A stretch of DNA of 64,000 bases from a virus (lineage: Duplodnaviria; Heunggongvirae; Uroviricota; Caudoviricetes), in the IMG/VR virus record IMGVR_UViG_3300021403_000003, positions 49,952 through 113,951 of that record; one strand, written 5' to 3'. Shown one piece after another: positions 1 through 64,000 of the stretch. A program made the translations under genes and the position numbers. Numbering within the stretch: the stretch's first letter is position 1; each line of letters opens with the position of its first letter. Below the pieces are notes generated by a model, which was not told where the DNA came from, did no database searches, and saw only the letters and a list, made by a program, of their open reading frames with translations.

Positions 1-1562
1 TTTCTTACAATATCAGTGTACCATTCGCACAGGGTACTATATCATTTAATGGTTCTGGTGGCGGTAATGGATTCTTGCCTGCTGGTCATTGGATGCCACA
101 ACGTCAAAACATGATTCAGGTGTATCCACGTCCTGATTCAGAAACCAATATTAATGCATTTCATCATTGGGCTTATTACGATGGTGTGAATTCTATTACC
201 AAGAGAATTCCTATCGGTGTTTCCTTTGGTGCATTTCCATTCGTATATTCATTGCTTTCTGCACCAGCTGGAATGTCAATTGGACAGACCTATTCCAATA
301 GCAATTGTGGTGTTATCTTTTGGACTCCTCAAAGTGTCGTAACTAATTCCAATGTGACAATCCTTGTTACCGCACAAGATGGTAACACGACAACAATAAG
401 TTTTAATGTCTCTACCTCTAATTCTACAAGTCACTTTATCTTTCTTGCTAACGGTACAACAGTCGGTAGTGATTCAACAGGTAATGGTACTTTCGGAAAT
501 CCATGGCAAACATTGACTAAAGCATTTGGTTCTACGTTCTCAGCAACTGCTAATCCAAATACCACTTGCTATTTGTTTAGTGGTACATATTTTGCACCAG
601 GCTATTCTGATAATGATATCGAAGCTGGTTCATTCTTTGAAATGAATACAACCACGAAACCAATTGCATTGGTTGGATTACCTGGTAATACAGCAACTAT
701 AAACATTGCAAGCACTGATGGTTGTGCAGTATTTCATAATGGTAATGATTTGGTTTGGCAGAATCTTAACCCTGATGGTAATAACACAACTTGGGATAAT
801 TTCAGGTGTATGTGGATTGCAGGTGGTTCTGGTGTTGATAGGATGATGTTTGATCAAATCAATTGGACCAATTCTGGTTATGGAAAATCATTTGGTGATA
901 ATGCAACCATGTTCCATTCTGTTGATGGACATGGCACATTGAAAAACTATTTGTTTATCAATGCATGTAGAGAATCTGGACGTCAAAGTGCATCATCAAC
1001 AAACAATTATGCGGGATGCAGTTTGTATTCAATTCAGTTTTCTCTTGTTCAAGGTTGTGTATTTGATAGTCTAAGCACATCTATTGATGGTGCTTGGTAT
1101 TTGAAGAGTGATCCTGTAGACACAGAAATACGACAGTGTTTTGCTCGTTATGCGGGTGCAGGAAGTTCTGGTTCTCCTGCTCATGCATTTTCAATGGGTC
1201 AGGCTGCTGATAATCAACAAACACGGGTGCTTTGCCGTTATAACACACTAGTTTCCACGGGATGGGCAATGATAACACCACAACAAACCAATGATGGTAC
1301 TGTGGGTGCAGCTTGGATAGAAAGAAACACTCTTACTTCTACAGATGCGGAATTTACTGTGCAAACACCAAATAGCAATGGTCCTTGGGTTTTTGCTAAT
1401 AATGTTCTACAAACTTCCGTGGGTTCTCCAGTTCCAACTGGAACAGCAGTTCAAGCAAGTAATAACCAGATTGCTTCAAGTGGAATATTGGATGCAAATG
1501 GTAATTTGACTGGCACTACAGGTAATTCTTACTTTGGTATATACGGTGCTCAAATAGGCTGA
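1..1562 (+). CDS. Tail-fibre-like structural protein, 5' end outside the window; reading frame is open from nt 3
   Basis: Long ORF, N/T/S/G-rich with NxT/NxS repeats typical of phage fibre or spike proteins; no stop between window start and first ATG at 75. Confidence 0.5.
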   Translation, partial: SYNISVPFAQGTISFNGSGGGNGFLPAGHWMPQRQNMIQVYPRPDSETNINAFHHWAYYDGVNSITKRIPIGVSFGAFPFVYSLLSAPAGMSIGQTYSNSNCGVIFWTPQSVVTNSNVTILVTAQDGNTTTISFNVSTSNSTSHFIFLANGTTVGSDSTGNGTFGNPWQTLTKAFGSTFSATANPNTTCYLFSGTYFAPGYSDNDIEAGSFFEMNTTTKPIALVGLPGNTATINIASTDGCAVFHNGNDLVWQNLNPDGNNTTWDNFRCMWIAGGSGVDRMMFDQINWTNSGYGKSFGDNATMFHSVDGHGTLKNYLFINACRESGRQSASSTNNYAGCSLYSIQFSLVQGCVFDSLSTSIDGAWYLKSDPVDTEIRQCFARYAGAGSSGSPAHAFSMGQAADNQQTRVLCRYNTLVSTGWAMITPQQTNDGTVGAAWIERNTLTSTDAEFTVQTPNSNGPWVFANNVLQTSVGSPVPTGTAVQASNNQIASSGILDANGNLTGTTGNSYFGIYGAQIG

Positions 1563-1572
1563 GGGTGATTTC

Positions 1573-2448
1573 ATGTCTTATCTATTCATTGATGATGTTC
1601 TGACTGCAAATTTTAATGCTGGTGGTGCAATATCCACTGGTAATTTTCAGCATAGCACCAATGTCAATGATGTCATCATTGCTTGTGCTTATTGGGGTGG
1701 AGAATCTGTTGATACAGGAGTGACTTTCACAGACACTTTAGGAAATGTTTGGCATCCATTTACCAATCACGCATTTGATCCGGTAAATCTTGTGAGTTTG
1801 TATGGTGCTTGGACACAAAGTACTTCTTCAGGTGCTAATCAAGTTACTGCAACACCAGCAAATGCTGCAAGTATATCATTCAGAACTGTGTATGCAGGTA
1901 AGTATTCTGGATTGATTGGTACATCATTAGGAGATACTTCAAATGAAATAGATGCTCCTGGTAATGCAGTAAATGCTATTGTGTCCAGCAATGTGAATAT
2001 TTCTACTCAACCTGCCATTTATTGGACTGTGTGTATCGATCAAGGTGCAAACCAAACACCAACACCAGGTACTTCTCCAACTGCATTTACTGGAAGACCA
2101 AATACAAGTGTACGTCTTTGCGCAGCAGATGCTCGCTTTACAGCAACTGGTAATGCACATGCTACTTGGACTGCACCAGGTACAACAGGAGCAGATAACT
2201 TCCAGGTATTGTCAATATCATTTGCTGAAGGTACCCCATTTGTAAACAAACCATTCAAATTTTATTCTAATGGTGCAATTCAAGCAAATGTCTTTTCACA
2301 GTCAGTAGCATTACCACCAAGCGTTGTTGTAAGATTGTTAGCAAATAATGTCTTTCAAGCAAATGGCACAATAGTTCAAAATGGTGCAGGTAAAGTTAGT
2401 TTCTTGGCTAATGGTCAAGTGATCTGTAATAACACTATTGTGGTTTAA
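1573..2448 (+). CDS. Fibre-like structural protein
   Basis: T/N/A/G-rich low-complexity beta-type composition; tightly packed between two fibre-like genes. Confidence 0.4.
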   Translation: MSYLFIDDVLTANFNAGGAISTGNFQHSTNVNDVIIACAYWGGESVDTGVTFTDTLGNVWHPFTNHAFDPVNLVSLYGAWTQSTSSGANQVTATPANAASISFRTVYAGKYSGLIGTSLGDTSNEIDAPGNAVNAIVSSNVNISTQPAIYWTVCIDQGANQTPTPGTSPTAFTGRPNTSVRLCAADARFTATGNAHATWTAPGTTGADNFQVLSISFAEGTPFVNKPFKFYSNGAIQANVFSQSVALPPSVVVRLLANNVFQANGTIVQNGAGKVSFLANGQVICNNTIVV

Positions 2449-2450
2449 CA

Positions 2451-4721
2451 ATGTCTAATGTTTCTTTTGATCTCACTGCTGTAACTTATAACATCAGTGG
2501 GTCTAATGGTGCAGCACAGACTTCGCTTCAGATTCCTAATACGCATTTCGAACTGTCACCTAACATAGCTTCAAATACAGCCGTTATATCATATTCTGTT
2601 GGTGGACAAAATACAACAATACAATTTGCTTTAGGGGCTGTGAGTGTTGTATACAATTCTATTTCGAATTTATATTCTGTTAATGTTCAATCTGCTGGGT
2701 TGCACGTCTTTGTTCCGCCAAATTGTGATTATAGATATCAGTATATTTCTAGCTTATTATTCAATGTATTATCAGTGAATTCTGGTGGTCAAACTTATAC
2801 ACAGAATAGCTTATATCAACCAAATACATTCACCATACTGGCTACTATTGTTGCAACAGGTAACAATACTCAGTATCCTGCTATTGTTTCTTATGGTATG
2901 GATAATATTGCGCCATTTGAATCATATATTCTTCAAACACAATCGACAGACGGTAACCATCCTGCAGATTTTTATATGGTTACAGCCAATTCATCAAATA
3001 CTGCTCAAGGTATCAGTCACCAAGTTTTTGGTAATACGAAACTTGTACAAAACACATTCTATTCATTGGCTGTAACATATGATGGAACGCATGCAAATCT
3101 TTACCTGAATGGTAATTTGGAAAAATCAGGAAATGTTACAGGAAATCTATTCTACTTCGGTAATAATGGACTTGCTGTCGGTAGCAAATACAATTTTTCT
3201 AATTCCAGTTTCACTGGAAATGTATCAAATGTTTACATCTATAATTATTCTTGGACTGCAAATCAAGTACTCGCGTATTATCAAGCTCAGACCAGTAACG
3301 TGACTGGGTATGCTGCTCTCAATATCCCATATCCTCGTAAATTGTTGTTAGCAATAGGTGGAGTTGAAGCCTATACCAACAATCAAGTTTTGAGTGCATT
3401 TTCACAATTTGATGCTGTTGTTTTGGGTGGTGGATGGGAGCAATGGAGTGCCAGTGGTCGTGTTATGAATTCCACTGTTGCAAACATTAAGTCTGTTTCT
3501 ACAAATACTGCACCAAATGGTACATTAGTGTTCATGTATCTGGATTGTGTTGGTGCCTATTCACCAACACCGAATGTAGGTTCAAGTGTAACTGCAAATG
3601 TGAATGATCCAACACCTATAATGACCAAGGAAATGGCAAACAACAATTGGTGGTTGTATAATTCTGGTTCATCAGGAACAATTTTTGCCTCTCCTTCTTA
3701 TTATAATTTGATCACATTTGCTGCTCCTAATCTTACGAGTGCATATGCAGGTACAAATTGGAAAGGTGAAACACCATATCAATATTGTGCAGCATATGCA
3801 TATAATCTTCGTCTTGGAACAAATGGTGATGCTAGGTTCTCTTCTTTATTAACAAACAACAAAGCGAATAATGCTGATGGTATGTTTTTGGATAACATGT
3901 GGAGAGAACCTTTTGTTACTGCAGATTGGGAAAGAACAGGTACAGCTCAAGCTACAACTGATCCTGATGGTCCTGTTTCTGAAGCATTTGCTAATGGTGA
4001 AGCACAATTCTTCATTACTCTACAATCCATTGCTAATAATGCAAACAGTCCATTGATGAACTTTGGCAATTTTGGAGATTATGCAAGGTCTGTCAGTGCT
4101 GCCAATGGTAATATGAATCAAATCATGCATGGTGGTTTGCTTGAAGAATATTTCGGATTATCAAATTCACCAGACACATATGCACCATATGCAACATTAC
4201 AAGCACAATACGCTCGTGCTGTTGCAATTTGTCAACCTCCTAAATTTGTTGTTCTTCATGGTTATTTTCCAAGTGATAGCAGTGTTGTTCCACAAAATAC
4301 TGAATACATGTGGGCTCGGTATATCATTGGGTCTTCATGTATGCAAAATGGTGCTGGTGCAGTTAGTAGATTATCACAAGGTTACAGCGCGGATACATTA
4401 GCAGAAGTTGGTTGGTATGATGAATGGAATTATAACATTGGATATCCAATTTCTGGTGCTGCAGGAGCCCCACAAACAACTGCTAATACAAATGGTTTAT
4501 GGATGAGACAATTTTCTGGTGGTTCTACAAAGAAAGCTCTTTGGGTTGTTAATCCTGCAAACAATGGAACGCAAACTGTTACTACTGCTATGATTGGTGG
4601 GGCTGGTGTTTGGAAATTCATTGCTGGTACACAGGATGCAGCAAATAACACAGGTGCAGTAATCAACACTTCATTCACTCTTTCTGAAAGAGATGCGAGA
4701 CTGTTGATCTCAGCAACATAA
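2451..4721 (+). CDS. Tail fibre/tailspike-like protein with a ConA/LamG-like lectin domain and a possible C-terminal glycosidase-like domain
   Basis: The segment YDGTHANLYLNGNLEKSG...VSNVYIYNYSWTANQVLAYY fits the laminin-G/pentraxin jelly-roll pattern; 756 aa with N/T-rich flanks. Confidence 0.5.
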   Translation: MSNVSFDLTAVTYNISGSNGAAQTSLQIPNTHFELSPNIASNTAVISYSVGGQNTTIQFALGAVSVVYNSISNLYSVNVQSAGLHVFVPPNCDYRYQYISSLLFNVLSVNSGGQTYTQNSLYQPNTFTILATIVATGNNTQYPAIVSYGMDNIAPFESYILQTQSTDGNHPADFYMVTANSSNTAQGISHQVFGNTKLVQNTFYSLAVTYDGTHANLYLNGNLEKSGNVTGNLFYFGNNGLAVGSKYNFSNSSFTGNVSNVYIYNYSWTANQVLAYYQAQTSNVTGYAALNIPYPRKLLLAIGGVEAYTNNQVLSAFSQFDAVVLGGGWEQWSASGRVMNSTVANIKSVSTNTAPNGTLVFMYLDCVGAYSPTPNVGSSVTANVNDPTPIMTKEMANNNWWLYNSGSSGTIFASPSYYNLITFAAPNLTSAYAGTNWKGETPYQYCAAYAYNLRLGTNGDARFSSLLTNNKANNADGMFLDNMWREPFVTADWERTGTAQATTDPDGPVSEAFANGEAQFFITLQSIANNANSPLMNFGNFGDYARSVSAANGNMNQIMHGGLLEEYFGLSNSPDTYAPYATLQAQYARAVAICQPPKFVVLHGYFPSDSSVVPQNTEYMWARYIIGSSCMQNGAGAVSRLSQGYSADTLAEVGWYDEWNYNIGYPISGAAGAPQTTANTNGLWMRQFSGGSTKKALWVVNPANNGTQTVTTAMIGGAGVWKFIAGTQDAANNTGAVINTSFTLSERDARLLISAT

Positions 4722-4748
4722 ATACCTCAAGTTCTCAGAGGTATACAA

Positions 4749-5183
4749 ATGCACGTTGGTAATGATGTACGATTTGACCGATCATTGACTGTAGAAGGAG
4801 ATACATCTCTAGAAAATGGTTTGTCTGTAACAGGAGATGTAAATGTTCAGGGTGGTGTCACATCAAGTGCACCAATGAATGCGCCAGCATTCAATCAAAC
4901 CTCTGACTACAGATTGAAAGAAAGGATTTCTCCATTGGTTAATGCTCTTGATTGTATAATGAAACTCAAACCATCTAAATATGTAATTGGAGAACAGTTG
5001 GGTGCAGGATTAATTGCTCACGAACTCCAAGAAATAATACCAGAAGCGGTCCTAGGAAGCAAAGATGGTGAATTTTATCAACGTGTCAATTATATCCAAT
5101 TGATCGCTTATCTGATAAGCGCATTGCAAGAACAACAAAAACAGATAAGAGAGCTACAGGAGAAATTTAATGATACCCGTTGA
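4749..5183 (+). CDS. Small protein carrying a tail-fibre C-terminal intramolecular-chaperone (peptidase S74-like) motif
   Basis: The motif S-D-Y-R-L-K-E-R-I followed by a coiled C-terminus resembles the auto-cleaving chaperone domains of endosialidase/T5 pb1-type fibres; occupies the fibritin(wac)-like position before gp13. Confidence 0.4.
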   Translation: MHVGNDVRFDRSLTVEGDTSLENGLSVTGDVNVQGGVTSSAPMNAPAFNQTSDYRLKERISPLVNALDCIMKLKPSKYVIGEQLGAGLIAHELQEIIPEAVLGSKDGEFYQRVNYIQLIAYLISALQEQQKQIRELQEKFNDTR

Positions 5184-5922
5184 TAGGGCAACATTCAAAC
5201 AGTATTGTCTAAGATCATTAGGATTTCCTGTGATTGAGATTAATGTCGATGATGATCAAATAGAAGATCGTATAGATGAAGCTCTCTTACAATTTCAAAC
5301 ATTTGCAGCTGATGGTAAAGAGCTCTGGTATACATCTCATCAAGTGACAGCAAATGATGTCAGTAACAAGTACATTCAGATGCCTGCAAATACGATTGGG
5401 GTGACTCGTATATTCACCATTTCAGGAAGCCAAACTAACAGTGCAGGTGCTGGTGGATTCAATATGTTTGATATCAACTATCAAATTCGTTTGAATGAAT
5501 TGTATGATTACACCTCAGGTGATTATGTCTATTTCCAATTGGCAAATGAGCATTTGAGAATGTTGGAAATACTCTTCACTGGTGAGAGTCCAATCAGGTA
5601 CAACAGATACAACAACATTTTGTACATCGATGTTATTTGGGAAACGAGATTCATTATTGGTCAATATCTAATCGTTGAAGGATACAAACAATTAGATTCA
5701 AGTGCAGCATTTTGGGGTGATCCTTGGTTGTTACGTTATGGGACTGCATTGATAAAGAGGCAGTGGGGTAACAACCTTTCTAAATTCAAGAGTATGATAC
5801 TCCCTGGTGGAATGATACTTAATGGTGAGCAAATCAAACAAGAAGCTCTCGCAGAAGTTGAGGAATTGAAGAAAGAGCTTCGTGAACAGTATGAAGATCC
5901 ACCACTTTGGCAGATGGGATAA
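5170..5922 (+). CDS. Neck protein, gp13-like (by synteny)
   Basis: Position and size in the 13-14-15-16-17 block upstream of terminase. Confidence 0.4.
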   Translation: MIPVDRATFKQYCLRSLGFPVIEINVDDDQIEDRIDEALLQFQTFAADGKELWYTSHQVTANDVSNKYIQMPANTIGVTRIFTISGSQTNSAGAGGFNMFDINYQIRLNELYDYTSGDYVYFQLANEHLRMLEILFTGESPIRYNRYNNILYIDVIWETRFIIGQYLIVEGYKQLDSSAAFWGDPWLLRYGTALIKRQWGNNLSKFKSMILPGGMILNGEQIKQEALAEVEELKKELREQYEDPPLWQMG

Positions 5923-5925
5923 CAC

Positions 5926-6807
5926 ATGCCAATCAATAAATATTTCAGTGGTTACAATGATACAGCACAGCAAGAGTTATACAGGAGACTTATTAATGAA
6001 GCTGTGCAAATGTATGGTGTAGAAACTTTATACATCCCACGTACTAGCGAATCAGAATTGGATTTGTTATTTGGTGATGATCCAACCAAGGCATTTGCTA
6101 ATGCATACCCTATGGTCATGTATGTTCAAAATGTAGATGGATTTGATGGACCAGGGGACTTATTCTCCAAATTTGGTTTGGTTATCAACAAACAAGTGCA
6201 CCTTCTGTTGGCTAACGATGAATTCCAAACAGCAAACACAACCGTTGGTATTAGACCAAGGGAAGGTGATTTGATTTGGATGCGTAATTTTCAAGCACTG
6301 TATGAAATCATCTATACTAACCAGGACAAATTTTTCTATTCATTTGGACGCAGACCCTTCTATGGATTCGATTTGACTTGTGAGGAATTCAGATACAACA
6401 ACGAAAAGATTGAAACAGGGTATCAAGAAGTAGATGAGAAGGTAAATGAGAACAAAATTGCATACCAGGCCATCATGGGTGCAGGTAATGGGACATACCA
6501 AATAAGTGAGACTGTATATCAAGGACCAGATATATTATCAGCAACAGTGACAGCAACAGTATTATCATGGGACCGACCTACAGGTCAACTCATAATGAAA
6601 GATATTGTTGGAGAATTCACACCAAATCATGCTATCATTGGTGTTACATCAGATGCTTCATTCATCATGAATTCTATAGAAACGGAAGACAATGTGAATG
6701 AAAGCCTTGACAACAATGTCGAATTGAGAACAGATGCGAATACCTATCTGGATTTGACAGAGTCTAACCCTGCAGGTAATCCTATTACATCTCAAAGTCA
6801 GGAGTAA
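5926..6807 (+). CDS. Neck protein, gp14-like (by synteny)
   Basis: Order and size; ATG 3 nt after the preceding stop. Confidence 0.4.
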   Translation: MPINKYFSGYNDTAQQELYRRLINEAVQMYGVETLYIPRTSESELDLLFGDDPTKAFANAYPMVMYVQNVDGFDGPGDLFSKFGLVINKQVHLLLANDEFQTANTTVGIRPREGDLIWMRNFQALYEIIYTNQDKFFYSFGRRPFYGFDLTCEEFRYNNEKIETGYQEVDEKVNENKIAYQAIMGAGNGTYQISETVYQGPDILSATVTATVLSWDRPTGQLIMKDIVGEFTPNHAIIGVTSDASFIMNSIETEDNVNESLDNNVELRTDANTYLDLTESNPAGNPITSQSQE

Positions 6808-6809
6808 TT

Positions 6810-7583
6810 GTGCTCGGTTATCAACCATTTTATTGGCAAACTATACGCAAAATCATTACAGTGTTTGGAGCATTGTTTAATGGCATTGAAATGGTTAAAT
6901 ATGATCCATCAACACGTGTAGAATTAGGTCGTATTACTGTCCCTCTTACTTACGAAGGTAAGGAAACTTTTGTTACAAGGCTAAATGCAGACCCAACCCT
7001 CACAAAAGGCATGCAAATTGTTCTGCCAGCGATGACATACGAATTCAAAAATATGCAATATGCTGCTGACCGTAAAGTAAGCTCATTTGTGAAAAACAAG
7101 ATACTGGGAACAGGTCAAAGTAACCTCTTACAATATTCATTGGCCACACCTTACGATCTTTTGTTTGATTTGAATTTGTATGTCAGAAACATGGAAGATG
7201 GATTGCAGATCATTGAGCAAATCGTTCCTTTCTTTGCACCAGATTACACTGTTTCGTTGAAATATCTAATCACTGCAACTGATTGGGTCAGTGAGGATCT
7301 CCCTATTGTATTAGAAGAAATCCAATTTGATAATGATTATCAAGGTGCTGCTGGTTCTGTGCGCCAGATAAACTGGACATTAACATTCAAAGTCAAAGCA
7401 TTGTTTTATGGTCCTATTCCAAACAACAGTAACATCATCAAGGAAGTTATTGTCAATTTGCGTGATTATAATTCTGGTAATACACAAGCTGTTATTGACC
7501 TGACAGTCAATCCACCAACTGCTAATATAACGGACAATTGGACAATAAACACTACAATCAATGAATTCACAGGAAATACATGA
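6810..7583 (+). CDS. Tail sheath stabiliser/tail terminator, gp15-like (by synteny)
   Basis: Order and size (257 aa) immediately upstream of the terminase genes. Confidence 0.4.
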   Translation: MLGYQPFYWQTIRKIITVFGALFNGIEMVKYDPSTRVELGRITVPLTYEGKETFVTRLNADPTLTKGMQIVLPAMTYEFKNMQYAADRKVSSFVKNKILGTGQSNLLQYSLATPYDLLFDLNLYVRNMEDGLQIIEQIVPFFAPDYTVSLKYLITATDWVSEDLPIVLEEIQFDNDYQGAAGSVRQINWTLTFKVKALFYGPIPNNSNIIKEVIVNLRDYNSGNTQAVIDLTVNPPTANITDNWTINTTINEFTGNT

Positions 7584-7777
7584 TTATATCATTTCGATGT
7601 TATTATTGTTCAAATTTGCCATGGATAAAAAAGGAAGATTACAGTGATCACATGCAAAATCACAAAATGTTAGGAGATGATTTTGGGACTATATCCATTC
7701 CAGATACATTTGATAAATATGTGAGTCGATTGTCTGCCGTTGGTCTATTCAATGAAAGTGATGTGAAATATGAGTGA
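7580..7777 (+). CDS. Small hypothetical protein (CYYC motif)
   Basis: ATGA overlap with upstream gene; 65 aa. Confidence 0.3.
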   Translation: MIISFRCYYCSNLPWIKKEDYSDHMQNHKMLGDDFGTISIPDTFDKYVSRLSAVGLFNESDVKYE

Positions 7778-8186
7778 AGATACTATTGCAACTGCTCTTG
7801 GTATACCAGCACAAACGATATCAAATAGTAAATCATTAGTTGCTGTTGTCGCAAACCCAGCCAATACTGATCTACAAAATGATTACGCATTTGCTCGTCA
7901 AAATCTTTATGATGTTCTGACAAAAGGTGGTGCAGCACTTGAAGAGCTCCTTGAAATTGCTAAACAATCACAACACCCACGTGCATATGAAGTACTCTCC
8001 AAACTTGTTAAAGATATGGGAGACACAAATGCTCGTTTGTTAGAGTTACATAAGGATATGACTGATTTACAATCAGATCAAGAAGGGACCTCAGAACAAG
8101 CTCCTATTCAGGTTTCCAACGCAATATTTGTTGGTACGACTACTGAACTTCTTGAAATTAGAAATCAAGCAAAAAGATTAAAATAA
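7770..8186 (+). CDS. Terminase small subunit, gp16-like
   Basis: 138-aa ORF immediately upstream of the large terminase, as in T4-like phages. Confidence 0.45.
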   Translation: MSEDTIATALGIPAQTISNSKSLVAVVANPANTDLQNDYAFARQNLYDVLTKGGAALEELLEIAKQSQHPRAYEVLSKLVKDMGDTNARLLELHKDMTDLQSDQEGTSEQAPIQVSNAIFVGTTTELLEIRNQAKRLK

Positions 8187-8200
8187 GCTAAGTATTTGTT

Positions 8201-9985
8201 ATGACAGTAAATTCAATAAAAAAACGTGGTCGTGGCAGACCTGCTGGCAGTAAAAGCAAACCAAAGATTCCATTTGCAGATGAATTGACAAAAATAGCTT
8301 TGTCAGGTGACTCTGATTTCTCTTTCGCTTCTAACCCTCGACTGAAGAAAGCAGGTGTTCGTTTTGCTCTAACAGCACAACAAAAAGCAGAATATTTTAA
8401 GTGTGCTGATGACCCAGTTTATTTTATCGAAAAATACATCAAATTCATGACTGATGATGGATTGCAAACAGTCAGTCTCTATCCATTTCAATGTGATCAG
8501 ATTCAAACATATCATGACAATCGTATGGTAATTGTTAAAACAGCTCGTCAGGTTGGTAAAACAACAGTCACAATTGGTTATTTGATTCATTACATATTGT
8601 TTAACAAGGAAAAAACAGTCGGTGTGCTAGCTCAGAAGGAAAAAGTTGCAACAGAAATTCTGAACAAGATCAAACAATCATTTGAGCATATTCCTCTTTG
8701 GATGCAGCAGGGTATTGTTGCGTGGAATGCAACATCTATTATCCTTGAGAATGGTTGTCGTATTTTGTCTGAATCTACATCCACTGGAGCTATTCGAGGA
8801 TTCACTATTCATCTTCTTTATCTTGATGAATTTGCACACGTACCATCACATGTGGCTGAAGACTTTATCACATCTGTGTATCCTACGATTAGTTCTTCCA
8901 AGATTTCAAAGATCATTATCACAAGCACACCACTTGGTTTGAATTTGTTCTACAAATTCTGGATGGATGCAAAGAAAGAATTCAATGATCCTACGAACTG
9001 GAATGGTTTCAAGACAATTGAAGTACATTGGTCATCTGTACCAGGTCGTGATCAGGCATGGGCAAATCAACAGAAGAGAATCTTGGGTGATCGTAAATAT
9101 GCACAAGACGTTGAAGCAGAATTTCTTGGTTCTAGCAACACATTGATCATCGGTAAGAAGCTTTCTGAACTCGCATTTGTTCACCCAACAGAAGTATTGT
9201 TTGATAAGGCAATGGCAATCTACGAAAGACCTATTTCGGGTCACTCGTATGCTCTCTCAGGCGATCCTTCAGAAGGCAAGGGGTTGGACTACTCTTGTTT
9301 CACACTGTTCGACATCACCTCCGCACCTTATAAAGTCGTCGCAAGATTCAGAGACAATACAGTTGATGATGTGGTATTTGCTTCCTACTTGGTACAGGCA
9401 GCACATCACTATAATAATGCATATGTCATTGTGGAGAATAACGAAATAGGAGCATTGGTGTTACATCACGTGATCAATGATCATGATTATGACAACATCT
9501 TTTATTCTTACACTGAAGAACACAAAGAGATTACAGTTACACAAGCAGCACGTGCTATGGTGCCTGGTGTTCGTACAAGTAAGAAAGTAAAGAGTCAGGG
9601 GTGTTTGAGACTCAAAACTCTTGTGGAAACAGATCAGATAATAATCACAGACTTTGAAACAATCAGTGAACTCTCAACATTTGTTCTACAAAAGAACAAA
9701 ACTTGGGCTGCTGAAGAAGGATACAATGATGATACCACAAGCACATTGTGGTTATTTGCATGGTTGACAATTCAACCATTCTTTAGAGACATCTCGGATT
9801 TAAATTTACGAGCTCGTCTCTATGAAGAGCGTGAGAAACAGATGTTGGATCACATGCCTCCACCACCTGTATTGTCTTTGAATGATGTTCCAAAGCCTAA
9901 ATTAGAAGTCAGTGATGGTGTTGTTTGGATTGATTCTTCCATGTCATATGATGAAGCTCTTAGGTTTTTGAACGGTACGGAGTAA
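8201..9985 (+). CDS. Terminase large subunit (gp17-like); N-terminus carries an AT-hook-like KKRGRGRPAGSK
   Basis: Walker A TARQVGKTT matches T4 gp17 SRQLGKTT; GVLAQKEK and GIVAWN blocks and C-terminal WAAEEGYNDD match T4 gp17 WAAEEGYHDD. Confidence 0.93.
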   Translation: MTVNSIKKRGRGRPAGSKSKPKIPFADELTKIALSGDSDFSFASNPRLKKAGVRFALTAQQKAEYFKCADDPVYFIEKYIKFMTDDGLQTVSLYPFQCDQIQTYHDNRMVIVKTARQVGKTTVTIGYLIHYILFNKEKTVGVLAQKEKVATEILNKIKQSFEHIPLWMQQGIVAWNATSIILENGCRILSESTSTGAIRGFTIHLLYLDEFAHVPSHVAEDFITSVYPTISSSKISKIIITSTPLGLNLFYKFWMDAKKEFNDPTNWNGFKTIEVHWSSVPGRDQAWANQQKRILGDRKYAQDVEAEFLGSSNTLIIGKKLSELAFVHPTEVLFDKAMAIYERPISGHSYALSGDPSEGKGLDYSCFTLFDITSAPYKVVARFRDNTVDDVVFASYLVQAAHHYNNAYVIVENNEIGALVLHHVINDHDYDNIFYSYTEEHKEITVTQAARAMVPGVRTSKKVKSQGCLRLKTLVETDQIIITDFETISELSTFVLQKNKTWAAEEGYNDDTTSTLWLFAWLTIQPFFRDISDLNLRARLYEEREKQMLDHMPPPPVLSLNDVPKPKLEVSDGVVWIDSSMSYDEALRFLNGTE

Positions 9986-10025
9986 CAAATGAAAGATTTC
10001 ATGAAGATGACCAAAGTTTGGGGGA

Positions 10026-10409
10026 TTGAGTTTGGCAACATATTTCACTGCAAAGTGGTTACTGTCAGTGGTTCTCTTTTGGTCTTGGTTGGGGCTTTGG
10101 TGGGTTGTTGATAAAACTGGCATCGCGTTTGTCTATTGGGATTGTATGACCAACCAGAACAAACACCAGCACAGCAAGCAGAGGAAATGCTGGCGAAGGA
10201 GTTCCCAAATGCAGAAACTTGAACTTGATTTGCAAGACCTCTTGCTGCATAGGGACATGATGGAAAAGAGTATGCGATACTTCACCAGTCCAATGAGTGG
10301 TGGGATGGTAAGAGGATCAGGCTTAGCAGTTGATGGATTGCGTGATGAATTGGTGAGAACCGAGCGCAGGATCGGCAACATTAAGAAATTGCTAAATAAG
10401 GTTTCCTAA
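10026..10409 (+). CDS. Membrane protein with N-terminal TM segment and C-terminal coiled coil (possible spanin/holin-like)
   Basis: Hydrophobic WLLSVVLFWSWLGLWWVV segment followed by a charged helical region. Confidence 0.35.
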   Translation: MSLATYFTAKWLLSVVLFWSWLGLWWVVDKTGIAFVYWDCMTNQNKHQHSKQRKCWRRSSQMQKLELDLQDLLLHRDMMEKSMRYFTSPMSGGMVRGSGLAVDGLRDELVRTERRIGNIKKLLNKVS

Positions 10410-10436
10410 CTCTTAAAACAAAACAGGGTCCACCAA

Positions 10437-11102
10437 ATGTCAGCATCAGCAAATTCCAAAACAATCGCGATCTCAAATACTGAGACTATCCTTGCCAATG
10501 GCGGACTTGCTGTTGCATCAGGGAGCCTGTCAAATGGTGACTGTTTCAAAGTCACATTAGTCGGCACATTAGGTCAAAATCCCCCATCACAATTGCTGTT
10601 GAACATTCGTATCGGTGCAAATGGTAATGTTGGTGATGCAGCAATTTATTCTTCTAACAATCAGATTTCATCTGCACAGTTGCTAGATGATTTGAACTTC
10701 TGGGGCACTCAGTTCCCAGGTGTTAATGGTAATGAGTATGCATATCCAGCACGTGCAAACAATGCTGTAGTCCCAACACCTGCATATGTCAGTGGGGAAT
10801 TGTTTGTTGTTGTAAACTCCGTTGCTGCCAACGTGGCAAATGTTTCTGTTGTTTCTTCTAATCCTGTAGCAAATCTTGGTGCAAGCAATTGGATCCAGAC
10901 ATTGCCAATGGGTGTGGTGTCATCTGCTAACGTGGCAAGCAATGTCAACAACTTTATTACTGTCAGTCATTCAATGATTGGTCAGCAATCATATGTGTTC
11001 AAGCCAGGATCAGGAAATGCTGGGCCAAGCAAGCAGTTTGTCCTACAGCAAGGAGCAAATGGCACTTCTCAGTTCTTTGTCTCTATTGTTCAAAAGCTAT
11101 AA
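10437..11102 (+). CDS. Hypothetical beta-rich protein (possible virion protein)
   Basis: G/N/S/V-rich; followed by a strong terminator. Confidence 0.35.
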   Translation: MSASANSKTIAISNTETILANGGLAVASGSLSNGDCFKVTLVGTLGQNPPSQLLLNIRIGANGNVGDAAIYSSNNQISSAQLLDDLNFWGTQFPGVNGNEYAYPARANNAVVPTPAYVSGELFVVVNSVAANVANVSVVSSNPVANLGASNWIQTLPMGVVSSANVASNVNNFITVSHSMIGQQSYVFKPGSGNAGPSKQFVLQQGANGTSQFFVSIVQKL

Positions 11103-11126
11103 ATTATTTTGATTGCGGCTTGGCAA

Positions 11127-11159
11127 GGGCTCGGACCAACACGAGCCCTTTTCTTTTTG
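11127..11159 (+). terminator. Rho-independent terminator (GGGCTCG/CGAGCCC stem followed by a T-run)
   Basis: 7-bp GC stem, 8-nt loop, TTTTCTTTTT tail directly after the 10437..11102 gene. Confidence 0.7.
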
Positions 11160-11374
11160 GGAAATCAGACGTAGAATCTGTTCTTCAAAAGGGTCAAAGT
11201 CATCTGGATTCAGTACATCAGCAGGGCTAGGATCAGAATCAACTGTGGATGCCCACCAAAGTGCGCACTGAGTGGCAACCTAGAATCCGGGAGCTGATTG
11301 TAGATGAGGAAAATGATAGAGACAATTGCTGTCAGTGACTTTTCATCTAATCATTGATGGTACACGAAAGCGAG

Positions 11375-11415
11375 AGCCGAATGAAGCGTCCGTGCCCAGT
11401 TCGGCTTTTTCGTTT
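11375..11415 (+). terminator. Hairpin plus T-run (possible terminator or attenuator)
   Basis: AGCCGAA/TTCGGCT stem with 18-nt loop, then TTTTTCGTTTG. Confidence 0.3.
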
Positions 11416-11431
11416 GTCCCTAAATAATCCC

Positions 11432-11965
11432 ATGAAATACATTGACACACTTAAAAATCTACAACGAAAGAAACTCACGAAGGTTTTCTCACTCAAAGAA
11501 CAAGTGCAAGTGGATTGTCCAGGTGGGTTCTTTGTCAAGGCACTCCCAACCACTGAATCAGCTGTTCTTTTGGCTTCCTATTTTCGTGTTTTGGATCCTT
11601 TGCAAATTGATCTTCATGCAACTGTATTATACACAAAGCAAACTGCTGTAGATGTCATCCTACCAAAAATAGACAAACACTCAAGATATTCTGCAATTGG
11701 CAAAGAATTATTGTATTGGGAATCTAATGATGGGAATATTGTTCTTAAGCTTGATTCTCCTGATCTTGTGGCTCTTCACCAACAATTCAAAGATGCTGGC
11801 TTGGTTCCTAGTTTTCCGGAATATATTCCACATGTGACTCTCATACATCCTTGTGAGTACAATCACTACCAACATTTGATGAATGATCTCAGCTCTCGTT
11901 TGTCCTCTGCTCCTCTCTCACTTGAATTTTATTATGGTGGCTATACAATCATGGAAACAACATGA
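11432..11965 (+). CDS. 2H phosphoesterase (LigT / 2',3'-cyclic phosphodiesterase-like)
   Basis: Two H-x-T-x motifs (HATV and HVTL) at the spacing typical of the 2H superfamily; start taken at internal Met downstream of the hairpin. Confidence 0.5.
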   Translation: MKYIDTLKNLQRKKLTKVFSLKEQVQVDCPGGFFVKALPTTESAVLLASYFRVLDPLQIDLHATVLYTKQTAVDVILPKIDKHSRYSAIGKELLYWESNDGNIVLKLDSPDLVALHQQFKDAGLVPSFPEYIPHVTLIHPCEYNHYQHLMNDLSSRLSSAPLSLEFYYGGYTIMETT

Positions 11966-12352
11966 ATGAAAAATGTTATCCAACTTATCGTTGTCGGGGA
12001 ATGTTCCCTTGTGAGATGTTTTGTTTCTGATTCAACATGCACTGAATGCACACAAAGAATGAAGGATGAATCTGACAAAACCAAATCAAATTCTCCTGTG
12101 TCTTCCTCTGATTATTCTCCTTATGATTGGAGTATGTAGTGATTTCCTCCACCAGAGCACTAAATAGATCATGTTACGTAAAACTGTAATATTTAAATTG
12201 AATGTCTTACAAAGGATTCTTGAAGAGATCAATCTTCTTGAACCTGGATATTCGAAATCTCGTGAAATCCTGAATCAACAATTGATATGTAAAAACTGAG
12301 AATATTGATCAAATGATTTTCCTTACTGAATACTATCTGAGAAAATTGAAAG

Positions 12353-12649
12353 ATGAAAGAAATGCAAATACCAAAACAATGGTTGAAAAGAAAGAAAAGG
12401 AGCAGAATAACAACTCTCAATACAAGAAAGCTAATGAATCTTCATGATGCAATAAACAGCAAAGTAAGAGAGTTGAAGATTCCTAATTCTGATTATGATA
12501 AGATGTTAAATCAAATGGGTGAGGCTGAATCAGTTCAAAATGAAATTGATGTTGCTGAACAGATTCTCGAGAAATTGAAGTATCATCAACATTATGGAAC
12601 ACATGATGGAACACATCCTGAGTCTGATAAGAAGCCAGAGCGTAAATGA
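12353..12649 (+). CDS. Hypothetical protein
   Basis: 98-aa ORF, charged. Confidence 0.3.
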   Translation: MKEMQIPKQWLKRKKRSRITTLNTRKLMNLHDAINSKVRELKIPNSDYDKMLNQMGEAESVQNEIDVAEQILEKLKYHQHYGTHDGTHPESDKKPERK

Positions 12650-13242
12650 TCAGGATAACATATCTCTATAGATTGACGAATCTGTCCAATAGGAGAGTGT
12701 TTTATGGAATTCATTCTACGACTGATATTTCTTTTGCGAATCCTCCTGTTCGATTGTCTGATCTTTGTCGTACTGCACCAATGAGATCTGCTGATGGTGT
12801 TTCTGTTAGATATGACACACTCCCTGAATTTACGAACAAATTCCTTGCACACGACCTCAAGTCCATCGGATTACATAATTTCATAATTGAATCAATCTAT
12901 GCATCTGCATTGAAATCTGATGTTGATCGTGTCTTCAATCAACATGTGAACAAAGAGTTCTTGAAATCTCCTCTGGCATACAATGGGATGATTGCAAAGC
13001 CTCACAGGTGTACAAGTGAAGACAATCCTATGAAGACAGAGTCTGCAAGGGCAAAGATGTCAAAGATCCTTAAGAGTAAAGTGATTGTTCGTGATTCGAA
13101 AGGTAGGATTAAGCGAATAGAGCCTGTGGGATACTGTAAGGAATGTAAATTGGTTGATGCTCACAAGCTTTCTTGTTCATTCTACGGTATGAGACCTTTA
13201 GAAATACTAAATAATACCTGTTCTGTATCAATCTCTCAGTAA
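12646..13242 (+). CDS. GIY-YIG family endonuclease (seg-like homing endonuclease)
   Basis: N-terminal ITYLYRLTNLSNRRVFYGIHST matches the GIY...YIG motif and spacing of I-TevI/seg proteins; basic C-terminal region. Confidence 0.6.
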   Translation: MIRITYLYRLTNLSNRRVFYGIHSTTDISFANPPVRLSDLCRTAPMRSADGVSVRYDTLPEFTNKFLAHDLKSIGLHNFIIESIYASALKSDVDRVFNQHVNKEFLKSPLAYNGMIAKPHRCTSEDNPMKTESARAKMSKILKSKVIVRDSKGRIKRIEPVGYCKECKLVDAHKLSCSFYGMRPLEILNNTCSVSISQ

Positions 13243-13490
13243 GTCTGGCATTTGGTCCTGCGTTGTTAGAGATTGATTCTGAAGGATAAATTCCTGTTGA
13301 CGATGCACAGAACATTGAGTGATACAGTTGCTTGTATCTCACTCAATTAATCAGATGATTGACAAGCTATTGATGTGATCTGAGAATATAGAGTGTCCCT
13401 TCGGGGAGTGCACCAAAAAGAGGATGATCACTGATACAAGTTTGTTTCAAACATCGCCAATCAAGCACGCTCAAGGTGTCCTTGATTTTG

Positions 13491-13512
13491 GGACAGATCT
13501 TGCAGACCGGTT
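13491..13512. repeat. 22-bp repeat GACAGATCTTGCAGACCGGTTT (copy 1 of 2)
   Basis: Near-identical copy at 14078..14099 (GACAGATCTTACAGACCGGTTC); contains AgeI and BglII sites. Confidence 0.6.
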
Positions 13513-13515
13513 TCT

Positions 13516-13692
13516 ACCAAAGGGCAGATGGGACTAACATCCTTTCTGCGTACTTGGCATGAAGTTCATCCTTTAGCACCTGGAGAAGGACAACATCATT
13601 CAGCTTGTCTTGTGTGTTAGTTGGATTGTGTTCTTCAACACGACGAATATCAGCGAGGATCTGTTTGACTTTGCGTGACATGATTTTCTCCT
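13516..13692 (-). CDS. Small hypothetical protein (58 aa, below the ORF-track cut-off)
   Basis: Translated by eye: MSRKVKQILADIRRVEEHNPTNTQDKLNDVVLLQVLKDELHAKYAERMLVPSALW, with GGAG SD; lies downstream of 13691..13957 in the same leftward unit. Confidence 0.3.
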
Positions 13693-13957
13693 ACATCTCA
13701 AGTTGATTCTTGAACCATTCAAGGATTGCTTCGTTCTGAGTCCGATCGGCTTCCGAAACGATGTTCACCAGAGCATAAGCCAGTTGGTCATTGCCACCTT
13801 TTCTGGTGACCTGAAGATCATCATCTGTTGTTGAAGCGAGATCACACAAACCATCAACTGTCATGTCTGCGTTGGCTTTGTTCCACAAGTCAATGAGATC
13901 AGGCTCAGACAATTTGTGGATTTTCCAGCTCAGATGATTCGGGTTGATGTTCGTCAT
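13691..13957 (-). CDS. Hypothetical acidic protein, first gene of a leftward early unit
   Basis: AAGGAG SD; directly downstream of leftward promoter P1. Confidence 0.45.
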   Translation of the reverse strand: MTNINPNHLSWKIHKLSEPDLIDLWNKANADMTVDGLCDLASTTDDDLQVTRKGGNDQLAYALVNIVSEADRTQNEAILEWFKNQLEM

Positions 13958-13980
13958 TGAATTCTCCTTCAGTGAAGATA

Positions 13981-14009
13981 AGTATACTGTAAGAATTCGA
14001 GAAGTAAAG
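13981..14009 (-). promoter_or_regulatory. Early promoter P1 (CTTTAC-N17-TATACT on minus strand)
   Basis: Member of the identical 28-bp core repeat CTTTACTTCTCGAATTCTTACAGTATAC; sits about 20 nt upstream of the minus-strand gene start. Confidence 0.6.
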
Positions 14010-14077
14010 TGGTTTCAATAAATATTATCATCCGCTTCCCTCAGCGTTCCACGGACCATCCTTCTTCAGGACCTCAG

Positions 14078-14099
14078 TGACAGATCTTACAGACCGGTT
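14078..14099. repeat. 22-bp repeat GACAGATCTTACAGACCGGTTC (copy 2 of 2)
   Basis: Both copies lie 3' of leftward early transcription units. Confidence 0.6.
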
Positions 14100-14256
14100 C
14101 AGAGTTCAGGACATTTGTGAGGAAGTCTAGTGTCGTACAACTCACCACAACCTGAACACTCATCAAGAGCCTCTCGGTCCTCTTTGAGCTTCTTAGTTTC
14201 CTTGGCCTTCTGAGCCAACCAGTCTTTGCGACGTTGATCTTGATTCTTCGCGGCAA

Positions 14257-14436
14257 TCATGATTTGTCAATCATCAGACGTAACAGAGCGATCTTCTTAT
14301 AAATCTCCTTCACCAGCTTCAATTCATCTTCAATGAGACAACCTGCAGGATTGCCAATCATGTTCCTGGCAGTCCGTTCGAGCTCACCAGTCCAATAGAT
14401 GGCTTCATTTTTCGAAGCCTTTGATCGCTTGGCCAT
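14257..14436 (-). CDS. Small hypothetical protein (start revised to MAKRSK..., with GGAGA SD)
   Basis: The track ORF 14257..14466 begins inside the promoter; the internal Met at 14436 has GGAGA 6 nt upstream and lies downstream of the predicted transcription start. Confidence 0.4.
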   Translation of the reverse strand: MAKRSKASKNEAIYWTGELERTARNMIGNPAGCLIEDELKLVKEIYKKIALLRLMIDKS

Positions 14437-14465
14437 GTTTGTCTCCGTTCGTTTAGTGTGAATCA

Positions 14466-14494
14466 ATTATAATGTAAGAATTCGAGAAGTAAAG
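14466..14494 (-). promoter_or_regulatory. Early promoter P2 (CTTTAC-N17-TATAAT on minus strand)
   Basis: Same core repeat as P1, with a consensus TATAAT -10 hexamer. Confidence 0.6.
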
Positions 14495-14572
14495 CGTTAA
14501 ATTTCACTCCGAGTCAATGATATCCGACACCATCACCTGGTGGGGAGTCCAGGTTTTGATGAATCATCAATT

Positions 14573-14592
14573 TTGATTCAAGCTTGAATCAA
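14573..14592. promoter_or_regulatory. Perfect 20-bp palindrome TTGATTCAAGCTTGAATCAA between promoters P2 and P3 (candidate operator)
   Basis: Exact self-complementarity; abuts the -35 of P3; an adjacent TGATGA-A-TCATCA inverted repeat lies at 14556..14568. Confidence 0.5.
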
Positions 14593-14599
14593 TAAAAGA

Positions 14600-14628
14600 C
14601 TTTACTTCTCGAATTCTTACAGTATACT
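14600..14628 (+). promoter_or_regulatory. Early promoter P3 (CTTTAC-N17-TATACT)
   Basis: Identical 28-bp core; predicted transcription start about 14635. Confidence 0.6.
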
Positions 14629-14655
14629 CGTTTCTACTGAATGAAGGAGACTCTA

Positions 14656-15456
14656 GTGGACAAAGCAACTCACCGTGGTAACTGTCAGGTTTGTGGACAC
14701 CAGCAACATGTGATGAATGTAGTTCTGGCCAAGCATGGCTACACGGTAGAGTTTGGATACTTTCGAGGCACTTGTTCTGGGAGTGGCAAGAAGCCAATCC
14801 AACAGGACAGAACAATCACTGATGCCACCATTGTTGCAATGCATGAGTATGCAGCTGGTTGCGACAAGGATGCCGAAGATCTTCGATCTGGTAAGACTCT
14901 CCCTACAAAAATCAAGACTGGTCAGAAACTTTTGGCTGGTAAGTATCAACCTGTCTACATTCCCTTCTCTGAAGGCTCTCCTGAGCAACAGACCAAGGCT
15001 GTGGAGTTGTTCATTGCAATGGCTGAAAGTGGTGCTCGCCATGCTCGGGCTCATGCAAGTGACCTGAAGAAACTGGCTGATAGACTCCATGGCACTGAAC
15101 TGGTGTTGATCGTTGAACCAGTCAAGACCGAAAAGCCTGTGACGACTGTTGATGTGAAGACTGCCAAGGTGACTGGCACATTTGCCACCAAGACAGCTCG
15201 CCAGGCTGAACTTGACAAGGTTGCACGTGAGTATCAAAGAATCGAGAAGGCTTTGCATCAACTGACTCTGGATGTTCCCAATGATCAACGGACCAAAGAA
15301 CAGACGGATGTCTACTATGCAATCCCGATGTACCTGCACCAGTGGAAGGCCAAGCACAGTGCGATGGTGTTGAAAGTGTTCCCTCAGGCCCAGGAGATAG
15401 TGACTGAGATTGAACAGCTGGTGAAAGTTCGCGAAGCGATCAGATCTGCACCTTGA
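14656..15456 (+). CDS. Hypothetical protein (start taken at GTG after AAGGAG SD; track ATG at 14641 is too close to the transcription start)
   Basis: 266-aa ORF with a CxxC motif near the N-terminus; the minus-strand ORF 14653..15357 is judged a shadow. Confidence 0.45.
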   Translation: MDKATHRGNCQVCGHQQHVMNVVLAKHGYTVEFGYFRGTCSGSGKKPIQQDRTITDATIVAMHEYAAGCDKDAEDLRSGKTLPTKIKTGQKLLAGKYQPVYIPFSEGSPEQQTKAVELFIAMAESGARHARAHASDLKKLADRLHGTELVLIVEPVKTEKPVTTVDVKTAKVTGTFATKTARQAELDKVAREYQRIEKALHQLTLDVPNDQRTKEQTDVYYAIPMYLHQWKAKHSAMVLKVFPQAQEIVTEIEQLVKVREAIRSAP

Positions 15457-15469
15457 AGGAGAGGATGAA

Positions 15470-15679
15470 ATGATTCTGTTTGAGAAGGATGATCAAGAGT
15501 TTCATGAACAAGAATGTGTGCAATTGGGAGAACGTTTGTTTGGGATTGGTCCCACTTATGCAACACTCCTAGATTTTCAGGCAGGAAAGGTTTTGATTTT
15601 ATTGTTTGATGAATTCAGAGAGCCTGGGACAAGTGGAGTGTTGGAAGTTTCACCTGAGGAAGTCTTCAAGCAATATTAA
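15470..15679 (+). CDS. Hypothetical acidic protein
   Basis: GGAG SD upstream; 69 aa. Confidence 0.3.
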   Translation: MILFEKDDQEFHEQECVQLGERLFGIGPTYATLLDFQAGKVLILLFDEFREPGTSGVLEVSPEEVFKQY

Positions 15680-15682
15680 AAG

Positions 15683-15711
15683 CTTTACTTCTCGAATTCT
15701 TACAGTATACT
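15683..15711 (+). promoter_or_regulatory. Early promoter P4 (CTTTAC-N17-TATACT)
   Basis: Identical 28-bp core. Confidence 0.6.
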
Positions 15712-15764
15712 TGTCTTCATTACTGAAGGAAAAGGCTTGTGAAAGAACTTAACGTGGTGATTTG

Positions 15765-15872
15765 GTGAAGGTCAATTGGAGCAATGGTGCTGGATATTCT
15801 GTTTATCAGGTAACTGATGATCCAGGCACTGGTTCTCACGTTTTCGAACTGGTTGAAGAAGTGGAAGGCTAA
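15765..15872 (+). CDS. Small hypothetical protein (~35 aa, GTG/TTG start), not in the ORF track
   Basis: Reads VKVNWSNGAGYSVYQVTDDPGTGSHVFELVEEVEG; stop TAA overlaps the next start (TAACATG). Confidence 0.25.
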   Translation: MKVNWSNGAGYSVYQVTDDPGTGSHVFELVEEVEG

Positions 15873-15873
15873 C

Positions 15874-16086
15874 ATGATCACCTCACCCAAGGTTTTGATA
15901 CTGACCCTGAGCCAGCAGTACACTACTGGCAAGCTTGATCAGGCATTAGCAACCTTGTTGCTGTACTGGAAAGCTCGTGTGGAAGGTGCAGATGAAGTTA
16001 TGATTGGCAAAGTCTCCAGTGATGAAGTGGCCAAGGGCTATGGTGAGAGAATCGCTGAGTCCATCAAAGCAAAATTGAGAGTGTAA
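15874..16086 (+). CDS. Hypothetical protein (start revised to MITSPK... with GGAAGG SD)
   Basis: Internal Met of track ORF 15817..16086, preceded by SD at 5-nt spacing. Confidence 0.35.
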   Translation: MITSPKVLILTLSQQYTTGKLDQALATLLLYWKARVEGADEVMIGKVSSDEVAKGYGERIAESIKAKLRV

Positions 16087-16096
16087 GGAGATCAAC

Positions 16097-16303
16097 ATGA
16101 TTCGCAAGACCATCATTCATGATAATGAGACCACTCTAGAACAGTGGACTCAGATGGCCAATGAGTTCGGGTTCAAGGTTGAATTTGATGTGTCACTCAA
16201 CACATGGTTCGCAGATTCAGATGAGATCATGGGAACATTCTGTCTTGATGAAGATTGCACCACTCGTGCCTGGATGGATACAATAGTTGAAGAAGTTGCC
16301 TGA
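16097..16303 (+). CDS. Hypothetical acidic protein
   Basis: GGAG SD; 68 aa. Confidence 0.35.
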   Translation: MIRKTIIHDNETTLEQWTQMANEFGFKVEFDVSLNTWFADSDEIMGTFCLDEDCTTRAWMDTIVEEVA

Positions 16304-16460
16304 GGACTTTACTTCTCAGGAGCAATCAGCGATACTTCTTTGTAAGAATTAGGCAGGTTGATCAGTAGGTCGAAGATCAATCTCGAGAGTGAACAGGAGG
16401 GACCTCAATATGTGCCAACTGTTCAGCCATACTTCTCTGATGTGATTTGGACTAAAAGAC

Positions 16461-16772
16461 ATGATCAATGACAAATTTTATCAACACATGACTGCAGCTC
16501 AACGAGATGTGATTGATACATGTATTGCTGAGGTTGAGAGGAATCTCATTGATGCTGTGGCAAAGGCTCGTGCAGCTCACAATGCTCTCACCAAGTTACC
16601 AACACTTAATGAGGAAGGATTGCCTGTTCTGCATGGTTGCAATGTGAGAATGTCCAATCTCGTGGACCACTACATGACCATTGCTCGGGCTTGCTGGTCA
16701 AGACTGTCAATGATCAACCAACCCAAGGCAGATGAGATTTGGCTTGCCAACACTGATCTTTGGAAGTTCTGA
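16461..16772 (+). CDS. Hypothetical protein
   Basis: 103-aa ORF. Confidence 0.35.
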   Translation: MINDKFYQHMTAAQRDVIDTCIAEVERNLIDAVAKARAAHNALTKLPTLNEEGLPVLHGCNVRMSNLVDHYMTIARACWSRLSMINQPKADEIWLANTDLWKF

Positions 16773-16808
16773 TGAATGTAATCAAGCACTGGGTCAAGGA
16801 CCAAAGAC

Positions 16809-17072
16809 ATGACAACACCTAAAACACAACACATCTCATTTGGGTATGCAGGTCAAGACAAAAGAGTTCAAACTTCAAAACCTGGACTTGAGACCCTTAG
16901 ATCATTGATCGAGAAACATCCAGAATGGGCTGACTTGCCCATAGGTGTGCTCAAATCAAATGGTGAGGTTGACTATGTAGACTGGTCAGGATCAGTGTTT
17001 GTGAGTGATCCAGACATTGACCACACAGATGTTACAGGATCAAAAACGGTATTGTTGTTCTCAGGAAATTGA
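16809..17072 (+). CDS. Hypothetical protein
   Basis: 87-aa ORF. Confidence 0.35.
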   Translation: MTTPKTQHISFGYAGQDKRVQTSKPGLETLRSLIEKHPEWADLPIGVLKSNGEVDYVDWSGSVFVSDPDIDHTDVTGSKTVLLFSGN

Positions 17073-17151
17073 AACTGTTCCTTGAACTCTTACAAATCTT
17101 TCGAGTTACAATGTTTTCGTTGATTGAATCAAAACAAACTGGAGGTATCAA

Positions 17152-17589
17152 ATGTCTTCTGTATCAAGTCTTCCCCATACACTTTGCAATGATCGTGTTT
17201 CCAAGCCCCTCAGCAACAAGGCTCGTGTAGAGCAGCTGGAAGGTGAACTGGTTCGCACTCGCCACACTCTTCATTCCACAGAAACTCGTCTGGCCTATGT
17301 ATCACGAGATCTGGAGTCACTGAAGTTGACCTTGGCTTCTGTTCGTGCAGAACGTCGAGAAGTTGACAATGCATACCGTGAGCGTCACAATGCAGATGCT
17401 CAGACAATTCGTGAGTTGCACACTAAGATCGACAGTCTGAACACTCAGCTTGTCAGTCTCAGCAGTGTCCTCAATGCTGCCAAGACTCTTGTTGCTGGTG
17501 CATTGCCACAATCTCAGACTCCTGTGGATGGATCATTTCCAAAGTCTCAGACCATGGGAGACCTCCTGACCACCTTCCTGCGTCGTTAA
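17152..17589 (+). CDS. Coiled-coil protein
   Basis: GGAGG SD; heptad-like R/E/L-rich sequence. Confidence 0.4.
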   Translation: MSSVSSLPHTLCNDRVSKPLSNKARVEQLEGELVRTRHTLHSTETRLAYVSRDLESLKLTLASVRAERREVDNAYRERHNADAQTIRELHTKIDSLNTQLVSLSSVLNAAKTLVAGALPQSQTPVDGSFPKSQTMGDLLTTFLRR

Positions 17590-17603
17590 ACCAGACCTCC
17601 AGT

Positions 17604-17655
17604 GGGATGGACAGTGGGTAAGAAGTGATAGGGATTTTGCACCACTGTCCATCCC
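17604..17655 (+). other. Perfect 14-bp inverted repeat (GGGATGGACAGTGG ... CCACTGTCCATCCC) with 24-nt loop
   Basis: Exact complementarity directly after the stop of 17152..17589; no T-run follows. Confidence 0.5.
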
Positions 17656-17675
17656 GGCTTGATAGGAGTTAGGTC

Positions 17676-18011
17676 ATGCTTGTCTTTATGAAATGTGCCA
17701 ATTGTGATCGTGGTTTCAATGGCAAAGAAATTTGCACTGTTTGTAATGGTCGGTGTGGCAAGGACATCATGGTTGGTGATTGGTGCTGGTACAGGGTTGG
17801 AGTCAAACCACGTCTCAGACTACATTGCATCAAACACACTGATGGGATGATCACCTGGACCATCAAATGGAGGTGGGGTTTCAATGAGTATCAAACCTGG
17901 TCATATGAAGATTTGAAAAAGACTTTGTATGAGGCCAGACAACAGATGATGCATGAGTTTCATGTCAAATTTATGTTTGAACCAGATGGATACAAAGCCA
18001 GTCATTTCTGA
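17676..18011 (+). CDS. Cys-rich Zn-binding protein
   Basis: CANCDRGFNGKEICTVCNGRCG cysteine cluster. Confidence 0.4.
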   Translation: MLVFMKCANCDRGFNGKEICTVCNGRCGKDIMVGDWCWYRVGVKPRLRLHCIKHTDGMITWTIKWRWGFNEYQTWSYEDLKKTLYEARQQMMHEFHVKFMFEPDGYKASHF

Positions 18012-18091
18012 GATTCCAGAATATGTGAGGAAGCAATTCCATCAAGGAGTGTTTCTCACATATTGGATCTGGATGATGAGAGCAGTTCATC

Positions 18092-18277
18092 GTGAAAAGC
18101 GATTCATTAACCCATTCTGACATCACCAATCAAGAACTGTATGATGCTGTGTATTCAGCCACCAATACAGTTTTGACAACTGATGAACCACATAGACTGA
18201 CAATTGATAAAACTGCATTAGCAAATCTTGTCAGTCAAGCATTGAGGGCTGCAAAGCAATCCAATGAAAAAGGGTAG
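18092..18277 (+). CDS. Hypothetical protein
   Basis: 61-aa ORF. Confidence 0.3.
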   Translation: MKSDSLTHSDITNQELYDAVYSATNTVLTTDEPHRLTIDKTALANLVSQALRAAKQSNEKG

Positions 18278-18423
18278 CATCAAAGCATCAGGTAGGAAGC
18301 CATGGATACATATGGGCTTCATTCTTAAAGCCTATGAGGCCAATTATGTGTTTCGTAGACGTTGTTGGCAACTCAAGAAGGATGGCATACTTATAAGTCA
18401 TTAATCTGTTTGGAAATTTAGAC

Positions 18424-18452
18424 CTTTACTTGCTTGACTTTATCAGTATGAT
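18424..18452 (+). promoter_or_regulatory. Early promoter P5 (CTTTAC-N17-TATGAT)
   Basis: Same architecture as P1-P4 with a different spacer; followed by GGAGACTAGC ATG of 18487. Confidence 0.5.
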
Positions 18453-18486
18453 TCGTTCTTAAGAAATCAACTGATCGGAGACTAGC

Positions 18487-18753
18487 ATGGTTATCTATAG
18501 CACGAAACAGTTCCTCTGGCTCAAGGATGAGAAAGAATTTGTTGCTGATGCCAGTGACTTGTACGTGGATAAGGATGGTCGCAAGGTGTCAGGGACTGGC
18601 GACTTTCAGATCCAGTCACACAAGACGAACAAGCTCATCACTGTTCATTTGGTCCATGTTGCAGTTGATGAAGAAGGAGATGTGAAGTTCTGGCACTTCC
18701 ATGTCACAACTGATGGTTTCACTGACATCCAGGTGAAAGTGTTCAACGACTGA
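18487..18753 (+). CDS. Hypothetical protein
   Basis: GGAGACTA SD; 88 aa. Confidence 0.4.
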   Translation: MVIYSTKQFLWLKDEKEFVADASDLYVDKDGRKVSGTGDFQIQSHKTNKLITVHLVHVAVDEEGDVKFWHFHVTTDGFTDIQVKVFND

Positions 18754-18784
18754 TCCAAGAGTCTGCGACTCTCGAGACAAACAA

Positions 18785-19045
18785 ATGAAACAATATGTGA
18801 TCATTGATAAGGCAGCCAAGTACTGTCCTTACATTGCGGTGATCTACCCGATGGGTTCAAACAATCCAACAAGTGTTGGTGTGGATCAGATTCACAAAGC
18901 CAAGTTCTGGACAATTGGTGAGAACTTGAATGATGAGTCAGATGACATGTTGAACTTCTTCAAGAAGAATAAGCAAGCGGGTCAGAATTGGGAGATCAGA
19001 GAGGTGACTTTCCTGGTTGGCCCACCACTCACACTTCCTTGGTAA
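18785..19045 (+). CDS. Hypothetical protein
   Basis: 86-aa ORF. Confidence 0.35.
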   Translation: MKQYVIIDKAAKYCPYIAVIYPMGSNNPTSVGVDQIHKAKFWTIGENLNDESDDMLNFFKKNKQAGQNWEIREVTFLVGPPLTLPW

Positions 19046-19054
19046 GGAGAAATT

Positions 19055-19327
19055 ATGAGCTTCCTCAGTCAGATGGTAGATCAGATTGCAGCTGGTGATC
19101 CACAATACAAGAAATCGATGGGCACACTTGAGGGACGCTTTTTGTACTACACAGAGTGTCAACTGGCGACATTGGAAGGACTGAAGATGAAGAAGAAGAA
19201 AACATCCAAGTCTGAACTTCGTCGTCAACAGTCCATTGCTGATGGAATGCTGATTGTCGTCAAAGGGTTCTGTTCCGAGGTTGACATCCATAGCTGCCCA
19301 AGAGTCAAGGAGCTACTCAAGCAATGA
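19055..19327 (+). CDS. Hypothetical protein
   Basis: AAGGAG SD. Confidence 0.4.
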   Translation: MSFLSQMVDQIAAGDPQYKKSMGTLEGRFLYYTECQLATLEGLKMKKKKTSKSELRRQQSIADGMLIVVKGFCSEVDIHSCPRVKELLKQ

Positions 19328-19389
19328 AAGATCTGGAGAATCATCACATCCACTGAGTTTCAGGTGGAAACCAGCCATTATCTCAGGAG

Positions 19390-19683
19390 ATGATCTTGTT
19401 TGCCAAGAGAATGTTCTTCGTAGATAACGATCATTGGTGGTTGTTACACTATGATTCCGATGGACAAGTAATTGGTATTGATGAAGCGAACTTTGGCTCA
19501 TATGACAAACCAGATCATGTGGATTGGCCAGAAATCTTCATAAGTTTGATTGAGATGTTTGCAGAACGGAATCTAGGAGTCAAATTATCCATTGTGGAAG
19601 TTGCTAATGAGTTCTTGAAAGAAATTGATATTGAATACTGGTCATACTACCATAATGGTGAAATCACGAATGGTGAATCATGA
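19390..19683 (+). CDS. Hypothetical protein
   Basis: GGAG SD. Confidence 0.35.
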   Translation: MILFAKRMFFVDNDHWWLLHYDSDGQVIGIDEANFGSYDKPDHVDWPEIFISLIEMFAERNLGVKLSIVEVANEFLKEIDIEYWSYYHNGEITNGES

Positions 19684-19895
19684 ACAAGAACACGACATTT
19701 GCTCAGATCAGAGATTGCATCTTGGGAACTGGTTTACCTATTGTTGAGTTTCAGTTGATTGATGTCTGGAAGATGGGTGAGCAATCCACAATGACCTTGT
19801 CTGTCAAATTTCAGGCTATTGATAAAACCTTTACCAGAACCGAAATAGACGGTATGATGAAGCAAATAGACCAGGCACTGGAGAAAATCACATGA
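19680..19895 (+). CDS. Hypothetical protein
   Basis: ATGA overlap with upstream gene. Confidence 0.35.
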   Translation: MNKNTTFAQIRDCILGTGLPIVEFQLIDVWKMGEQSTMTLSVKFQAIDKTFTRTEIDGMMKQIDQALEKIT

Positions 19896-20131
19896 ATCAA
19901 CTAGATGCTGAAATCATCAACAAGGTTTGCACTGGAGGCACATCAGGTGAACAGTTATTGGTCAAGCAATATATTGTTTGTCTGGAGGCAGCATTGGAGG
20001 CTGCTATGCAAGTAGTTGAGGAAAACAAGGCATGATTTCATTGTACATCATGCAAAGCAATAAAGGTAGAATCAACCTCTACACAGATGATGTGATTTGT
20101 TCTGTCAATGCCTACTTGAGACTTCATAGGT

Positions 20132-20446
20132 ATGGTATTACATTCATTCTCACACAGGAGTGACAAAATGTCATTTGATGCCTATCATGATTATATGGAT
20201 AACAAAGAAGGTGACTGGGATGAACAGCTTGTTCTGTTCGAAGTGCCATTTGAAATGAAATCGGTCATGAATCTGAATGATGAAATGACCAAAGTTTCTG
20301 AGAAACTTGGTATTTACAGTGTTGCCATGGCTTGGGAATGTGATAAATGTGGAACTGTCAACCTTGATTCTGATCTGGCTTGCACCAATTGTGGTAGGTT
20401 GTTCAAGGATGTTCCAGATGATGGTGATGAGGTGGAAGGTGAATAG
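20132..20446 (+). CDS. Zn-ribbon protein (CDKCG...CTNCG)
   Basis: Two CxxC pairs; the true start may be the internal Met at 20168. Confidence 0.4.
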   Translation: MVLHSFSHRSDKMSFDAYHDYMDNKEGDWDEQLVLFEVPFEMKSVMNLNDEMTKVSEKLGIYSVAMAWECDKCGTVNLDSDLACTNCGRLFKDVPDDGDEVEGE

Positions 20447-20572
20447 GTTCTGGAAATCTATCAGGTCTCCAGAGTTCAAATGGAAACCTTTGATTTCAAC
20501 TGGATTGTTTTCTGGCAAAATCTATATCGAATGGGGTATGTGGTGTTGGGGATTTGGTAGAGGACACAGGAG

Positions 20573-20920
20573 ATGGGAGAAACAAAGATGATTTTGAAAC
20601 CAGGAACAATTGTTCGGACTGATATTGAAAAATATGGAGACCAACAATTTGTTATCAAAGGTCATGACATTGATAATGGCAGAATCTGGTATTACATAGA
20701 AAATCCAAGTGAAGGAAATCACAAAGTGCGTCATGATAGGATTATAGTAATACCTGAAATGAAGAAGTTTCTGGTAGCCTATCAAAGACTACCCGGCACT
20801 ACAGTGATCAATCATTTGATTGATGCACTTGAACACAGAGAAGTGGTAGACCTTTTGAATGAACTTTCACCGAATCATTCAGTTATAATTCTGGCTATCA
20901 TTGAAATTCACCCAACATGA
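20573..20920 (+). CDS. Hypothetical protein
   Basis: GGAG SD before the internal MILKPG start. Confidence 0.35.
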   Translation: MGETKMILKPGTIVRTDIEKYGDQQFVIKGHDIDNGRIWYYIENPSEGNHKVRHDRIIVIPEMKKFLVAYQRLPGTTVINHLIDALEHREVVDLLNELSPNHSVIILAIIEIHPT

Positions 20921-20928
20921 GGTTTTAA

Positions 20929-21381
20929 ATGAATCACCGTGAATTGTTATCAGAAATAATTGCATTTGCCACACAACGACATTATGGTCAGTTTGATAAA
21001 GGTGGCAATCCTTACATTCTTCATCCTTTGAAGGTGATGTATTTTCTTAAGACAGATGATGAAGAACTGCAATGTATTGCTGTAGGTCATGATCTAATTG
21101 AAGATACATCTACATCATATGCAGACCTCAAGGAAATTGGGATGACTTTGAGGATCATAGAAGGTATCAGACACCTTACCAATGTACCAGGAGAAACTTA
21201 TGAGGACAAAATCGAGAGAATTTGTTCCAATAAGGATGCCATGTTGGTAAAGCTTTGCGATCTTCGTCACAATTCTGACATCCGCCGACTCAAGGGCGTA
21301 ACGGAAAAAGATCTCAAGAGAATTGAACGGTACCAAAAGATGTACACTGAGATCAAGAATCGATTACAAACCATCAAGTGA
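20929..21381 (+). CDS. HD-domain hydrolase of the RelA/SpoT type (small alarmone (p)ppGpp hydrolase-like)
   Basis: GNPYILHP ... HDLIEDT matches the SpoT/Mesh1 HD motif pattern. Confidence 0.6.
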   Translation: MNHRELLSEIIAFATQRHYGQFDKGGNPYILHPLKVMYFLKTDDEELQCIAVGHDLIEDTSTSYADLKEIGMTLRIIEGIRHLTNVPGETYEDKIERICSNKDAMLVKLCDLRHNSDIRRLKGVTEKDLKRIERYQKMYTEIKNRLQTIK

Positions 21382-21489
21382 ACACAATCATTTAAAATAT
21401 AACAACTTGATTTGATTATGATTTACACCCTTTAATGTAGGGTACACCTAACGATATGCTCTTTTCTCCTCAATCAAAGGAGAAAAGAA

Positions 21490-22542
21490 GTGAAGCATAT
21501 CCCTCAACTTGATGGTTTCAGAGCACTAGCTTGCCTGTTGGTGTTAGGAGCCCACCTCTGGAGATATCCACCTGATCATATCATCACCATGCGAGTGTTT
21601 GGTGGTGGATGGGTTGGTGTAGACGTTTTCTTTGTTCTTTCGGGTTTCCTGATCACTAGGATCCTAATTGAGTCAAAAGACAACCAAAGTTACTTCTCGA
21701 ATTTCTACATCAGGAGAGCTCTTAGAATATTCCCGGTAAATTACATTTTGATGGGAATTGTTCTGTTCGCTTTGCCTTTGTTCTCTAAATTTCCTCAATT
21801 GATGCAAGTAAAGCATGATGAACTTTGGTATTTGTTCTATGCAGCAAACATCATCATAGGGATTGGAGGATGGCAACTCTCACTTCTAAACATAACATGG
21901 TCATTGGCAATTGAGGAACAATTTTATTTGATTTGGCCTGCAATGATGAGATGGTTTTCTATTGAGAGGATGAAAATCATCTGTATTTCTTTGATCATCA
22001 TGGTCCCTGTTTTCAGAGCCATTTTATATCCTTACATTGGCTGGACATGGTGTTATGTTGCAACTCCTTTAAGAACTGATTCATTTGCATGGGGTGCAAT
22101 GATAGCTTTAGGTGGACAAGTTTTCTTCCGTCAAACTGCCATGTGTATGTTGATGATCCCGGTTTGGATTATCGTTCCTAATTTGATCCTTGGTAATTTT
22201 ATGAGGGAAGAATACTGGGTGAGTTCTTTGGGATATAGTTTGACAGCTATGGCCGCAGCGGGAGGATTATGGTTGGTTCTCAATGCAAAGAAAACCATTT
22301 TCTCAAATGTTGTTTTGAGAGAAATCGGGAAAGTGAGCTATGGTACATATTTGTATCACCCTCTTGTATCAGTTGTCGTAAGTCGTTTCTTTGAGGGTAA
22401 ATCTCTTCTAGGATCATGGATTTTTATGGTGATATCAACTTGTCTATCACTTGGTGTTGCAGAACTTTCCTTTAGGTACTTTGAATCACCTATCATGTCA
22501 TTAAGGCAGAAAGTTGTCTCCGTTTGGGGATGGAATGGGTGA
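21490..22542 (+). CDS. Acyltransferase family 3 (membrane-bound O-acyltransferase)
   Basis: About 10 predicted TM helices; N-terminal LDGFRALACLLV and YFFVLSGFLI blocks typical of acyltransferase_3. Confidence 0.6.
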   Translation: MKHIPQLDGFRALACLLVLGAHLWRYPPDHIITMRVFGGGWVGVDVFFVLSGFLITRILIESKDNQSYFSNFYIRRALRIFPVNYILMGIVLFALPLFSKFPQLMQVKHDELWYLFYAANIIIGIGGWQLSLLNITWSLAIEEQFYLIWPAMMRWFSIERMKIICISLIIMVPVFRAILYPYIGWTWCYVATPLRTDSFAWGAMIALGGQVFFRQTAMCMLMIPVWIIVPNLILGNFMREEYWVSSLGYSLTAMAAAGGLWLVLNAKKTIFSNVVLREIGKVSYGTYLYHPLVSVVVSRFFEGKSLLGSWIFMVISTCLSLGVAELSFRYFESPIMSLRQKVVSVWGWNG

Positions 22543-22546
22543 TTTC

Positions 22547-22583
22547 GTTCTCAATCTGGGAATCAAACTCCCAGATTGAGAAC
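22547..22583. terminator. Perfect 15-bp-stem hairpin between convergent genes (bidirectional terminator candidate)
   Basis: GTTCTCAATCTGGGA / TCCCAGATTGAGAAC with 7-nt loop. Confidence 0.6.
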
Positions 22584-22591
22584 ACGATTCA

Positions 22592-22873
22592 TCAAGATTG
22601 AACTTCCATGAGAACCTTGGTCAAATTCTCAATCACAGTCTGACTGAGGCCAGATTGAACAGGCAATGCTTGTTGACATGTAGTTAACATGTCCATTGCA
22701 TCTTGATCTTCAGGAGATTGTGATTCTGTATCACCTTTCCTAATTTGCCAAAGTCGAAGTCCCATTAACAATACTCTGATCTCAATTTCATTGAGATGAT
22801 CAGACCCCTGTTCGGCCTTGATTTCTAACAGGCGCAGTGCTGTCATTATCACTTCAGATTCGATCTCATTCAT
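22592..22873 (-). CDS. Hypothetical acidic protein (last gene of the leftward operon)
   Basis: Overlaps upstream gene by 4 nt. Confidence 0.35.
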   Translation of the reverse strand: MNEIESEVIMTALRLLEIKAEQGSDHLNEIEIRVLLMGLRLWQIRKGDTESQSPEDQDAMDMLTTCQQALPVQSGLSQTVIENLTKVLMEVQS

Positions 22874-23652
22874 GTTCCCTCCTTTATCCCAAGATTTTTG
22901 TTAACAGTTTTACCATACCTCTTTTCCCAGGTTGGAAACCCAATATCACGGAGGAATTGCTTGGCAACTCTCTCAGTCATTGGTAAAGGCAAACCTTCAT
23001 AATACCAATGTGGTGGTTTGGTGGTTAATGATCTGAACACCTGCCCTTGCATGATGTCTTCTGCCCAGCAGTGTACAACAGGCCTTTTACCCCAACGCTG
23101 TCTGATAATCCGACGCAAAGGTAAGACAGTGTTCCACCAAGTCCCTTCATTCGTTCCTTGCCAAGTGTCCAAAATATAGAAATCAAACTTCTTCGTTGTT
23201 GTCTGTAAAAATTGATTGATGTCAGCATTCACAACATCATATCCTGGTTGAGCACAAAGATTTATCACATCTGGATCAATTTCAACGACTGTGATATTTT
23301 CAACATCTGCTCTATCAGCCAAAGTGAGAGCCAAAATGCCGAGTCCGAGACCACCAACCAAGATGTTGCCACTTGGTTTCAAATTGTGCAACATCTCAGC
23401 AATTTGATTGAGTTCTTCAGGAAGGTCTGTCATCCAAAGACCATGATCTTGATGAACTAATTCATGAACCCGTAGTGGCTCATTGATAATAGCCATCGAT
23501 GGTCGCATTCCTCTGATGATAGCTTGTCTCATTCCAACGACTGGTGTTTCGCTGCCAGGTGTTAGAATGTGATGTTGAACGCGAACCTTCCCAGAACATC
23601 TTTCTGGGATATCAAGAGGAGATTTGAACCATTTTGCTTCATACTTGATCAT
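22870..23652 (-). CDS. Class-I SAM-dependent methyltransferase-fold protein (spermidine synthase-like)
   Basis: GGLGLGILA glycine-rich loop followed by VVEID acidic beta-2 end and FDFYILD. Confidence 0.45.
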   Translation of the reverse strand: MIKYEAKWFKSPLDIPERCSGKVRVQHHILTPGSETPVVGMRQAIIRGMRPSMAIINEPLRVHELVHQDHGLWMTDLPEELNQIAEMLHNLKPSGNILVGGLGLGILALTLADRADVENITVVEIDPDVINLCAQPGYDVVNADINQFLQTTTKKFDFYILDTWQGTNEGTWWNTVLPLRRIIRQRWGKRPVVHCWAEDIMQGQVFRSLTTKPPHWYYEGLPLPMTERVAKQFLRDIGFPTWEKRYGKTVNKNLGIKEGT

Positions 23653-24028
23653 ATTTCACTCCAAGTGATTCCCACTGTTCCCAAGTGAGACTAAGTTCAA
23701 GTACCTTGTGACGTCCCCAAAGAGAAGGTTGCGCCTTTTCACCATGATGAGGACAACGATGATCAAAGATCATGAGGCCAGGTGCCTTATGTAATTCCTC
23801 AGGATTATCGCCCCACATTCGTTTGAAATTGTCAGGATTGTTCTGACAAATACACATGCCTGTTCCTTGTTTTCCAGGTTTATTAGTTTGGTTGATGGCT
23901 TTGACAATCGCTTCTGCATGAAATCGTTGACAAACAAGGATTTCTTCATTTGTGTTATCATATACACGTACGCATTGATCACGATCAGGTTTGTCATGAT
24001 GCCAAGGTGTTTTGAGTTCATTCATCAC
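23639..24028 (-). CDS. Cys/His-rich hypothetical protein
   Basis: Multiple C/H clusters; overlaps neighbours. Confidence 0.4.
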   Translation of the reverse strand: MMNELKTPWHHDKPDRDQCVRVYDNTNEEILVCQRFHAEAIVKAINQTNKPGKQGTGMCICQNNPDNFKRMWGDNPEELHKAPGLMIFDHRCPHHGEKAQPSLWGRHKVLELSLTWEQWESLGVKYDQV

Positions 24029-24305
24029 TTTTATCTCCTATCAGTTGTTTAAAGATGATTTGCGCTTTGGTCTTTTCTTTTGGTGATCGTTTTGGACTAA
24101 TTAACACATCGAACTCGTATTTGACATTTTCCTCACCATAGAAAACTTTGGCCAAGGTTGTGATTTGTTCACCTCTTTGAAGTGTCCATTTCCTGTTTTG
24201 AAACCTACAGAAAACAAGTCTCACTACAGAATGACCATGACTGATTGTAATCACGTCGTAGGTAATCGTCTTAGTGAATGAGTTGTCATTGCGTCGTTTT
24301 CGCAT
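24018..24305 (-). CDS. Hypothetical protein (start revised to MRKRRND because promoter P6 overlaps the track start)
   Basis: First gene of the leftward operon. Confidence 0.35.
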   Translation of the reverse strand: MRKRRNDNSFTKTITYDVITISHGHSVVRLVFCRFQNRKWTLQRGEQITTLAKVFYGEENVKYEFDVLISPKRSPKEKTKAQIIFKQLIGDKSDE

Positions 24306-24339
24306 GTGATAATCTATCTGCTGGGAATTCTTTAAGAAT

Positions 24340-24368
24340 ATCATACTAAAGGAGTCAATCAAGTAAAG
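24340..24368 (-). promoter_or_regulatory. Early promoter P6 (CTTTAC-N17-TATGAT on minus strand)
   Basis: Same promoter family; drives the leftward operon 24305..22592. Confidence 0.5.
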
Positions 24369-24491
24369 CTTTTTATTTCCAGTTTCGTTTGGATTTTACA
24401 TGGACTATTACTTGTTACATATATTCGTGTTATAGTTGTTCTACAACTGAACCCACTATATACCATTAGAGCCCCACCAAAGGACATTCAA

Positions 24492-24923
24492 ATGAAACGA
24501 ATTGCAATTGCAGCATGTTTGTTGTTAACTTGCCTTTCTTGTAAAGCTGACCCGACTACACTTCCTGATTCTCCGAATCAAAATGATCGTTTAGCAATAC
24601 TTGCAAAAACTGATGATGGAAATGTTATTGGTGTAGACTTAGACAATATGAGATATGACAAACAACATAATATCGTTGAGTTCCTTGAAGTAATTTTAGA
24701 TGGAAAATCACAACAAATTATTTCATCAAAATTATCATTTGCTTGTTGGGATCACAAGGTTTCTAACCCGATGATTACTGTTGTTAGAATGCAAGACAGG
24801 AAAGTCATTCATCAAGAAAAATTGAATGCCAGTTATAAACCCATATCTTCTAACAGTTGGTTGGCTGAAGAATATCAAGCGATTTGTCCAAAAATAAAAG
24901 ATCCACGTGCAACAGAACTGTAA
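24492..24923 (+). CDS. Secreted or lipoprotein-like protein
   Basis: N-terminal MKRIAIAACLLLTCLSC signal peptide. Confidence 0.45.
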   Translation: MKRIAIAACLLLTCLSCKADPTTLPDSPNQNDRLAILAKTDDGNVIGVDLDNMRYDKQHNIVEFLEVILDGKSQQIISSKLSFACWDHKVSNPMITVVRMQDRKVIHQEKLNASYKPISSNSWLAEEYQAICPKIKDPRATEL

Positions 24924-25021
24924 TAACAAGTTGGTTATTGAAAACCGTTTAAACCATTATTTGTCTTAATGAAAGATAGTCTTATAGAGAGAGAGTAAAA
25001 TTTACCTTAATACAGTATAAT

Positions 25022-25050
25022 TTGTACTTTGTAGTAGTAAATTTTATAAA
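25022..25050 (+). promoter_or_regulatory. Sigma70-like promoter candidate (TTGTAC-N17-TATAAA)
   Basis: AT-rich 290-bp intergenic region upstream of 25211. Confidence 0.3.
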
Positions 25051-25210
25051 ACGTCAAGCATTATAGCTTTAACTAAACTGACTCACTTATAAGTTCATGA
25101 TTTAAATGTAATTTTAACCCTTTACTTTTTAATCCACGTCAGGCCAGAGTATTCCTGACGGTGAGGCGAGGTGCTTCCCGCAAAGTAAAAAGTCCATATA
25201 GGAGGAAATT

Positions 25211-25570
25211 ATGAATGTACAGGCTCGCAAAGTTGCAACTCAGTCCAAGCGTGGGAACACCACACAGTCCTTCAAACTGTATCAACTCTTGTCCCGTAAG
25301 GGTGCGGCAAATTCTCAAGAACTTGCGAAGGTGATTGGTCGTCCACCGCATCAGACCTCAGTTTATATTGCTGAACTGACAAGGGTCTATGGAGCCAAGA
25401 TCATCTACGACACAGGCTCCAGAAAGTATGTGTTGCAGAACAAGGTGGAAGTTCCACCACAAGGTGTTGCTGGTTTGAGATGGAAATCTCAACAGTACAA
25501 GCCAGTTCAGCATGTTAACATGATCAAGCGTGGTCCGGGTCGTCCTCGGGCTGAAGCCAGAGCCAGTTAA
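25211..25570 (+). CDS. DNA-binding protein (winged-helix-like) with C-terminal AT-hook (GRPRGRP-type KRGPGRPRAE)
   Basis: GGAGG SD; basic; AT-hook motif at the C-terminus. Confidence 0.45.
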   Translation: MNVQARKVATQSKRGNTTQSFKLYQLLSRKGAANSQELAKVIGRPPHQTSVYIAELTRVYGAKIIYDTGSRKYVLQNKVEVPPQGVAGLRWKSQQYKPVQHVNMIKRGPGRPRAEARAS

Positions 25571-25632
25571 CCTCTGAGGTGATGTTATCCCACCTAATCC
25601 AGCCTATGGGTTGAAGAGGAGGATCTACGTCT

Positions 25633-25678
25633 TTCCGCCATAGAGTGCGGCCAGTCTATCAAGATTGAGCCGCACTCA
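25633..25678 (+). terminator. Rho-independent terminator (GAGTGCGGC/GCCGCACTC stem plus T-run)
   Basis: 9-bp GC-rich stem, 17-nt loop, AATCTTTTCTCG tail. Confidence 0.65.
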
Positions 25679-25961
25679 ATCTTTTCTCGTTGTTGTTTTA
25701 AAACGACAACAGTACCATGTCCGTACTGTCGCGGACGTTTGATTGGAGACTCCTATGGATGACCTAAATCAGGAAGTCACGGAAGAATTGGAAGATTTGA
25801 CCGAAGAAGGTCCTGCTTCAAAGGAGACCAAGGGTGGATTGGGAGGACCATTCCCAGATCCGGGATTTGGCTGGACATTTGTCTAGCTTGATTCTGTCAT
25901 AAGGCGACAGCGCACCCTGGTTCTGGATGAACTGGGGTGCGTTTACAATAAGGGGTCTAAA

Positions 25962-26665
25962 ATGAATATTCCAACTGAAATTACATTAACGATGACTGTA
26001 GAGGCTAGAGCAAGTGTGTTGGTTGTTTTGCGTGAAAAGATCTCTGAAATGGATTATGAAATTTACCGGCTTGATACCCTATGTAAACATGGACGTTTTT
26101 TGAAAGAAAATTATCTATCCATGAAGGAGAAGCAAATGAAAAGAGACATTCTACAACAATCTGTTAACCAACTATGGGAGTGTTATCATGCGCGACCTGA
26201 TGAAAAAGGTAGGAATAGTGATCCAGGACCCGTTGAAGGAACCATCGGTCCATGATACTGTTAAATTGATCATGGAAATTTATGATCAATGTTTGCTCGA
26301 TCCTGATCTTTCGAGAGCGGCATATGGTTGTGCAGTGGGAGGGGTATCACTTGCATTGAATGTGAACCTGCGTACAGCCAGTCTCCTTGTTGAACATGCA
26401 CTTACAATACGAGAGGCAAAAGATACAACTGATGAACGATCCAGGTTCCACAATCACAAATCTCACATTAGACCAGACGAATGATATTGCCATGTCTATT
26501 GATGAGGTCCTTACTGATCCAAATAATAAAAAGATTATCGACATTTTGACAGCAGGTACCAAAGAGCGAGAATTATTACTCAAGGACCTGTTCATGAATG
26601 TTTACGTTCGGGGATTCTTCGCAGGCATGCAGCATGCGATGAATGACGAGTCAAGAGAAAATTAA
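25962..26665 (+). other. Three overlapping ORFs in frames 0/+1/+2 (25962..26255, 26188..26484, 26387..26665): possible frameshifted gene, pseudogene or overprinted genes
   Basis: Each ~95-aa ORF ends inside the next; cannot be resolved from sequence alone. Confidence 0.25.
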
Positions 26666-27039
26666 TGGTAAAAGAGCTGGGAAGCCTTCGCTCCCAGCTC
26701 TTTTTAATTATTGGAGGAATAATGGCTTTAACATACAGCGCTAAACTTTCGGTTACCCCTGGTGATTGGAAAATCAATCATTTGGCTCAACCATGTACGA
26801 TTTACGTTGCGAACAATGGGAGAGTGAGAAATGTTGCTACATTGAGTTGGGAGTCGGAAGCAAAGATGTGTTTGGCGGATGCTCGTATCATGTGTCAATC
26901 CAAACGGATGTATGATTGGATAAACAGCATGTTACATCAAATGAAATCTGTACCCATGCTTCAAAATCGTAAGGTAGCTCATCTCATTGTTGATGGATTC
27001 ACAATCCTCAAAGATGTTGAGGAAGGAGCAAAGGAGTAA
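26665..27039 (+). CDS. Hypothetical protein
   Basis: 124-aa ORF. Confidence 0.4.
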   Translation: MVKELGSLRSQLFLIIGGIMALTYSAKLSVTPGDWKINHLAQPCTIYVANNGRVRNVATLSWESEAKMCLADARIMCQSKRMYDWINSMLHQMKSVPMLQNRKVAHLIVDGFTILKDVEEGAKE

Positions 27040-27208
27040 CAGAATCATGAAGCGTCGTGAAAAACTGTACCGAGCCGCTAGAGTGCGTAACACTTCAGCC
27101 CTATGGAGACTGTTAGAGCGCCGGGAGGGCAAGAAAGGTGGCACGTATTATGTATGCATAGCGATCGGCAATCCGAAGCTAAAGGAAATTGCTAGACAAC
27201 TGAACTAG
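26987..27208 (+). CDS. Small basic protein (possibly starting at the internal MKRREK)
   Basis: R/K-rich. Confidence 0.3.
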   Translation: MLMDSQSSKMLRKEQRSNRIMKRREKLYRAARVRNTSALWRLLERREGKKGGTYYVCIAIGNPKLKEIARQLN

Positions 27209-27248
27209 GTAATTACCCGAGTCGGTATTAGCTGGCTCGGGAACCTAG
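27205..27248. terminator. Long hairpin between convergent genes
   Basis: CTAGGT...CCCGAG...CTCGGG...ACCTAG nested inverted repeat. Confidence 0.4.
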
Positions 27249-27271
27249 ACCTTTGATGTATCGTTTCTTCG

Positions 27272-27658
27272 TCATTTGATTACCCAACCAATACTGAAAA
27301 CATAACGTGCACGATCCTTCACTTCAGTGACCTCATGTTTGTATAAATCAGCACGGAAGAATTTGATTCTTCTACTTTCATAGATCATTTTCTCACACAA
27401 AAATTCTCCACCAATTTTGGATTCTCTGATGATGATATTCAAACGATAATGTTTGGTGCCTTCTGTTGCTTGATCCTTGTGTGGTGGGACTTTTGAACCT
27501 ACTTTGTAGCGTATGATCAAAACGTGAAATGGGATGAACAAAGGATTCAGTAAGAAAATGAATATCTCATATCCTGTTTTTTGACGACCAAGTTTCCAAT
27601 GAAACAGATCCTTGGATTGAAGTTTCGTTTGTTTCCAAGTCAGATTATGAAATTTCAC
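27272..27658 (-). CDS. 2OG-Fe(II) oxygenase superfamily protein (small DSBH enzyme)
   Basis: PPHKD (HxD) ... RLNIII ... GGEF ... KHEV (distal His) pattern. Confidence 0.45.
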   Translation of the reverse strand: MKFHNLTWKQTKLQSKDLFHWKLGRQKTGYEIFIFLLNPLFIPFHVLIIRYKVGSKVPPHKDQATEGTKHYRLNIIIRESKIGGEFLCEKMIYESRRIKFFRADLYKHEVTEVKDRARYVFSIGWVIK

Positions 27659-27667
27659 GTAATTTCC

Positions 27668-27955
27668 TTATACATGAACCCAAGTTGCACCATCATTAGG
27701 AAACATTATTGCTTTTTCTTTTTTAGAAATCCAATATTGAATACTTGGATGTTCGACCAATTGTGCAAGTATAATGGAACCTTTGTAGAGCTCTTCTTTT
27801 GAGAGTATTGGTGGCGATGTCATAAAAGCACTAGCATGTTGAAACACGCTTTCTGCAATTTCTACAAGTTTGTCTGCGTATTCTAATGAATGGACAGGTA
27901 TGCGGATGGTTTCACCATCGTGGGTGATTTCTACAATACAATTAAACACTTTCAT
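27668..27955 (-). CDS. Hypothetical protein
   Basis: Operon member. Confidence 0.35.
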   Translation of the reverse strand: MKVFNCIVEITHDGETIRIPVHSLEYADKLVEIAESVFQHASAFMTSPPILSKEELYKGSIILAQLVEHPSIQYWISKKEKAIMFPNDGATWVHV

Positions 27956-28130
27956 CTATCTGAGTAATCTCAACACCATTTAAATATTCTTTCAATTGAC
28001 GTCTATAGACAATAGCTGACCCTATGAGAAAATTGTCAGTTATTTTACTCTCGATGATGCGACTTAGGAACCTGATAGTTGATACAACTTCTTCATCAAA
28101 CTCCAATTTGTTAAGATTGTTCGTTTGCAT
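27942..28130 (-). CDS. Hypothetical protein
   Basis: Operon member; overlaps neighbour. Confidence 0.3.
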   Translation of the reverse strand: MQTNNLNKLEFDEEVVSTIRFLSRIIESKITDNFLIGSAIVYRRQLKEYLNGVEITQIDESV

Positions 28131-28161
28131 GCATCCTCATTTCTTGCGAAACATAGTTCCC

Positions 28162-28698
28162 TCACTTCAAAATATTGATTAACATCTCAACATGAGAATC
28201 TAAAATACCATTTTCCCAACTTGTTTGAACCAAGTTCTGATCAGGATGGAAATCGCTATCGTCATCCACGCAAGCAAATTGTTTTACTTCTAGATGATCA
28301 TTGAGCCAAGCTTTTACTTCATCTCCACGGATACCTGATCTTTTGCGAGGTGTGATATCTATGATGGGTGCTTCCCAACCAAGTTCTTTCAACATATCCT
28401 TGATTTCATCTAAAGGATGAAGAATACGCCAAGAAGATGAAATTACAATTTGACATCCTGTCGTTTCTACAACCTTTCGAATTCTGGTCAAACAAATGGG
28501 ATCAATTTCAGCTGTGCCTCTTGAAAGCAAAGAAGTCATGTTTATGATCTTCTCTTGATTTTCATGAATGAATTTGCTGGAATTCAGTACTCCATCTATA
28601 TCAAGAAATAGGACTTTCATTTGTGTATCTTTCTGAAAACTGATCTGAGTGCCATCGGTAATGTTGTTACTTGTTCGTTTTGATTCTTTGCTTGACAT
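28162..28698 (-). CDS. HAD-superfamily phosphatase (polynucleotide 3'-phosphatase-like)
   Basis: N-terminal VLFLDIDGVLN matches HAD motif I (DxDG[TV]); later SSSW and D-rich motifs. Confidence 0.55.
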   Translation of the reverse strand: MSSKESKRTSNNITDGTQISFQKDTQMKVLFLDIDGVLNSSKFIHENQEKIINMTSLLSRGTAEIDPICLTRIRKVVETTGCQIVISSSWRILHPLDEIKDMLKELGWEAPIIDITPRKRSGIRGDEVKAWLNDHLEVKQFACVDDDSDFHPDQNLVQTSWENGILDSHVEMLINILK

Positions 28699-28862
28699 AA
28701 TCTAGATTCTGGGCACCCACAATTAGGAAATTGACACCACTCGAAATTGTACTCTGTATTACCATAGTCATTGACTTCTGCCTTACAATAATAACACCAA
28801 GAACCGGCACATTCTAGATGGTCACAATCAGGTGTCAAATCTATATTTCTTCCAAGGTCCAA
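28617..28862 (-). CDS. Cys-rich small protein
   Basis: Multiple CxxC-like pairs. Confidence 0.3.
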   Translation of the reverse strand: MDLGRNIDLTPDCDHLECAGSWCYYCKAEVNDYGNTEYNFEWCQFPNCGCPESRLCQAKNQNEQVTTLPMALRSVFRKIHK

Positions 28863-29149
28863 TCATTTTTGATGAAAGGATGACTTTTGTCCTTTAAACT
28901 CCAAGCTTCTCGTTCATCAATGTTGCTATCGACGATCATTTGTTTCACAAGTAAATGATTGTAATATCCCCCATTGATCCAAGTCCAACTAGGTTTTTGT
29001 GGATAGATCTTACCCTTTTTGGATAAATTTGTTTTCACGTATATCCAAATCTTGATACTACCATCAGGATTCTTGATTTGAAGTTTGACTTCTCTCGACG
29101 GCCTGTAGTACATTCCAGTTGGTATGTGCTTGAAACGATAACACTTCAT
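28841..29149 (-). CDS. Hypothetical protein
   Basis: Operon member. Confidence 0.35.
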   Translation of the reverse strand: MKCYRFKHIPTGMYYRPSREVKLQIKNPDGSIKIWIYVKTNLSKKGKIYPQKPSWTWINGGYYNHLLVKQMIVDSNIDEREAWSLKDKSHPFIKNDWTLEEI

Positions 29150-29616
29150 ATATTGCCTGCAATGATGATTTCAGAACGAACTTCCATTAAAATTTTACCT
29201 AACCAGTTCAACCCATCATTTTTGCAAACTCCCCAAAACTTGTCACCCCACCAATTACCTTCAATCAATTCTGCATTACCAGTGGCAATCAATTTGGCCC
29301 GAAGTTCTGGATTCATGAATTTATGACGAATCAGGTCTCTCATTATCGGAACTTTGACAAAATCCCAATCAACCCTGAAACTCTTGATGGTCTTTCCGGC
29401 CTTCTTGGCTTGAGCTGCTGTCATGTTTTTGAATTGCCAACGTTCTGTTATATCAGAAGCTTTTGCAGCCTGATAAGCATTTTCAACTGATGGATATGTA
29501 TCACCATCGAATTTTACTTCAACTTGCCAAAAATTACTCAACCAACGGTATTCACCAGAAAAAGAAGTAATTTCAGTCACGTTTCCAAATCCTTCTTGTA
29601 TACTGAAAACAACCAA
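29146..29616 (-). CDS. NADAR-domain protein (YbiA/DUF1768-like N-glycosidase)
   Basis: YRWLSNFW ... ENAYQAAK ... W(G/D)...GxN.LG.ILM.VR matches the NADAR signature. Confidence 0.65.
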   Translation of the reverse strand: MVVFSIQEGFGNVTEITSFSGEYRWLSNFWQVEVKFDGDTYPSVENAYQAAKASDITERWQFKNMTAAQAKKAGKTIKSFRVDWDFVKVPIMRDLIRHKFMNPELRAKLIATGNAELIEGNWWGDKFWGVCKNDGLNWLGKILMEVRSEIIIAGNI

Positions 29617-29818
29617 CCATAACGATAATTGAACCTAAAACCATGAAGAAGAAAAACAAAATCATAGCGTAGAAAATTAAATTATCAATTGGATTAGGTT
29701 CGAAAATATCTCTTTTTTGAATAAGGTCAATCAATCCAATAATGGTACTGATAAACACACCAACACTGAGTACACCCCAAGTTGGAAAGAAATATTTGAG
29801 GAATGTTAGATTTTTCAT
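29573..29818 (-). CDS. Small membrane protein (2 TM), first gene of the leftward operon
   Basis: Hydrophobic segments. Confidence 0.4.
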   Translation of the reverse strand: MKNLTFLKYFFPTWGVLSVGVFISTIIGLIDLIQKRDIFEPNPIDNLIFYAMILFFFFMVLGSIIVMVGCFQYTRRIWKRD

Positions 29819-29882
29819 GCAACAAGTCTACCTTGAACTTTTGTAAGAATTATAATTCATTGAATATAATGAAAATTCTTTG

Positions 29883-29911
29883 CTTTACTCCAGAATCAAA
29901 ATCAGTATGAT
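29883..29911 (+). promoter_or_regulatory. Early promoter P7 (CTTTAC-N17-TATGAT)
   Basis: Same family; followed by AAGGAG SD and ATG at 29942. Confidence 0.5.
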
Positions 29912-29941
29912 TGATTTCATAGTAAATCAAGGAGACCGATA

Positions 29942-30091
29942 AATGAAACTGCAATATCACACCTACGAAGATGGTTGTGTTGCTGTTGTCCGTAGCAATC
30001 GTCGTGGTCCTTGTTCTCCAAGCCGTCGGATTGCTCGCGCTCGATGGCACAGGTCAGGCTTCATCGCCTATAAGGGAACTGGAAGGTAACC
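29942..30091 (+). CDS. Small basic Cys-containing protein (~49 aa), not in the ORF track; alternative to track ORF 29971..30204
   Basis: Strong SD AAGGAG at 8-nt spacing; reads MKLQYHTYEDGCVAVVRSNRRGPCSPSRRIARARWHRSGFIAYKGTGR. Confidence 0.3.
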
Positions 30092-30170
30092 TTTACTTCT
30101 GGTTCGGATCCAGCGATACTAAGCCTAACGATAAGAGGAGACTTAAAGGTGCAGATCAAACTCAATCAAG

Positions 30171-30244
30171 TTGCTTCGTGAAGATATCGAGGCTGCTTTG
30201 GTAGAAGTTGCTTCGTGAAGATATCGAGGCTGCTTTGGTAGAAG
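30171..30244 (+). repeat. Perfect 37-bp tandem duplication (x2) at a gene junction
   Basis: TTGCTTCGTGAAGATATCGAGGCTGCTTTGGTAGAAG twice; the unit length is not a multiple of 3. Confidence 0.9.
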
Positions 30245-30555
30245 TTGCTAAAAAGCATAAATTGTCCAAATTGAAATTGGGAAGAATCAATTTCAATCAA
30301 GATGCTTTTCAAGCTGAAATTGAAGGTGTGATTGAGGGTGGTGAATCCAGGGAAGTACAGCTCTACAAAGCTTATGCTGATTCTCTTGGATTACCTGTAT
30401 TTGGATCCATGGTGAAGGTTGGAAATAGAGAAATGGCAATTATTGGATTACGAGTCGGTGGTCCTCACAAGATCATTCTTCTTCGTGATTTGGTTACAGA
30501 CAAGCCTTATAGAATCAACGTCAAAAAATTCCTTGCTGGAATTCGGAGAAGCTAA
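30208..30555 (+). CDS. Hypothetical protein with no canonical start (TTG in track); start confused by the 37-bp duplication
   Basis: 115-aa ORF; the strong SD AAGAGGAG+GTG at 30149 is in another frame and stops after 10 codons. Confidence 0.35.
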   Translation: MLREDIEAALVEVAKKHKLSKLKLGRINFNQDAFQAEIEGVIEGGESREVQLYKAYADSLGLPVFGSMVKVGNREMAIIGLRVGGPHKIILLRDLVTDKPYRINVKKFLAGIRRS

Positions 30556-30758
30556 TGTATCGCATCAAAGCAACCAAGATCGTGGATAGTGTCACTGTGA
30601 CCAAATGGATTCATCCTCTTTTTGAATTGACTGATTTAGAGGTGTTGGCTAAACCATATCCAAATAAATTGGTAGCTGAAATTGGCATTAAACATGTCAA
30701 TAAACGATATCCTGAATTGGTCAAGGGTTACACATTAGAGGCATCAGAGTGGCCATAA
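30555..30758 (+). CDS. Hypothetical protein
   Basis: 67-aa ORF. Confidence 0.35.
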   Translation: MYRIKATKIVDSVTVTKWIHPLFELTDLEVLAKPYPNKLVAEIGIKHVNKRYPELVKGYTLEASEWP

Positions 30759-31027
30759 ACACGTATAAGGTTGGTCTTCTGGTTGGGCAACTCATGAAAG
30801 AATTGCTCACAGAAGACGAATTTCATAGAGGTTATCAGGAGGGTTTGAAAACAGAAAGTGAAGCGTTAAAAATGCTTCGTGATGCTTTGAAGATAAGTTT
30901 ATCAACAATGGCGAATAAGAAAGTTGAATCTATCAAAAAACTTCGAGAAGAAACTGGTTTGACCTTAAAAGAAGCCAAGGATCAAATTGAGGAATGGATG
31001 GATAAATTACCTACAGGATTGATTTAA
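30749..31027 (+). CDS. Hypothetical protein with a bL12 C-terminal-domain-like motif
   Basis: IKKLREETGLTLKEAKDQIE resembles the IKAVRxxTGLGLKEAKDLVE segment of bL12. Confidence 0.35.
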   Translation: MAINTYKVGLLVGQLMKELLTEDEFHRGYQEGLKTESEALKMLRDALKISLSTMANKKVESIKKLREETGLTLKEAKDQIEEWMDKLPTGLI

Positions 31028-31086
31028 TTCTTACAAAACTCAAAGTTATCATTGGAGGTATTCAGCAAAACGTTGAGGACTTCCCT

Positions 31087-31314
31087 ATGCAAATGAAGTA
31101 TGTTATGATTGAGGATTATTATCCTGTTCTTTTTCATGAAACACTTGTTCATCGTGACATGAGGTGTGCTGGTAAAATCACATCAGCTGGATTTTGTCAA
31201 CAGGATGCAGAAGGAAATTGGTTTTGTTATGGCAGAAGCGAAAGCCTCAACATGGATATCAGTCCAAAAGATGCCAATATCATTAACCGATTTTTTAATC
31301 CAGGAGTGAATTGA
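31087..31314 (+). CDS. Hypothetical Cys-containing protein
   Basis: 75-aa ORF. Confidence 0.35.
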   Translation: MQMKYVMIEDYYPVLFHETLVHRDMRCAGKITSAGFCQQDAEGNWFCYGRSESLNMDISPKDANIINRFFNPGVN

Positions 31315-31598
31315 TCATGACTACAAGAAAACATAAAGTGAAGATAGAGTCAAGGGCTCTAAGAGATGAACCAGAAGGAGAAATTCGAAATCCTCCCAGA
31401 AAGTTTTTGAAATTAAAATGGTATCTTTATACCATTTTCACTTTCTTGTTATGGGGTTTCATCGACCCTGCTCTGATTTCTGCAAAGGATGACCTTTCTG
31501 TCATTGGTGGGGTTGCTTTGGCTGTTGTTTGGGTAGAGATTTCATACTATTTTTGGGTAAAACCGTTGATCAATAAACTGAAGGAGAATGTATCTTGA
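31311..31598 (+). CDS. Membrane protein (2 TM)
   Basis: Hydrophobic helices; ATGA overlap. Confidence 0.4.
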   Translation: MIMTTRKHKVKIESRALRDEPEGEIRNPPRKFLKLKWYLYTIFTFLLWGFIDPALISAKDDLSVIGGVALAVVWVEISYYFWVKPLINKLKENVS

Positions 31599-32428
31599 AG
31601 TCAATCGTGCGAATTGTTACTATTGCTTTGATTTGTGCTGCAATGGTGGCTTGTATGAAGGTGCCTGTTGGCAGTGTTGGTATTATGGTGGATCTATATG
31701 GCAGTGACAAGGGAGTTCTCCCAAAAGAATTGGGACCAGGAAGGTACTATGTCGGTTACAACCAGGAACTGTTTACATTCCCAACGTATACACAAACATA
31801 TACTTGGACTAGGAGTTTGACTGAAGGTCGTGCACAGGATGAATCATTTACGTTCAATTCTGTGGAGGGTATTTCCGTCAATGCAGATGTTGGTATCACA
31901 CTGCACGTTGATCCAACAAAGACTGCTGAACTTTTCCAAAAGTATCGTCGTGGTATGGATGAGATTCTTGATACATTTGTTCATAACCTCGTTCGTGATG
32001 CATTGAATGAACGATCTTCAACCATGCCTATTGAGGACATCTATGGTAAGGGTAAGGCTCAGCTTATCGCTGATGCACAAAAAACTGTACAGGACCAATT
32101 GAATCCTGTTGGTATTGTGGTTGAAAAATTATACTTGGTATCAGCTCCACGTCTACCGGATGCAATCATCACTGCCATCAACAACAAGATGAAGGCAACT
32201 CAGATGGCTGAGCAGCGCAATAATGAAATTGCTCAGGCTGAGGCTGAGAAAACCATCAAGATCAAGGAAGCTGAGGGTGAGGCCCAGTCTATCAAAATCA
32301 AGGGTGATGCACTTCGTGATAATCCAGGCTTGGTTCAGTTGGAAGCTGTTCGAAAGTGGGATGGTCATTTGCCAAACGTGAGTGGTGGTGCTGTACCATT
32401 CATTCAGGTTACACCCACAGGAAAGTAA
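31595..32428 (+). CDS. SPFH/band-7 (prohibitin/HflC-like) membrane-anchored protein
   Basis: N-terminal TM/signal segment, SPFH core, and C-terminal AQAEAEKTIKIKEAEGEAQSIK coiled coil. Confidence 0.6.
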   Translation: MKSIVRIVTIALICAAMVACMKVPVGSVGIMVDLYGSDKGVLPKELGPGRYYVGYNQELFTFPTYTQTYTWTRSLTEGRAQDESFTFNSVEGISVNADVGITLHVDPTKTAELFQKYRRGMDEILDTFVHNLVRDALNERSSTMPIEDIYGKGKAQLIADAQKTVQDQLNPVGIVVEKLYLVSAPRLPDAIITAINNKMKATQMAEQRNNEIAQAEAEKTIKIKEAEGEAQSIKIKGDALRDNPGLVQLEAVRKWDGHLPNVSGGAVPFIQVTPTGK

Positions 32429-32549
32429 CAATCTTTGATTCTGTTGAGTATTTTGGGCTTTACCATCAAGGTAGAGCCCATTATACTTTTCTCATTGCCA
32501 TAATTTGAGATCAATATGAACGAAGTAGACTTCGAAACCCAAGCTGAAT

Positions 32550-32807
32550 ATGAACAGGCATGCGTGGAATATGAAGCTTGGTTGGATACTTTTAAGGATC
32601 AGGAGCAGAAAGATGATCAAATTTCAAGTTATGCAGTTACTTGCTGAAGCACAACGCAGATTCCCAGATCAACGAACAACCCAAATTATCTTCAACGCAG
32701 TGGATGCTGAGGGTGAGGCTCGTAGATCAGATGGATCACCTCGAGATTTGTTTTATGTCACTGATGAAGTTCTTGTAGAAGGACTTCGAAAATTGCTCAA
32801 AACTTGA
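32550..32807 (+). CDS. Hypothetical protein
   Basis: 85-aa ORF. Confidence 0.3.
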   Translation: MNRHAWNMKLGWILLRIRSRKMIKFQVMQLLAEAQRRFPDQRTTQIIFNAVDAEGEARRSDGSPRDLFYVTDEVLVEGLRKLLKT

Positions 32808-33106
32808 TCATGCGACCTGATGCTCAAGTTGTTGCCGATGAATTGATCAAAATTGGGATCAAAATGGAGGTCCCAGCACCAGGCCTTTTTCAATTTGATA
32901 TTGCAGGGGTGAAATACATATTCAATCACGAAGGAACACTCAAATACACTATTGAATATAAATTGAATACTGATACTTTTCAAGAATTTTATTATGATGG
33001 TCACGATCGTCTTAAGACGAATTGGAATGGTCACGATCGTCTTAAGACGAATTGGAATGGTCAACTACCAGCACCAGAAATAGATGTGAAGAAATTTGGT
33101 CCTTGA
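32804..33106 (+). CDS. Hypothetical protein containing a duplicated decapeptide
   Basis: Contains GHDRLKTNWN twice. Confidence 0.4.
   Translation: MIMRPDAQVVADELIKIGIKMEVPAPGLFQFDIAGVKYIFNHEGTLKYTIEYKLNTDTFQEFYYDGHDRLKTNWNGHDRLKTNWNGQLPAPEIDVKKFGP
32998..33057 (+). repeat. Perfect 30-bp tandem duplication (x2), in frame
   Basis: TGGTCACGATCGTCTTAAGACGAATTGGAA twice. Confidence 0.9.
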
Positions 33107-33167
33107 ATTCTTAAAGAACTTCAAGGTAGAATAAACTCGCAACGTAAGCATTGCGAATGAGACTGTC

Positions 33168-33410
33168 GTGAAATTCAACCAATATATCAACCTTGCTCGG
33201 AAAGTTTATCCTGACTTGCCAGAATCACTAGAGTCAATGAATGATGAACTAAACACATATCAGTTCATCCAGGAATACATGTGCACTTTCGTACACAATT
33301 GTCATAGAACAGACTCATATGAGATTGATAAATTTTCTTTGTCAAATGCTACAACAATGCAAATACGTCACATCCAACAATTTGGTAAATCTGTTTGGGA
33401 GGATTCATGA
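33168..33410 (+). CDS. Hypothetical protein
   Basis: 80-aa ORF. Confidence 0.3.
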   Translation: MKFNQYINLARKVYPDLPESLESMNDELNTYQFIQEYMCTFVHNCHRTDSYEIDKFSLSNATTMQIRHIQQFGKSVWEDS

Positions 33411-34414
33411 GGTTCGCACCTTACACTGTCGGCACAGAGTTGACAGCAATACCAAAAGATTATGATGAACAAAATTACTTGAATCATCGTTATGAAGGTC
33501 ATGTGACATCTGTAGTTATGCCAAAAGCTTTTGCAGAAGTCAAGTCCAAAATGAAGACTTTGGAGTTGCCTTCTCATTGTATTGATATTGATTCTCATTG
33601 TATTGAGGTATCCAGCCCAAAATTCAGTAAGTTTGAGGCATACAAAAAGTGGTGTATTGCTGTCCGTGGGGTTTATAAGTCTGCTAATTGTTACCCTCAA
33701 CACCCTGAAACAGTTTGTGGTGGAGCACATTTGCATGTGGGTAACATTTCTAATGAATTAAAGATTGCACTTGCGAAGGATATGATCATGCGACCATATC
33801 TACCTTGGGTATTTGGTCAACCAGATGAAGCTGGTGCAATGGATGTCTTGATAAGCAGAAGAGATTGGATTGTTGATTTAATAAACAAAAGAATACATAG
33901 AGAACTAGGTCAATATCCAAATCAATATATCCGTGGTGAAGTTTGGGCGCTAGACGCATTGATCAATGATCCTTATCCTTTGGATGCTAGGTTCAAATCA
34001 GAAATAAATTATCAAAATTGGGAATTGAAGAATACATTTGCACGTAATAAATTAAAAAAGCCACCTGACATTATTACAGCAATGGATTGGTCTAAAGATT
34101 TCATGTTCAGGATGAGTGGTTATGGGACAGTTGAATTTCGTTTCTTTGAAATGACACCCACATGGGAAGAACAAGAGATTCAAGTAGAATTTGCTATCAA
34201 CTATATAAATTGGGTGAAAAAACGTCAAGCAAAAGGTGATGTGACAAAAGCACATCTAATTACTTCAAGACAACTTCAAAAAATAGAACCTGATACAGCA
34301 GCAAAAGATTTTAGGAGTCTTTGTTCAGAAATTGGTATTGATTCAAAACCATACAACCGTTTTATTAGGCGAAATCTATTCCCACGTTGGAGAAACGGTA
34401 GGAAACGTCAATGA
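33395..34414 (+). CDS. Carboxylate-amine ligase of the GCS2 / glutamine-synthetase fold (amidoligase)
   Basis: GGAHLHVG matches the GxH(V/L)HVG block and TVEFRFFE matches the E(L/F)R block of the YbdK/GCS2 family. Confidence 0.45.
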   Translation: MGGFMRFAPYTVGTELTAIPKDYDEQNYLNHRYEGHVTSVVMPKAFAEVKSKMKTLELPSHCIDIDSHCIEVSSPKFSKFEAYKKWCIAVRGVYKSANCYPQHPETVCGGAHLHVGNISNELKIALAKDMIMRPYLPWVFGQPDEAGAMDVLISRRDWIVDLINKRIHRELGQYPNQYIRGEVWALDALINDPYPLDARFKSEINYQNWELKNTFARNKLKKPPDIITAMDWSKDFMFRMSGYGTVEFRFFEMTPTWEEQEIQVEFAINYINWVKKRQAKGDVTKAHLITSRQLQKIEPDTAAKDFRSLCSEIGIDSKPYNRFIRRNLFPRWRNGRKRQ

Positions 34415-34593
34415 TGGAGCAGGAGGAAATCCGTGTTTGTTGTCTTTGTTACCGGAGGATAGATTCTGGTAACCGTACACTACAACGTAAAAGCATTATA
34501 AAAGTGAATGGTGAAGAAATCATATATTTCTCTCATTGGCTATGTGGAGCAAAAGATAATCACCACAAAGGAGAACCAAACTTCTGGAATTAA
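34411..34593 (+). CDS. Cys-rich small protein
   Basis: CCLCYRR ... HWLCG; ATGA overlap. Confidence 0.3.
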   Translation: MMEQEEIRVCCLCYRRIDSGNRTLQRKSIIKVNGEEIIYFSHWLCGAKDNHHKGEPNFWN

Positions 34594-34649
34594 ACCTTTG
34601 CTAAATAAACCACTGTTTGCGATTTACAATAATCATAAGGATTTAGACA

Positions 34650-34919
34650 GTGGACAACAATCAAATCATCCTCCAGCACTTGATGAAGATCTCAGAAGAT
34701 CTTGGTTCCATCAAGAGCGATATATCAAATCTGTCTGAATCCGTTTCAACACACATTAAAAAAGACGAAGAGACTCAAAAAGAACTTCAAGACAAAGTTT
34801 CTATTCTTGAAGATCAACATAAACGAGTTAAATGGTTGGCTGCTGGAGCTGGTGCAGTCATTGCAGGATTATGGAAAGTAGCTGAAGCTTTCATCTCAAA
34901 TTTGTCCGGCCATCACTAA
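34650..34919 (+). CDS. Small protein with coiled coil and C-terminal TM segment
   Basis: WLAAGAGAVIAGLW segment. Confidence 0.35.
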   Translation: MDNNQIILQHLMKISEDLGSIKSDISNLSESVSTHIKKDEETQKELQDKVSILEDQHKRVKWLAAGAGAVIAGLWKVAEAFISNLSGHH

Positions 34920-34979
34920 ATCCACAGAGCCTAAATAACACGATGGCTCTCATAATAATTTGGCTCGGAGACTATAAGA

Positions 34980-36704
34980 ATGTCATTTCCAACCTCACCA
35001 GGCGTATATACAAGTGAAATTGACACAACAGGTGGCATTCCAGCTGTAAGTGTCTCAACAGGCGCAATTGTTGGTACATTTAACTGGGGTCCTGTGAATA
35101 TTATCACAGAAATCACTTCCGGTGTTGATCTTAACAACAAGTTTGGTGACCCTGATTCAAATGGTGCATCTTCATTCTTCACTGCTTGGAATTTCCTCCA
35201 ATATAGCAGTGATCTGAAGGTTGTTCGTTGCTTAGGTTCTGGTGCAAAGAATGCAACCGCAAATGGTGGTGGCACCATCATCATGAACGAAACCGATTAC
35301 TTCAACAACGTTTATCCAGGTACAGCTAACAACAGTTGGGCAGCACGCTACCCTGGTCACTTGGGTAGCAGTCTCGAAGTCATCACATTTTCAAATACTT
35401 CTTCTTGGAGCACAATTGCTGGAAATATTGCTGATCCATTGTACACATTTGCAAATCAGTTTGCATTCGCACCAAACACTTCACCATATGTTGCAAAAGT
35501 TACTAACAACTCTGTAACCGGTGATGAGGTTCATGTTCTTGTTGTTGATGCACTCGGTTTGATTACAGGTCAAGCAAATACTGTTTTGGAACGTTGGCCA
35601 TCTCTAAGTCGTTTGGTTGACTCTTTAAGTCCAACTGGTGTTAGCAATTATTACAAGGAATTCATCTATCAGAATTCCAAATTTGTGTTCAGCACAGGTA
35701 TTCCAGCAGCAAATGTTTCAGCTGGTTGGAATATCACAATTGCAGCAGCAAATGGCGTCAATATGGCCAATGGTGCTGAATCTCGTGCAAACGTTGCATT
35801 TTTGAGTGGTGGTTTGGATGGAACTGTGACAGCAGCAAATGTTGTTGCATCACAAGCTCTGTTCAGCGATCCAACAACTGCCGATATCAGCCTCTTTATG
35901 TGCGCCGATGGTGGCCAGACCGTTACCAATGGTGCAATTGCAATTGGTGAACAACGTAAAGATATTGTTGTATTTGGATCACCTCCACTTGCAAATACAC
36001 AAGACCCAAGCAGCCCAGCAACTGCAATTAACAACTATGTTAATGGTTTGAGTCGTTCAACCTACGCGTTCTTGGATACAGGTTGGAAATATCAATTTGA
36101 TCAATTCAACAATGTGTATCGTTGGGTTCCATTGAATGGTGACATTGCAGGTCTTGCTGCACGTACAGATAATACCAATGATCCATGGTGGTCATTTGCT
36201 GGCCTTCGTCGTGGTCAGATTTTGAACACGATCAAGTTGGCTTACAACCCAAGTCTCGCAGATCGTAATAGTCTCTATCAGAATGGTGTTAATCCTGTGG
36301 TCACATTCCCTGGTGAAGGTACCATGTTGTATGGTGACAAGACTTTCATTAATTACGCTTCTGTTTTCAGTCGCGTCAATGTCCGTAGGTTGTTTATTGT
36401 CCTCGAGAAGAGCATCAGTAAGGCTTCTCGCGCAGAGCTCTTTGAGTTCAACGATGCATTCACACAAGCTCAATTTGTGAACATCGTGACTCCATTCCTG
36501 CGTCAGGTTCAGGGTCGTCGTGGCATCCAGAAGTTCAAGGTTGTTTGCGATAGCACCAACAACACACCAGCTGTTGTCAATGCCAACCAATTCGTGGGTG
36601 ATATCTACATTATTCCACCCCAGTCAATCAACTACATTCAGTTGAACTTCATAGCTGTAGACAATGGTGTGAATTTCAACTACATCGTTGGTCAGGTTGC
36701 CTAA
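34980..36704 (+). CDS. Tail sheath protein (gp18-like)
   Basis: 574 aa immediately upstream of the tube/portal genes; T4-core synteny. Confidence 0.7.
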   Translation: MSFPTSPGVYTSEIDTTGGIPAVSVSTGAIVGTFNWGPVNIITEITSGVDLNNKFGDPDSNGASSFFTAWNFLQYSSDLKVVRCLGSGAKNATANGGGTIIMNETDYFNNVYPGTANNSWAARYPGHLGSSLEVITFSNTSSWSTIAGNIADPLYTFANQFAFAPNTSPYVAKVTNNSVTGDEVHVLVVDALGLITGQANTVLERWPSLSRLVDSLSPTGVSNYYKEFIYQNSKFVFSTGIPAANVSAGWNITIAAANGVNMANGAESRANVAFLSGGLDGTVTAANVVASQALFSDPTTADISLFMCADGGQTVTNGAIAIGEQRKDIVVFGSPPLANTQDPSSPATAINNYVNGLSRSTYAFLDTGWKYQFDQFNNVYRWVPLNGDIAGLAARTDNTNDPWWSFAGLRRGQILNTIKLAYNPSLADRNSLYQNGVNPVVTFPGEGTMLYGDKTFINYASVFSRVNVRRLFIVLEKSISKASRAELFEFNDAFTQAQFVNIVTPFLRQVQGRRGIQKFKVVCDSTNNTPAVVNANQFVGDIYIIPPQSINYIQLNFIAVDNGVNFNYIVGQVA

Positions 36705-36723
36705 GACCAGGAGATTATAACAC

Positions 36724-37281
36724 ATGGCATTCGATGTCACAAGTTTCAGAACTCAATTACAACAGGATGGTGCGCGTCCAAATCTATTTGACGTCACCCT
36801 TCAGTTTCCACAATGGGTTTCTCTTGCAGGTATTGCTGGACAAAAAGCAACTTTTCAAGTGAAGGCAGCCCAATTGCCTGGTTCAACAGTAGGTCTTGCA
36901 CCTCTGTTCTACTTTGGTCGTGAAGTCAAACTCGCAGGTAATCGTACCTACCAGGATTGGACAGTTCAAATCATCAATGATGAAGACTTCAATATTCGCA
37001 ACGCTGTTGAATTGTGGATCAATGGTATCAATGATCCATCTGGAAACATTCGTGATCCAAATGCAACTGTGTTAGATGGTGGATATGGTGTTGATGCTCT
37101 TGTCAACCAGTATGCAAAAACTGGTGAATTGATTAAGCAATACCAGTTTATTGGTATCTGGCCAATGGATATTTCTCCAATTGAGTTGGATTGGGGTGCA
37201 AATGATACCATCGAAGAATATGCAGTAACCTTTGCTGTTCAGTTCTATGGAGACCCAACTCTTTCCGACTTGACAGCTTAA
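36724..37281 (+). CDS. Tail tube protein (gp19-like)
   Basis: 185 aa between sheath and portal. Confidence 0.65.
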   Translation: MAFDVTSFRTQLQQDGARPNLFDVTLQFPQWVSLAGIAGQKATFQVKAAQLPGSTVGLAPLFYFGREVKLAGNRTYQDWTVQIINDEDFNIRNAVELWINGINDPSGNIRDPNATVLDGGYGVDALVNQYAKTGELIKQYQFIGIWPMDISPIELDWGANDTIEEYAVTFAVQFYGDPTLSDLTA

Positions 37282-37302
37282 GTCATTGAGAGCATGACTA
37301 AG

Positions 37303-37338
37303 AAGGGTGCCTAAGTATATTGGGCACCCTTCATTATT
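37303..37338 (+). terminator. Rho-independent terminator after the tube gene
   Basis: AAGGGTGCC/GGCACCCTT 9-bp stem followed by CATTATT. Confidence 0.55.
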
Positions 37339-37351
37339 AGGAGCTGTATAA

Positions 37352-39046
37352 GTGAAGATATTTGGTTTCGATATCAAGAAATTCAGTGATGAAGTCCCTG
37401 AATCTCCAGTTATGCCACAAAATGATGATGGAGCTATCGTCATTGAAGCTCCTGTCAGTGGTATCTATGTTGATCTTGATTCCTCTTATCGTTCAGAATT
37501 AGATCTCATTCACAAATATCGTCAAATGGCACTCCAACCAGAAATGGAGAATGCTATCAATGATATTGTTGATGAAGCTATCGTTCATGATTCCGATTCT
37601 GGTGAAATCATCAAAATCAACATGGATCGCCTTAAGCAACCAGACAAGATTAAATCATTGATTCGTGAAGAATTTAATAATGTTTTGAAATTGTTAGATT
37701 TCAACAATTTTGGAGATGAGATCTTCCGTAAATGGTACATTGATGGTCGTTTGTATTACAATGTTATCATTGACAAAGATAACCCTCGTGATGGTATTCA
37801 AACCCTTGTATACATTGACAGTCGTAAGATCAAGAAAGTTCGTCAGGTCACCAAGGATAAGAATGCACAAGGAGTTGAAGTCATTACAGGTGTAGAAGAA
37901 TTCTACGTCTATAATGATAAACTTCTCATGACTAATCCAAACAGTGGCAACCCGCTGTTTCAGACTTCCGTTGCTGCAGGTATCCGCTTATCAGCAGACA
38001 GTGTTGTGCAGGTCACATCAGGTGTATATGATCCAATCAAAGCAACCATCCTCAGCTACCTTCACAAGGCTATCCGCCCTCTGAATCAGCTTCGTTTTGT
38101 TGAAGATGCAACAGTTATATATCGTGTAAGTCGTGCTCCAGAACGTCGTGTGTTCTATGTAGACACGAGCGGAATGAACAAAGCCAAGGCTGAACAGTAC
38201 ATGAAGAGCCTTATGACCAACTATCGTAACAAGTTGTCATATGATGCTTCTACAGGAGAGATTCAGGATCAACGTAAGTTTTTGGCAATGATTGAAGATT
38301 ATTGGATGCCACGTAATTCAACAGGCAAATCCAGTGAAATCACGACCCTACCTGCAGGTCAGAACCTTGGTCAAATGGAAGATGTGTTGTATTTCGAAAA
38401 GAAGCTATACAAGGCTCTTGGTATTCCAGCATCCCGTATTGAAAATCCAACAGGGTTATTTAATATTGGTCAGCCTGGCACCATAACTCGCGACGAGGTG
38501 AAATACACAAAGTTCATTCATCGTATGCGTTCACGTTTTTCTTCATTGTTTGATCAATTGATGGAACGTCAATTGGCATTGAAAGGTGTTTGCACAGTCG
38601 AGGAATGGAACCAATTCAAACAAGATTGTTTTTATCAATATCAAGAGGATAACAACTTTGCTGAGTTGAAAGAAACTGAGATCTTGATGAATCGTATGAA
38701 CACATTGACAGTTGTTCAACCATTCATGGGAATTTTCTTCAGTAAGAGTTGGGTCTGGAAGAACATCCTACGCATGGATGAAGATGAAATTAATGATATG
38801 AAAAAGGAAATGGAAGAAGAATTTCAAGATGCAGAAACTCAAGGACATCCACCATTGGCTGGATTCCCACCTGTTGTCCCACCTGGTGCGCCTGTTCCAA
38901 TGGATGGTGATGGACAACCAGGCGCACCAGGTCAAGCTCAACCAGCTGTACCAAAATCACCTGGTCAAGAGGTAGAGGATTCAACTCCAGCAGGACAAGC
39001 TCAAAAGAAAATAAATGATCAAACTAAGGCTTTCTTGAAAAAGTGA
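37352..39046 (+). CDS. Portal vertex protein (gp20-like) with Pro-rich C-terminal tail; GTG start
   Basis: 564 aa, position after gp18/gp19. Confidence 0.8.
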   Translation: MKIFGFDIKKFSDEVPESPVMPQNDDGAIVIEAPVSGIYVDLDSSYRSELDLIHKYRQMALQPEMENAINDIVDEAIVHDSDSGEIIKINMDRLKQPDKIKSLIREEFNNVLKLLDFNNFGDEIFRKWYIDGRLYYNVIIDKDNPRDGIQTLVYIDSRKIKKVRQVTKDKNAQGVEVITGVEEFYVYNDKLLMTNPNSGNPLFQTSVAAGIRLSADSVVQVTSGVYDPIKATILSYLHKAIRPLNQLRFVEDATVIYRVSRAPERRVFYVDTSGMNKAKAEQYMKSLMTNYRNKLSYDASTGEIQDQRKFLAMIEDYWMPRNSTGKSSEITTLPAGQNLGQMEDVLYFEKKLYKALGIPASRIENPTGLFNIGQPGTITRDEVKYTKFIHRMRSRFSSLFDQLMERQLALKGVCTVEEWNQFKQDCFYQYQEDNNFAELKETEILMNRMNTLTVVQPFMGIFFSKSWVWKNILRMDEDEINDMKKEMEEEFQDAETQGHPPLAGFPPVVPPGAPVPMDGDGQPGAPGQAQPAVPKSPGQEVEDSTPAGQAQKKINDQTKAFLKK

Positions 39047-39447
39047 TGGGCACGCCAAGAGGACCATATCAAGGAAAGACTGAGTACAGTCTTTCTCACC
39101 AAAGAAAGCTTGGTTTATTGAAACCAAAGGTGATCGATTACAAGAAAAAGATCATGGATAATGTGAAGATCGATGAGCAAACAGGTTGTTGGATCTGGCA
39201 AAGATGTAAAAACAATCTGGGATATGGATTCACAACATATCATGGTAAAGGAAACCAATTAGTTCATCGCGTTGCTTACATGGAATTCATTGGTCCTATA
39301 CCAGACCCATCTGTTTGTCATAATTGTGACAATCCAAGTTGTTGTAATCCAGATCATCTTTGGTCCGGTACTCAAAGGCAAAATACACAAGACATGATCA
39401 GTAAATCTCGTGAAGGTTGGTTCATGAGCAAGATCATCAATTGCTAA
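39046..39447 (+). CDS. HNH endonuclease (HNH_3-type, free-standing homing endonuclease-like)
   Basis: GYGFTTYHGKGNQLVHRVAY ... CHNCDNPSCCNPDHLW; ATG overlaps the portal stop (TGATG). Confidence 0.75.
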   Translation: MGTPRGPYQGKTEYSLSHQRKLGLLKPKVIDYKKKIMDNVKIDEQTGCWIWQRCKNNLGYGFTTYHGKGNQLVHRVAYMEFIGPIPDPSVCHNCDNPSCCNPDHLWSGTQRQNTQDMISKSREGWFMSKIINC

Positions 39448-39474
39448 ATAGTTGACCCACAAGAGGATTTACAT

Positions 39475-39834
39475 ATGAATCGTTTCGTTGACCTAGCAGC
39501 TGACAAAAATGCAGCAGATTTTCAACAGCAACTTGAACATATTTTGGGAGAGAAGGCTGGATTAGCACTTGATGCTCGTAAAGCTGTGATTGCTCAAAAT
39601 CTGTTTGATGCAATCCCGCCTCTCACTCAAGAGGAAGTTGAACAGATAGATGAATTGAGCAAGAAAACTCTTGGTTCATATGTCAAAAAAGCTTCTCAAA
39701 GTGTTCAAGGTCACACTGTTACAGCTATCACCGGTCATCATAAAGGTGATCATAATCAATTTGGTAAGCATGCAGTACTTGCATCAAAGAGGTTGAGAGG
39801 TATTGGAAAAGCAGCTGATAAGCTTACCAAGTAA
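39475..39834 (+). CDS. Hypothetical protein sharing a module with the downstream His-rich protein
   Basis: ELSKKTLGSYVKKA ... KRLRGIGKAADKLTK recurs inside 39854..41779 as ELSKKTLGSYVNKA ... RRRLGITKAVSKITK. Confidence 0.4.
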   Translation: MNRFVDLAADKNAADFQQQLEHILGEKAGLALDARKAVIAQNLFDAIPPLTQEEVEQIDELSKKTLGSYVKKASQSVQGHTVTAITGHHKGDHNQFGKHAVLASKRLRGIGKAADKLTK

Positions 39835-39853
39835 TTTTTTGAGAAACTATCAA

Positions 39854-41779
39854 ATGTCCAAACTAACAATAATCAAAGAAGCTGTCCTTGATGTCCAAGA
39901 AACCATTGGACATATTAAGAAAGGTGCATTTCATAAGTGGCTTGGTAAGTCTGAAGATGAACCAATCACAGCGGCTGACATTAAGAAAGGAAAAGCTGCT
40001 GGCGGTCATGCTGCAAAAATGGCTGTGTTCGCTCAGAACTTTGGACATGTCCAAGAAGCATATGAACATGGAGTAGGGGATGTGGTATCTGTTCATCAAC
40101 ATAAACATGGTGTTGATATGGGCCATTATGGTAAGTTTAATGTAGAAAAAGTTACAAAAACACATGTTCATGTTTATAACCATAAACAAAAATCAACGAT
40201 GGTGTTCAACAAAAATTCTGGTCGAGGAATTGGGGAACATGATACATTGATGTTGAAAGAGGAAACTCTCACAGAATTGAGCAAGAAGACCCTTGGCTCA
40301 TATGTCAATAAAGCTGCAGACGATTATGCAACCCACAATGCTGACATGGCACAACACAGAGGTGCAATGGGTCCTTCTATGAAGAAATCCGTGCAAAAGT
40401 TTGTCAGACGTCGTTTGGGTATCACCAAGGCTGTATCAAAGATCACCAAGGAAGAAGGAGTCAAGGCTTCAGCTATTGAGAACATGAAGCAGAACTCTGG
40501 TGAAAAGCTCAACATCAAGGAAGAAACAATTATTTCTCCACATGGTCATCACTATGAAGTGAAACCTGCTCATCAAGAACATTATTTGAATAGTCATACT
40601 CCTGGTCACCAGGGTACATTATCAACAGGTCAGAAGGCTGAACAATTCAATGTGTATCATAATGGTGAACACATTGGTCATGTTCATTCTTACAGTGCTT
40701 ATAAAGACACAAAGAAACCAGGCAGTAGAATTGTAACATCCAGAAAAGATGTGCGTCATTGGGGATTGCAATTGAATCATGGTCATCATAGTGAAAAATA
40801 TAACTGGGGTGGTAAGGTAAAAGAAGGTTCTCATTCAGATATGAAGTTTTCTACCAAGAGTAATGCTTTGGATCAATTAATGCGTTCTCATGCACATCAC
40901 TTGGAACAAAAATCTGCTTCCCATACACCTGTAAGTGAATCAATGACTCAATATGCAGGGATAACTGTGCATGGTCTCAAGAGACCTGGTCATCATGAAG
41001 ATGAAGATCATCAACATATTCACAAACTTGTCAGACAAGTTACAAGCGGTGGTGGTTGGTCAGCAGGTGGTGGTCCTAGGTACCTTGTTGGTCATGAAGA
41101 CCACAAAAAAGTCATAGATCATCTCAAAAATCACAACATTCAAGTGAGTGAAGCGATCAAAGGTTGGAAGCACGCACACAGTGATATCATGAAGCATCGT
41201 GCAGATCAGCACAATGAAGCAATGCCTGTGCGTTTGGTCAGGTTGAACAAAGACGGAAAAGAAAGTGGTATGCATGATGCAACAAAGCATCTTTCTTCCA
41301 TTTCTGCCGCTCACGAATGGCACCAAAACATCGTCAAACTGAATCCAGGTAAGCACGTTGCGCATCATGTCTATCATCAGGGCCAAAAGGTTGGTAAACT
41401 GGTGAATGGTGACTTGGTCAAAGAAGAAACAGTCAATGAAGTCTTGAGCAAGAATGCATCATCTTCTGAATTTGTTGATGATTTTGTGCACTCAAAGAAC
41501 AAAATGTTCAAGGGTGACAGCAAGGCTCAGAGGATCAAAAGAGCTTTGGGAGCATATTATGGTCAACATAATGAAGAAACCATTGTTGAAGCTCACAAAT
41601 ATCATAGAATTTGGATTCATTTCAATGGTAGAGCTCATGAAGTGTGGGGTGAGAATCATGAAGGTCAATCAAGGAAAATCAAAGGTAGTTTGAGACCAAC
41701 AGATGCTAAAGTTGAAGCTTCTCTCACAGCAAAGAAACATGGTTTGATTAGACATGAAACTGAATGGAAAAAGCCATAA
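39854..41779 (+). CDS. Very histidine-rich protein 1 (~10% His; HHxxH, HGHH, HHEDEDHQHIH clusters)
   Basis: Start taken at MSKLTII to avoid overlap with the upstream gene; lies between portal and prohead protease. Confidence 0.5.
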   Translation: MSKLTIIKEAVLDVQETIGHIKKGAFHKWLGKSEDEPITAADIKKGKAAGGHAAKMAVFAQNFGHVQEAYEHGVGDVVSVHQHKHGVDMGHYGKFNVEKVTKTHVHVYNHKQKSTMVFNKNSGRGIGEHDTLMLKEETLTELSKKTLGSYVNKAADDYATHNADMAQHRGAMGPSMKKSVQKFVRRRLGITKAVSKITKEEGVKASAIENMKQNSGEKLNIKEETIISPHGHHYEVKPAHQEHYLNSHTPGHQGTLSTGQKAEQFNVYHNGEHIGHVHSYSAYKDTKKPGSRIVTSRKDVRHWGLQLNHGHHSEKYNWGGKVKEGSHSDMKFSTKSNALDQLMRSHAHHLEQKSASHTPVSESMTQYAGITVHGLKRPGHHEDEDHQHIHKLVRQVTSGGGWSAGGGPRYLVGHEDHKKVIDHLKNHNIQVSEAIKGWKHAHSDIMKHRADQHNEAMPVRLVRLNKDGKESGMHDATKHLSSISAAHEWHQNIVKLNPGKHVAHHVYHQGQKVGKLVNGDLVKEETVNEVLSKNASSSEFVDDFVHSKNKMFKGDSKAQRIKRALGAYYGQHNEETIVEAHKYHRIWIHFNGRAHEVWGENHEGQSRKIKGSLRPTDAKVEASLTAKKHGLIRHETEWKKP

Positions 41780-43050
41780 TGTCTTTCAAGAAATTTTTAG
41801 CAGAACAAAATGTCAATGAAGCAAAAGATCCACCAATGTTGCTTCAGTTACGTCGTCAAGGAATTCGAAACTTTCCTAATGGTGAACGTGTAGCATTGTT
41901 CAGCAATCCACAATTGAATATTCAATTGGCTGTACCATATGACTCTGTTACTGGATCATTGAAACCAACCAATGCTCTTCCTATAAAAGAGGAATCATTG
42001 GTGGAGAATGAAGAATCATTTCATGATGTCTTAACTCGTCATGGATACACAAAAAGCGATCGTAAGCATAATGGTTATGATGTGTATGATAAGATTGATC
42101 ATAACAGTAAAGTATCAATGACACATCATGGCACAACGAGGTCTGCAATGGCAGACTCCAGTGGTCATCATGCTGTAATGCACACGACTTCTCAAACCAC
42201 TTTGACAAAACCACATAAAGTGGTAATTTATGGTTCATCTTGGAATTACTTCAAACCAACGGATAAACCACCTGGTTCTCCTGGAAAACAAGGATCAAAG
42301 TTTGGTTACACATCAAAAGAATTGGATAGGCATCTAAAGAAAGTCCACAAACCAATTCAAGAGGAAACAAAAGATGATTGTGATGATAGAACAAAGAAAA
42401 TTACTTGCTTACAATATGCATATCAATCATTGATTGTACCACAACCAACTGAGCTTCAGAAATCTCTTCATAATTGGTTGAAATCAGAACTTGAAGAGTA
42501 TGGTGATTGGTCAGATATGCCAGATGATGTCCTTTGTGATGTTCACGATGATTTTGTAGCATTGGTTAGAGGTTCAAGTCTAGAACATGATCTTCTTGGT
42601 GAATCATTACAAGAAAAGTATTCACGTCCAATTCGTAAAATCAACAACTTTGCTGATTGGCATGAACAAATGGAAAGGAAAGGAGAAGTACAATTTAAGA
42701 TCCATGATGCAGGAAATAAGACTTCTGGATATTTGAATGGAAATCATGTCGGTACATATAACCACAAAGTTAGAAAAGGTGAGATTCATGAAGAGCTCGT
42801 TCAGGAGTCTCCTCTGCACCGCATAAATACAATTTTAAGAACTGGTCAGGAAGATCATGTGACTTTTCACAATGGTGCTAGTGCAAGGGTTCATCCGAAT
42901 ACTGCTCGCACTGTTCATCAATTGTACCACAAAGTTAATAGTCAAAACAGAGCAAAATTGAGTGAATTGATCAATGGTTCTCCAGAGGGTCTGGTGAGGG
43001 TTGCTAGGTTCGCTGATGAACTAACCAAGAAGAACACAGAGGCAAAGTAA
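41779..43050 (+). CDS. Histidine-rich protein 2
   Basis: Start MSFKKF overlaps the upstream stop (TAATG); His clusters HHGTT, SGHHAVMH. Confidence 0.5.
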   Translation: MSFKKFLAEQNVNEAKDPPMLLQLRRQGIRNFPNGERVALFSNPQLNIQLAVPYDSVTGSLKPTNALPIKEESLVENEESFHDVLTRHGYTKSDRKHNGYDVYDKIDHNSKVSMTHHGTTRSAMADSSGHHAVMHTTSQTTLTKPHKVVIYGSSWNYFKPTDKPPGSPGKQGSKFGYTSKELDRHLKKVHKPIQEETKDDCDDRTKKITCLQYAYQSLIVPQPTELQKSLHNWLKSELEEYGDWSDMPDDVLCDVHDDFVALVRGSSLEHDLLGESLQEKYSRPIRKINNFADWHEQMERKGEVQFKIHDAGNKTSGYLNGNHVGTYNHKVRKGEIHEELVQESPLHRINTILRTGQEDHVTFHNGASARVHPNTARTVHQLYHKVNSQNRAKLSELINGSPEGLVRVARFADELTKKNTEAK

Positions 43051-43532
43051 TGTCAACATTCAACGCACCAGTCGCTACTCTCACTTGGGATCGCGATTAC
43101 ACAGCAATATTAAAGATTACAGGTCAATACACTTCTTCTGCAGGTGCATCAAATACCAAGATCTTGTCAGCAAACAATGTGAAATTTGCTAATTCTAATA
43201 AACCATGCTTTTTGGATGTTGTTGGTATTCAATACAATATGGGATTGGCTAATGGATTCGTTTCTCTTGAATTTAACAATCCAGCAGGCAATGTTACTAT
43301 TGCAACATTTGGTAAGCGTGAATCAGGAGATCAAGCAGTATATATCACCAATCCAGGTACAGCAAATGCGAATGCATCCAATACCAATGGGTTTGGTGAC
43401 CTCAATTTGTTTACAACTGCACTCGATGCAAATGATAGTTTCACCATTACTGTTGCATTGAGGAAGAATGATTTCAATGGAGCATTTGCCAATGTTGGTT
43501 TGGCTTTTGATTCTCCTTGGCATGGTCCTTAA
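43050..43532 (+). CDS. Beta-rich hypothetical virion protein (decoration/structural-like)
   Basis: TAATG overlap; N/G/T/A-rich. Confidence 0.35.
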   Translation: MSTFNAPVATLTWDRDYTAILKITGQYTSSAGASNTKILSANNVKFANSNKPCFLDVVGIQYNMGLANGFVSLEFNNPAGNVTIATFGKRESGDQAVYITNPGTANANASNTNGFGDLNLFTTALDANDSFTITVALRKNDFNGAFANVGLAFDSPWHGP

Positions 43533-43816
43533 TGATTGATATGGGAAGCTTTTTAGAGTTTCTCACAGAAACAGGACCAAGAATCAAGAGAGTTAGAATA
43601 AGGATTAGAGGCGGTAAGGTCCAACGTAATGTTCGTGTTTCAAACGTCAAGGGGTTTCGTTTGAACCATGGCAAATTGACTCGTATGAGTGCAACAGAAA
43701 GATTGCACAGAAGGAGAGGAGCCAGAAAGGCCAAATTTAAGATCCGTGCAAAAAGAGCAAGGATAGCGATGAAAAGGGCAAGAAGTATGAGAAAACGTCA
43801 TTCCATGGGCCTTTGA
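43517..43816 (+). CDS. Highly basic protamine/histone-like protein
   Basis: RIRIRGGKVQRNVRV ... RRRGARKAKFKIRAKRARIAMKRARSMRKRH. Confidence 0.4.
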   Translation: MAWSLMIDMGSFLEFLTETGPRIKRVRIRIRGGKVQRNVRVSNVKGFRLNHGKLTRMSATERLHRRRGARKAKFKIRAKRARIAMKRARSMRKRHSMGL

Positions 43817-43870
43817 TTCCCCTAAATAATTACGAACTGGTGAAAATACAACCAGCCACAGGAGATTAAA

Positions 43871-44125
43871 ATGTTTGGATTATCAACTATTGTATCAGCA
43901 GTAACATTCCTTGGTGTCAAGGGATTGATTGGAGCTGTTGTGGGTGCTGTTGTCACCGTTGCTGTACCAGCTGTAGGTAAGTTTGTTACAAAGCAGTGGG
44001 GATGGTTTCAGAAGAAAGAAACAGTTGTAGCAGCTACAGTTGCAACTGAAGTCAAGAATGTTGCTACCAGTGCCGCAGCAAATGCTGTGTCTGCTGTAGT
44101 AACCAGCGTTGAAAAGAAACTGTAA
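43871..44125 (+). CDS. Small Gly/Ala/Val-rich (glycine-zipper) membrane-like protein
   Basis: GGAG SD; hydrophobic GxxxG-type repeats; sits in the gp67/68-like position before the protease. Confidence 0.4.
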   Translation: MFGLSTIVSAVTFLGVKGLIGAVVGAVVTVAVPAVGKFVTKQWGWFQKKETVVAATVATEVKNVATSAAANAVSAVVTSVEKKL

Positions 44126-44142
44126 TTCTGACTAGAAACAAC

Positions 44143-44787
44143 ATGAAGCTCCTTATTGAACAAATTGATGAATACAAATATCTGACTGAAGAATCAGATA
44201 GTAAGAAGCATTTGTATATTGAAGGTGTATATCTTCAATCAGAGCGAAAGAATCGTAATGGCCGTATCTATCCAAAAAGCATCATTGAACGTGAAGTTGC
44301 GCGTTATTTGAGGGAAAAGGTCGAAGGGAAATGTGCTTGGGGTGAATTGGGACATCCAGACACCCCAAGCATTAATCTTGATCGTACTGCGATGCGCATT
44401 GTTAGTCTTAAAAATGAAGGCAATGATTGGGTTGGTAAGGCAATGGTTCAAAACACGCCTCACGGAAACATTGTCCGTTCTCTCATTGAAGATGGTGGAA
44501 GACTTGGTGTTTCCTCTCGTGGTGTTGGTTCTATCAAGATGGTCGAAGGTGTGAACATGGTTCAAGATGATTTCCATCTCGCGACTGCTGCTGATGTTGT
44601 TGCAGATCCATCTGCACCAGATGCTTATGTTCGTGGATTGATGGAAGGTAAAGAATGGGTCTGGAACAATGGCCTTATTCAAGAAGCTAATATTGCTCAA
44701 CTTCATAAAGAAGTAAAGACAACAAATCGTAAGCATCTTGAAGAAATGACATTGAAGTCATTTCAGAAATTCATCAAATTGCTTTAA
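44143..44787 (+). CDS. Prohead core scaffold/protease (gp21-like)
   Basis: 214 aa (T4 gp21 is 212 aa) directly upstream of scaffold and major capsid genes. Confidence 0.65.
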   Translation: MKLLIEQIDEYKYLTEESDSKKHLYIEGVYLQSERKNRNGRIYPKSIIEREVARYLREKVEGKCAWGELGHPDTPSINLDRTAMRIVSLKNEGNDWVGKAMVQNTPHGNIVRSLIEDGGRLGVSSRGVGSIKMVEGVNMVQDDFHLATAADVVADPSAPDAYVRGLMEGKEWVWNNGLIQEANIAQLHKEVKTTNRKHLEEMTLKSFQKFIKLL

Positions 44788-44843
44788 TTATAACCTGAAT
44801 TTGAGTAACACTAAATAATTCAATCCTATCGGAGTTTGAGTAC

Positions 44844-46046
44844 ATGACAACCAAAAGAAGAACACTCGCTGAAGCAGCAATCGATGTTTTACAGTCTTCA
44901 GCAAAGCAAGGTCAAGAGCCAATGCACTCTGTTACACCAGCGGCTGGTGATACTTTGCAAAACAAGGTTGATCTTGGTGGAGCAACAACCAGGGAACCAC
45001 AAGGTAATGATGTTGGTAAGGTGACTGCTGCACACCGTCCACAAGCTACTGCTCCAAAGGGACCAGTTGTTGGTGCTGAAGGCATCCATCATGGTCCAGA
45101 AGGTGGTGCAAAGGGAACTGCTGAAGGTGGGGAAGAAGAGGTAGAACCACCAATGGCAACCTCTGGTGGATGTGCTCCAACAAAGGGATCAGAAGCAGCT
45201 GATACATTGTATTCTGAAGATATGGAACCAACTGCTGAAGAAATTGAAGCTGTACGTCAAGAACGTGTTAATGCTATTCGCGAAACCATGAGAACTTTGT
45301 CAGTTGATGAAGACATCAACGCAATGTTTGCTGGTAGTGAACTTTTGCAGTCAGAAAGTTTCCGTTCAAATGCAAAGACCATTTTTGAAACTGCTGTTAT
45401 TGCACGTGCAATTATGGTTGCAGAAAAGCTCGAAGAAGATATCATCCAAGCATCAGAAGAAGCAGTTGAAGAAATCCGTGAGGAAATCGAAGGCCGAGTT
45501 GATGCATACCTTGACCATATGGTTGAGCAGTGGATGGGTAAGAACGAAGTCGCAATTGAATCTGGTCTCCGTACAGAAATCAGCGAAGAATTCATTGATG
45601 GTCTCCGTAATTTGTTTTTGGAACATAATCTTGATATTCCAGAAGAAAAGGTTGATGTTGTTGAATCTCTGACTGCAAAGGTTGAACAGCTCCAATCTCA
45701 AATTAACGAGACCCTAAATACCAATGTTGAACTGACAAAGGCTATCAACGAAGGTAAGAAAACCAATTTGATCGCCTCAGTTTGTGAGGGACTCACCGCT
45801 ACTCAAACTGAGAAGTTCAAGACGCTCGCAGAGGGTGTTGAATTCACCACAGAAGGTGAATATAAGGGGAAGCTGGACGTTATCCGCGAACAGTATTTCT
45901 CAAAACAGGTGAACAACAGGGCTGTGACAAGCCAGGTTGCATTGGCAGAAGGTTCAAGTCCAACACCAGTTGAGACAAAAGAAATCTCCGGTCCAATGGC
46001 AAACCTTGTAGCAGCAATGAGCAGATTGCCAATCAATCAAAAATAA
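44844..46046 (+). CDS. Prohead scaffold protein (gp22-like)
   Basis: Acidic, Ala/Glu-rich helical protein between protease and capsid. Confidence 0.6.
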   Translation: MTTKRRTLAEAAIDVLQSSAKQGQEPMHSVTPAAGDTLQNKVDLGGATTREPQGNDVGKVTAAHRPQATAPKGPVVGAEGIHHGPEGGAKGTAEGGEEEVEPPMATSGGCAPTKGSEAADTLYSEDMEPTAEEIEAVRQERVNAIRETMRTLSVDEDINAMFAGSELLQSESFRSNAKTIFETAVIARAIMVAEKLEEDIIQASEEAVEEIREEIEGRVDAYLDHMVEQWMGKNEVAIESGLRTEISEEFIDGLRNLFLEHNLDIPEEKVDVVESLTAKVEQLQSQINETLNTNVELTKAINEGKKTNLIASVCEGLTATQTEKFKTLAEGVEFTTEGEYKGKLDVIREQYFSKQVNNRAVTSQVALAEGSSPTPVETKEISGPMANLVAAMSRLPINQK

Positions 46047-46097
46047 ACTGGCAACTGTTTAAACGATAACAACCTCTGACAAAATGTCCGGGAGACT

Positions 46098-47522
46098 ATG
46101 ATGAGACAAGTAGATACACAAGCACTTCTCCAGAAGTGGGGTCCAGTTCTCGACCACGAGAGCATGCCACGTATTGGGGATTCACGCCGTCGTTTGCATA
46201 CTGCAGTGCTGTTGGAAAATACCACTGAAGCTGTTTCCGAACAGGTTCGCCTTGAAGGTGCAAACTATATCGGTTTTGAGGCTCAAAAGGCTCTCTTGAC
46301 TGAAACCCTTCCAACCAACTTCGCAGGTACTGGTGGTTATAGCGGTTCCGCTTCAGCAACTGGTCCAGTGGCTGGTTTTGACCCAATCTTGATCAGCTTG
46401 ATCCGTCGTAACATGCCAGTTCTTATGGGATATGATGTTTGCGGCGTTCAGCCAATGACTGGTCCAACTGGATTGATTTTCGCAATGCGTTCCGTTTATG
46501 GTTCCGCAACTGTAAACTCAACTGCACAAAACGAAGCTCTCTACCAGGAAGCTAACAACTTTGGTGGTAACACCAGTTTGACTTTTGTGACTCCATTCGC
46601 AAACACCAACCTCAACCCTGGTGGTTCTAACACCTCTTATGGTTCTGGTGGTGGTTTCCCAACCGCAAACCTAGAAGATTTGGGTGGCGGTACAACCATG
46701 AACACCATGGGCTTCAGCATTGAAAAGGTCACTGTTACCGCTAACGGTCGTGGCTTGCAGGCTGGATACACCTTGGAATTGGCACAGGACTTGAAGGCAA
46801 TTCACGGATTGGATGCAGAAACTGAGTTGGCAAACATTTTGTCAACTGAATTGCTTGCAGAAATCAACCGTGAAGTTGTTCGTACCATTTACATCACTGC
46901 AACAGTTGGTGCTCAGACCAGCAACGTAGCAGGTGTGTACAACATGACTCCAGTTTCTGGTGTCTCTGGTGGTATCTTCGGTGGTGACTCCTACGGTCGT
47001 TGGCAGATTGAAATCTACAAGGGTCTCGTCTTCCAGATCGAACGTGAAGCCAACAAGATCATGAAGGATACTCGTCGTGGTAAGGGAAACCTTGTAATTT
47101 GCTCAACTGACGTCGGTTCTGCATTGGCAATGTCTGGTTTGCTTGATTATGAAAGCAAACTCAGCCAAGTGACTGGTGGTGTTACAACCCCAGATGATTA
47201 CGAGAAGGGAACCTTCTTGGGTGTGTTGAATGGTAAGATCAAGGTCTACGTTGATCCATACTCTGTCTCCGGCGCTGATTACGTCGTTGTCGGATATCGT
47301 GGTTCCAACGCTTATGACGCTGGTTTGTTCTACTGCCCATACGTCCCATTGCAGATGGTTCGTGCGATCGATCCAAACACCTACCAGCCAAAGATTGGGT
47401 TCAAGACCCGTTATGGTTTGGTGGCAAACCCATTCGCTCAGGGTTACACTCAGGGCAGTGGTGCATTGACCGCAAACAGCAACTTGTATTACAGAAAGTT
47501 CATCGTTGCTGGTTTGAAGTAA
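46098..47522 (+). CDS. Major capsid protein (gp23-like)
   Basis: 474 aa; position after gp21/gp22; GGAG SD; strong terminator follows. Confidence 0.8.
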   Translation: MMRQVDTQALLQKWGPVLDHESMPRIGDSRRRLHTAVLLENTTEAVSEQVRLEGANYIGFEAQKALLTETLPTNFAGTGGYSGSASATGPVAGFDPILISLIRRNMPVLMGYDVCGVQPMTGPTGLIFAMRSVYGSATVNSTAQNEALYQEANNFGGNTSLTFVTPFANTNLNPGGSNTSYGSGGGFPTANLEDLGGGTTMNTMGFSIEKVTVTANGRGLQAGYTLELAQDLKAIHGLDAETELANILSTELLAEINREVVRTIYITATVGAQTSNVAGVYNMTPVSGVSGGIFGGDSYGRWQIEIYKGLVFQIEREANKIMKDTRRGKGNLVICSTDVGSALAMSGLLDYESKLSQVTGGVTTPDDYEKGTFLGVLNGKIKVYVDPYSVSGADYVVVGYRGSNAYDAGLFYCPYVPLQMVRAIDPNTYQPKIGFKTRYGLVANPFAQGYTQGSGALTANSNLYYRKFIVAGLK

Positions 47523-47565
47523 TCTTAAGATTACAAACAAAAAGAGTCCAAGAATGGACCAGGCG

Positions 47566-47595
47566 AGACCTCCGAAAGGAGGTCTTGTCGTTTTT
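47566..47595. terminator. Rho-independent terminator (AGACCTCC-GAAA-GGAGGTCT plus T-run); bidirectional with the 3' end of the minus-strand gene
   Basis: Perfect 8-bp stem, GAAA tetraloop, TGTCGTTTTT tail. Confidence 0.75.
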
Positions 47596-47600
47596 GGGAA

Positions 47601-47798
47601 TCAAATATAATGATACACCTCATTTTTGCATATTGGACAATGAATCATTACATAACTTTCGTTTCTTTCACTACCAATTGTACCTTCAGATTGTTTGAAT
47701 TCAAACAAACATTTACAATTATTACACCGTAACCTATGTACCTTTTCTTCTGGTAAGGAACCAGGTTCTATAATTTTCATGATAATCCTTATATTCAT
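47601..47798 (-). CDS. Zn-ribbon small protein
   Basis: CNNCKC ... CPICKNE. Confidence 0.35.
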   Translation of the reverse strand: MNIRIIMKIIEPGSLPEEKVHRLRCNNCKCLFEFKQSEGTIGSERNESYVMIHCPICKNEVYHYI

Positions 47799-47840
47799 CT
47801 GAATCCATAAATATACTTCATGTGTATGGAGAAGTAAACT

Positions 47841-48380
47841 ATGTCAAATGATATTCCACAACTTGGTCAATCGCTTCAACAGCCAACAAAGTGGCAAATT
47901 TCTTTCCCTCGTGTAAGCAACACCATATTTTACATTCAATCAGTTTCTGTTCCAGGTTTCAGTATCACTGAAGCAAAACAACAAACCCCTGTTCAGGATC
48001 TTTGGGTGCCTGGAACCAAGACAAATTGGGATCCATTGACATTCAGTTTCTTGATTGATGAGAAATTTTCTGCTTGGTTTGATATCTATCAATGGATGAC
48101 TGGATTGGGTGCAGCAGAAACAACAGACCAATACAAGAATTTGGCAATCAATTCCATCAGAAAGGGTGTTCCAACTTATGGAGTTCGCCCACCATACAGT
48201 GATGCTATCCTGAATTTATTCACGGCCAAGAACAATGTTGGCTTACAATTCAGTTTTATTGATTGTTACCCTTTTACACTTTCTGCTATTAGAATGTCTT
48301 ATACGGAATCAGCAGATGTAATTTTGACAGGTGATGTGAGCTTCAGATATTCATATTACACATTCCAAGCCACATCATAA
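47841..48380 (+). CDS. Tail completion/sheath stabiliser (gp3-like, by synteny)
   Basis: 179 aa (T4 gp3 is 176 aa) in the cyanomyovirus order g23-g3-uvsY-uvsW. Confidence 0.45.
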   Translation: MSNDIPQLGQSLQQPTKWQISFPRVSNTIFYIQSVSVPGFSITEAKQQTPVQDLWVPGTKTNWDPLTFSFLIDEKFSAWFDIYQWMTGLGAAETTDQYKNLAINSIRKGVPTYGVRPPYSDAILNLFTAKNNVGLQFSFIDCYPFTLSAIRMSYTESADVILTGDVSFRYSYYTFQATS

Positions 48381-48417
48381 CATTGATTCTTATTGATTTT
48401 TAGCCTAATATTTTGGT

Positions 48418-48876
48418 ATGAGTGAAATATCAGAACCAGAAAAGAATCCAATTGATGAGTTGTTGAATACCTGGGAACAGGATTCAATAATGAATCCAAC
48501 AGAACCTGGCGAAGAACTCTTAAAGGTGCCAAGGTTGCACGCTAAGTATGTCAGGATCATGAGCAAACATTCTTTGTTGTCTAAGAAAACTGAACAAGAC
48601 TTGGTGACAATGAGACGCGAGAAATACGATTATTATAATGGTCGTATGGATCAAGAAAAACTCGAGAAACTTGGATTGAAACCATTCAAATTCATGTTGA
48701 AAGGTGAAATCAAGGATTATGTGGATAGTGATCCAAATATTTTGAAAAAGCAAGCCAAAAAGATTGCACATGATGAGATGGTGAAACTTTGTGAAAGTAT
48801 CTTGAAAGAAATAAATAACAGGACTTGGCAATTGAGATCCTATATGGATTGGGAAAGGTTCATTCAAGGTCAATGA
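48418..48876 (+). CDS. uvsY: UvsY-like recombination mediator
   Basis: DYYNGRMDQEK and surrounding pattern resemble T4 UvsY (LDYYSGRGDGDEF); position before uvsW. Confidence 0.5.
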   Translation: MSEISEPEKNPIDELLNTWEQDSIMNPTEPGEELLKVPRLHAKYVRIMSKHSLLSKKTEQDLVTMRREKYDYYNGRMDQEKLEKLGLKPFKFMLKGEIKDYVDSDPNILKKQAKKIAHDEMVKLCESILKEINNRTWQLRSYMDWERFIQGQ

Positions 48877-48884
48877 GGTGATAT

Positions 48885-49214
48885 ATGAGTGGAATTGAAG
48901 ATAATGATCTCAAATTTTTGAATGAGATCGAGAATTTTGAACGTAGGGCTGGTATACAAGGTGGAGATTTTAACAGTGAATCGATATTGATCAAGCCACC
49001 TGAGAATTATACATTTCAAGTTTTCAATAACAACAGCCGTGCAACATTGATGATGACAAAGAACAAATTAACCATTTGTAATCCAGAAGGTTCTCCGGTT
49101 GTTCATATCAGTTTGATTGATGGATCTGTCAAACTTGAAGGAACACCAGATGAAGCTGCAATTCAATTTTGGAAAGCTGTTGGTCAAATGTACCAGACAT
49201 TCATTGATCGATGA
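48885..49214 (+). CDS. Hypothetical protein
   Basis: 109-aa ORF. Confidence 0.35.
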   Translation: MSGIEDNDLKFLNEIENFERRAGIQGGDFNSESILIKPPENYTFQVFNNNSRATLMMTKNKLTICNPEGSPVVHISLIDGSVKLEGTPDEAAIQFWKAVGQMYQTFIDR

Positions 49215-50701
49215 GTGTCATCTACGTCGAGAAAATCAATGAATCACAATTAAAGATTCATACTGAGCAAGCGATCGAACAAGAACTTTGGGAATTCTAC
49301 AGTTTCAGAGACCCAAATTACAAGTTCACTCCACAGTACAGAAAATACAAGTGGAATGGTTATATTCGTCTCTTCCAGAAACGATCTAAAACTCTCCCAG
49401 CAGGATTGTTCAGACACCTCTGTATATTTGCTAAGGAACGGAATCATACCATCCAAGGATATCAATATCTGGCCCAAAACTTTTCCATAGAGGATGCTCG
49501 GAACTACACGAAAGGTTTAAACATCACAACCAAGGGTATATCCATTACACCCTATGATCATCAGGTCCTTGCTATAACAAAGGCTCTGAGGTATAAGAGA
49601 ACCATCTTAGAAAGTTCCACATCAAGTGGCAAATCATTGATTTGTTACACTATTTCTCGATATTTGATCGAAAAAGAAAAGAGAGGATTAATCATTGTAC
49701 CAACTATTGGATTGGTTGAACAGATGTACAGTGATTTTCAAGATTACAGTTCATTCAATGGTTGGAATACCAGCACCTATGTTCACAAAATATATGGTGG
49801 ACTTGACAAATTTAGTGTCAAACAGATTTATCTATCAACTTGGCAATCCATTTATGAGATGGAAGATCCTGATTGGTATAGACAATTTGAATGGGTTGTT
49901 GGAGATGAAGCACATAAATTTACAGGTAAATCATTGACTGGACTCATGACCCAAATGACCAATGCTGATTACAGAATTGGTATGACAGGAACAGTACAAG
50001 ATGGTGAAGTTCACCGTTTGGTGCTAGAAGGAAATTTCGGACCAATTGCAAAGATCGCTACCAATAAAGAGTTGATGGACAAGAAAATTGTTAGTGATCT
50101 GTTAGTTAAATGTTTAGTGCTCAGATATCCACAAACTGAATGTTATGCTGTCAGTAAAATGGATTATCACAAGGAATTGGATTTCCTCGTCACCCATAAA
50201 TACCGCAACAATTTCATCAAAAACCTTTCTTTATCATTGAAAGGTAACACGATGATTCTGTTTCAATTTGTAGAAAAACATGGTAAGGTTTTGTATGAAT
50301 TGATTAAACAAGCAGCTGGTAACAGAAGTGTGTATTTGATTTGTGGTGAAACAGAAGTTGAGCAAAGAGAATACATCAGAAAGATTGTCGAAACTGAAAA
50401 TGATGCAATCATCATTGCATCATTTGGTACATGTCAAGAAGGAATTTCTATTAAGAAAATTCACAGTATAATTTTTGCAAGTCCAAGTAAATCCAAAATC
50501 AGAGTCCTTCAATCAATTGGTCGTGGACTTCGTCTTGATGAATCTAAGGAATTTGCCACCTTGTACGACATCGCTGATGATTTAAGGATTGGTGACGAAA
50601 TTAATATCACATTGCTTCATTACGTGGAACGTCAAAAGCTCTATCACAGGGAGCAATTCAAAGTAAAAGTGTATAATGTAAATCTTGGGAGTAAATCATG
50701 A
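49211..50701 (+). CDS. uvsW: UvsW-like SF2 DNA helicase
   Basis: Walker A SSTSSGKS, motif II VVGDEAHKF, downstream TGT and QSIGRGLR helicase motifs. Confidence 0.75.
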   Translation: MSVIYVEKINESQLKIHTEQAIEQELWEFYSFRDPNYKFTPQYRKYKWNGYIRLFQKRSKTLPAGLFRHLCIFAKERNHTIQGYQYLAQNFSIEDARNYTKGLNITTKGISITPYDHQVLAITKALRYKRTILESSTSSGKSLICYTISRYLIEKEKRGLIIVPTIGLVEQMYSDFQDYSSFNGWNTSTYVHKIYGGLDKFSVKQIYLSTWQSIYEMEDPDWYRQFEWVVGDEAHKFTGKSLTGLMTQMTNADYRIGMTGTVQDGEVHRLVLEGNFGPIAKIATNKELMDKKIVSDLLVKCLVLRYPQTECYAVSKMDYHKELDFLVTHKYRNNFIKNLSLSLKGNTMILFQFVEKHGKVLYELIKQAAGNRSVYLICGETEVEQREYIRKIVETENDAIIIASFGTCQEGISIKKIHSIIFASPSKSKIRVLQSIGRGLRLDESKEFATLYDIADDLRIGDEINITLLHYVERQKLYHREQFKVKVYNVNLGSKS

Positions 50702-51090
50702 GTGAATATCGTTATCTAAGGCTGGTAAGTGGTGAAAGCGTCGTGAGCAATGTTGAAAATGTTGAAGGTGATAAAACAGTCATCAGACTCAAGCTTCCTC
50801 TCCAAGTTGTGTTGAATCGTGATTATGGATTAGTGATGTTTCCATTTCTTCCAATCGCGAGCAGTGATGATCGAGATATCACAATTAAGAAAGATCATGT
50901 CTTGTTTACCTGTTCATTGATAGCAAAAGTTGCTGATCTATTGACCAAGTATACTGAAAAGGCATACAATCCAGAACCACCAAAAGAAGAAGAGAAATCA
51001 GAAGAACAAAAGAAATTGCCAGCAAATAATTTGTCAGAACTGCTTGAGCAATTAGATCAAGAAATCACCAGTGGTAAGAAACCATCTTGA
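50698..51090 (+). CDS. Hypothetical acidic protein
   Basis: ATGA overlap with upstream gene. Confidence 0.35.
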   Translation: MSEYRYLRLVSGESVVSNVENVEGDKTVIRLKLPLQVVLNRDYGLVMFPFLPIASSDDRDITIKKDHVLFTCSLIAKVADLLTKYTEKAYNPEPPKEEEKSEEQKKLPANNLSELLEQLDQEITSGKKPS

Positions 51091-51668
51091 GTAAGCAAAA
51101 GCAAACAACCGTCAATTATATTGATAAGATGGAGTTCTATCAGGAGATAGTTGACTACAAAGAAAAATGTAAGAAGGCTGCGGCTAATGGAAAACCAAAG
51201 CCAAAGATTCCTGATAAAATAGCCATGCGTCTCCTTCTTATTGCTGAAAATACTTCCAAAAAACCATGTTACAGTGGTTACACGTTCCGTGATATCATGG
51301 TTGCAGATGCAGTTGAGAATTGTATCAGATACTTCGACAACTTTGATCTAAATCGCCCAGAGAAAAATCCATTCGGATATTTCACGCAGTATTGCATTTA
51401 TGCATTTGGTAGAAGAATTTTCCTTGAGAAAAGAGAGCTTTACACCAAATACAAGATTGCTCAACAATCAGGAATTATGGAAGAATTTGGTGGTGAAGAA
51501 GGTGAAGATGGACCATCAATTCCATCAGAACAATTGTATGATAACATCAATGAATTCATTGACAAATTTGAGAATAATTTGGCCAAAGCGAAAGCCAAAG
51601 AAAACAAACCAAAGAAAGGTCTAGAAAGGTTGACAGAAAATGAAAATTTGGGACCTGATGGTGTCTAA
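51087..51668 (+). CDS. Late-transcription sigma factor, gp55-like (by synteny and size)
   Basis: 193 aa (T4 gp55 is 185 aa) located just upstream of gp47/gp46 as in T4-like genomes. Confidence 0.45.
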   Translation: MSKQKQTTVNYIDKMEFYQEIVDYKEKCKKAAANGKPKPKIPDKIAMRLLLIAENTSKKPCYSGYTFRDIMVADAVENCIRYFDNFDLNRPEKNPFGYFTQYCIYAFGRRIFLEKRELYTKYKIAQQSGIMEEFGGEEGEDGPSIPSEQLYDNINEFIDKFENNLAKAKAKENKPKKGLERLTENENLGPDGV

Positions 51669-52089
51669 TACAGTGCCAAGTAGTTGGTCACCAGGTGAAT
51701 TAAAGATATTAAAGGAATTGGGAAACATGGATATACCAATTTCCCAATCAATACCTTTTCAACCTCTTAAAGTTTGTCTTTACAGATCAAACGGTCTAAC
51801 ACCTGTAGAAGTTCGTGATATTCTTCATAAGATGTTTGGTCATTACAGACATGAAGAAATCAAGTTTGTTATTGCAGGAATACTGGGTAATTCTGCAGCA
51901 ATAGAATGGATTGAAGAACATCAATATGAATATGAAACCTATGATAATCCATCTAGGTTTGCTTTCCATGAAATAATGAAGGATGGATTGGATATATTTA
52001 TTGAATTCAACAGAAAAGGGACAATGACATCCGTTCTCGCTCAACGGCTTGAGGATGCTGGTATCTATACTTATATTGTTGAACTATGA
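51640..52089 (+). CDS. Hypothetical protein
   Basis: 149-aa ORF. Confidence 0.35.
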   Translation: MKIWDLMVSNTVPSSWSPGELKILKELGNMDIPISQSIPFQPLKVCLYRSNGLTPVEVRDILHKMFGHYRHEEIKFVIAGILGNSAAIEWIEEHQYEYETYDNPSRFAFHEIMKDGLDIFIEFNRKGTMTSVLAQRLEDAGIYTYIVEL

Positions 52090-53156
52090 AAATTGCCATA
52101 TTAGGGGATACACATTTTGGGGTTCGAAATGACAGCATGGCTTTCCATAGTTATGCACGTCGATTTTATCAAGAAATATTTTTTCCATACTTGAAACAAG
52201 AAAATATCAAGGATGTCATTCAAGTTGGAGATCTTTTTGACCGACGTAAGTTCATCAATTATCAAAGTTTATACTTGAGTCGTACATATTTTTTTGATGA
52301 ATTCAAGAAATCAGGGATAAAACTCACAACATTTCCTGGTAACCATGATATCTTCTTCAAAAACACACTGATGGTTAATTCCATAGAATTATTACTCAAT
52401 GAATATATCATACAAGGTTCTGTAGTTGTTTTGAAAAATCCAACCACATCGGATTTTGATGGAATACCACTAGATTTTATTCCTTGGATTTGTAAAGAAA
52501 ACAGTGAACAAGTCAGTCAGTTTATCAAACATACCAAATCACAAATTTGTTTTGGTCATTTTGAGATTCAAGGATTTCAGATGGATAAAGACAATGTTTG
52601 TGATGATGGTATGTCACGTGAAGATTTGAAGATGTATGATATGGTGATGTCAGGACATTTTCATCAAAAGTCAACAGATGGTCACATCTATTACGTCGGT
52701 GCACCGATGGAGCACACTTGGTCTGATTATGATCAGGAACGTGGGTTTCATGTATTTGATACAGAAACCCGGTCTTTGACATTCATCCCCAACCCATTTA
52801 AGATGCATGAAATTGTAATCTACGATGATACCAAGGAAACATTGGAAAGTATCACTGGAAAGGATTATAGTTCATACAGTAACATGTACCTGAAAGTTGT
52901 TGTTGAGGAAAAGAAGAGCCCTGTGTTGTTTGATGCATTCATCGGGGAACTCTACAAAATTAATCCACTGGATGTCAACATCGTGGAAAATTTCATTGAA
53001 GAGGAAGTCGAAGTGGATGTTGATCAGTCAGAAGATACGGTGACCATCATTCACAAATGCATAGATGGAGTGGAGACCGATCTGAACAAGGATAAACTCA
53101 AGCGTTTAATGGGTGACGTGTATAAAGAGTCTGTGTATTCACAGGATATAGCATGA
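52086..53156 (+). CDS. Recombination endonuclease subunit gp47 (Mre11/SbcD-like)
   Basis: ILGDTHFG (motif I), GDLFD, FPGNHD (motif III), GHFH phosphoesterase motifs. Confidence 0.8.
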   Translation: MKIAILGDTHFGVRNDSMAFHSYARRFYQEIFFPYLKQENIKDVIQVGDLFDRRKFINYQSLYLSRTYFFDEFKKSGIKLTTFPGNHDIFFKNTLMVNSIELLLNEYIIQGSVVVLKNPTTSDFDGIPLDFIPWICKENSEQVSQFIKHTKSQICFGHFEIQGFQMDKDNVCDDGMSREDLKMYDMVMSGHFHQKSTDGHIYYVGAPMEHTWSDYDQERGFHVFDTETRSLTFIPNPFKMHEIVIYDDTKETLESITGKDYSSYSNMYLKVVVEEKKSPVLFDAFIGELYKINPLDVNIVENFIEEEVEVDVDQSEDTVTIIHKCIDGVETDLNKDKLKRLMGDVYKESVYSQDIA

Positions 53157-54871
53157 TTTTGTTTGAAGTAATAAGATGGAAAAATCTGTTGTCTACAGGT
53201 AATAGTTGGACAGAAATCTGGCTCAATAAAAGTTCCACAACCTTGATTATTGGTAAGAATGGTCATGGTAAAAGCACAATTATCGATGCTATTTGTTATG
53301 CTCTATTTGGCAGCCCATTCAGGAAAATCAATCTCGAGTTGTTGATCAACAGTATCAACCTAGCAAACACCAGGGTTGAACTTGAGTTCAGTATAGGCAA
53401 TAAAAAGTACAAAGTCATTCGTGGTATGAGACCTCAAACATTTGAGGTTTACGAAAATGGAATTTTACTGAATCAAGATGCTTCACTAAGAGATTATCAG
53501 AAGAACCTAGAGAAAAATATTCTTGGTTTCAATATGAAGTCATTCACTCAGGTCGTAGTGATAGGATCAAATTCCTTCACACCATTTATGAGGCTTGGGC
53601 CACAAGACCGTAGAGCTATCATCGAGAATTTGCTGGACATCGAGGTGTTCAGCTCCATGAACATTATAGTCAAGAAGAAGGTAAAAGACAACAATGACAT
53701 CATCAAAAGTTCCAAGTCAAAAATTGAAGGATTGGTGGACAAAATTGCTCTTCAGGAAAAGTTCATCAATGACAAAAAGAAAGACCATCAAAAGATTATC
53801 GACGAAAGACAAGTTTCTCATGACAGTATAAAGGTTGAAATCTCGGTATTGAAGAAATCTGCACATGATATTCAACTTGATATTAACACTTTGTTGGGAA
53901 AGATAAATGGTGAGACTATCATCAGAGAAAATGCAAGGAAACTCGAATCATTCAGAACCAAAATAGAAGCAAAGATCAATGGATTGGAGACCGAGAACAA
54001 ATTCTTTGAAACTCACAATGACTGTCCAAAGTGTCATCAACCATTAAGTAATAAGAAGGCTGTCTGTGACCATAATGATAATGAACTTGTGACACTCCGT
54101 CAGGGGTTGGGTCAACTCTTCACCAAACAACACCAAGTAGAGACTCAGATCAATGTTCTTAAGGATATTCAAGCTAAGATAAACAAACGTCAACTTGAAT
54201 TGCGAGAAATACAAACTCGCATTTCTGAGAAGCAACATAGTGTCGATGGGATTGCTGCCAAGATTCAGGAGCTAAAAGATGCTGCAAAGACCACAATTAC
54301 TGACGATCTTCTCAAGGCAAAACAGGACCTGGAAACGGAACTAAAGAAGATAATAAATGAACGAAATGAAGCATTGGAAACGAAGACTTATCTCGATGCC
54401 GCTGTGGTTCTACTTCGGGACGAAGGCATTAAAGCCAAAATTGTTAAACAATATCTTCCTGTTATCAACAAACTTGCCAATAAATACTTGTCCGAACTGG
54501 ACTTCTTCGCTGACTTCCATCTTGATGGAGAATTCAATGAGACCATCAAGTCCCGTCATCGAGACAAATTCAGCTATGAGTCATTCAGTGAAGGACAAAA
54601 ACGAAGAATCGATCTCAGTTTGCTTTTCACTTGGAGAGCTGTCGCCAAACTTAAAAACAGTGTTAACACCAACCTCTTAATCCTTGATGAGATTTTGGAC
54701 GGTTCATTGGATGATGATGGTATGGAAGAATTCATGAAGTTGTTGAACACCTTTGGTAATGGTACAAACAATTTCGTCATCAGTCATCGTGGTGATATGT
54801 TGGCTGATAAGTTCGACAATGTACTCAAATTCAAAATGTCTGGTTTATTTTCAGAGGCAGTAATAGCATGA
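53153..54871 (+). CDS. Recombination endonuclease subunit gp46 (Rad50/SbcC-like ATPase)
   Basis: Walker A IGKNGHGKSTIIDAI, central coiled coil, CPKC zinc hook-like motif, C-terminal LILDEILDGSLD. Confidence 0.8.
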   Translation: MILFEVIRWKNLLSTGNSWTEIWLNKSSTTLIIGKNGHGKSTIIDAICYALFGSPFRKINLELLINSINLANTRVELEFSIGNKKYKVIRGMRPQTFEVYENGILLNQDASLRDYQKNLEKNILGFNMKSFTQVVVIGSNSFTPFMRLGPQDRRAIIENLLDIEVFSSMNIIVKKKVKDNNDIIKSSKSKIEGLVDKIALQEKFINDKKKDHQKIIDERQVSHDSIKVEISVLKKSAHDIQLDINTLLGKINGETIIRENARKLESFRTKIEAKINGLETENKFFETHNDCPKCHQPLSNKKAVCDHNDNELVTLRQGLGQLFTKQHQVETQINVLKDIQAKINKRQLELREIQTRISEKQHSVDGIAAKIQELKDAAKTTITDDLLKAKQDLETELKKIINERNEALETKTYLDAAVVLLRDEGIKAKIVKQYLPVINKLANKYLSELDFFADFHLDGEFNETIKSRHRDKFSYESFSEGQKRRIDLSLLFTWRAVAKLKNSVNTNLLILDEILDGSLDDDGMEEFMKLLNTFGNGTNNFVISHRGDMLADKFDNVLKFKMSGLFSEAVIA

Positions 54872-55665
54872 ATGAAGTGTTTCAAGCACCAGAAATTGTT
54901 GGTGGTCTTCCTAACAAAGAACTCAATGTGGCATCTGACAAGTCATTGGTATTCGTACCGAGTCAAAGAAGAATCACAGCAAAGGGACCCGAAGGACCAG
55001 TTGAATTTGAGATTTTCAAGGTAGTGGATGGATATAACCCTATCCTCAAACAGAAGGCTGTAAATTGGGATTTCTCCAATCCACCTGGACCATTATATTA
55101 CATTGCCATGTCTATGATCCAGACAATGCTCCGCAACGGAGGAGTGGGTCTTGCTGCCAATCAGTGTGGATTACCATACAATCTATTTGTAATGGGTACT
55201 GGACCTAATTTCATGGAAGTTATTGTAAATCCAAGAATTATCAAAACTTCAGGAGAAGAAAAATCTCAGGAAGGATGTTTATCATTTCCAGGATTATATC
55301 TCAAGGTTAAACGAGCAACTCACATTGAAGTTGAGTATGAAGATCTCAAAGGTATGACAAAGAAAGTTGCATACGATGGTCTGACTGCCAGAATTTTCTT
55401 GCATGAATTTGATCATTTGCAAGGTGTCAAATACACCGAGCTTGTTAAATCCATTGATCTTGGTAGAGCAAAGGAAAAAGTCAAGAGCAATCTGAGAAAA
55501 ATGAAACATGTTCGTGAGGATTCTGAAAGGAAGCAACGAGCATTAGTTCATGAGGCAGCAGTTGAGAAGGCTAAACCATCACCAACTATCAATCAACAAT
55601 TGATTTTAGACCAAAAAGCACGTCAAGTTGATGGTAACACTATATTGACTTTCAGCTCAACGTAA
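54868..55665 (+). CDS. def: Peptide deformylase
   Basis: GVGLAANQCG (motif 1), EGCLSFPG (motif 2), HEFDHLQG (motif 3). Confidence 0.8.
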   Translation: MNEVFQAPEIVGGLPNKELNVASDKSLVFVPSQRRITAKGPEGPVEFEIFKVVDGYNPILKQKAVNWDFSNPPGPLYYIAMSMIQTMLRNGGVGLAANQCGLPYNLFVMGTGPNFMEVIVNPRIIKTSGEEKSQEGCLSFPGLYLKVKRATHIEVEYEDLKGMTKKVAYDGLTARIFLHEFDHLQGVKYTELVKSIDLGRAKEKVKSNLRKMKHVREDSERKQRALVHEAAVEKAKPSPTINQQLILDQKARQVDGNTILTFSST

Positions 55666-55693
55666 GTCACTGATTCTCAATAAAATTTAGGGC

Positions 55694-55720
55694 TTTACCT
55701 CTTCTTCTTGAGGAGGTAAA
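55694..55720 (+). terminator. Hairpin (TTTACCTC/GAGGTAAA) after def; weak terminator candidate
   Basis: 8-bp stem, no clear T-run. Confidence 0.3.
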
Positions 55721-55750
55721 CTTCTATCCATAAGTCGATAGGAGACTAGC

Positions 55751-58153
55751 TTGACCACCTTACCCCACGCCAACGGTCGCAAAATTGACCTGACGGTTAC
55801 CAAGGCACTCCTCGCCAAGCTCCTCGCTTCAGAGAACCTGACAGTGATTCATGAGCCTATCGAGACTGCGTATTTCGACCTGCGTGATCGTGTACTTCAC
55901 TGCCCCATTTTCAAGGACATGACCAGCAGCCTATACGACCTTCTTATGGGTCATGAGGTTGGTCATGCCTTGTACACTCCCATGGAGGGTTGGCACAAGG
56001 AGATAGTAAAGTGCAATCAGAATCACGAGCATGAGGATTCATGCTATGATGTAAATTTCAAAGGCTTCCTGAATGTTTGTGAGGATGCCAGGATAGAGAA
56101 GAAAATTAAGCGCAAATTCAATGGTTTGCGCTCTAGTTTCGCTCAAGCTTATTCTGAACTGATGGATCGCGACTTTTTTGGAGTCAAGGGTGTAGATGCT
56201 TCCAATCTGAATTTGATCGATCGCATCAACCTCTTTTTCAAAGTTGGTTCTCATTATCCAGTTCAGTTCAATCAAGAAGAGCAAGCTTACGTTCAACAGT
56301 TGGAAAATGCTGAAACTTGGGATGATGTTGTTACGGTTGCTCGTGCGATCTACAAATATGATCAAGAACAGCCGAAGATCAACAACTTGAGCCAGTTGAA
56401 GAACCTTAAAGGTAAAGGTCAACAGAAGTTTGACAAACCTGGTAAGTCTGATCAAGGTTCTGGTAAGCAGAAAGATCAGGACAATCAAGATCAGGAGAAC
56501 GCTTCTGATTCCGACCCCAGTGGTAAAGATGATTCCCAAGATGGTAAAGGTTCTGATGGTGGTCAAGGTGACAAATCAGAAAAGAGCGACAAATCAGCTC
56601 AAGGGGAAGGAAAGACTAGCAATAATGGGGAAAAGAAGGATGAAAAGGACAAAAAAGGCAAGCAGGTTGGTCCATTAGGTGGTATCAACAAGGAAAAGAC
56701 CCCTCCGACTAGCCCACAGTCAGTAACTGACCAGAGCTTTCGTCACAACGAAAATCAATTGGTCAACACTAATAATTTCGATCAGTTGATCAATGCAACC
56801 TTTCCCAAGGCAGATTTGGGGAAGGTCATATATGACGTGAAAACAGTTGTGGAGTTCTACGAGCGTCAGGCCAGCATTGAAACTAAAACAGCTTCTGTGG
56901 AAATTCTCAAATTTTTCACGGTCAAAAACAAAGCTTCTGTGATGCACCTACTGAAAGAATTTGAGATGCGCAAGAACGCTCGTCAATATATGCATGCCAA
57001 GATCACTCGCACCGGAGAGCTGGATTCTGAATTGTTGTCAGAATATCGCTTTCGGAATGACATCTTTTTGCAGAGCACTGAGACATTGAAGGGTAAAAGT
57101 CATGGTATGGTGATGTTTCTGGATATGTCAAGTTCCATGAATGGTAATTTCATGTATCATGCAATAGAACAAATTCTAACGCTTACATCTTTCTGTGACA
57201 AGGCTCACATGCCTTATGATGTATATGGGTTTGCTGATAACTTGGAATACTCTGCAAAGGTCAACATCAAAGGTTATAGTACCAAAGGTTATGGTACAAA
57301 CAATGACTTATTCAGTCACGGCATCCGTGATCTACAATGCAACACTGGTTATTTCCATCTGCGTCATCTGATTTCCAGCCGTGTTTCTGGTCTATTGCGC
57401 AAGCGTGCAGCTCAAATGCTTGCAATGTTGGCTGGTTTTCATACCTCTGATCAGAGGATCCCCAGTAAAGACGGAAAGTCTGAAGATATCCATCCAGTTC
57501 GTCGGTTAATGAGTAAAGTAAAGGATACATCCGCATGCGGACTTGGTACACATGGTACCCCATTGAGTGAGTGTATCATTAGCTCCCGTCAAATCATTGA
57601 GAAATTCAAAACTGACACCAAGGTTGATATCACTAACGTGATCTATTTGTCAGATGGTAATGGTTCTCAGATTGGGATACCACAAGGTCAAAGTGGTAAC
57701 AAGCTCATGATCACGGACCCAGTAACCCGTAAGCACAAATATGTGGATAATATCTCCAACACAAGGTATGACGAAAACGTTAAGGTACAATCTGCTTTGG
57801 TATCTTTTGTTAAGGAACTCACTGGTTGTCGTCACATTTGTTACTACATTTGTGATTCCAGTCATGTCAGATCCATGGCCAAAAAATTGAAAGATAGCAA
57901 TGCACGTAAGGAAGCGGAAGAAACATCAAAGAAATATGGTTATGTAGCTGTACCGATGATGGGGTTTGACCGCTACTTCTACATCAGCACTGAATTCATG
58001 GGCTACAAAGATAAATTCACTGGACAGAAAGTTGAGGGTTCCACTGAAAATCTGGAAAAGGCTTTCAGCCAGAATATGGTATCCAAGAAAGCTCAACGTG
58101 CGGTAATGCAACAGTTTGCTCAAGATATTGCTACCATTGACGGGTTGGAATAA
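55751..58153 (+). CDS. CobT-like vWA-domain protein with N-terminal HExxH motif and central K/D/G/Q-rich disordered linker; TTG start in track
   Basis: MIDAS DMSSSM in the C-terminal vWA domain; GHEVGHALY zincin-like motif; AGGAGACTAGC SD before TTG. Confidence 0.55.
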   Translation: MTTLPHANGRKIDLTVTKALLAKLLASENLTVIHEPIETAYFDLRDRVLHCPIFKDMTSSLYDLLMGHEVGHALYTPMEGWHKEIVKCNQNHEHEDSCYDVNFKGFLNVCEDARIEKKIKRKFNGLRSSFAQAYSELMDRDFFGVKGVDASNLNLIDRINLFFKVGSHYPVQFNQEEQAYVQQLENAETWDDVVTVARAIYKYDQEQPKINNLSQLKNLKGKGQQKFDKPGKSDQGSGKQKDQDNQDQENASDSDPSGKDDSQDGKGSDGGQGDKSEKSDKSAQGEGKTSNNGEKKDEKDKKGKQVGPLGGINKEKTPPTSPQSVTDQSFRHNENQLVNTNNFDQLINATFPKADLGKVIYDVKTVVEFYERQASIETKTASVEILKFFTVKNKASVMHLLKEFEMRKNARQYMHAKITRTGELDSELLSEYRFRNDIFLQSTETLKGKSHGMVMFLDMSSSMNGNFMYHAIEQILTLTSFCDKAHMPYDVYGFADNLEYSAKVNIKGYSTKGYGTNNDLFSHGIRDLQCNTGYFHLRHLISSRVSGLLRKRAAQMLAMLAGFHTSDQRIPSKDGKSEDIHPVRRLMSKVKDTSACGLGTHGTPLSECIISSRQIIEKFKTDTKVDITNVIYLSDGNGSQIGIPQGQSGNKLMITDPVTRKHKYVDNISNTRYDENVKVQSALVSFVKELTGCRHICYYICDSSHVRSMAKKLKDSNARKEAEETSKKYGYVAVPMMGFDRYFYISTEFMGYKDKFTGQKVEGSTENLEKAFSQNMVSKKAQRAVMQQFAQDIATIDGLE

Positions 58154-58165
58154 AGGAGATTAAAC

Positions 58166-58567
58166 ATGATCGGTATGTTTCAACCACCAATCAAATGTAT
58201 TTGTGGTGATACTGAGTTTCATCAATACACTGGCAGCATCGGTCAATTCAGGTGCAAAAAGTGCGGAACTTCTCATGACATGACCAAGGATGTGATCATT
58301 ACAAACTTGGAAGCCATGGCTGAAGATTTCATCCGGGCACGTGGAACTCGTGACTACTTGACTGTGCTGGTAGTTGATGTTGATCGACACATTGAAAATG
58401 GTGGTTGGCAATTGGTACAGTTAGCAATTGGATCACCCCAGATACAATCTTCTGTGCGTTCTCCACGTCTTGACATTAATTTCCATACTTTGGATCACCT
58501 CTACGAGCAACTCGTTAAGTTGTTTCCTTATTCTATATTCATTCGTCTTAATTTGCCAAGATCCTAA
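58166..58567 (+). CDS. Zn-ribbon protein
   Basis: CICGDTEFHQ ... CKKCGTSHD. Confidence 0.4.
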   Translation: MIGMFQPPIKCICGDTEFHQYTGSIGQFRCKKCGTSHDMTKDVIITNLEAMAEDFIRARGTRDYLTVLVVDVDRHIENGGWQLVQLAIGSPQIQSSVRSPRLDINFHTLDHLYEQLVKLFPYSIFIRLNLPRS

Positions 58568-58660
58568 CTAATTGACTCAATTGGTAATTTACCACTTTAC
58601 TTCAATCATTGATTCAACGAATATAGCCCCTGATCGATAAATAAACAGGAGACTAGGACC

Positions 58661-60055
58661 GTGGCCAAAGAGACGTTTTATACGCCAGAGAGACAAGAAG
58701 AGTACTGCAATGGTATTGCAAGTCACTTCAACTCAGACGTTATTACAGCCAAGCAGGTATCAGAGTACAATTCACTCAAAAACCTGCCGTATCCCTATTT
58801 TCTCACGATGGACAAGAAGCGCAGCGCAGGTTGGGGCAAATACCGCGTGCGTGGTCAGGGTGAAGCGCCTGTCAAGGTTGATAAACAGGCTGTATCAAAG
58901 GCTGTTTTCGAGGAAATGGTAAAAAGTTTTGTGCCAGAAAAGAGTAGCACATACATACCATTTGGTTTCTTTAACGACTGCTATTCCATTATCAACTCCA
59001 AGATTTTTTATCCTGTATATGTCACTGGTCTTTCTGGAAATGGCAAGACTGAGATGATCATTCAGGCTTGCGCAAAAGCAGTTCGTGAATTGATACGAGT
59101 AAACATCACGAAGGATACCCACGAGCTGGATCTGATGGGTTCCAACATCCTCGTGGATGGTAACACCTTCTATCAAGAAGGCCCGGTTATTACTGCAATG
59201 AAGCGTGGTGCAATCCTGCTGTTAGACGAGACCGACTTGGGCAGTGAACGCCTGCTCTGCTTGCAACCGGTTCTCGAAGGCAAGCCAGTCCTCAACAAGA
59301 AGACCGGTGAGATTGTACATCCCAAGGAAGGGTTCAACATTTTCGCAACAGCTAACACCAAGGGCCAGGGCAACGCTGATGGCCGTTTCATCGGTACCAA
59401 CACATTGAATGAAGCGTTCCTGGAGCGTTTCGCGATTACGGTTGAACAGGAATATCCAAACGAACAAACAGAGACCAAAATTCTCGAGAAGAACTTCGAG
59501 GAATTGGGTATTGAACTTGCTACCCACAAAATGTTTTTGTGGAGTTTGATCAATTGGGCGCAGTTGGTTCGTAAGAGTTATGCCGAGGGCGCAGTTGGTG
59601 AAATTATCAGCACTCGTCGCTTGATTCACATTGTTAAAGCTTACTCTATCTTCAAGAACAAGAAGAAATCAGTGACTTTGTGTTTGAATCGGTTTGATGA
59701 AGAAACCAAAGTTGCCCTTGTTGATTTTTGGGATAAGGTCTTCAAGGAAGAACCAAAACCTGTTGACCCGAATGAAAAGGTTATGCCTCCTGGTACTACT
59801 AAGGCTACTCAGAACAAGGAACGTACTGATATTGAGTTTGTTCCTGTTAGTGGAGTGATGACTAACAAGTTCAAGACCCCAGTTGCCCTCAAAGCTGAGA
59901 ATGATCCTATTGGGAAGAAAGTGCTTGCGGTCTATTCACACAACAACAAGACAACCAAACCGATGGATCAGTTGCCGAACCCGACAAGCGTTCGTGAGTT
60001 TGAGATGGCTGTCCAGCGTATGGTTGAGGCCAATAGTATCGGAGGTGCAGCATAA
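58661..60055 (+). CDS. cobS: CobS-like MoxR-family AAA+ ATPase; GTG start
   Basis: Walker A GLSGNGKTE, Walker B ILLLDETD, arginine-finger region; the usual partner of the upstream vWA protein. Confidence 0.75.
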   Translation: MAKETFYTPERQEEYCNGIASHFNSDVITAKQVSEYNSLKNLPYPYFLTMDKKRSAGWGKYRVRGQGEAPVKVDKQAVSKAVFEEMVKSFVPEKSSTYIPFGFFNDCYSIINSKIFYPVYVTGLSGNGKTEMIIQACAKAVRELIRVNITKDTHELDLMGSNILVDGNTFYQEGPVITAMKRGAILLLDETDLGSERLLCLQPVLEGKPVLNKKTGEIVHPKEGFNIFATANTKGQGNADGRFIGTNTLNEAFLERFAITVEQEYPNEQTETKILEKNFEELGIELATHKMFLWSLINWAQLVRKSYAEGAVGEIISTRRLIHIVKAYSIFKNKKKSVTLCLNRFDEETKVALVDFWDKVFKEEPKPVDPNEKVMPPGTTKATQNKERTDIEFVPVSGVMTNKFKTPVALKAENDPIGKKVLAVYSHNNKTTKPMDQLPNPTSVREFEMAVQRMVEANSIGGAA

Positions 60056-60163
60056 TGGGCTAATTCTTTAGAATGCTTGAGGTATGATAGTTGAAACATC
60101 AAAACCTCATTGCATTCGCGGTGAATATGACCTGATTCGGTATTAGTCTCCCGGACAGGCATA

Positions 60164-60221
60164 CTGAGGTGCAAGACCTCAGGTTGGGGCCAGATGTGAA
60201 TAGCATCTGGCCCACTTTTTA
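60164..60221 (+). terminator. Tandem hairpins (CTGAGGT/ACCTCAG, then GGGCCAGATG/CATCTGGCCC plus T-run): rho-independent terminator
   Basis: 10-bp GC stem, 7-nt loop, ACTTTTTATT. Confidence 0.7.
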
Positions 60222-60264
60222 TTGGTCCTATAATTTATCTATATAATGCAGTGATGGTAAAATT

Positions 60265-61575
60265 TTGGAGAATGATATGCCAAAGACTGTTTTTGTTGAT
60301 AAACGAGAACACGAAGAACTACTTGGTACCTTCCTGAATGATTCGCATTACGAAACTTTGATTGATGATGATATTGATGTATATGTCAGGGATCGTTTTG
60401 GTAATGAATCTATTGATGAAGACAATGTTGTCTTGAAGTTTCGTAAAAACTGGTTCACAAAAGAACAACAGGAAGGTGCATATGAAGGACTGAAAGATGC
60501 GGCAGTTCAATCTCAAAATCGTGGTTTAGCAGCTGGACCAAAGGGCGAGAAATGCTTGAATCGTGATTGGGTCACACCTGAACAATCTTTGTTTTTGAAG
60601 TTCTTGGAAAAAGTCACATCCAAACCAACAGAAGAAGATGTAGCATTCATCAAAAGTTCTGCTTCCGTTACAGAAGATACAAGGGGATTGGTTTGGCTTG
60701 GTTCTGAGAAAGAAAAGCACAACTTTGATTGGGTTGTTTGGATTAACAAGGTTGTATCTGGTGGAATGACTCTTGATGATATTAAAAAAGATGTCAATTG
60801 GATCAATGATGAATTGATCAGCGATACAACCTATGCTAATCCTGTAGATTCAGGGATTGCTGGTTGGTTTGGACGTTACCCAAGGATTCCATATGGAAGA
60901 GCAACTGCTTACACCAATCATAACCGTCAAAAGTTCGAGTTGTGCTACCCATTTATGCAACAACTCTCACTCGGTTTCGAGCAACTATTACCCCAACGTT
61001 TTTCGAATCAAATGGCAGAAACCGAAAAGCTTGATCCCAATTTCTACATACCAGGCACTCCATTCACAACAATCACTGTTAATAGAAATTTTCGGACAGC
61101 CGCACATCGAGATGCAGGTGATCTTGCCAAAGGATTCTCAAATCTAACTGTTGTAGCAAAGGACAAAAATTATGAAGGTTCTTATCTCGTTTTACCCGAA
61201 GCTCGTGCTGCTGTTAACATTCGTCCTGGCGATCTTTTGCTTGTGGGAAATCATGATTGGATTCATGGCAACACACCCATATTGGCACCCAATGTTGGAG
61301 ACCTTGAGCGTATTTCTCTTGTTTGTTATTTTCGCGAAGACATGTTGGATCTTGGTTCAAAGGAATATGAAGATCAAAGATTCAATTATGTAGAAACTCG
61401 TCGCAAGAACCAATCTCACCCTTTATGGTGGTCACGCTGGAATGGGGTGAGTAATGGTATGTGGGGTGAAGAATGGTTCAATTTTCTACGTGAGAATAAT
61501 AAGGAAAATCTCATAACTAAGTATCATCCAGAAACCACCATTGAAAATAATTCACTTGAGGATTTCTTTACATGA
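60265..61575 (+). CDS. 2OG-Fe(II) oxygenase superfamily protein (large; DSBH core in the C-terminal half)
   Basis: HRDAGD (HxD) ... PGDLLLVGNHDWIHGN (distal His); the true start may be the Met at 60277. Confidence 0.5.
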   Translation: MENDMPKTVFVDKREHEELLGTFLNDSHYETLIDDDIDVYVRDRFGNESIDEDNVVLKFRKNWFTKEQQEGAYEGLKDAAVQSQNRGLAAGPKGEKCLNRDWVTPEQSLFLKFLEKVTSKPTEEDVAFIKSSASVTEDTRGLVWLGSEKEKHNFDWVVWINKVVSGGMTLDDIKKDVNWINDELISDTTYANPVDSGIAGWFGRYPRIPYGRATAYTNHNRQKFELCYPFMQQLSLGFEQLLPQRFSNQMAETEKLDPNFYIPGTPFTTITVNRNFRTAAHRDAGDLAKGFSNLTVVAKDKNYEGSYLVLPEARAAVNIRPGDLLLVGNHDWIHGNTPILAPNVGDLERISLVCYFREDMLDLGSKEYEDQRFNYVETRRKNQSHPLWWSRWNGVSNGMWGEEWFNFLRENNKENLITKYHPETTIENNSLEDFFT

Positions 61576-61808
61576 TGTACAAGTGCATTGAAGCTCCTTG
61601 CTGTTATCAAAATCCTGTTCCAGAACTTCAGTTGCTTCCAAATGGAGAATTTGAGTGTCCATATTGCAAGCGAAACTATGATCAGCAAACTCTTAACAGG
61701 ATATACAAAACAACTCCTTGTATAGGGAATGATGAGGAATGTCATCTATTTTGCTGTAATATCTGGTGTGAAGGTGATTGTGAATATTGTGGAGTTGAAA
61801 GATCATGA
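61572..61808 (+). CDS. Cys-rich small protein (Zn-binding)
   Basis: CPYCKRN ... CCNIWCEGDCEYCG; ATGA overlap. Confidence 0.4.
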   Translation: MMYKCIEAPCCYQNPVPELQLLPNGEFECPYCKRNYDQQTLNRIYKTTPCIGNDEECHLFCCNIWCEGDCEYCGVERS

Positions 61809-62014
61809 CATATGAAGAACTCCGTCAACGTTGTGTGAATTTTTCTGAAATGCATCCAAACAATCCATGTAATTTAATTGATATTGCTAGACATGCTAAA
61901 CGTAGAGCAATAGAAAGAGGAAACATGGATAAGTTTGAAGAACTCGTTATTGAATTAGCAAATTTCATTGAAAATAAGAGAAAACCTAAGAGATGCTCAA
62001 CCAAGAATGGGTAA
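61805..62014 (+). CDS. Hypothetical protein
   Basis: ATGA overlap. Confidence 0.35.
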   Translation: MTYEELRQRCVNFSEMHPNNPCNLIDIARHAKRRAIERGNMDKFEELVIELANFIENKRKPKRCSTKNG

Positions 62015-62736
62015 CAAAGGTGACTTCTGATCTTCAATCAGAAGATGCTCCTATCATCTGCAAACCATCAAGAACGACAGGTTATACCTTGGGTGATAGC
62101 ATTGCGGTCTTTGCAGGGCTGGATTATGACTACCTCTTTACCAGCCCACCTTGCTATGAGGACCTAGAGTCTTTTGGTGTAACACCGAAACGACCTGAGA
62201 CCTACAAGACCCATTTCTTGAGTCAGTGGTTACCGAAGGCTGTTCCAAAACTTGGTACTATTACGATCTCATTTACTGGTGCACGTCGCCATGATGGAAA
62301 GATTCTCCCTAAATCATACTTCTTACAACAGTGCATGTATGAGTGTGGATACTATCTGCGTGACATCAAAAAGGTTAAGAAATCAAACAGCTTCAATGCC
62401 TATTCACACCAGGTGATTGAGGTTCTGACCTTCCAGAGGGAAGGCACAAAGGCGGTTTATAACCTCCGGAAGGAAAAGTTGTATGACAGTTATGGTAAGG
62501 ACGTTTGGGGACCATTTACCAAAGAACAATTGGTTGATGGTGAAGTTGTCGGTCAGCCCATTCAGATTGCTGAATATTGTGTAATGAACTTCACCAACGA
62601 AGGGCATTTGGTTCTGGATCCATTTGCTGGCATCGGGACAACTTGCGAAGCATCTCGTAGACACAATAGACAATACCTTGGGTATGAGATTCGAAAGTCA
62701 ATCTGGCAGCATGGAGTCAATTTCTACGGCCTATGA
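61993..62736 (+). CDS. DNA methyltransferase, beta-class amino-MTase (N4-C or N6-A), orphan
   Basis: Motif IV FTSPPCY precedes motif I VLDPFAGIGTT (order IV then I is the beta class); no adjacent restriction endonuclease. Confidence 0.75.
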   Translation: MLNQEWVTKVTSDLQSEDAPIICKPSRTTGYTLGDSIAVFAGLDYDYLFTSPPCYEDLESFGVTPKRPETYKTHFLSQWLPKAVPKLGTITISFTGARRHDGKILPKSYFLQQCMYECGYYLRDIKKVKKSNSFNAYSHQVIEVLTFQREGTKAVYNLRKEKLYDSYGKDVWGPFTKEQLVDGEVVGQPIQIAEYCVMNFTNEGHLVLDPFAGIGTTCEASRRHNRQYLGYEIRKSIWQHGVNFYGL

Positions 62737-63809
62737 AAACAAATATTGATTATCGCGATCCACAATACAGAACACTTGGATTCGACAAATTTTACGAATT
62801 TCATATTTCAACTAATGACTGCTCTCCTGATATTGCAGTAGAAACTTGGATCGCCAATAAGGAAAATTGGGATTACGAGAAACGTTGTGTAATGGCACTG
62901 TTTCATGGTGCAACTTACGCTGGGCCCTGTGAAACAATGTTTGCTGACAAGTTTCCAGTTTTCAATAGTGAAATCATTTCATCAGCCATAGAATTCTTTG
63001 AAATAAACAAGAAACGACTCCTGTTCAGCCCTGATTGTAAATATCGTAAAATGGTGTTCCCAAAGTTCCTTCAGAGTATTGGTGACAGTTTGATGTTTTG
63101 CACACTTGGTGAAAAGATCAAAAGCCTAATGTATTCTGATGATCCTAAGAAGAATTATTTGGCTCTTCAGAAGTGGTGCATGGAGAATTGGTATCATTGG
63201 GGCAGAATGGGTCATTGGTGTTTCTCAGAAGCTTTACATCGTTTTATTAATGCTCCTATAGAAGCACCAACTATGGAATTTGGTCCAGGAGGTAAGAGCC
63301 ATACTGCAGGTTGGGCATTCTCAATTGGTCTCGATGATTATGTTGATAAAGCAGAAACTCTAGAACCAACCGCTGTTGAATATCTTGAAGGAACAGCACG
63401 CAAATACATTACAGAATTCCAACAACATCATCCTCAATTGAAGCTTGCTCAATATTTCACTCTTGAAACTGCTTGTTGCAACTACAAACGTCAACACAAA
63501 GGTAGTCGTTATGGTGGATGTTACATAGATGAACAATACGATGAAATTCTATACATGCAAAGCCTCTGGCCAGAATATAAGTGGCTCTGGGACCTATATA
63601 TACAAGGAAGACAAGCAGTTATCCCATTAAGCTTGCTTTTTGAAAATTTCAGCAATATTGGTAATGCTTATATGACCAGTTGGTGTAATGCATTGAAAGA
63701 TTGGGGAAGAATTCCAAGAATAGAAGCTTGGCATAATAAACAACCTCAAGAGTGGCGTCATATTACTTTCATGCCTTGGTATGGTGATGGTGGACTGGAA
63801 AATTTATGA
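62733..63809 (+). CDS. Hypothetical protein (Cys/Trp-rich)
   Basis: ATGA overlap; 358 aa. Confidence 0.4.
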   Translation: MKTNIDYRDPQYRTLGFDKFYEFHISTNDCSPDIAVETWIANKENWDYEKRCVMALFHGATYAGPCETMFADKFPVFNSEIISSAIEFFEINKKRLLFSPDCKYRKMVFPKFLQSIGDSLMFCTLGEKIKSLMYSDDPKKNYLALQKWCMENWYHWGRMGHWCFSEALHRFINAPIEAPTMEFGPGGKSHTAGWAFSIGLDDYVDKAETLEPTAVEYLEGTARKYITEFQQHHPQLKLAQYFTLETACCNYKRQHKGSRYGGCYIDEQYDEILYMQSLWPEYKWLWDLYIQGRQAVIPLSLLFENFSNIGNAYMTSWCNALKDWGRIPRIEAWHNKQPQEWRHITFMPWYGDGGLENL

Positions 63810-64000
63810 TGTTGTACAAAATTTGTCATTGTGGTAAACACAAAATTTGGTTCTGGTCCCGCGTACCTTGGCCAAAATTCATTCAAAGATGGATAAATCA
63901 ATACAAGGTTTGGAAGCTGGAAACAGACCTTGCCAATCAATTTGCTGAAGAAATTCGTAAGGAAATTGACGCTGAAATCATTGAAAAGATTCGTAAGGAA
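63806..64000 (+). CDS. Hypothetical protein, 3' end outside the window
   Basis: Open frame to the window end starting MMLYKICHCGKHK; ATGA overlap with the upstream gene. Confidence 0.35.
   Translation, partial: MMLYKICHCGKHKIWFWSRVPWPKFIQRWINQYKVWKLETDLANQFAEEIRKEIDAEIIEKIRKE

Follow-up and report, generated by a model that had tools for sequence, protein, structure and literature searches.

Histidine-rich mosaic proteins in the g20−g21 interval of a T4-like phage as probable prohead-core cargo

The g20−g21 interval in the viral DNA analysed here, a stretch of 64,000 nucleotides (64 kb; hereafter the window) from an uncultured T4-like phage, probably encodes T4-type prohead-core cargo, that is, targeted and protease-processed internal-protein polyproteins composed of shuffled modules. 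We assign this role to o641, o423 and the C-terminal half of o119, which would then be the likely functional counterparts of the T4 internal proteins (IPs) IPI, IPII and IPIII. The original prediction had named packaged internal or ejected proteins as one possibility, and this is the reading that the evidence favors: the genes have a conserved synteny, a basic, Cys-free composition and a mosaic structure, their products carry N-termini like the T4 capsid-targeting sequence (CTS) and [LIV]xE motifs at the borders of modules C, E, F and G, and the same modules are fused to the gp22 scaffold in other phages.

The interval lies on the + strand, as do all features described below, and is bounded on its left by the gp20 portal gene (37352..39046; His 0.9%), an ORF whose syntenic orthologues carry Portal_T4. 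An HNH homing endonuclease gene (39043..39447; Pfam HNH_3, E = 2e-11; PHROG endonuclease, E = 3e-29) follows, and then o119 (39475..39834, 119 a.a.), the two adjacent large His-rich ORFs, present as originally described (o641, 39854..41779, 641 a.a.; o423, 41779..43050, 423 a.a.), o160 (43050..43532) and o94 (43532..43816). The His-poor o160 belongs to the same cassette and has orthologues of 162−166 a.a. in three related T4-like contigs, L003, L006 and L007; Pfam and PHROG searches with it returned no match. Downstream lie the genes for the gp21 prohead protease (44143..44787; Peptidase_S77, E = 1e-40; phrog_207, E = 1e-72), which is the candidate processing enzyme, for the gp22 scaffold (44844..46046), with the N-terminus MTTKRRTLAE, a T4_CASP call on an identical contig and 12 [LI]xE sites against 6.8 expected, and for the gp23 major capsid protein (46098..47522), whose best isolate match reaches only 56% identity. 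The LTE69 of this gp23 pairs with the T4 gp23 maturation site LTE65, in line with the 65-residue propeptide of the T4 protein (PMC9026906).

At about 5.1 kb the interval is expanded relative to the nearest cultured cyanomyovirus, which has a single 107-a.a. gene there, and to T4, which has gp67 and gp68. The comparison across relatives that accompanied the original prediction as a proposed check was run on L003, L006 and L007, all without an HNH gene at the locus, and the cassette proved syntenic in all three: portal, a gp67-like gene, a 568−768-a.a. His-rich gene, genes of ~390 and ~165 a.a., a gp68-like gene and gp21. As had been supposed, the His-rich genes stand where T4-like phages usually keep their small prohead-core genes, but they have not replaced them, since a gp67-like N-terminus and a gp68-like gene flank them. 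The gp67-like part is o119 residues 1−60 (39475..39654), ending in IDE60. A profile of this N-terminus with its syntenic orthologues aligned with T4 gp67 from 1−46 on 1−46 (hhalign probability 87.5%, E = 3.6e-6), and the o119 orthologue x259 matched phrog_1064 (T4 gp67) at E = 0.0067, whereas pairwise BLASTP of o119 against T4 gp67 was negative. The collinear N-terminal helix region and the place right after the portal that characterize gp67 are found in o119 residues 1−46 only; the o119 C-terminus is the basic module C, unlike the acidic tail of T4 gp67. On the other flank, the Arg/Lys-rich o94, with the leader MGSFLEFLTE, is a putative gp68-like prohead-core protein. It weakly matches phrog_3503 'head scaffolding' (E = 0.002−0.004), as does T4 gp68 (E = 0.0017), and its C-terminus (...KRHSMGL) shares an R-x-x-(L/M)-G-L ending with that of T4 gp68 (...RRKALGLS); pairwise BLASTP between the two was not significant.

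The o641 protein (His 10.3%, Lys 11.4%, Cys 0, pI 9.5) is read here from an ATG, which the homologue P0133 and both gene callers favor over a 658-a.a. alternative from TTG 39803. PHROG and Pfam searches assigned it to no family. Residues 1−9 (39854..39880), MSKLTIIKE, form a leader of diverged, capsid-targeting-like sequence that ends in I-K-E, and residues 10−136 (39881..40261; 10% His, pI 9.1) comprise module A (KGAFHKWLGK...) and the His-rich module B. Module C (residues 142−223; 40277..40522) is preceded by LKE136 and LTE141 and followed by IKE223. Domain D with its His-rich tail (residues 224−433; 40523..41152) has a beta-sheet plus helix fold and a conserved core at residues 250−355; its structure model, with pLDDT >90, indicates that it is a genuine folded domain. 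His reaches 14% over residues 224 to 519. Module E (residues 434−524; 41153..41425; AIKGWKHAHSDI...) follows VSE433, and module F (residues 530−579; 41441..41590; VLSKNASSSEFVDDFVHS...ALGAYYG) follows VKE524 and VNE529 and ends before segment G at IVE579. Segment G, the C-terminal His-rich part (residues 580−641 and the stop codon; 41591..41779; 11% His, pI 10.1), is one for which no homologue was found.

The make-up of o641 is that of a mosaic, its small modules being shuffled among ~140 metagenomic proteins. The module common to o119 and o641 was confirmed (residues 56−119 versus 137−199; 45% identity over 65 a.a., E ~1e-9); in o119 it makes up residues 61−119 (39655..39834; LSKKTLGSYVKKA...KLTK; pI 10.6), is recognized by the module C HMM and has IDE directly before it. 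The domain duplication first read from this pair did not hold up: module C is widespread, 96 of the 120 homologues carrying 1−7 copies of it, and each copy in the window is nearer to copies on other contigs (51−54%) than to the second copy in the window (45%), which argues for module shuffling rather than local duplication. Elsewhere, the same modules occur as stand-alone small proteins or as N-terminal extensions of genuine gp22 scaffolds. Module A was found in 25 proteins, including the gp22-type scaffolds P0091 and P0106 and the PG_binding protein P0055; in P0016, P0018, P0091 and P0106, modules A, C or E stand N-terminal to T4_CASP (E = 1e-53 to 1e-67), and the genes for P0016 and P0018 lie between gp21 and gp23 or adjoin gp21. 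Module E constitutes a stand-alone 92-a.a. gene in the T4-like Xanthomonas phage X1, beginning MTFEEFLGE followed by AIKGWKH. Some homologues that carry module A, such as P0017, are located outside structural regions, which counts against the cargo reading.

The second large protein, o423 (His 6.1%, pI 7.8; 428 a.a. if read from ATG 41764), begins with MSFKKFLAE (residues 1−9; 41779..41805), a capsid-targeting-like leader ending in L-A-E that is kept in the o423 family. Its body (41806..43050) was divided according to homologue alignments, an AF2 model and fragment properties into a conserved beta mini-domain (residues 10−71), a variable His-rich insert (residues 77−195; 10% His) that is predicted to be disordered and is missing from most homologues, an acidic part with helical and alpha/beta portions (residues 196−338) and a conserved C-terminal domain (residues 339−423). 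Sequence and fold searches found no PDB relative of o423, the single PHROG match was marginal (phrog_696, E = 0.005), and a search for the T4_CASP domain in o641 and o423 gave no match. The number of [LI]xE sites in o423 is 9, against 3.5 expected. Also against the cargo reading, a relative of the C-terminal domain in phage Melnitz is encoded among non-structural small genes and has no clear CTS.

In T4, the CTS is MKTYQEFIAE and is removed by a single gp21 cut (PMC8442874, PMC9026906; T4 IPII record), and gp21 cleaves after L/I-x-E (PMC9026906). Among the 485 Met-starts in the 64-kb window, the strict CTS pattern was matched by only two, o423 and o94, both in this interval; 21 of 130 homologues also matched it, and of all 166 complete proteins retrieved, 46 have their first [LI]xE ending at residue 9 or 10. 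The putative leaders of o423 and o641 end at LAE9 and IKE9, respectively. That of o641 is only a partial, weaker match to the CTS, whereas its orthologues begin with MSSFKQFLEE, MSFKAFLQE and similar sequences, and stand-alone D-domain proteins begin with MKTFKQYIAE, MKTFSQFITE or MKTYSQILNE. The same type of motif recurs within the proteins: [LIV]xE directly precedes every copy of module C (160/160), module E (21/21) and module F (17/17), 198 of 198 in total, against a background of 2.1%, and in o641 such sites stand before modules C, E, F and G and after module C. This motif belongs to the conserved sequence of each module, and its role could be structural, such as capping a helix, instead of marking a cut. 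Several of the proposed sites (VSE433, VNE529) have Val at P3, which is undocumented for T4 gp21.

These features suggest the following pathway. A leader of ~9−10 residues (M-x-x-F-K-x-F-L-x-E) would dock the precursor on the gp22 core while gp23 assembles around it. The gp21 protease would then cut after [L/I/V]-x-E, removing the leader and parting the modules at 'KEE-T-[LIV]-x-E' linkers. For o641, the predicted products are residues 10−136, 142−223, 224−433, 434−524, 530−579 and 580−641, basic fragments of ~6−24 kDa with pI 9−10 (9.1−10.1 as calculated); o423 is mixed in charge, with its acidic middle. Such basic, Cys-free, Lys/His-rich products may stay with the packaged DNA, offset phosphate charge, and probably exit with the DNA at infection.

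A different outcome, which we consider unlikely, is that the proteins are disposable scaffold or core accessories like T4 gp67, gp68 and gp22, which would help to set head size or shape, be degraded by gp21 and be expelled before packaging, with none retained. Their genes do lie between the gp67-like and gp68-like genes and adjoin gp21 and gp22, other phages have these modules joined to gp22, and the multiple internal [LIV]xE sites recall T4 gp22, gp67 and gp68, which are cut into several fragments (PMC9026906); the excess of [LI]xE sites and the acidic middle part of o423 also fit this alternative. However, T4 expels mainly small peptides (PMC9026906), whereas the fragments predicted here are folded or basic (pI 9−10), so that retention on the DNA is favored. 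In addition, the leader resembles the IP-type CTS, which marks T4 proteins that are cut once and retained (PMC8442874), and effector-like domains in some relatives, such as PG_binding_1 in P0055, would suit delivered cargo.

In His content, o641 (10.3%) stands out clearly from the rest of the window, and o423 (6.1%) and o119 (5.0%) also exceed the 2.46% average of the window's long ORFs taken together and the 0.3−2.8% of the neighboring structural genes; contents of 8−10% recur in 11 homologues and in three separate interval genes of L006. Any protein so rich in His binds divalent cations to some extent, and metal-dependent enzymes are encoded elsewhere in the window (Tet_JBP, peptide deformylase and Metallophos). 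Even so, it is improbable that the proteins are primarily metal-binding, whether as the chaperones or stores of Ni, Co or Zn that the original prediction had offered as its second possibility or as carriers taking metal into the host. The His clusters originally noted, HGHHSEK and HHEDEDHQHIH, are present, but such clustering does not exceed what 10% His placed at random would yield: o641 has 26 close His pairs against 22.9 ± 3.2 in shuffled sequences (p = 0.22) and 5 HH pairs against 6.6, and neither o641 nor 6 of 7 relatives departed from shuffled sequences in the spacing of their His pairs. His runs and Cys are absent, and Pfam, PDB and fold searches detected no homology to metallochaperones. 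In domain D, the best conserved, only 3 of the 15 His positions are conserved (H269, H312 and H346), relatives having K, R, S, T or E at the others, and the His-rich insert of o423 is missing from most of its homologues. The suggested cobalt link also fell away: the 'CobS-like' gene encodes an AAA_5 ATPase only, its 744-a.a. 'CobT' neighbor has no Pfam family, and nothing ties the pair to the locus. The His residues are dispersed, and a dedicated metal-storage role is not supported.

Across the homologues, His is mostly not conserved by position and is often aligned with Lys or Arg, and His as a titratable substitute for Lys/Arg fits the data better than specific metal sites. A more speculative and rather doubtful extension is that this clade of uncultured phages, having built its polyprotein cargo by shuffling a pool of small IP-type modules, also shifted it from Lys to His, yielding pH- or metal-switchable polycations that would be protonated and DNA-bound in the capsid but neutral and released in the host cytoplasm, or that would deliver Zn, Ni or Fe to the infected cell; if true, tailed phages would have a new way of condensing the genome and delivering cargo.

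It is very improbable that the cluster came in with the HNH gene as selfish or accessory cargo, or that it is a set of non-virion proteins located here by chance: although the HNH gene adjoins the cluster, which had suggested an insertion hotspot, and GIY-YIG and NUMOD3 homing endonucleases are common around the module in L003, L006 and L007, the His-rich genes sit at the identical position, with cluster order and content kept, in these three relatives without the HNH gene, and the interval genes are closely packed, with overlapping stop and start codons, inside a late structural operon. HNH-borne arrival is thus already largely refuted by synteny, and the HNH gene is a separate mobile insertion outside the system, because the His-rich genes are kept in place in HNH-less relatives.

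Phage proteins that are packaged alongside the DNA and then enter the host by injection, where they act, for example, as anti-restriction factors, have their classic example in the T4 internal proteins. To our knowledge, internal proteins outside the T-even phages are almost invisible to annotation, because only the 10-residue leader is conserved. Our results suggest that the leader-plus-[LIV]xE grammar is much wider, extending to uncultured aquatic T4-like phages, a Xanthomonas phage and stand-alone small proteins whose leaders are nearly identical, and that phages can encode cargo either in shuffled polyproteins or by extending the scaffold protein. This provides a simple sequence rule for seeking injected phage effectors in metagenomes, together with concrete cleavage predictions, and the strong, clade-wide, Cys-free His enrichment of several cargo genes could bear on DNA charge neutralization in capsids.

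Among known systems, the His-rich metallochaperones (HypB, UreE, Hpn and SlyD tails) share only a high His content with the proteins described here; theirs is arranged in His runs or His/Cys clusters, whereas here the spacing is random and Cys is zero. In giant phages of the phiKZ/SPN3US type, the protease motif differs, being A/S/G-x-E. Many head-internal proteins of these phages are described as processed by the protease at short Glu-ending motifs, with several inner-body fragments retained and ejected (PMC5694885, PMC7411985). The likeness to these inner-body and ejection proteins would lie in prohead-protease processing at such motifs; they belong to another phage lineage, and we found no sequence relationship. 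T4 gp67, gp68 and gp22 share the genomic position and the multiple [LI]xE sites, and the modules are part of gp22 in other phages, but o641 and o423 lack T4_CASP, gp67 and gp68 domains, greatly exceed these T4 proteins in size, and are basic instead of acidic. The T4 IPs are separate small genes (8−20 kDa) elsewhere in the genome, each product being cut once, whereas here 423−768-a.a. multi-module polyproteins with internal linker sites, rich in both His and Lys, are encoded in the g20−g21 interval. Pfam and PHROG searches found no homology to mature IPI, IPII or IPIII, which is a weak criterion because IPs are treated in the literature as diverse apart from the CTS (PMC9026906). The T4 IPs are highly basic, with Lys residues that contact DNA (PMC8442874). 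Like them, the proteins described here have an N-terminal leader of ~10 residues with the same pattern ending in L/I-x-E (MKTYQEFIAE versus MSFKKFLAE), are basic, are tied to the gp21/gp22 core, and have highly diverse mature parts, the leader alone being conserved.

The genes claimed by the original prediction are present in the portal-to-protease interval. Downstream of the portal gene (37352-39046) lie an HNH endonuclease gene (39043-39447; HNH_3, E=2e-11) and six ORFs, named here by their length in amino acids: o119 (39475-39834), o641 (39854-41779), o423 (41779-43050), the His-poor, family-less o160 (43050-43532), the Arg/Lys-rich o94 (43532-43816) and the hydrophobic o84 (43871-44125). 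These are followed by the genes for the gp21 protease (44143-44787; Peptidase_S77, E=1e-40), the scaffold gp22 (44844-46046) and the major capsid protein gp23 (46098-47522). The same interval is occupied by gp67 and gp68 in T4, and by one 107-aa gp67-like ORF in the cyanomyovirus ACG-2014d. When profiled together with its orthologues, the o119 N-terminus aligned with T4 gp67 (1-46 to 1-46; hhalign probability 87.5%, E=3.6e-6), and an o119 orthologue, x259, matched the gp67 PHROG. In addition, o94 and T4 gp68 both matched phrog_3503 and have a basic C-terminal ending in common. The T4 core genes would thus persist in the window as the gp67-like o119 and the gp68-like o94, a likeness seen by profile methods only, as pairwise BLASTP gave no match between o119 and T4 gp67 or between o99 (o94 read from its 43517 start) and gp68.

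A search of 5.8 billion proteins returned 139 homologues of o641, each covering merely 6-30% of it. Mapping of the matches resolved modules A (residues about 14-68), B (71-135), C (142-213), D (224-404), E (434-519) and F (530-579), beyond which the C-terminus is unique. Module C occurs in 1-7 copies in 96 of 120 hits and, as predicted, is common to o119 and o641 (45% identity over 65 aa). The proposed domain duplication did not hold, since both window copies are nearer to copies on other contigs (51-54% identity) than to each other (45%); recent local duplication was therefore rejected in favor of shuffling. Because the module order is shuffled, global MAFFT alignments were unusable, whether made from the mosaic homologues or from module fragments together with o641, and therefore only o641 residues 223-430 were modelled. 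Domain D is rare: a search of 1.84 billion proteins gave 38 representative matches, of which many are stand-alone proteins of 110-240 aa. AlphaFold predicted a beta-sheet packed on a long helix (pLDDT >90 over most of residues 223-362), with no noteworthy relative in the PDB or BFVD. The o423 family is small (11 hits), with conserved N-terminal, middle and C-terminal parts and a variable, His-rich insert (residues 77-195) that is predicted to be disordered and is absent from most homologues.

Pfam and PHROG scans were empty for o641 and gave only a marginal match to phrog_696 for o423 (E=0.005), and neither o641 nor the o423 family profile matched PDB sequences at E<=1. In INPHARED, the only matches were module E of o641, in Xanthomonas phages, and a weak C-domain match of o423 in the Methylophilales phage Melnitz, where it lies among non-structural genes; the module C consensus had none. 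No relevant paper emerged from literature searches on the module motifs or on His-rich proteins inside phage heads.

In T4, the 10-residue capsid targeting sequence (CTS) of the internal proteins, MKTYQEFIAE, is removed by gp21 (PMC9026906; PMC8442874; T4 IPII record), which cleaves after L/I-x-E (PMC9026906). Asp at the cleavage position of the T4 CTS prevents processing yet leaves targeting intact (PMC9026906). In the window, o423 starts with MSFKKFLAE and o94 includes MGSFLEFLTE. The o641 leader itself, MSKLTIIKE, is a weaker match, while its orthologues begin with MSSFKQFLEE, MSFKAFLQE or MGSFKQYLKE, and stand-alone D-domain proteins with MKTFKQYIAE, MKTFSQFITE or MKTYSQILNE. A strict CTS pattern was found in 21 of 130 homologues, versus 2 of the 485 Met-starts of the whole window, both in the portal-gp21 interval. 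The related contig L006 likewise has only two strict matches, both in this interval, one in the gp68-like gene and the other in an additional protein of 230 aa with 10% His. Module E also exists as a 92-aa gene of the T4-like Xanthomonas phage X1, in which the leader MTFEEFLGE directly precedes AIKGWKH. This gene and its neighbor, with the T4 CTS-like leader MTFEDFLYE, are two small 'hypothetical' genes in the gp15-terminase interval (OQ427096, 7983-8773), and are likely to encode internal head proteins that have gone unannotated in this cultured phage.

The cleavage motif recurs inside the proteins. When anchored on conserved motifs, [LIV]xE immediately precedes every copy of module C (160/160), of module E (21/21) and of module F (17/17), against a background of 2.1%, and lies 2-8 residues upstream of the anchor of module A; a count without this anchoring had seemed unenriched before A and E. 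The junctions E/LSKK, E/AIKGWK and E/VL.K (slash, boundary) follow N-terminal leaders and, within the proteins, linkers of the form 'KEE-T-x-[LIV]-x-E'. The o641 sites IKE9, LKE136/LTE141, IKE223, VSE433, VKE524/VNE529 and IVE579 stand before modules C, E, F and G (the unique C-terminal segment) and after module C, and the predicted cleavage products are basic (pI 9-10). The window gp23 retains LTE where the T4 gp23 maturation site aligns, which argues that protease specificity is conserved.

Modules A, C or E were also found N-terminal to a T4_CASP (gp22 scaffold) domain in four proteins (P0016, P0018, P0091 and P0106; E 1e-53 to 1e-67). Because of this domain, and because P0016 is encoded between gp21 and gp23 and P0018 directly 3' of gp21, these proteins are their phages' scaffolds, and the modules would reach the prohead inside the scaffold itself. 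Taken together, o641 and o423 are probably internal-protein cargo of the T4 type, made as polyproteins that the protease would process; that this cargo is targeted, cleaved, retained and ejected is read from sequence patterns. The main rival takes the same proteins as disposable accessories of the core or scaffold, degraded and then expelled, which we consider unlikely. Separately, a 735-aa protein on a 123-kb ENA contig, P0055, has two PG_binding_1 domains and module A close to its C-terminus, hinting that some module-bearing proteins are delivered, cell-wall-directed effectors.

The predicted His-richness was confirmed: o641 contains 10.3% His, 11.4% Lys and 0% Cys, and o423 6.1% His, compared with 2.46% His over all long window ORFs and 0.3 to 2.8% in flanking structural genes. 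At least 8% His was found in 11 homologues. Three L006 proteins, the gp67-like one (9.4%), P0039 (10.2%) and the additional one with a CTS (10.0%), are His-rich and Cys-free, versus 0.4-1.5% His in the portal, gp21, gp22 and gp23; the enrichment characterizes the clade as well as the cargo class. The supposed His clusters were rejected as a specific feature, since close His pairs (26 in o641) match shuffled sequences (22.9 +/- 3.2; p=0.22), and the orthologues behave alike. A primary metal-handling role, proposed from this composition, is very improbable: only H269, H312 and H346 are conserved in domain D, where the remaining o641 His align mostly to K, R, S, T or E, the spacing is random, and neither Pfam nor PDB sequence searches found a metallochaperone domain. 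For the same reasons, His looks like a compositional shift of polycationic cargo, partly in place of Lys/Arg, rather than built metal sites; non-specific metal binding is possible. Owing to its His, the o641 fragment of residues 224-519 has a computed charge of +12 at pH 7 but of +42 at pH 5.5. The suggested cobalt link was not borne out, as the 'CobS-like' gene (58808-60055) encodes a 415-aa AAA_5 ATPase and its 744-aa 'CobT' neighbor (55919-58153) has no Pfam family; we found no tie of the pair to cobalt or the His-rich genes.

The window phage is without a close cultured relative: no close genome was found in INPHARED, Megablast matched only a 190-bp gp23 stretch, and at the protein level gp23 is at most 56% identical to a cultured phage, the best matches being cyanomyoviruses. 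Three related contigs, L003 (174,927 bp), L006 (166,743 bp) and L007 (90,672 bp), have a common order of sheath, tube, portal, a 170-259-aa protein, a 568-768-aa His-rich protein, a 389-403-aa protein, a 162-166-aa protein, small basic protein(s), gp21, gp22 and gp23, with no HNH gene at the corresponding position (0/3). That the His-rich genes are accessory cargo brought by the HNH gene at an insertion hotspot is essentially excluded by this synteny, from which the cluster emerges as a conserved clade trait and the HNH gene as a separate insertion. Within the sheath-to-gp23 module, homing-endonuclease-type genes occupy different sites from one relative to the next (the HNH gene in the window; a GIY-YIG gene 3' of gp23 at 18473-19000 in L003; faint NUMOD3 matches near the tube gene in L006 and L007), which suggests repeated, independent invasion of the structural operon. 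In L003, a 150-aa ORF without Pfam match also lies 3' of gp21 (15307-15759). The position of o160 is kept in all three relatives (162-166 aa); it has no CTS-like leader and matched no Pfam or PHROG family. The strongly hydrophobic, Ala/Val/Gly-rich o84, slightly 5' of gp21, has no visible counterpart in them.

A JGI protein identical to o641 (P0001) lies on a 267,524-bp contig; the longest contig carrying an identical o423 (P0122) is 176,865 bp, and relatives are 166-175 kb. The former contig may be a concatemeric assembly, and the genome perhaps below jumbo size. The T4 late-promoter consensus TATAAATA has 0 copies in the 64-kb window (about 2 expected by chance), so this lineage must use late promoters unlike those of T4. 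Elsewhere in the window of this T4-like phage, three adjacent genes look like a cassette for DNA hypermodification: they encode a 2OG-Fe(II) dioxygenase of the Tet_JBP family (60277-61575; E=1.5e-23), an N6_N4 DNA methylase (61993-62736) and, as the third, an ADDT amino-acid:DNA transferase (62733-63809; E=6e-11). A peptide deformylase gene (54868-55665; E=6e-37) adjoins gp46/gp47-like recombination nuclease genes (52086-54871).

The putative internal-protein cargo of the window resembles the T4 CTS/internal-protein system in its leader, protease grammar and core association. It differs in encoding, as multi-module polyproteins between g20 and g21 or, in other phages, as fusions to the scaffold, and in chemistry, the window cargo being His-rich.

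Follow-up and report, generated by a model that had tools for sequence, protein, structure and literature searches.

Organization of the locus

A pair of genes resembling those for the CobS and CobT subunits of cobaltochelatase is found on a tailed-virus genome (IMG/VR record IMGVR_UViG_3300021403_000003), which raises the question of whether the two products take part in cobalamin biosynthesis or form a machine with another target. The window is the whole 64,000-nucleotide stretch of that record that was analyzed. The features of the locus were:

55740..55745, + strand: Shine-Dalgarno-like AGGAGA ahead of the CobT-like gene, which starts with TTG; read from the sequence
55751..58153, + strand: CobT-like adaptor gene, 800 aa, from the ORF list; M48-like zincin N-domain, disordered linker and vWA/MIDAS C-domain
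58166..58567, + strand: 133-aa ORF, possible Zn ribbon, CxC...CxxC (C11, C13, C30, C33)
58661..60055, + strand: CobS-like MoxR-type AAA+ ATPase, 464 aa (Pfam AAA_5, E=1.7e-13; PHROG 249, E=4.8e-100)
60187..60223, + strand: terminator-like hairpin downstream of the CobS-like gene, at the end of the transcription unit, with an 11-bp stem, 7 G-C pairs and a T-rich tail

The CobT-like gene starts with TTG and the CobS-like gene with GTG, the latter also preceded by AGGAGA, and the context AGGAGACTAG is common to both starts. The 133-aa ORF has its own AAGGAG ribosome-binding site, and this Cys-rich product had no family match in Pfam, PHROG, NCBIfam or PADLOC. Of two close relatives, one (L089) has an unrelated ORF of 76 aa in this slot and the other (L090) has no such ORF. 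The Zn-ribbon gene described in the original prediction is thus present between the two genes, but it is lineage-specific and lies outside the conserved pair.

The 800-aa protein matched PHROG 459 over its full length (E=3e-153), a family that PHROG, like GenBank, names "peptidase". Homologues were numerous, with 463 phage records matched by tblastn and 5427 cluster representatives (50% identity clusters, E<=1e-3). No CobT or VWA family in Pfam or NCBIfam matched the protein, and the NCBIfam CobT equivalog gave no match at all.

Distribution and genomic context of the gene pair

The two genes co-occur and adjoin in every T4-like relative examined, which bears out their earlier description as an AAA+/vWA pair and makes it a conserved one. 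Record counts were equal for both genes in each name group (Synechococcus, 365; Cyanophage, 61; Prochlorococcus, 24). The pair was always located between gp47/gp46 and gp45/gp44 in the loci examined, and a peptide deformylase gene lies immediately upstream of it in the window, in two soil relatives and in an Ochrobactrum phage. The pair is also present in a Pelagibacter phage, beside dnaE on Enterobacterales and Acinetobacter phage-plasmids, and, as an architecture, on IncHI2 and IncC plasmids, with ssb-bet-exo and toprim genes as neighbors. Gene order is T then S in phages; of 80 bacterial loci, 73 had cobS ahead of cobT. In P-SSM2, cobS serves as an early-gene marker (PMC6628666).

The N-domain retains a zinc-protease motif

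The predicted fold of the N-domain is M48-like, and the features of this part of the protein were:

55751..56365, + strand: N-terminal gluzincin-like (M48-like) domain, aa 1-~205
55952..55966, + strand: HEVGH (H68-E69-x-x-H72), candidate zinc-binding/catalytic motif, predicted helix 59-75
56072..56098, + strand: NVCEDARIE, aa 108-116, candidate "glutamate helix" for the third metal ligand, predicted helix 101-122

HEVGH (aa 68-72) lies within GHEVGHALY (aa 67-75); by chance, 0.04 HExxH motifs would be expected in a protein of such composition. The pattern HE[VI][GS]H is a classic signature of catalysis when it sits on a gluzincin fold. The motif was present in 120 of the 120 best homologues and, among new representatives of clusters at 50% identity, in 135 of the 136 that were full-length; for T4-like phages this makes 255 of 256 full-length homologues. 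One homologue (P0270), outside the 136, is N-terminally truncated and begins downstream of HExxH. H68, E69 and H72 were invariant in a 43-sequence alignment (A1), as were N108, D112, R114 and E116 of the second motif, with E111 at least 90% conserved. The consensus of this conserved helix beside HExxH in T4-like phage homologues is N-x-x-E-D-x-R-I-E, and a motif of this type was found in 131 of 137 representatives. The original prediction had named conservation of HExxH and a downstream Glu as its own check, and both the motif and the acidic helix (E111, D112, E116) proved strongly conserved.

NVCEDARIE aligns with EDaRIEk in the phage-plasmid proteins and with EQARVEA in genuine CobT. The position of HEVGH is occupied by S-M-A-L-R in genuine CobT, where HExxH was found in none of 63 sequences. 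About 20 of 120 phage-plasmid homologues also lack one or both histidines (QEVAK, KEVSS), and the N-domain therefore has a role for which the metal site is not required; attachment to the ATPase is the probable one. Conservation of HExxH, judged from alignments, could reflect metal binding rather than catalysis.

Linker, candidate shaft and vWA domain

The remainder of the adaptor was composed of the following:

56366..56740, + strand: low-complexity K/G/D/Q/S-rich linker, aa ~206-330, recognized by composition; poorly conserved
57011..57106, + strand: candidate "shaft", aa 421-452, TGELDSELLSEYRFRNDIFLQSTETLKGKSHG, directly before vWA strand beta1
57101..58150, + strand: vWA domain with complete MIDAS (AF2 model, pLDDT 80.9)
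57122-57136, 57557-57559 and 57653-57655, + strand: MIDAS residues D458-x-S460-x-S462, T603 and D635, respectively

The linker is dominated by K23, G18, D16, Q15 and S15 among 125 residues. DMSSS(M) of the MIDAS corresponds to aa 458-463, and D458, S460, S462, T603 and D635 were all invariant in the 43-sequence alignment. The HExxH motif, the K/D/G/Q-rich linker and the C-terminal vWA/MIDAS described earlier for the 800-aa protein were thus all found in place. Foldseek matched the vWA domain to the MIDAS domain of MDN1 (E=1.4e-4), ITIH1 and the NorD VWA bound to NorQ.

The shaft candidate was highly conserved, with G422, Y432, F439, G448, K449, H451 and G452 invariant in the same alignment; aa ~434-448 of the full 800-aa protein were modelled at pLDDT <50. 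The modelled C-domain consists of a strand, two helices, this poorly modelled conserved segment and beta1/MIDAS, an order that mirrors beta0, alpha0', alpha0, shaft and VWA of CobT_C. The shaft candidate aligns with the pre-MIDAS region of genuine and phage-plasmid CobT.

The ATPase and the relationship to genuine CobS and CobT

Both Walker motifs are intact in the phage ATPase, a CobS-like AAA_5 protein:

59027-59050, + strand: Walker A, GLSGNGKT, aa 123-130
59213-59230, + strand: Walker B, ILLLDE, aa 185-190
59345-59359, + strand: sensor-1 region, ATANT, aa 229-233

The protein has extra extensions of ~115 aa at the N-terminus and ~90 aa at the C-terminus. Its sequence matches in the PDB were Midasin AAA domains, CobS (E=8e-21), NorQ and CbbQ. 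Genuine CobS was among its closest characterized relatives (97 bits, versus 84 for Vcrx089). On the TIGR01650 CobS model it scored 79.9 bits, where the cutoff is 558.55.

The adaptor and CobT have the same order of domains, and profile comparisons through the phage-plasmid proteins showed the two to be distantly homologous. The phage N-domain matched the phage-plasmid CobT-related N-domain (hhalign probability 98.2%, E=6e-14), and the latter matched genuine CobT (E=6e-5, 184 columns). The phage C-domain matched the phage-plasmid group (E=2e-9) and genuine CobT (E=9e-5), spanning the shaft and MIDAS region. Genuine CobT consists of an M48C-like N-domain, a disordered linker of ~90 residues in the same place and a vWA/MIDAS domain, and its pre-MIDAS region inserts into the CobS pore (bioRxiv 10.64898/2026.07.21.739949). 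The original prediction had taken the architecture as an argument against CobT; this argument fell, since genuine CobT shares the architecture, and the difference is the lost HExxH.

Proposed function and alternative explanations

The adaptor keeps the zinc-protease motif that the chelatase subunit lost and therefore probably remodels or cuts a protein rather than serving B12 synthesis. With modest confidence, we consider the pair to be a CobS/CobT-type motor-adaptor machine of a phage/plasmid branch that acts on a protein target. By analogy with CobSTN, NorQD, CbbQO and Midasin, six ATPase subunits would form a ring on which the N-domain of the adaptor would dock, and the pre-MIDAS shaft (aa ~421-448) would thread into the pore. 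The MIDAS face may grip an acidic residue of the client protein, and ATP hydrolysis would pull on the shaft, so that the client would be remodelled or extracted. The zincin domain, tethered to the machine and intact at its metal site, may cleave the client or a partner, or at least bind a needed metal. The most likely client is a host or phage protein encountered early in infection, as opposed to CobN, and cobalamin biosynthesis is therefore most likely not the function of the pair. A B12 role is disfavored: the remodeller proposed originally is the better supported reading, and its corollary that the pair has no cobalamin role is favored, not proven.

A genuine chelatase, in which viral CobS and CobT would use host CobN to make more (pseudo)cobalamin, for example for B12-dependent ribonucleotide reduction, was proposed by Liu et al. 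(2021; PMC8651126), who named the viral pair cobST. According to that paper, many prokaryotes have cobN without cobST. Cyanobacterial hosts are described in the literature as having CobN without CobST, which leaves some room for a chelatase role in cyanophages, and the homology to CobS and CobT, although distant, is real in both domains, shaft region included. This explanation nonetheless appears quite improbable. Neither protein is an equivalog by the profile scores given above, HExxH is invariant in the phages and lost from genuine CobT, and the phage gene order is the opposite of bacterial cobS-cobT. Moreover, the module is carried by Pelagibacter phages, by Enterobacterales phage-plasmids and by IncC/IncHI2 plasmids, always in a DNA replication/recombination context and never with cob genes. 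Neither SAR11 nor E. coli is known to rely on a CobN chelatase, and these hosts of the module are not known to have CobN. Evasion of host defence is a specific version of the remodeller model, in which the machine, early in infection, would capture host restriction or other defence complexes through the MIDAS and then dismantle or cleave them, a mode of action already put forward for the related IncC ATPase. By analogy with IncC plasmids this is conceivable, if on the whole unlikely. The IncC gene at the vcrx089 position (AAA_5 + CbbQ_C) is homologous to the window ATPase (tblastn E~1e-14, 84 bits). Together with vcrx090 it protects against type I restriction; a 25-fold drop in transfer was reported in V. 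cholerae (Roy, 2020; PMC7498323), and deletion raises EcoBI and EcoKI restriction 424- and 906-fold (Dimitriu, 2024; PMC11602122). Past ssb-bet-exo and a DUF3150 gene, the IncC cluster reaches a gene for a 598-aa protein that combines HEAAH and NVLEDCRIER with a linker of Q, G, K and D and the MIDAS DMSSSM; RT-PCR primed in vcrx094 (DUF3150) recovered vcrx087, vcrx089 and bet on one transcript (PMC7498323). Early cobS in P-SSM2 (PMC6628666) and the correlation of vcrx089-like genes in Pseudomonas phages with infectivity are in keeping with such a role. However, the demonstrated IncC partner is Vcrx090 and not the vWA protein, and homologues of Vcrx090 or DUF3150 were not found in the window. 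The T4-like phage ATPases are about equally distant from Vcrx089 and genuine CobS, so that similarity is no basis for assigning function.

In T4-like jumbo phages, Iyer et al. (2021; PMC7824862) reported a MoxR-vWA pair that includes an N-terminal metallopeptidase and proposed that it assembles structural proteins, with the peptidase domain processing them, by analogy with the MoxR-vWA system required for tail development in Acidianus two-tailed virus. A role in virion assembly is very unlikely here: homologous modules are found on conjugative plasmids, which form no virions, the pair sits in the replication/recombination block apart from structural genes, and P-SSM2 cobS counts as an early gene. 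We give as little credence to a metal-insertion chaperone, in which the HExxH site would be a metal relay, not a protease, for another metalloenzyme. The MoxR-vWA pairs CobST, NorQD and CoxDE are metal-insertion systems, the deformylase gene lies immediately upstream in the four phages named above, and histidine loss in some lineages fits a dispensable relay site. Against this, the motif is the classic catalytic one on a gluzincin fold, no shared client suggests itself across phages, phage-plasmids and IncC/IncHI2 plasmids, and most cyanophages have the pair, whereas few have a deformylase according to PMC7029224. Candidate metal clients are the adjacent peptide deformylase, the gp47 nuclease and 2OG-Fe(II)/Tet-JBP oxygenases.

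Comparison with known systems

The pair shares with the aerobic cobaltochelatase CobSTN (PDB 9uka and related entries) the AAA_5 motor and an adaptor with an M48-like N-domain, linker, helical extension, shaft and vWA/MIDAS, together with profile homology via intermediates and adjacency of the two genes. It differs in its intact HExxH (S-M-A-L-R in CobT), its fourth MIDAS residue (T603; N518 in CobT), the missing Pfam/NCBIfam CobT match, a CobS score far under the equivalog cutoff, the reversed gene order and the absence of cob genes nearby. M48/M56 gluzincins and minigluzincins (ZMPSTE24/Ste24, BepA, BlaR1, selecase) and the ArdC metalloprotease domain likewise have HE[VI][GS]H on a helix that follows a three-stranded sheet and precedes an acidic conserved helix. 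The window N-domain, in contrast, has no significant sequence similarity to them, lacks membrane segments and is fused to a vWA adaptor.

The phage-plasmid "Cobaltochelatase CobT-related protein" and MoxR ATPase (Acinetobacter p5669, Pectobacterium Drgb1) have the same architecture, gene order and proximity to replication genes (dnaE), with HEVAH and EDxRIE in most members and hhalign probabilities of 96-98% for both domains. Pairwise similarity is marginal (tblastn E=8e-7). The phage-plasmid proteins exceed the Pfam CobT and CobT_C gathering scores, which the window protein does not, and unlike the T4-like phage set some have lost the HExxH histidines. The IncC hde region and IncHI2 plasmids share the CobS-like AAA_5 ATPase and the DNA-metabolism neighborhood, and their vWA protein has the N-terminal HExxH, the NVLEDCRIER helix, the low-complexity linker and the MIDAS DMSSSM; the phage N-domain matched that of IncHI2 with E=2e-8 and that of IncC with E=4.5e-5 (hhalign). 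On these plasmids other genes separate the ATPase gene from the vWA gene. Vcrx089 requires Vcrx090, whose homologue is absent from the window, and the anti-restriction function is experimental for vcrx089-090 only.

The closest known system is that of the cyanophages. The pair agrees with the PHROG 459 and PHROG 249 module in its full-length profile matches to both families, in gene order and gp47/gp46–gp45/gp44 position, and in the HExxH, EDxRIE and MIDAS motifs. It differs in that its closest relatives are from soil metagenomes, the C-terminal extension of the ATPase is shared with these soil relatives, and a Cys-rich ORF separates the genes. Identity to cultured phages is ~30-36% for the adaptor and 43-56% for the ATPase. 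The original prediction had noted that cobS is common in cyanophages; the phage is T4-like with a module known from them, but it is of soil type and not demonstrably a cyanophage. The pair belongs to an already described module, cyanomyovirus "peptidase" plus cobS, of which the window holds a divergent member, carried by a T4-like phage.

Organization of the locus

The window belongs to a T4-like myovirus and carries the corresponding gene set (large terminase, tail sheath, portal, major capsid protein, UvsW, gp47, and gp46). A CobT-like adaptor gene and a CobS-like AAA+ ATPase gene, here called the pair, lie in one transcription unit with a small ORF between them.

55751-58153, + strand: CobT-like adaptor ORF, 800 aa, with a TTG start six bases after AGGAGA
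58166-58567, co-oriented: Cys-rich ORF, 133 aa, with its own AAGGAG ribosome-binding site and a CxC...CxxC pattern
58661-60055, co-oriented: CobS-like ATPase ORF, 464 aa, with a GTG start and AGGAGACTAG context upstream as for the adaptor ORF
~60187-60213: hairpin with an 11-bp stem and T tail, closing the transcription unit

All motifs quoted in the original prediction were found in the sequence. The adaptor contains HEVGH at aa 68-72, DMSSS(M) at aa 458-463, and a K/G/D/Q/S-rich linker of 125 residues, and the ATPase contains Walker A (GLSGNGKT), Walker B (ILLLDE), and the sensor 1 motif ATANT. A promoter scan gave 11 sites vs. 11.7 expected from shuffled sequence and thus no enrichment. The Cys-rich ORF was considered as a third component and rejected, since close relatives do not conserve it and no family matches it.

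A 177-kb JGI contig encodes an identical 800-aa protein. The nearest relatives are 58 and 45% identical; they originate from farmland and other JGI metagenomes and have the local gene order in common with the window. Given these sources, the window phage is not demonstrably a cyanophage.

Directly upstream of the CobT-like gene, 54868-55665 encodes a peptide deformylase that is extended by ~70 aa at its C terminus. Ochrobactrum phage vB_OspM_OC shows the same order of deformylase, CobT-like, and CobS-like genes, as do both soil relatives, and a deformylase gene is also near the pair in Pelagibacter phage Mosig. Directly downstream of the pair lies a predicted DNA hypermodification cluster (60265-63809), of which the Tet/JBP and ADDT genes are kept in the two soil-metagenome relatives L089 and L090.

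60265-61575: Tet/JBP 2OG-Fe(II) dioxygenase (PF12851, E=1.5e-23)
61572-62014: two small Cys-rich ORFs
61993-62736: N6/N4 DNA methylase
62733-63809: amino acid:DNA transferase ADDT (PF18724, E=5.9e-11)

The pair in phage genomes

The pair is a divergent soil-phage member of a known and widely annotated module, and this copy of the module is ordinary in itself. The adaptor matched PHROG 459 ("peptidase") over its full length (E=3e-153) and the ATPase matched PHROG 249 ("porphyrin biosynthesis"; E=4.8e-100). The adaptor was detected by tblastn in 463 phage records, nearly all of Kyanoviridae and Pelagibacter phages and mostly annotated "peptidase," and the ATPase was detected in 582 records of the phage database. 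Both genes had equal counts in the Synechococcus (365), Cyanophage (61), and Prochlorococcus (24) name groups. The adaptor family comprises 5427 cluster representatives at 50% identity (E<=1e-3). In all relatives inspected the pair is flanked by gp47/gp46 on one side and gp45/gp44 on the other, and the two genes are separated by small ORFs that vary. Listeria phages (52 records) and phages of Vibrio, Rhizobium, Pseudomonas, and Clostridium carry more distant CobS-like AAA_5 genes, often labeled "porphyrin biosynthesis."

In T4-like jumbo phages the module has been described as a chaperone pair of the MoxR-vWA type that includes an N-terminal metallopeptidase, and virion assembly was proposed as its role (Iyer et al., 2021; PMC7824862). 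Another study named the module cobST (Liu et al., 2021; PMC8651126). The literature search found no phage-specific experimental study of cobS/cobT function. The original prediction of an AAA+/vWA chaperone-type machine with an HExxH motif and no cobalamin role stands as regards the pair and the conservation of the motif; it is not new, since the pair was already published and annotated and the idea restates published interpretations that conflict with one another.

The N-terminal domain of the adaptor

The HExxH motif, whose conservation in homologues was the check proposed at the outset, is nearly universal among the phage proteins. It was present in 120 of the 120 best homologues and in 135 of 136 further full-length representatives, the exception reading REIGH, for a total of 255 of 256 phage homologues in addition to the window protein itself. 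One additional match (P0270) was left out of the full-length count because it is N-terminally truncated and begins after the motif. An alignment of 43 sequences shows no variation at H68, E69, and H72, nor at N108, D112, R114, and E116 of the NVxEDARIE helix that lies downstream, where E111 is conserved in at least 90%. Cultured cyanophages carry the motifs as well, as do Pelagibacter phage Mosig and an Ochrobactrum phage.

An AF2 model of the N-domain (pLDDT 84.6) consists of a helix, a three-stranded sheet, and further helices. HEVGH lies within predicted helix 59-75, after strands 31-35, 41-43, and 48-52, which is the gluzincin arrangement, and the overall predicted fold is similar to solved M48, M56, and minigluzincin structures. 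The conserved E111, D112, and E116 lie on predicted helix 101-122 and are candidate positions for the third zinc ligand. E111 and E116 are conserved in genuine CobT too, despite the absence of HExxH there. Foldseek comparison of the N-domain with the PDB gave no significant E-values in the April-2026 library, which evidently does not include the CobT structures. Phmmer and profile searches of PDB sequences with the 800-aa protein and its N-domain returned low-complexity linker matches or nothing, and the N-domain of one phage-plasmid CobT-related protein found nothing among PDB sequences. The model suggests that the N-domain is an M48-like, gluzincin-type candidate peptidase.

The vWA domain and the relation to cobaltochelatase subunits

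The C-domain has the features of a vWA adaptor. The MIDAS residues D458, S460, S462, T603, and D635 are invariant in the 43-sequence alignment. The AF2 model (pLDDT 80.9) places a strand, helices, a long helix, and an invariant segment of low confidence before the MIDAS-bearing beta1, and the fold matches the MDN1 MIDAS domain, ITIH1, and the NorD VWA domain bound to NorQ. Genuine CobT is a B12 cobaltochelatase subunit that acts with CobN in placing cobalt into hydrogenobyrinic acid a,c-diamide. Its N-domain is M48C-like and docks on the CobS small domain, its linker is disordered and ~90 residues long, and ahead of its vWA domain come a strand, two helices, and a "shaft" entering the CobS pore (CobSTN preprint, 2026; bioRxiv 10.64898/2026.07.21.739949). 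The low-confidence segment before the MIDAS aligns with the region of genuine CobT identified structurally as the shaft. The modeled adaptor thus has the published CobT layout of M48C-like N-domain, disordered linker, helical extension with shaft, and vWA/MIDAS domain.

Homology of the adaptor with CobT was detectable only by profile-profile comparison via phage-plasmid intermediates. The adaptor gave no match to Pfam CobT (PF06213), CobT_C (PF11775), or VWA at E<=0.1 and none to any NCBIfam model, CobT (TIGR01651) included, at E<=1. Phage-plasmids encode "cobaltochelatase CobT-related" proteins, upstream of a MoxR ATPase and dnaE, that pass the Pfam CobT and CobT_C thresholds. This group matched the phage family in the N-domain (hhalign probability 98.2%, E=6e-14) and in the C-domain (profile comparison, E=2e-9 to 6e-11), and matched the N-domains of 61 distinct genuine Rhizobiales CobT proteins over 184 columns (E=6e-5). 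Genuine orthologues were retrieved from genomes with the C-domain sequence of the solved CobT as query. HEVAH of the mobile-element proteins aligns to S-M-A-L-R of genuine CobT, and EDaRIEk aligns to EQARVEA. None of 63 genuine Rhizobiales CobT orthologues contained HExxH, and the window protein, which does, is not a pseudo-peptidase by this measure. The profile chain and the agreeing structure predictions identify the adaptor as a true, distant CobT homologue that keeps a predicted metal site lost from the chelatase subunit. The two published labels for the module are each half right.

The ATPase is of the MoxR type (AAA_5, E=1.7e-13), and its matches among PDB sequences were Midasin, CobS, NorQ, and CbbQ. 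It is ~28-29% identical to genuine CobS over aa 119-364 and scored 79.9 bits against the CobS equivalog TIGR01650, for which the cutoff is 558.55. The window and soil-relative ATPases (458-466 aa) carry a C-terminal extension of ~90 aa (aa 373-464 in the window), which is lacking in cyanophage CobS (~356 aa) and for which no family match was found. CbbQ_C, which accompanies AAA_5 in Vcrx089 of the IncC plasmids, was not detected in the window ATPase by the Pfam search and was detected in cyanophage and soil relatives.

Related modules on plasmids and phage-plasmids

Homologues of the window ATPase were detected in 4332 plasmid records. The CobT-like protein itself had no tblastn match among plasmids at E<=1e-3, and the plasmid vWA partners were reached only via ATPase matches followed by hhalign; the phage N-domain profile matched them with E=2e-8 (IncHI2) and E=4.5e-5 (IncC). 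The IncHI2 protein (670 aa) has HEAGH at aa 70, an acidic linker, and the MIDAS motif DISAS. The IncC protein (598 aa) has HEAAH, NVLEDCRIER, a Q/G/K/D linker, and the MIDAS motif DMSSSM.

NZ_MK962305.1, 15175-19818 (IncHI2): trio of ATPase, DUF3150, and HExxH-vWA protein, in this order
NZ_LT985222.1, 128614-136607 (IncC): run of ATPase, hypothetical gene, ssb, bet, exo, DUF3150, and vWA protein, in this order

The IncC ATPase occupies the position of vcrx089, whose product together with Vcrx090 evades type I restriction according to two studies (Roy, 2020, PMC7498323; Dimitriu, 2024, PMC11602122). The experimentally defined IncC host-defence evasion (hde) operon begins with this CobS-like ATPase, and the gene run extends to DUF3150 and the CobT-like HExxH/MIDAS protein. 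No discussion of the vWA/HExxH gene was found in Roy (2020; PMC7498323). The window ATPase and Vcrx089 are homologous at the family level (E~1e-14, 84 bits). Pairwise scores of the T4-like ATPases were ~120 bits with phage-plasmid ATPases, 97 with genuine CobS, 84 with IncC, and 68 with IncHI2; they are about equally far from all four groups, so function is not transferable by similarity alone. Tblastn searches of the window with Vcrx090 and DUF3150 found no homologue (best E=0.9).

About 20 of 120 members of the phage-plasmid clade are without the HExxH histidines, from which it follows that the N-domain would also have a metal-independent role. In Acinetobacter p5669 (2574-4496) and relatives within P0121-P0240, HExxH is replaced by QEVAK, KEVSS, and the like, with the Glu and the EEARVE helix kept. 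This sublineage is a natural set of "catalytically dead" variants for comparison.

Function of the pair

On balance, we lean towards a CobST-type motor and adaptor that acts on a protein client, with the intact zincin site in use. The ATPase subunits would form a ring into whose pore the adaptor shaft inserts, and the MIDAS would capture a client for cleavage by the N-domain zincin.

A genuine chelatase role is unlikely. Neither protein of the pair reaches equivalog level, and the residues that genuine CobT has lost are invariant in the phage homologues. The gene order is reversed relative to bacteria, where cobS was directly upstream of cobT in 73 of 80 genuine loci, and the pair always lies in a DNA replication or recombination context. 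The surroundings of the pair showed neither an ORF of CobN size nor another cob gene, and the module occurs in elements of SAR11 and E. coli, hosts that are not known to use CobN. The virion-assembly role proposed for the jumbo-phage pair is more improbable still, as conjugative plasmids carry homologous modules, the location of the pair is outside the structural gene block, and cobS serves as an early-gene marker of P-SSM2 (PMC6628666).

As regards the client of the motor and adaptor, the candidate of most interest is host-defence evasion, which alone has experimental backing in a homologue; the link is indirect, and the window lacks Vcrx090, the partner demonstrated there. The pair is not a known anti-phage defence system, which was rejected when none of the three window proteins matched PADLOC at E<=1e-3. 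A broader and rather doubtful proposal is that the cobS/"peptidase" core module of T4-like marine and soil phages is an anti-defence machine, not an auxiliary B12 gene, in a role common to the ATPase/HExxH-vWA modules of phage-plasmids and of IncC, IncHI2, and SXT-type conjugative elements. The AAA+ ring would pull on a vWA/MIDAS adaptor gripping a restriction complex or another immunity complex of the host, which would be cut by the tethered M48-like zincin, active as before. Genuine CobT would then have been derived from such an adaptor by loss of the peptidase residues.

cobS is among the most widespread cyanophage "auxiliary metabolic genes," and viral ecology surveys routinely count it as a cobalamin or nucleotide-metabolism gene. 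The B12 reading is challenged by an obligatory cobS partner that is a CobT homologue keeping the protease-type predicted metal site lost in the chelatase subunit. It is also challenged by the common occurrence of the module on phage-plasmids and multidrug-resistance plasmids, on which a related ATPase has been shown by experiment to counter restriction. If the pair does not serve B12 synthesis, many "B12 AMG" annotations would be wrong.

Comparison with known systems

The window adaptor resembles genuine CobT in its domain layout and differs in having HEVGH where genuine CobT has S-M-A-L-R. The ATPase shares the AAA_5 domain and Walker A and B motifs with genuine CobS, but it scores far below the equivalog cutoff. 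The IncC hde region likewise encodes a CobS-like AAA_5 ATPase and, further along the gene run, an HExxH-vWA protein, whereas the window is without detected homologues of its Vcrx090 and DUF3150.

Follow-up and report, generated by a model that had tools for sequence, protein, structure and literature searches.

Phage gene clusters that combine a Tet dioxygenase, a kinase and a transferase have already been described (Lee 2022, PMC8989533; O'Toole 2026, PMC13229309). Phage 5mYOX proteins without a C5-MT neighbour were found by experiment to be T-dioxygenases, with P-loop kinases and AADTs encoded nearby (PMC13229309), and contigs harboring Tet, 5-HMUDK and AADT genes without a dUMP hydroxymethylase were noted earlier (contigs 22-25, PMC8989533). 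N6/N4 MTases are co-occurring domains in about 2.2% of the mined contigs (PMC13229309). The locus described here lies in a 64-kb stretch of phage DNA, which was analysed as a whole and which we call the window. It shares with the published clusters a TET/JBP gene without a C5-MT neighbour, an ADDT gene, a Ploopntkinase3 gene (found in relatives) and the predicted post-replicative route to 5hmU. In contrast to these clusters, the window lacks ParB, its Tet is longer, a methyltransferase-like gene with a non-canonical motif IV and a Zn-ribbon gene are inserted between the Tet and ADDT genes, and the backbone is that of a T4-like myovirus, in which the cluster is located between CobS and DNMK/gp45. 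The overall chemistry is already described; the sub-type with the embedded odd methyltransferase is uncharacterised in the literature. The finding opens no new category, and the pathway logic, which was reportedly predicted by Iyer et al. in 2013, was partly validated in 2021-2026.

The phages ViI, M6, PhiW-14, SP10 and PaMx11 (Lee et al. 2018; 2022) likewise possess a clade-2 aGPT-Pplase/AADT with essential Cys and Glu residues, and place an amino acid on the C5-methylene of a uracil derivative with the help of a 5-hmU DNA kinase. These ViI-type phages make 5hmdU before replication by a dUMP hydroxymethylase, whereas a DNA dioxygenase would be the source of 5hmU in the window, and they process the adduct further by means of PLP, radical-SAM, FAD or acetyltransferase enzymes, none of which adjoins the cluster in the window. 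With the synthesis of kinetoplastid base J (JBP1/2 and JGT) the predicted pathway has the first step in common, the conversion of thymine to 5hmU in DNA by a TET/JBP enzyme. The second step is glucosylation in the case of base J, unlike the predicted phosphorylation followed by amino-acid transfer, and the DNA-binding and SNF2 domains of JBP are absent from the window Tet. Phage 5hmC pathways composed of TET, C5-MT and glycosyltransferase (Burke et al. 2021, PMC8256090) also have a TET/JBP gene at the head of a post-replicative cluster, but the window lacks the C5-MTase and an ADDT replaces or supplements the glycosyltransferase.

Gene organization

The region probably represents the front half, nearest the promoter, of an operon for post-replicative thymidine hypermodification in a T4-like myovirus. 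The following features were distinguished:

60187..60223, + strand: terminator-like hairpin with T-run (11 bp stem, 7 GC; found by terminator scan)
60277..61575, + strand: TET/JBP-family Fe(II)/2OG 5-methylpyrimidine dioxygenase (5mYOX), long form, 432 aa (Pfam, motifs)
61572..61808, + strand: 78-aa Cys-rich protein with N-terminal Zn-ribbon and C-terminal Cys cluster
61805..62014, + strand: 69-aa ORF, candidate gene (ORF call only)
61993..62736, + strand: beta-class N6/N4 DNA-methyltransferase-fold protein (Pfam, Foldseek, motifs)
62733..63809, + strand: amino acid:DNA transferase (ADDT/AADT, formerly clade-2 aGPT-Pplase), 358 aa (Pfam, active-site motif)
63806..64000, + strand: sixth ORF, ATGA-coupled to the ADDT gene, cut at the window end

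The five plus-strand ORFs listed in the initial annotation of this DNA are present, four of them with strong homology support and the 69-aa ORF without it. The annotation had all genes linked by ATGA overlaps, which is correct at 61572, 61805, 62733 and 63806 but not at the junction of the 69-aa ORF and the methyltransferase gene, where the overlap is 22 nt. The sixth ORF, which overlaps the ADDT gene by ATGA, continues past the end of the window, and hence the operon is truncated. In syntenic relatives this position holds up to four small ORFs, an HNH gene or nothing, and the P-loop kinase gene follows. The hairpin separates an upstream gene for a CobS-like AAA+ protein from the operon and is followed by TATAAT-like boxes at about 60230-60250; the plus-strand terminator scan detected no terminator-like hairpin inside the operon. 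Structured RNAs and tRNAs were sought across the window and none was found. The operon ORFs harbor no nuclease domain, and the HNH genes found nearby in relatives are of the homing type only. Megablast searches against cultured phages gave no match.

The TET/JBP dioxygenase

The oxygenase matches the Tet_JBP family (PF12851; E=1.5e-23, 83.3 bits, cutoff 34.9) with residues 219-358 of the 436-aa ORF. This ORF had been recognized as such, but its start was placed at TTG 60265; the start codon is most likely ATG 60277, which is preceded by GGAG 7 nt upstream, and a 432-aa database protein is 100% identical to the translation from this ATG. The HRD motif is found at 61105-61113, the distal His at 61264-61266 and the 2OG-binding Arg at 61309-61311. 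The 42 homologues all share the residues involved (H277, D279, H330 and R345), and the spacing of 15 between the distal His and this Arg matches that in TET2. The structure model is nearest to TET2, NgTET1 and CcTet. Fold, profile and residues all agree with the DSBH oxygenase with HRD...H of TET/JBP type that was initially proposed, and the DSBH domain is nearest to TET enzymes rather than to AlkB or protein hydroxylases, the latter being the affiliation that was to be checked. Some phage homologues carry the label 'SNF2 DNA repair protein', for which the Pfam scan of the window protein gives no support.

With a length of about 430 aa the protein is larger than the known enzymes of about 290-330 aa, and it has additional sequence inserted at about residues 95-180 as well as a C-terminal extension. 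The possibility that a ParB domain is hidden in the long Tet was rejected, as hhalign comparison of the cassette ParB profile with the Tet profile gave a probability of 0.03. Some ParB-less clade C1 enzymes oxidised neither T nor 5mC when assayed in E. coli (O'Toole et al., PMC13229309), and the window Tet, which is long and ParB-less, may resemble these.

Family membership, genomic context and the enzymology of phage homologues suggest that Tet is likely a thymine-to-5hmU hydroxylase acting on DNA. That thymine itself is the substrate is likely from the context, that is the absence of a C5-MT gene from the window and the setting with ADDT and kinase. Among window ORFs of at least 100 aa there is no homologue of C5-MTases (PF00145), thymidylate synthase or dUMP hydroxymethylase and no ParB, and the syntenic loci also possess no C5-MTase gene. 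It is very improbable that the oxygenase instead uses 5-methylcytosine, in the manner of the phage TET and C5-MT pathways, with hypermodification of cytosine rather than thymine. Clade A and clade B TETs from phages do oxidise 5mC (PMC8256090), some T-dioxygenases oxidise 5mC as well (PMC13229309), and P-loop kinases acting on 5hmC were proposed for a few contigs (Burke et al., PMC8256090). This reading is opposed by the missing C5-MTase, by the beta-class amino-MTase fold of the sole methyltransferase, with a Cys that alternates with Asp, and by the substrates of characterised ADDTs given below.

Amino acid:DNA transferase

The 358-aa protein was initially regarded as having no recognisable motif, which proved incorrect: homology search identifies it as an ADDT (PF18724; E=5.9e-11, 43 bits, cutoff 26.2) and the Glu/Cys motif is present. 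Its homologues carry the JGI label aGPT-Pplase clade 2. The active-site motif ETACC (63465-63479), whose residues E245, C248 and C249 do not vary among 42 homologues, aligns with FETSGAC of the homologue from the ViI-like phage Se-G, at an identity to the ViI-type enzyme of only about 25%. The active-site Cys and Glu are essential in M6 gp51 and ViI gp247, and the ADDTs characterised so far use 5hmU-derived substrates (PMC8989533). No close ADDT relative was found in IMG/VR. Because the 358-aa protein is an ADDT, what was first described as a possible modification system narrows to a thymidine-hypermodification pathway.

Kinase gene and conservation of the cassette

In the syntenic T4-like relatives L004, L133 and L135 the gene order is CobS - Tet - small ORFs - MTase - ADDT, continuing after ADDT with small ORFs - Ploopntkinase3 - GT-like - DNMK - gp45. 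The Ploopntkinase3 gene of these three relatives, 0.2-1.7 kb downstream of ADDT, encodes a P-loop kinase assigned to the 5-hmU DNA kinases (PF18751); the assignment is based on Pfam PF18751, and direct BLAST of the kinase against the ViI-like and Cr30 loci gave nothing significant. The window itself ends 191 bp past the ADDT stop codon and does not include the kinase gene, but we infer its presence in the same genome. Among ADDT-anchored loci, Tet is found in 24 of the 29 with enough upstream sequence and the methyltransferase gene adjoins ADDT in 21 of these 29, and the kinase is encoded in 28 of the 37 that extend far enough downstream. More than 20 metagenomic loci, from T4-like as well as ParB/terminase-type phages, show the order Tet – MTase-like – ADDT – kinase, and a bacterial island harbors a Tet-kinase fusion next to ADDT. 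In a marine version of the cassette, which also keeps the methyltransferase, a ParB_N gene immediately precedes that of a 318-aa Tet. Two loci (L037 and L048) encode a long Tet with neither methyltransferase nor ParB.

The identities of the genes, the catalytic residues and the conservation of the cassette are thus established, and the initial idea of a phage base-modification system around a TET/JBP-like oxygenase gains support from the ADDT identity, the Tet family and this conservation. The cassette has a wide distribution across viromes of freshwater, soil and sea, and no product has been described for any of its members; Tet, the methyltransferase-like protein, ADDT and kinase together form a four-enzyme set that is small enough for testing.

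The methyltransferase-like protein and the small ORFs

The fourth ORF product matches N6_N4_Mtase (PF01555; E=8e-16, 59 bits, above the Pfam cutoff), and Foldseek comparison of its model gave N4C/N6A methyltransferases as best matches, with TM scores of about 0.6-0.68. As the homologues have ~220 aa, translation may in fact begin downstream of 61993. The permuted motif order was read correctly in the initial annotation, with motif IV (SPPCYED, 62143-62163) preceding motif I (DPFAGIGTT, 62617-62643). Beta-class methyltransferases such as M.RsrI, M.PvuII, CcrM and rotifer N4CMT share the fold, the circular permutation (IV before I), the FxGxG SAM loop, the motif II acidic residue and the QxP motif X, but they differ in motif IV. 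Here, the catalytic tetrapeptide (D/N/S)-P-P-(Y/F/W) is replaced by a sequence in which an extra C/D parts PP from the aromatic residue. The motif reads [S/G]-[P/T/I/S]-P-[C/D]-[Y/F/L]-E-D in the cassette family, with an invariant acidic pair, and SPPD[F/Y] in the wider family. The SAM-binding residues D209, F211 and G213 and E232 of motif II are invariant in the family alignment. HMM similarity to solved methyltransferases is confined to the SAM-binding half, with none in the N-terminal two-thirds/catalytic half.

Several roles for this protein were discarded. It is not the maker of the oxygenase substrate, since it has the beta-class amino-MTase fold and not the C5-MTase fold. For the same reason it is not a disguised C5-MTase, as might be suspected from the 'PC' dipeptide; moreover, some family members have Asp in place of the Cys, which therefore cannot be a conserved C5 nucleophile. 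The unusual motif is also not hypermodification-specific, as members of the SPPD[F/Y] family are encoded by T4-like phages that lack Tet, ADDT and kinase genes in the vicinity. In L037 and L050 the Tet, ADDT and kinase genes are present and the methyltransferase gene is absent, and the core pathway can thus do without it.

The 78-aa protein, with the Zn-ribbon cysteines C5, C10, C29 and C32 (61584-61667), has homologues in L004 (49%) and L041 (39%), and its Zn-ribbon is fused to the N-terminus of a methyltransferase homologue (P0219; 48% over 48 aa, E=6e-13). It is a probable partner of the methyltransferase-like protein. The 69-aa ORF gave no homologue in any search made, and relatives have unrelated small ORFs at its position.

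Methylation of the appended amino-acid moiety (at an amine or amide) or of another group on the modified thymine, as an integral step of the pathway that would yield a methylated amino-acid-thymine new to the literature, is a doubtful function. It would fit the location of the gene between Tet and ADDT or directly beside ADDT in 21 of 29 informative loci on two unrelated backbones (T4-like and ParB/terminase/HK97-like), the translational coupling to ADDT through ATGA, the retention of SAM motifs alongside a [S/G]xP[C/D][Y/F]ED tetrapeptide replacement with its invariant acidic pair, and the catalytic half without HMM-level similarity to solved DNA methyltransferases. Amines outside bases are also substrates within this superfamily of amino-MTases; PrmC, for instance, methylates glutamine. 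However, the SPPD[F/Y] signature in phages without the pathway genes nearby, the overall fold of a DNA amino-MTase and the two loci that manage without the enzyme speak against such a role. Equally hard to credit is the broader proposal that methyltransferase and Zn-ribbon together methylate the hypermodified thymine, at its amino-acid side chain or another atom, to an undescribed methylated amino-acid-thymine base, rather than forming m6A or m4C, with the long Tet being a T-dioxygenase that, unlike its ParB-dependent counterparts, needs no activator.

It is highly unlikely that the protein, perhaps with the Zn-ribbon, is a DNA-binding or base-flipping helper which activates or targets the dioxygenase in place of the ParB activator required by related short Tet enzymes. 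The arrangement of ParB_N and short Tet in the marine cassette matches the ParB-dependent class of PMC13229309, and the window cassette, without ParB, keeps the methyltransferase and has the insertion and C-terminal extension in Tet. The marine loci hold both ParB and methyltransferase, however, so the latter is no ParB substitute there, L037 and L048 have a long Tet and neither of the two, and the strict conservation of SAM-binding residues argues for catalysis.

Proposed pathway

Taken together, we consider it likely that the cluster converts T via 5hmU and phospho-5hmU to an amino-acid-substituted thymine after replication; the substrates, the order of the steps and the final base are what we infer from family and context. 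The TET/JBP dioxygenase would hydroxylate the C5-methyl group of thymine in phage DNA to give 5-hydroxymethyluracil, of which the hydroxyl group would be phosphorylated by a P-loop 5-hmU DNA kinase presumably encoded beyond the window. In the ADDT, the Cys would attack C6 with the Glu acting as acid and the phosphate would be expelled, after which a free amino acid could add to the exocyclic methylene. The methyltransferase-like protein, a constant component of this cassette, probably acts with the 78-aa Zn-ribbon protein and would most likely introduce a second SAM-dependent DNA mark (m6A or m4C); action on the new side chain is less likely. The presumed purpose is to shield the phage DNA against restriction by the host and against other nucleases. 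The rest of the genome, which has roughly 267 kb in total, could harbor a gene for a C5-MTase or dUMP hydroxymethylase, and in view of the conserved GT-like gene downstream in relatives, a sugar could be attached instead of, or besides, the amino acid.

DNA hypermodifications decide phage survival against restriction and CRISPR defences, and the enzymes involved offer new means for DNA labelling and sequencing chemistry. The variable hypermodification island of this abundant T4-like lineage is a natural system for studying combinatorial DNA-chemistry evolution. Its modules are swapped between members, which carry either a glycosyltransferase-like gene only, or GATase, GNAT and ADDT genes together, or the methyltransferase and ADDT genes.

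Gene content and phage background

The window contains what is most probably the 5' portion of a thymidine hypermodification operon initiated by a TET/JBP enzyme. All five plus-strand ORFs proposed in the initial annotation were found, though the end of the window cuts the operon, and the general reading as a DNA modification system holds, with the identities of the TET/JBP-family dioxygenase (5-methylpyrimidine dioxygenase, 5mYOX; here Tet) and of the amino acid:DNA transferase (ADDT, also AADT) pointing to thymidine hypermodification. The proposed linkage of the genes by ATGA overlaps applies to four junctions, but the 69-aa ORF and the methyltransferase-like gene (MTase) overlap by 22 nt instead. 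No terminators were detected on the plus strand within the five-ORF block, and a homologue search with the 69-aa ORF found none.

Features at the operon and its upstream boundary
60055, +, 3' end of the CobS-like gene, with the operon directly after it
60187-60223, strong terminator-like hairpin with T-run, between the CobS-like gene and the operon
61572, +, ATGA overlap of Tet and the 78-aa ORF
61805, +, ATGA overlap of the 78-aa and 69-aa ORFs
62733, +, ATGA overlap of MTase and the 358-aa ORF
63806, +, ATGA overlap of the 358-aa ORF and a sixth ORF that runs past the window end

The oxygenase ORF is present, but its start had been placed at TTG 60265; translation most likely begins at ATG 60277, which has a GGAG 7 nt upstream and from which Tet is 100% identical to a database protein of 432 aa. 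The partial sixth ORF (63806-64000, +; …KIWFWSRVPWPKF…) loosely resembles, as judged by eye, a 79-aa ORF of the related contig L133 (4369-4608; …MWFFWSDVRWRPPG…).

The 358-aa protein, for which the initial annotation recognised no motif, matches amino acid:DNA transferase (PF18724), a family previously named clade-2 aGPT-Pplase. Its LETACCN motif is invariant in the homologue alignment; in the ViI-type enzyme the aligned segment reads FETSGAC. In M6 gp51 and ViI gp247, which transfer glycine or serine onto kinase-activated 5-hydroxymethyluracil (5hmU) in DNA, the corresponding cysteine and a nearby glutamate are essential (PMC8989533). For M6 gp51, the nucleoside carrying glycine is reported at 315 u in that work.

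The source of the window is a T4-like myovirus, and structural and replication genes for the gp23 major capsid protein, gp20 portal, prohead protease, scaffold, tail sheath, tail tube, terminase, UvsY, UvsW and gp46/47-like nuclease subunits are present. A peptide deformylase and a vWA 'peptidase'/CobS-like AAA+ pair are also encoded. The region 55751-60055 (+) comprises the 800-aa vWA 'peptidase' (phrog_459), which has a long low-complexity stretch rich in K, D, G and S, a small Zn-ribbon ORF (58166-58567, +) and the CobS-like AAA_5 ATPase (phrog_249); in each of the T4-like relatives L004, L048, L050 and L135 these genes are found immediately 5' of Tet, an arrangement that may reflect either functional linkage or core synteny. 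Proteins identical to the ADDT and Tet of the window occur on a contig of 267,524 bp, far above the 130-170 kb of the contigs of syntenic relatives; given this size, the phage of origin may have an exceptionally large T4-like genome, or the contig may be a concatemer.

Syntenic relatives and the downstream kinase

Three close syntenic T4-like contigs (L004, with an ADDT 78% identical to that of the window, L133 and L135) share the gene order gp46/47 - PDF - vWA - CobS - Tet - small ORFs - MTase - ADDT, followed by small ORFs or HNH - Ploopntkinase3 kinase (PF18751, 5-HMUDK type) - GT-like protein of ~300 aa - DNMK - gp45. Judged by this shared order, the kinase on which ADDT enzymes depend would most likely lie no more than 1-2 kb further on in the window phage, just past the window end. 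In the T4-like lineage Tet is always the first gene of the slot between CobS and DNMK/gp45, the remaining content varies, and the small ORFs that separate the enzymes show no conservation.

Content of the slot between CobS and DNMK/gp45
L048: Tet - kinase - GT-like
L037: Tet - ADDT - kinase - GT-like
L050: Tet - GATase - 290-aa - GNAT - 437-aa - ADDT - kinase-like - 271-aa
Window, L004, L133, L135: Tet - (small ORFs) - MTase - ADDT - kinase - GT-like (kinase and GT-like of the window by synteny)

Nearly all T4-like relatives encode the GT-like protein after the kinase (L048 9935-10921; L135 12125-13015; L004 12298-13131; L001 8535-9392); it is conserved, ~280-330 aa long and weakly similar to Anp1/GT8 (GT-A-like). 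In L048 it is the sole candidate transferase apart from the kinase, and it may serve as an alternative transferase that places a group on 5hmU or phospho-5hmU. Relatives also carry differing HNH/NUMOD insertions within the hypermodification operon (L004 7440-7769 and 11083-11721). In the window, the portal gene (37352-39046) is overlapped at its stop codon by an HNH_3 endonuclease gene (39043-39447, +), which probably encodes a homing endonuclease.

Conservation of the cassette

Among 42 metagenomic loci fetched by ADDT profile and compared by tblastn, with a few near-duplicate contigs included in the counts, Tet was present in 24 of the 29 having enough upstream sequence and the kinase in 28 of the 37 having enough downstream sequence, while the MTase-like gene was located immediately upstream of ADDT in 18 of 29 loci and immediately downstream in 3 more. 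The cassette is carried by two unrelated backbones, namely T4-like myoviruses with a Tet of ~430-450 aa and marine phages with the order ParB_N - Tet (318 aa) - MTase - ADDT - kinase - TerL - portal - MuF - HK97 capsid. In the scheme of O'Toole et al. (PMC13229309), the marine form has the ParB-dependent architecture.

In a bacterial integrative island (L005), an ORF of 1031 aa (11838-14933) combines a Tet_JBP domain with a C-terminal kinase homologue and adjoins ADDT. Such a fusion places Tet and the kinase in the same pathway, and its position beside ADDT indicates that the pathway exists in cellular mobile elements too, as a fused enzyme. The island has an integrase at 6862-8109; genes for a resolvase, SIR2 and a type I MTase lie close by.

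Substrate and proposed pathway

Neither a C5-cytosine MTase, a thymidylate-synthase/hydroxymethylase homologue nor ParB was found among the remaining window ORFs of at least 100 aa or in the syntenic loci. Post-replicative conversion of T to 5hmU has been demonstrated in vivo and in vitro for phage 5mYOX enzymes with no C5-MT gene beside them, and the neighbourhoods of these enzymes include P-loop kinases, AADTs and GATases (PMC13229309). Contigs with Tet_JBP, 5-HMUDK and AADT but without dUMP hydroxymethylase were noted earlier (PMC8989533). Because of these absences and reports, the best-supported mechanism is one in which Tet would oxidize T to 5hmU, the kinase would form phospho-5hmU, and ADDT would convert this to an amino-acid-thymine that would shield the phage DNA from nucleases. 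Tailoring genes of the PLP, radical-SAM or FAD type were not found adjacent to the operon.

Iyer et al. reportedly described this kind of system in 2013. It has also been described computationally and partly validated biochemically in other work (PMC8989533, PMC8256090, PMC13229309). The distinctive features of the sub-type are the embedded MTase-like enzyme, with its atypical catalytic motif and probable Zn-ribbon partner, and the long ParB-less Tet.

The methyltransferase-like protein

The 247-aa protein matches N6_N4_Mtase and its fold resembles that of beta-class N4C/N6A DNA methyltransferases. HMM-level similarity to solved MTases is confined to the SAM-binding half, which is canonical, with DPFAGIGTT, the motif II Glu and QxP all invariant in the family alignment. 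Motif IV reads SPPCYED in the window protein and [S/G]-x-P-[C/D]-[Y/F/L]-E-D in the cassette subfamily, with P, E and D invariant, and thus the defining (D/N/S)PP(Y/F/W) tetrapeptide is found in neither. The 78-aa protein has a CxxxxC...CxxC ribbon that is conserved in the loci L004 and L041. In the MTase homologue P0219 this Zn-ribbon (48% identity, E=6e-13) is fused to the N-terminus, which suggests a functional link between the 78-aa and MTase genes of the window.

An exhaustive profile search revealed a wider family of proteins of ~210-230 aa with the motif SPPD[F/Y]xEL, for which a characterised member was sought but not found. Its IMG/VR members (L053, L054, L055, L058) occur in T4-like phages near vWA/CobS/gp45, where they are common, and have no Tet, ADDT or kinase nearby. 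Conversely, L037 and L050 possess Tet, ADDT and kinase without the MTase. On both grounds, the MTase most likely performs an independent m6A or m4C DNA methylation that travels with the cassette, and a reaction on the hypermodified base is improbable. According to the mining table of the O'Toole preprint, N6_N4_Mtase occurs in ~2.2% of 5mYOX contigs, AADT in 13-16% and the kinase in 10-12.5%; the MTase-bearing sub-type is thus counted there, but no analysis of it was found in the literature consulted.

The long Tet protein

Compared with cassette Tets of ~300-330 aa, the T4-like Tet has an extra helical insertion (~residues 95-180) and a C-terminal extension (~366-432). It has no ParB neighbour, and profile comparison detected no ParB similarity in these extra parts. 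A variable insertion governs the ParB dependence of 5mYOX, and certain ParB-less clade C1 enzymes are inactive in E. coli (PMC13229309); activity of the long Tet therefore cannot be assumed. Full-length homologues with 42-48% identity are found in the cultured phages Stenotrophomonas DLP6, Caulobacter Cr30 and C48C1, where the label 'SNF2 DNA repair protein' is a mis-labelling. Cr30 also encodes ADDT, and sugar-related genes lie near the homologue in DLP6 and C48C1.

Other genes in the window

A 203-aa ORF (11354-11965, +) matches anti-CBASS Acb1 (PF23474, E=5.5e-14) and is a candidate cyclic-nucleotide-degrading counter-defence gene. Whereas the genome is otherwise plus-stranded, the genes of the block 28162-29616 lie on the minus strand; they include HAD_SAK_2 and NADAR domains, which are associated with RNA repair and ADP-ribose processing.

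Minus-strand block and auxiliary genes
20929-21381, +, HD_4 domain protein, auxiliary gene
21490-22542, +, Acyl_transf_3 membrane acyltransferase, auxiliary gene
28162-28698, -, HAD_SAK_2 domain protein (E=3e-30)
29146-29616, -, NADAR domain protein (E=7e-24)
31595-32428, +, SPFH/Band 7 protein, auxiliary gene
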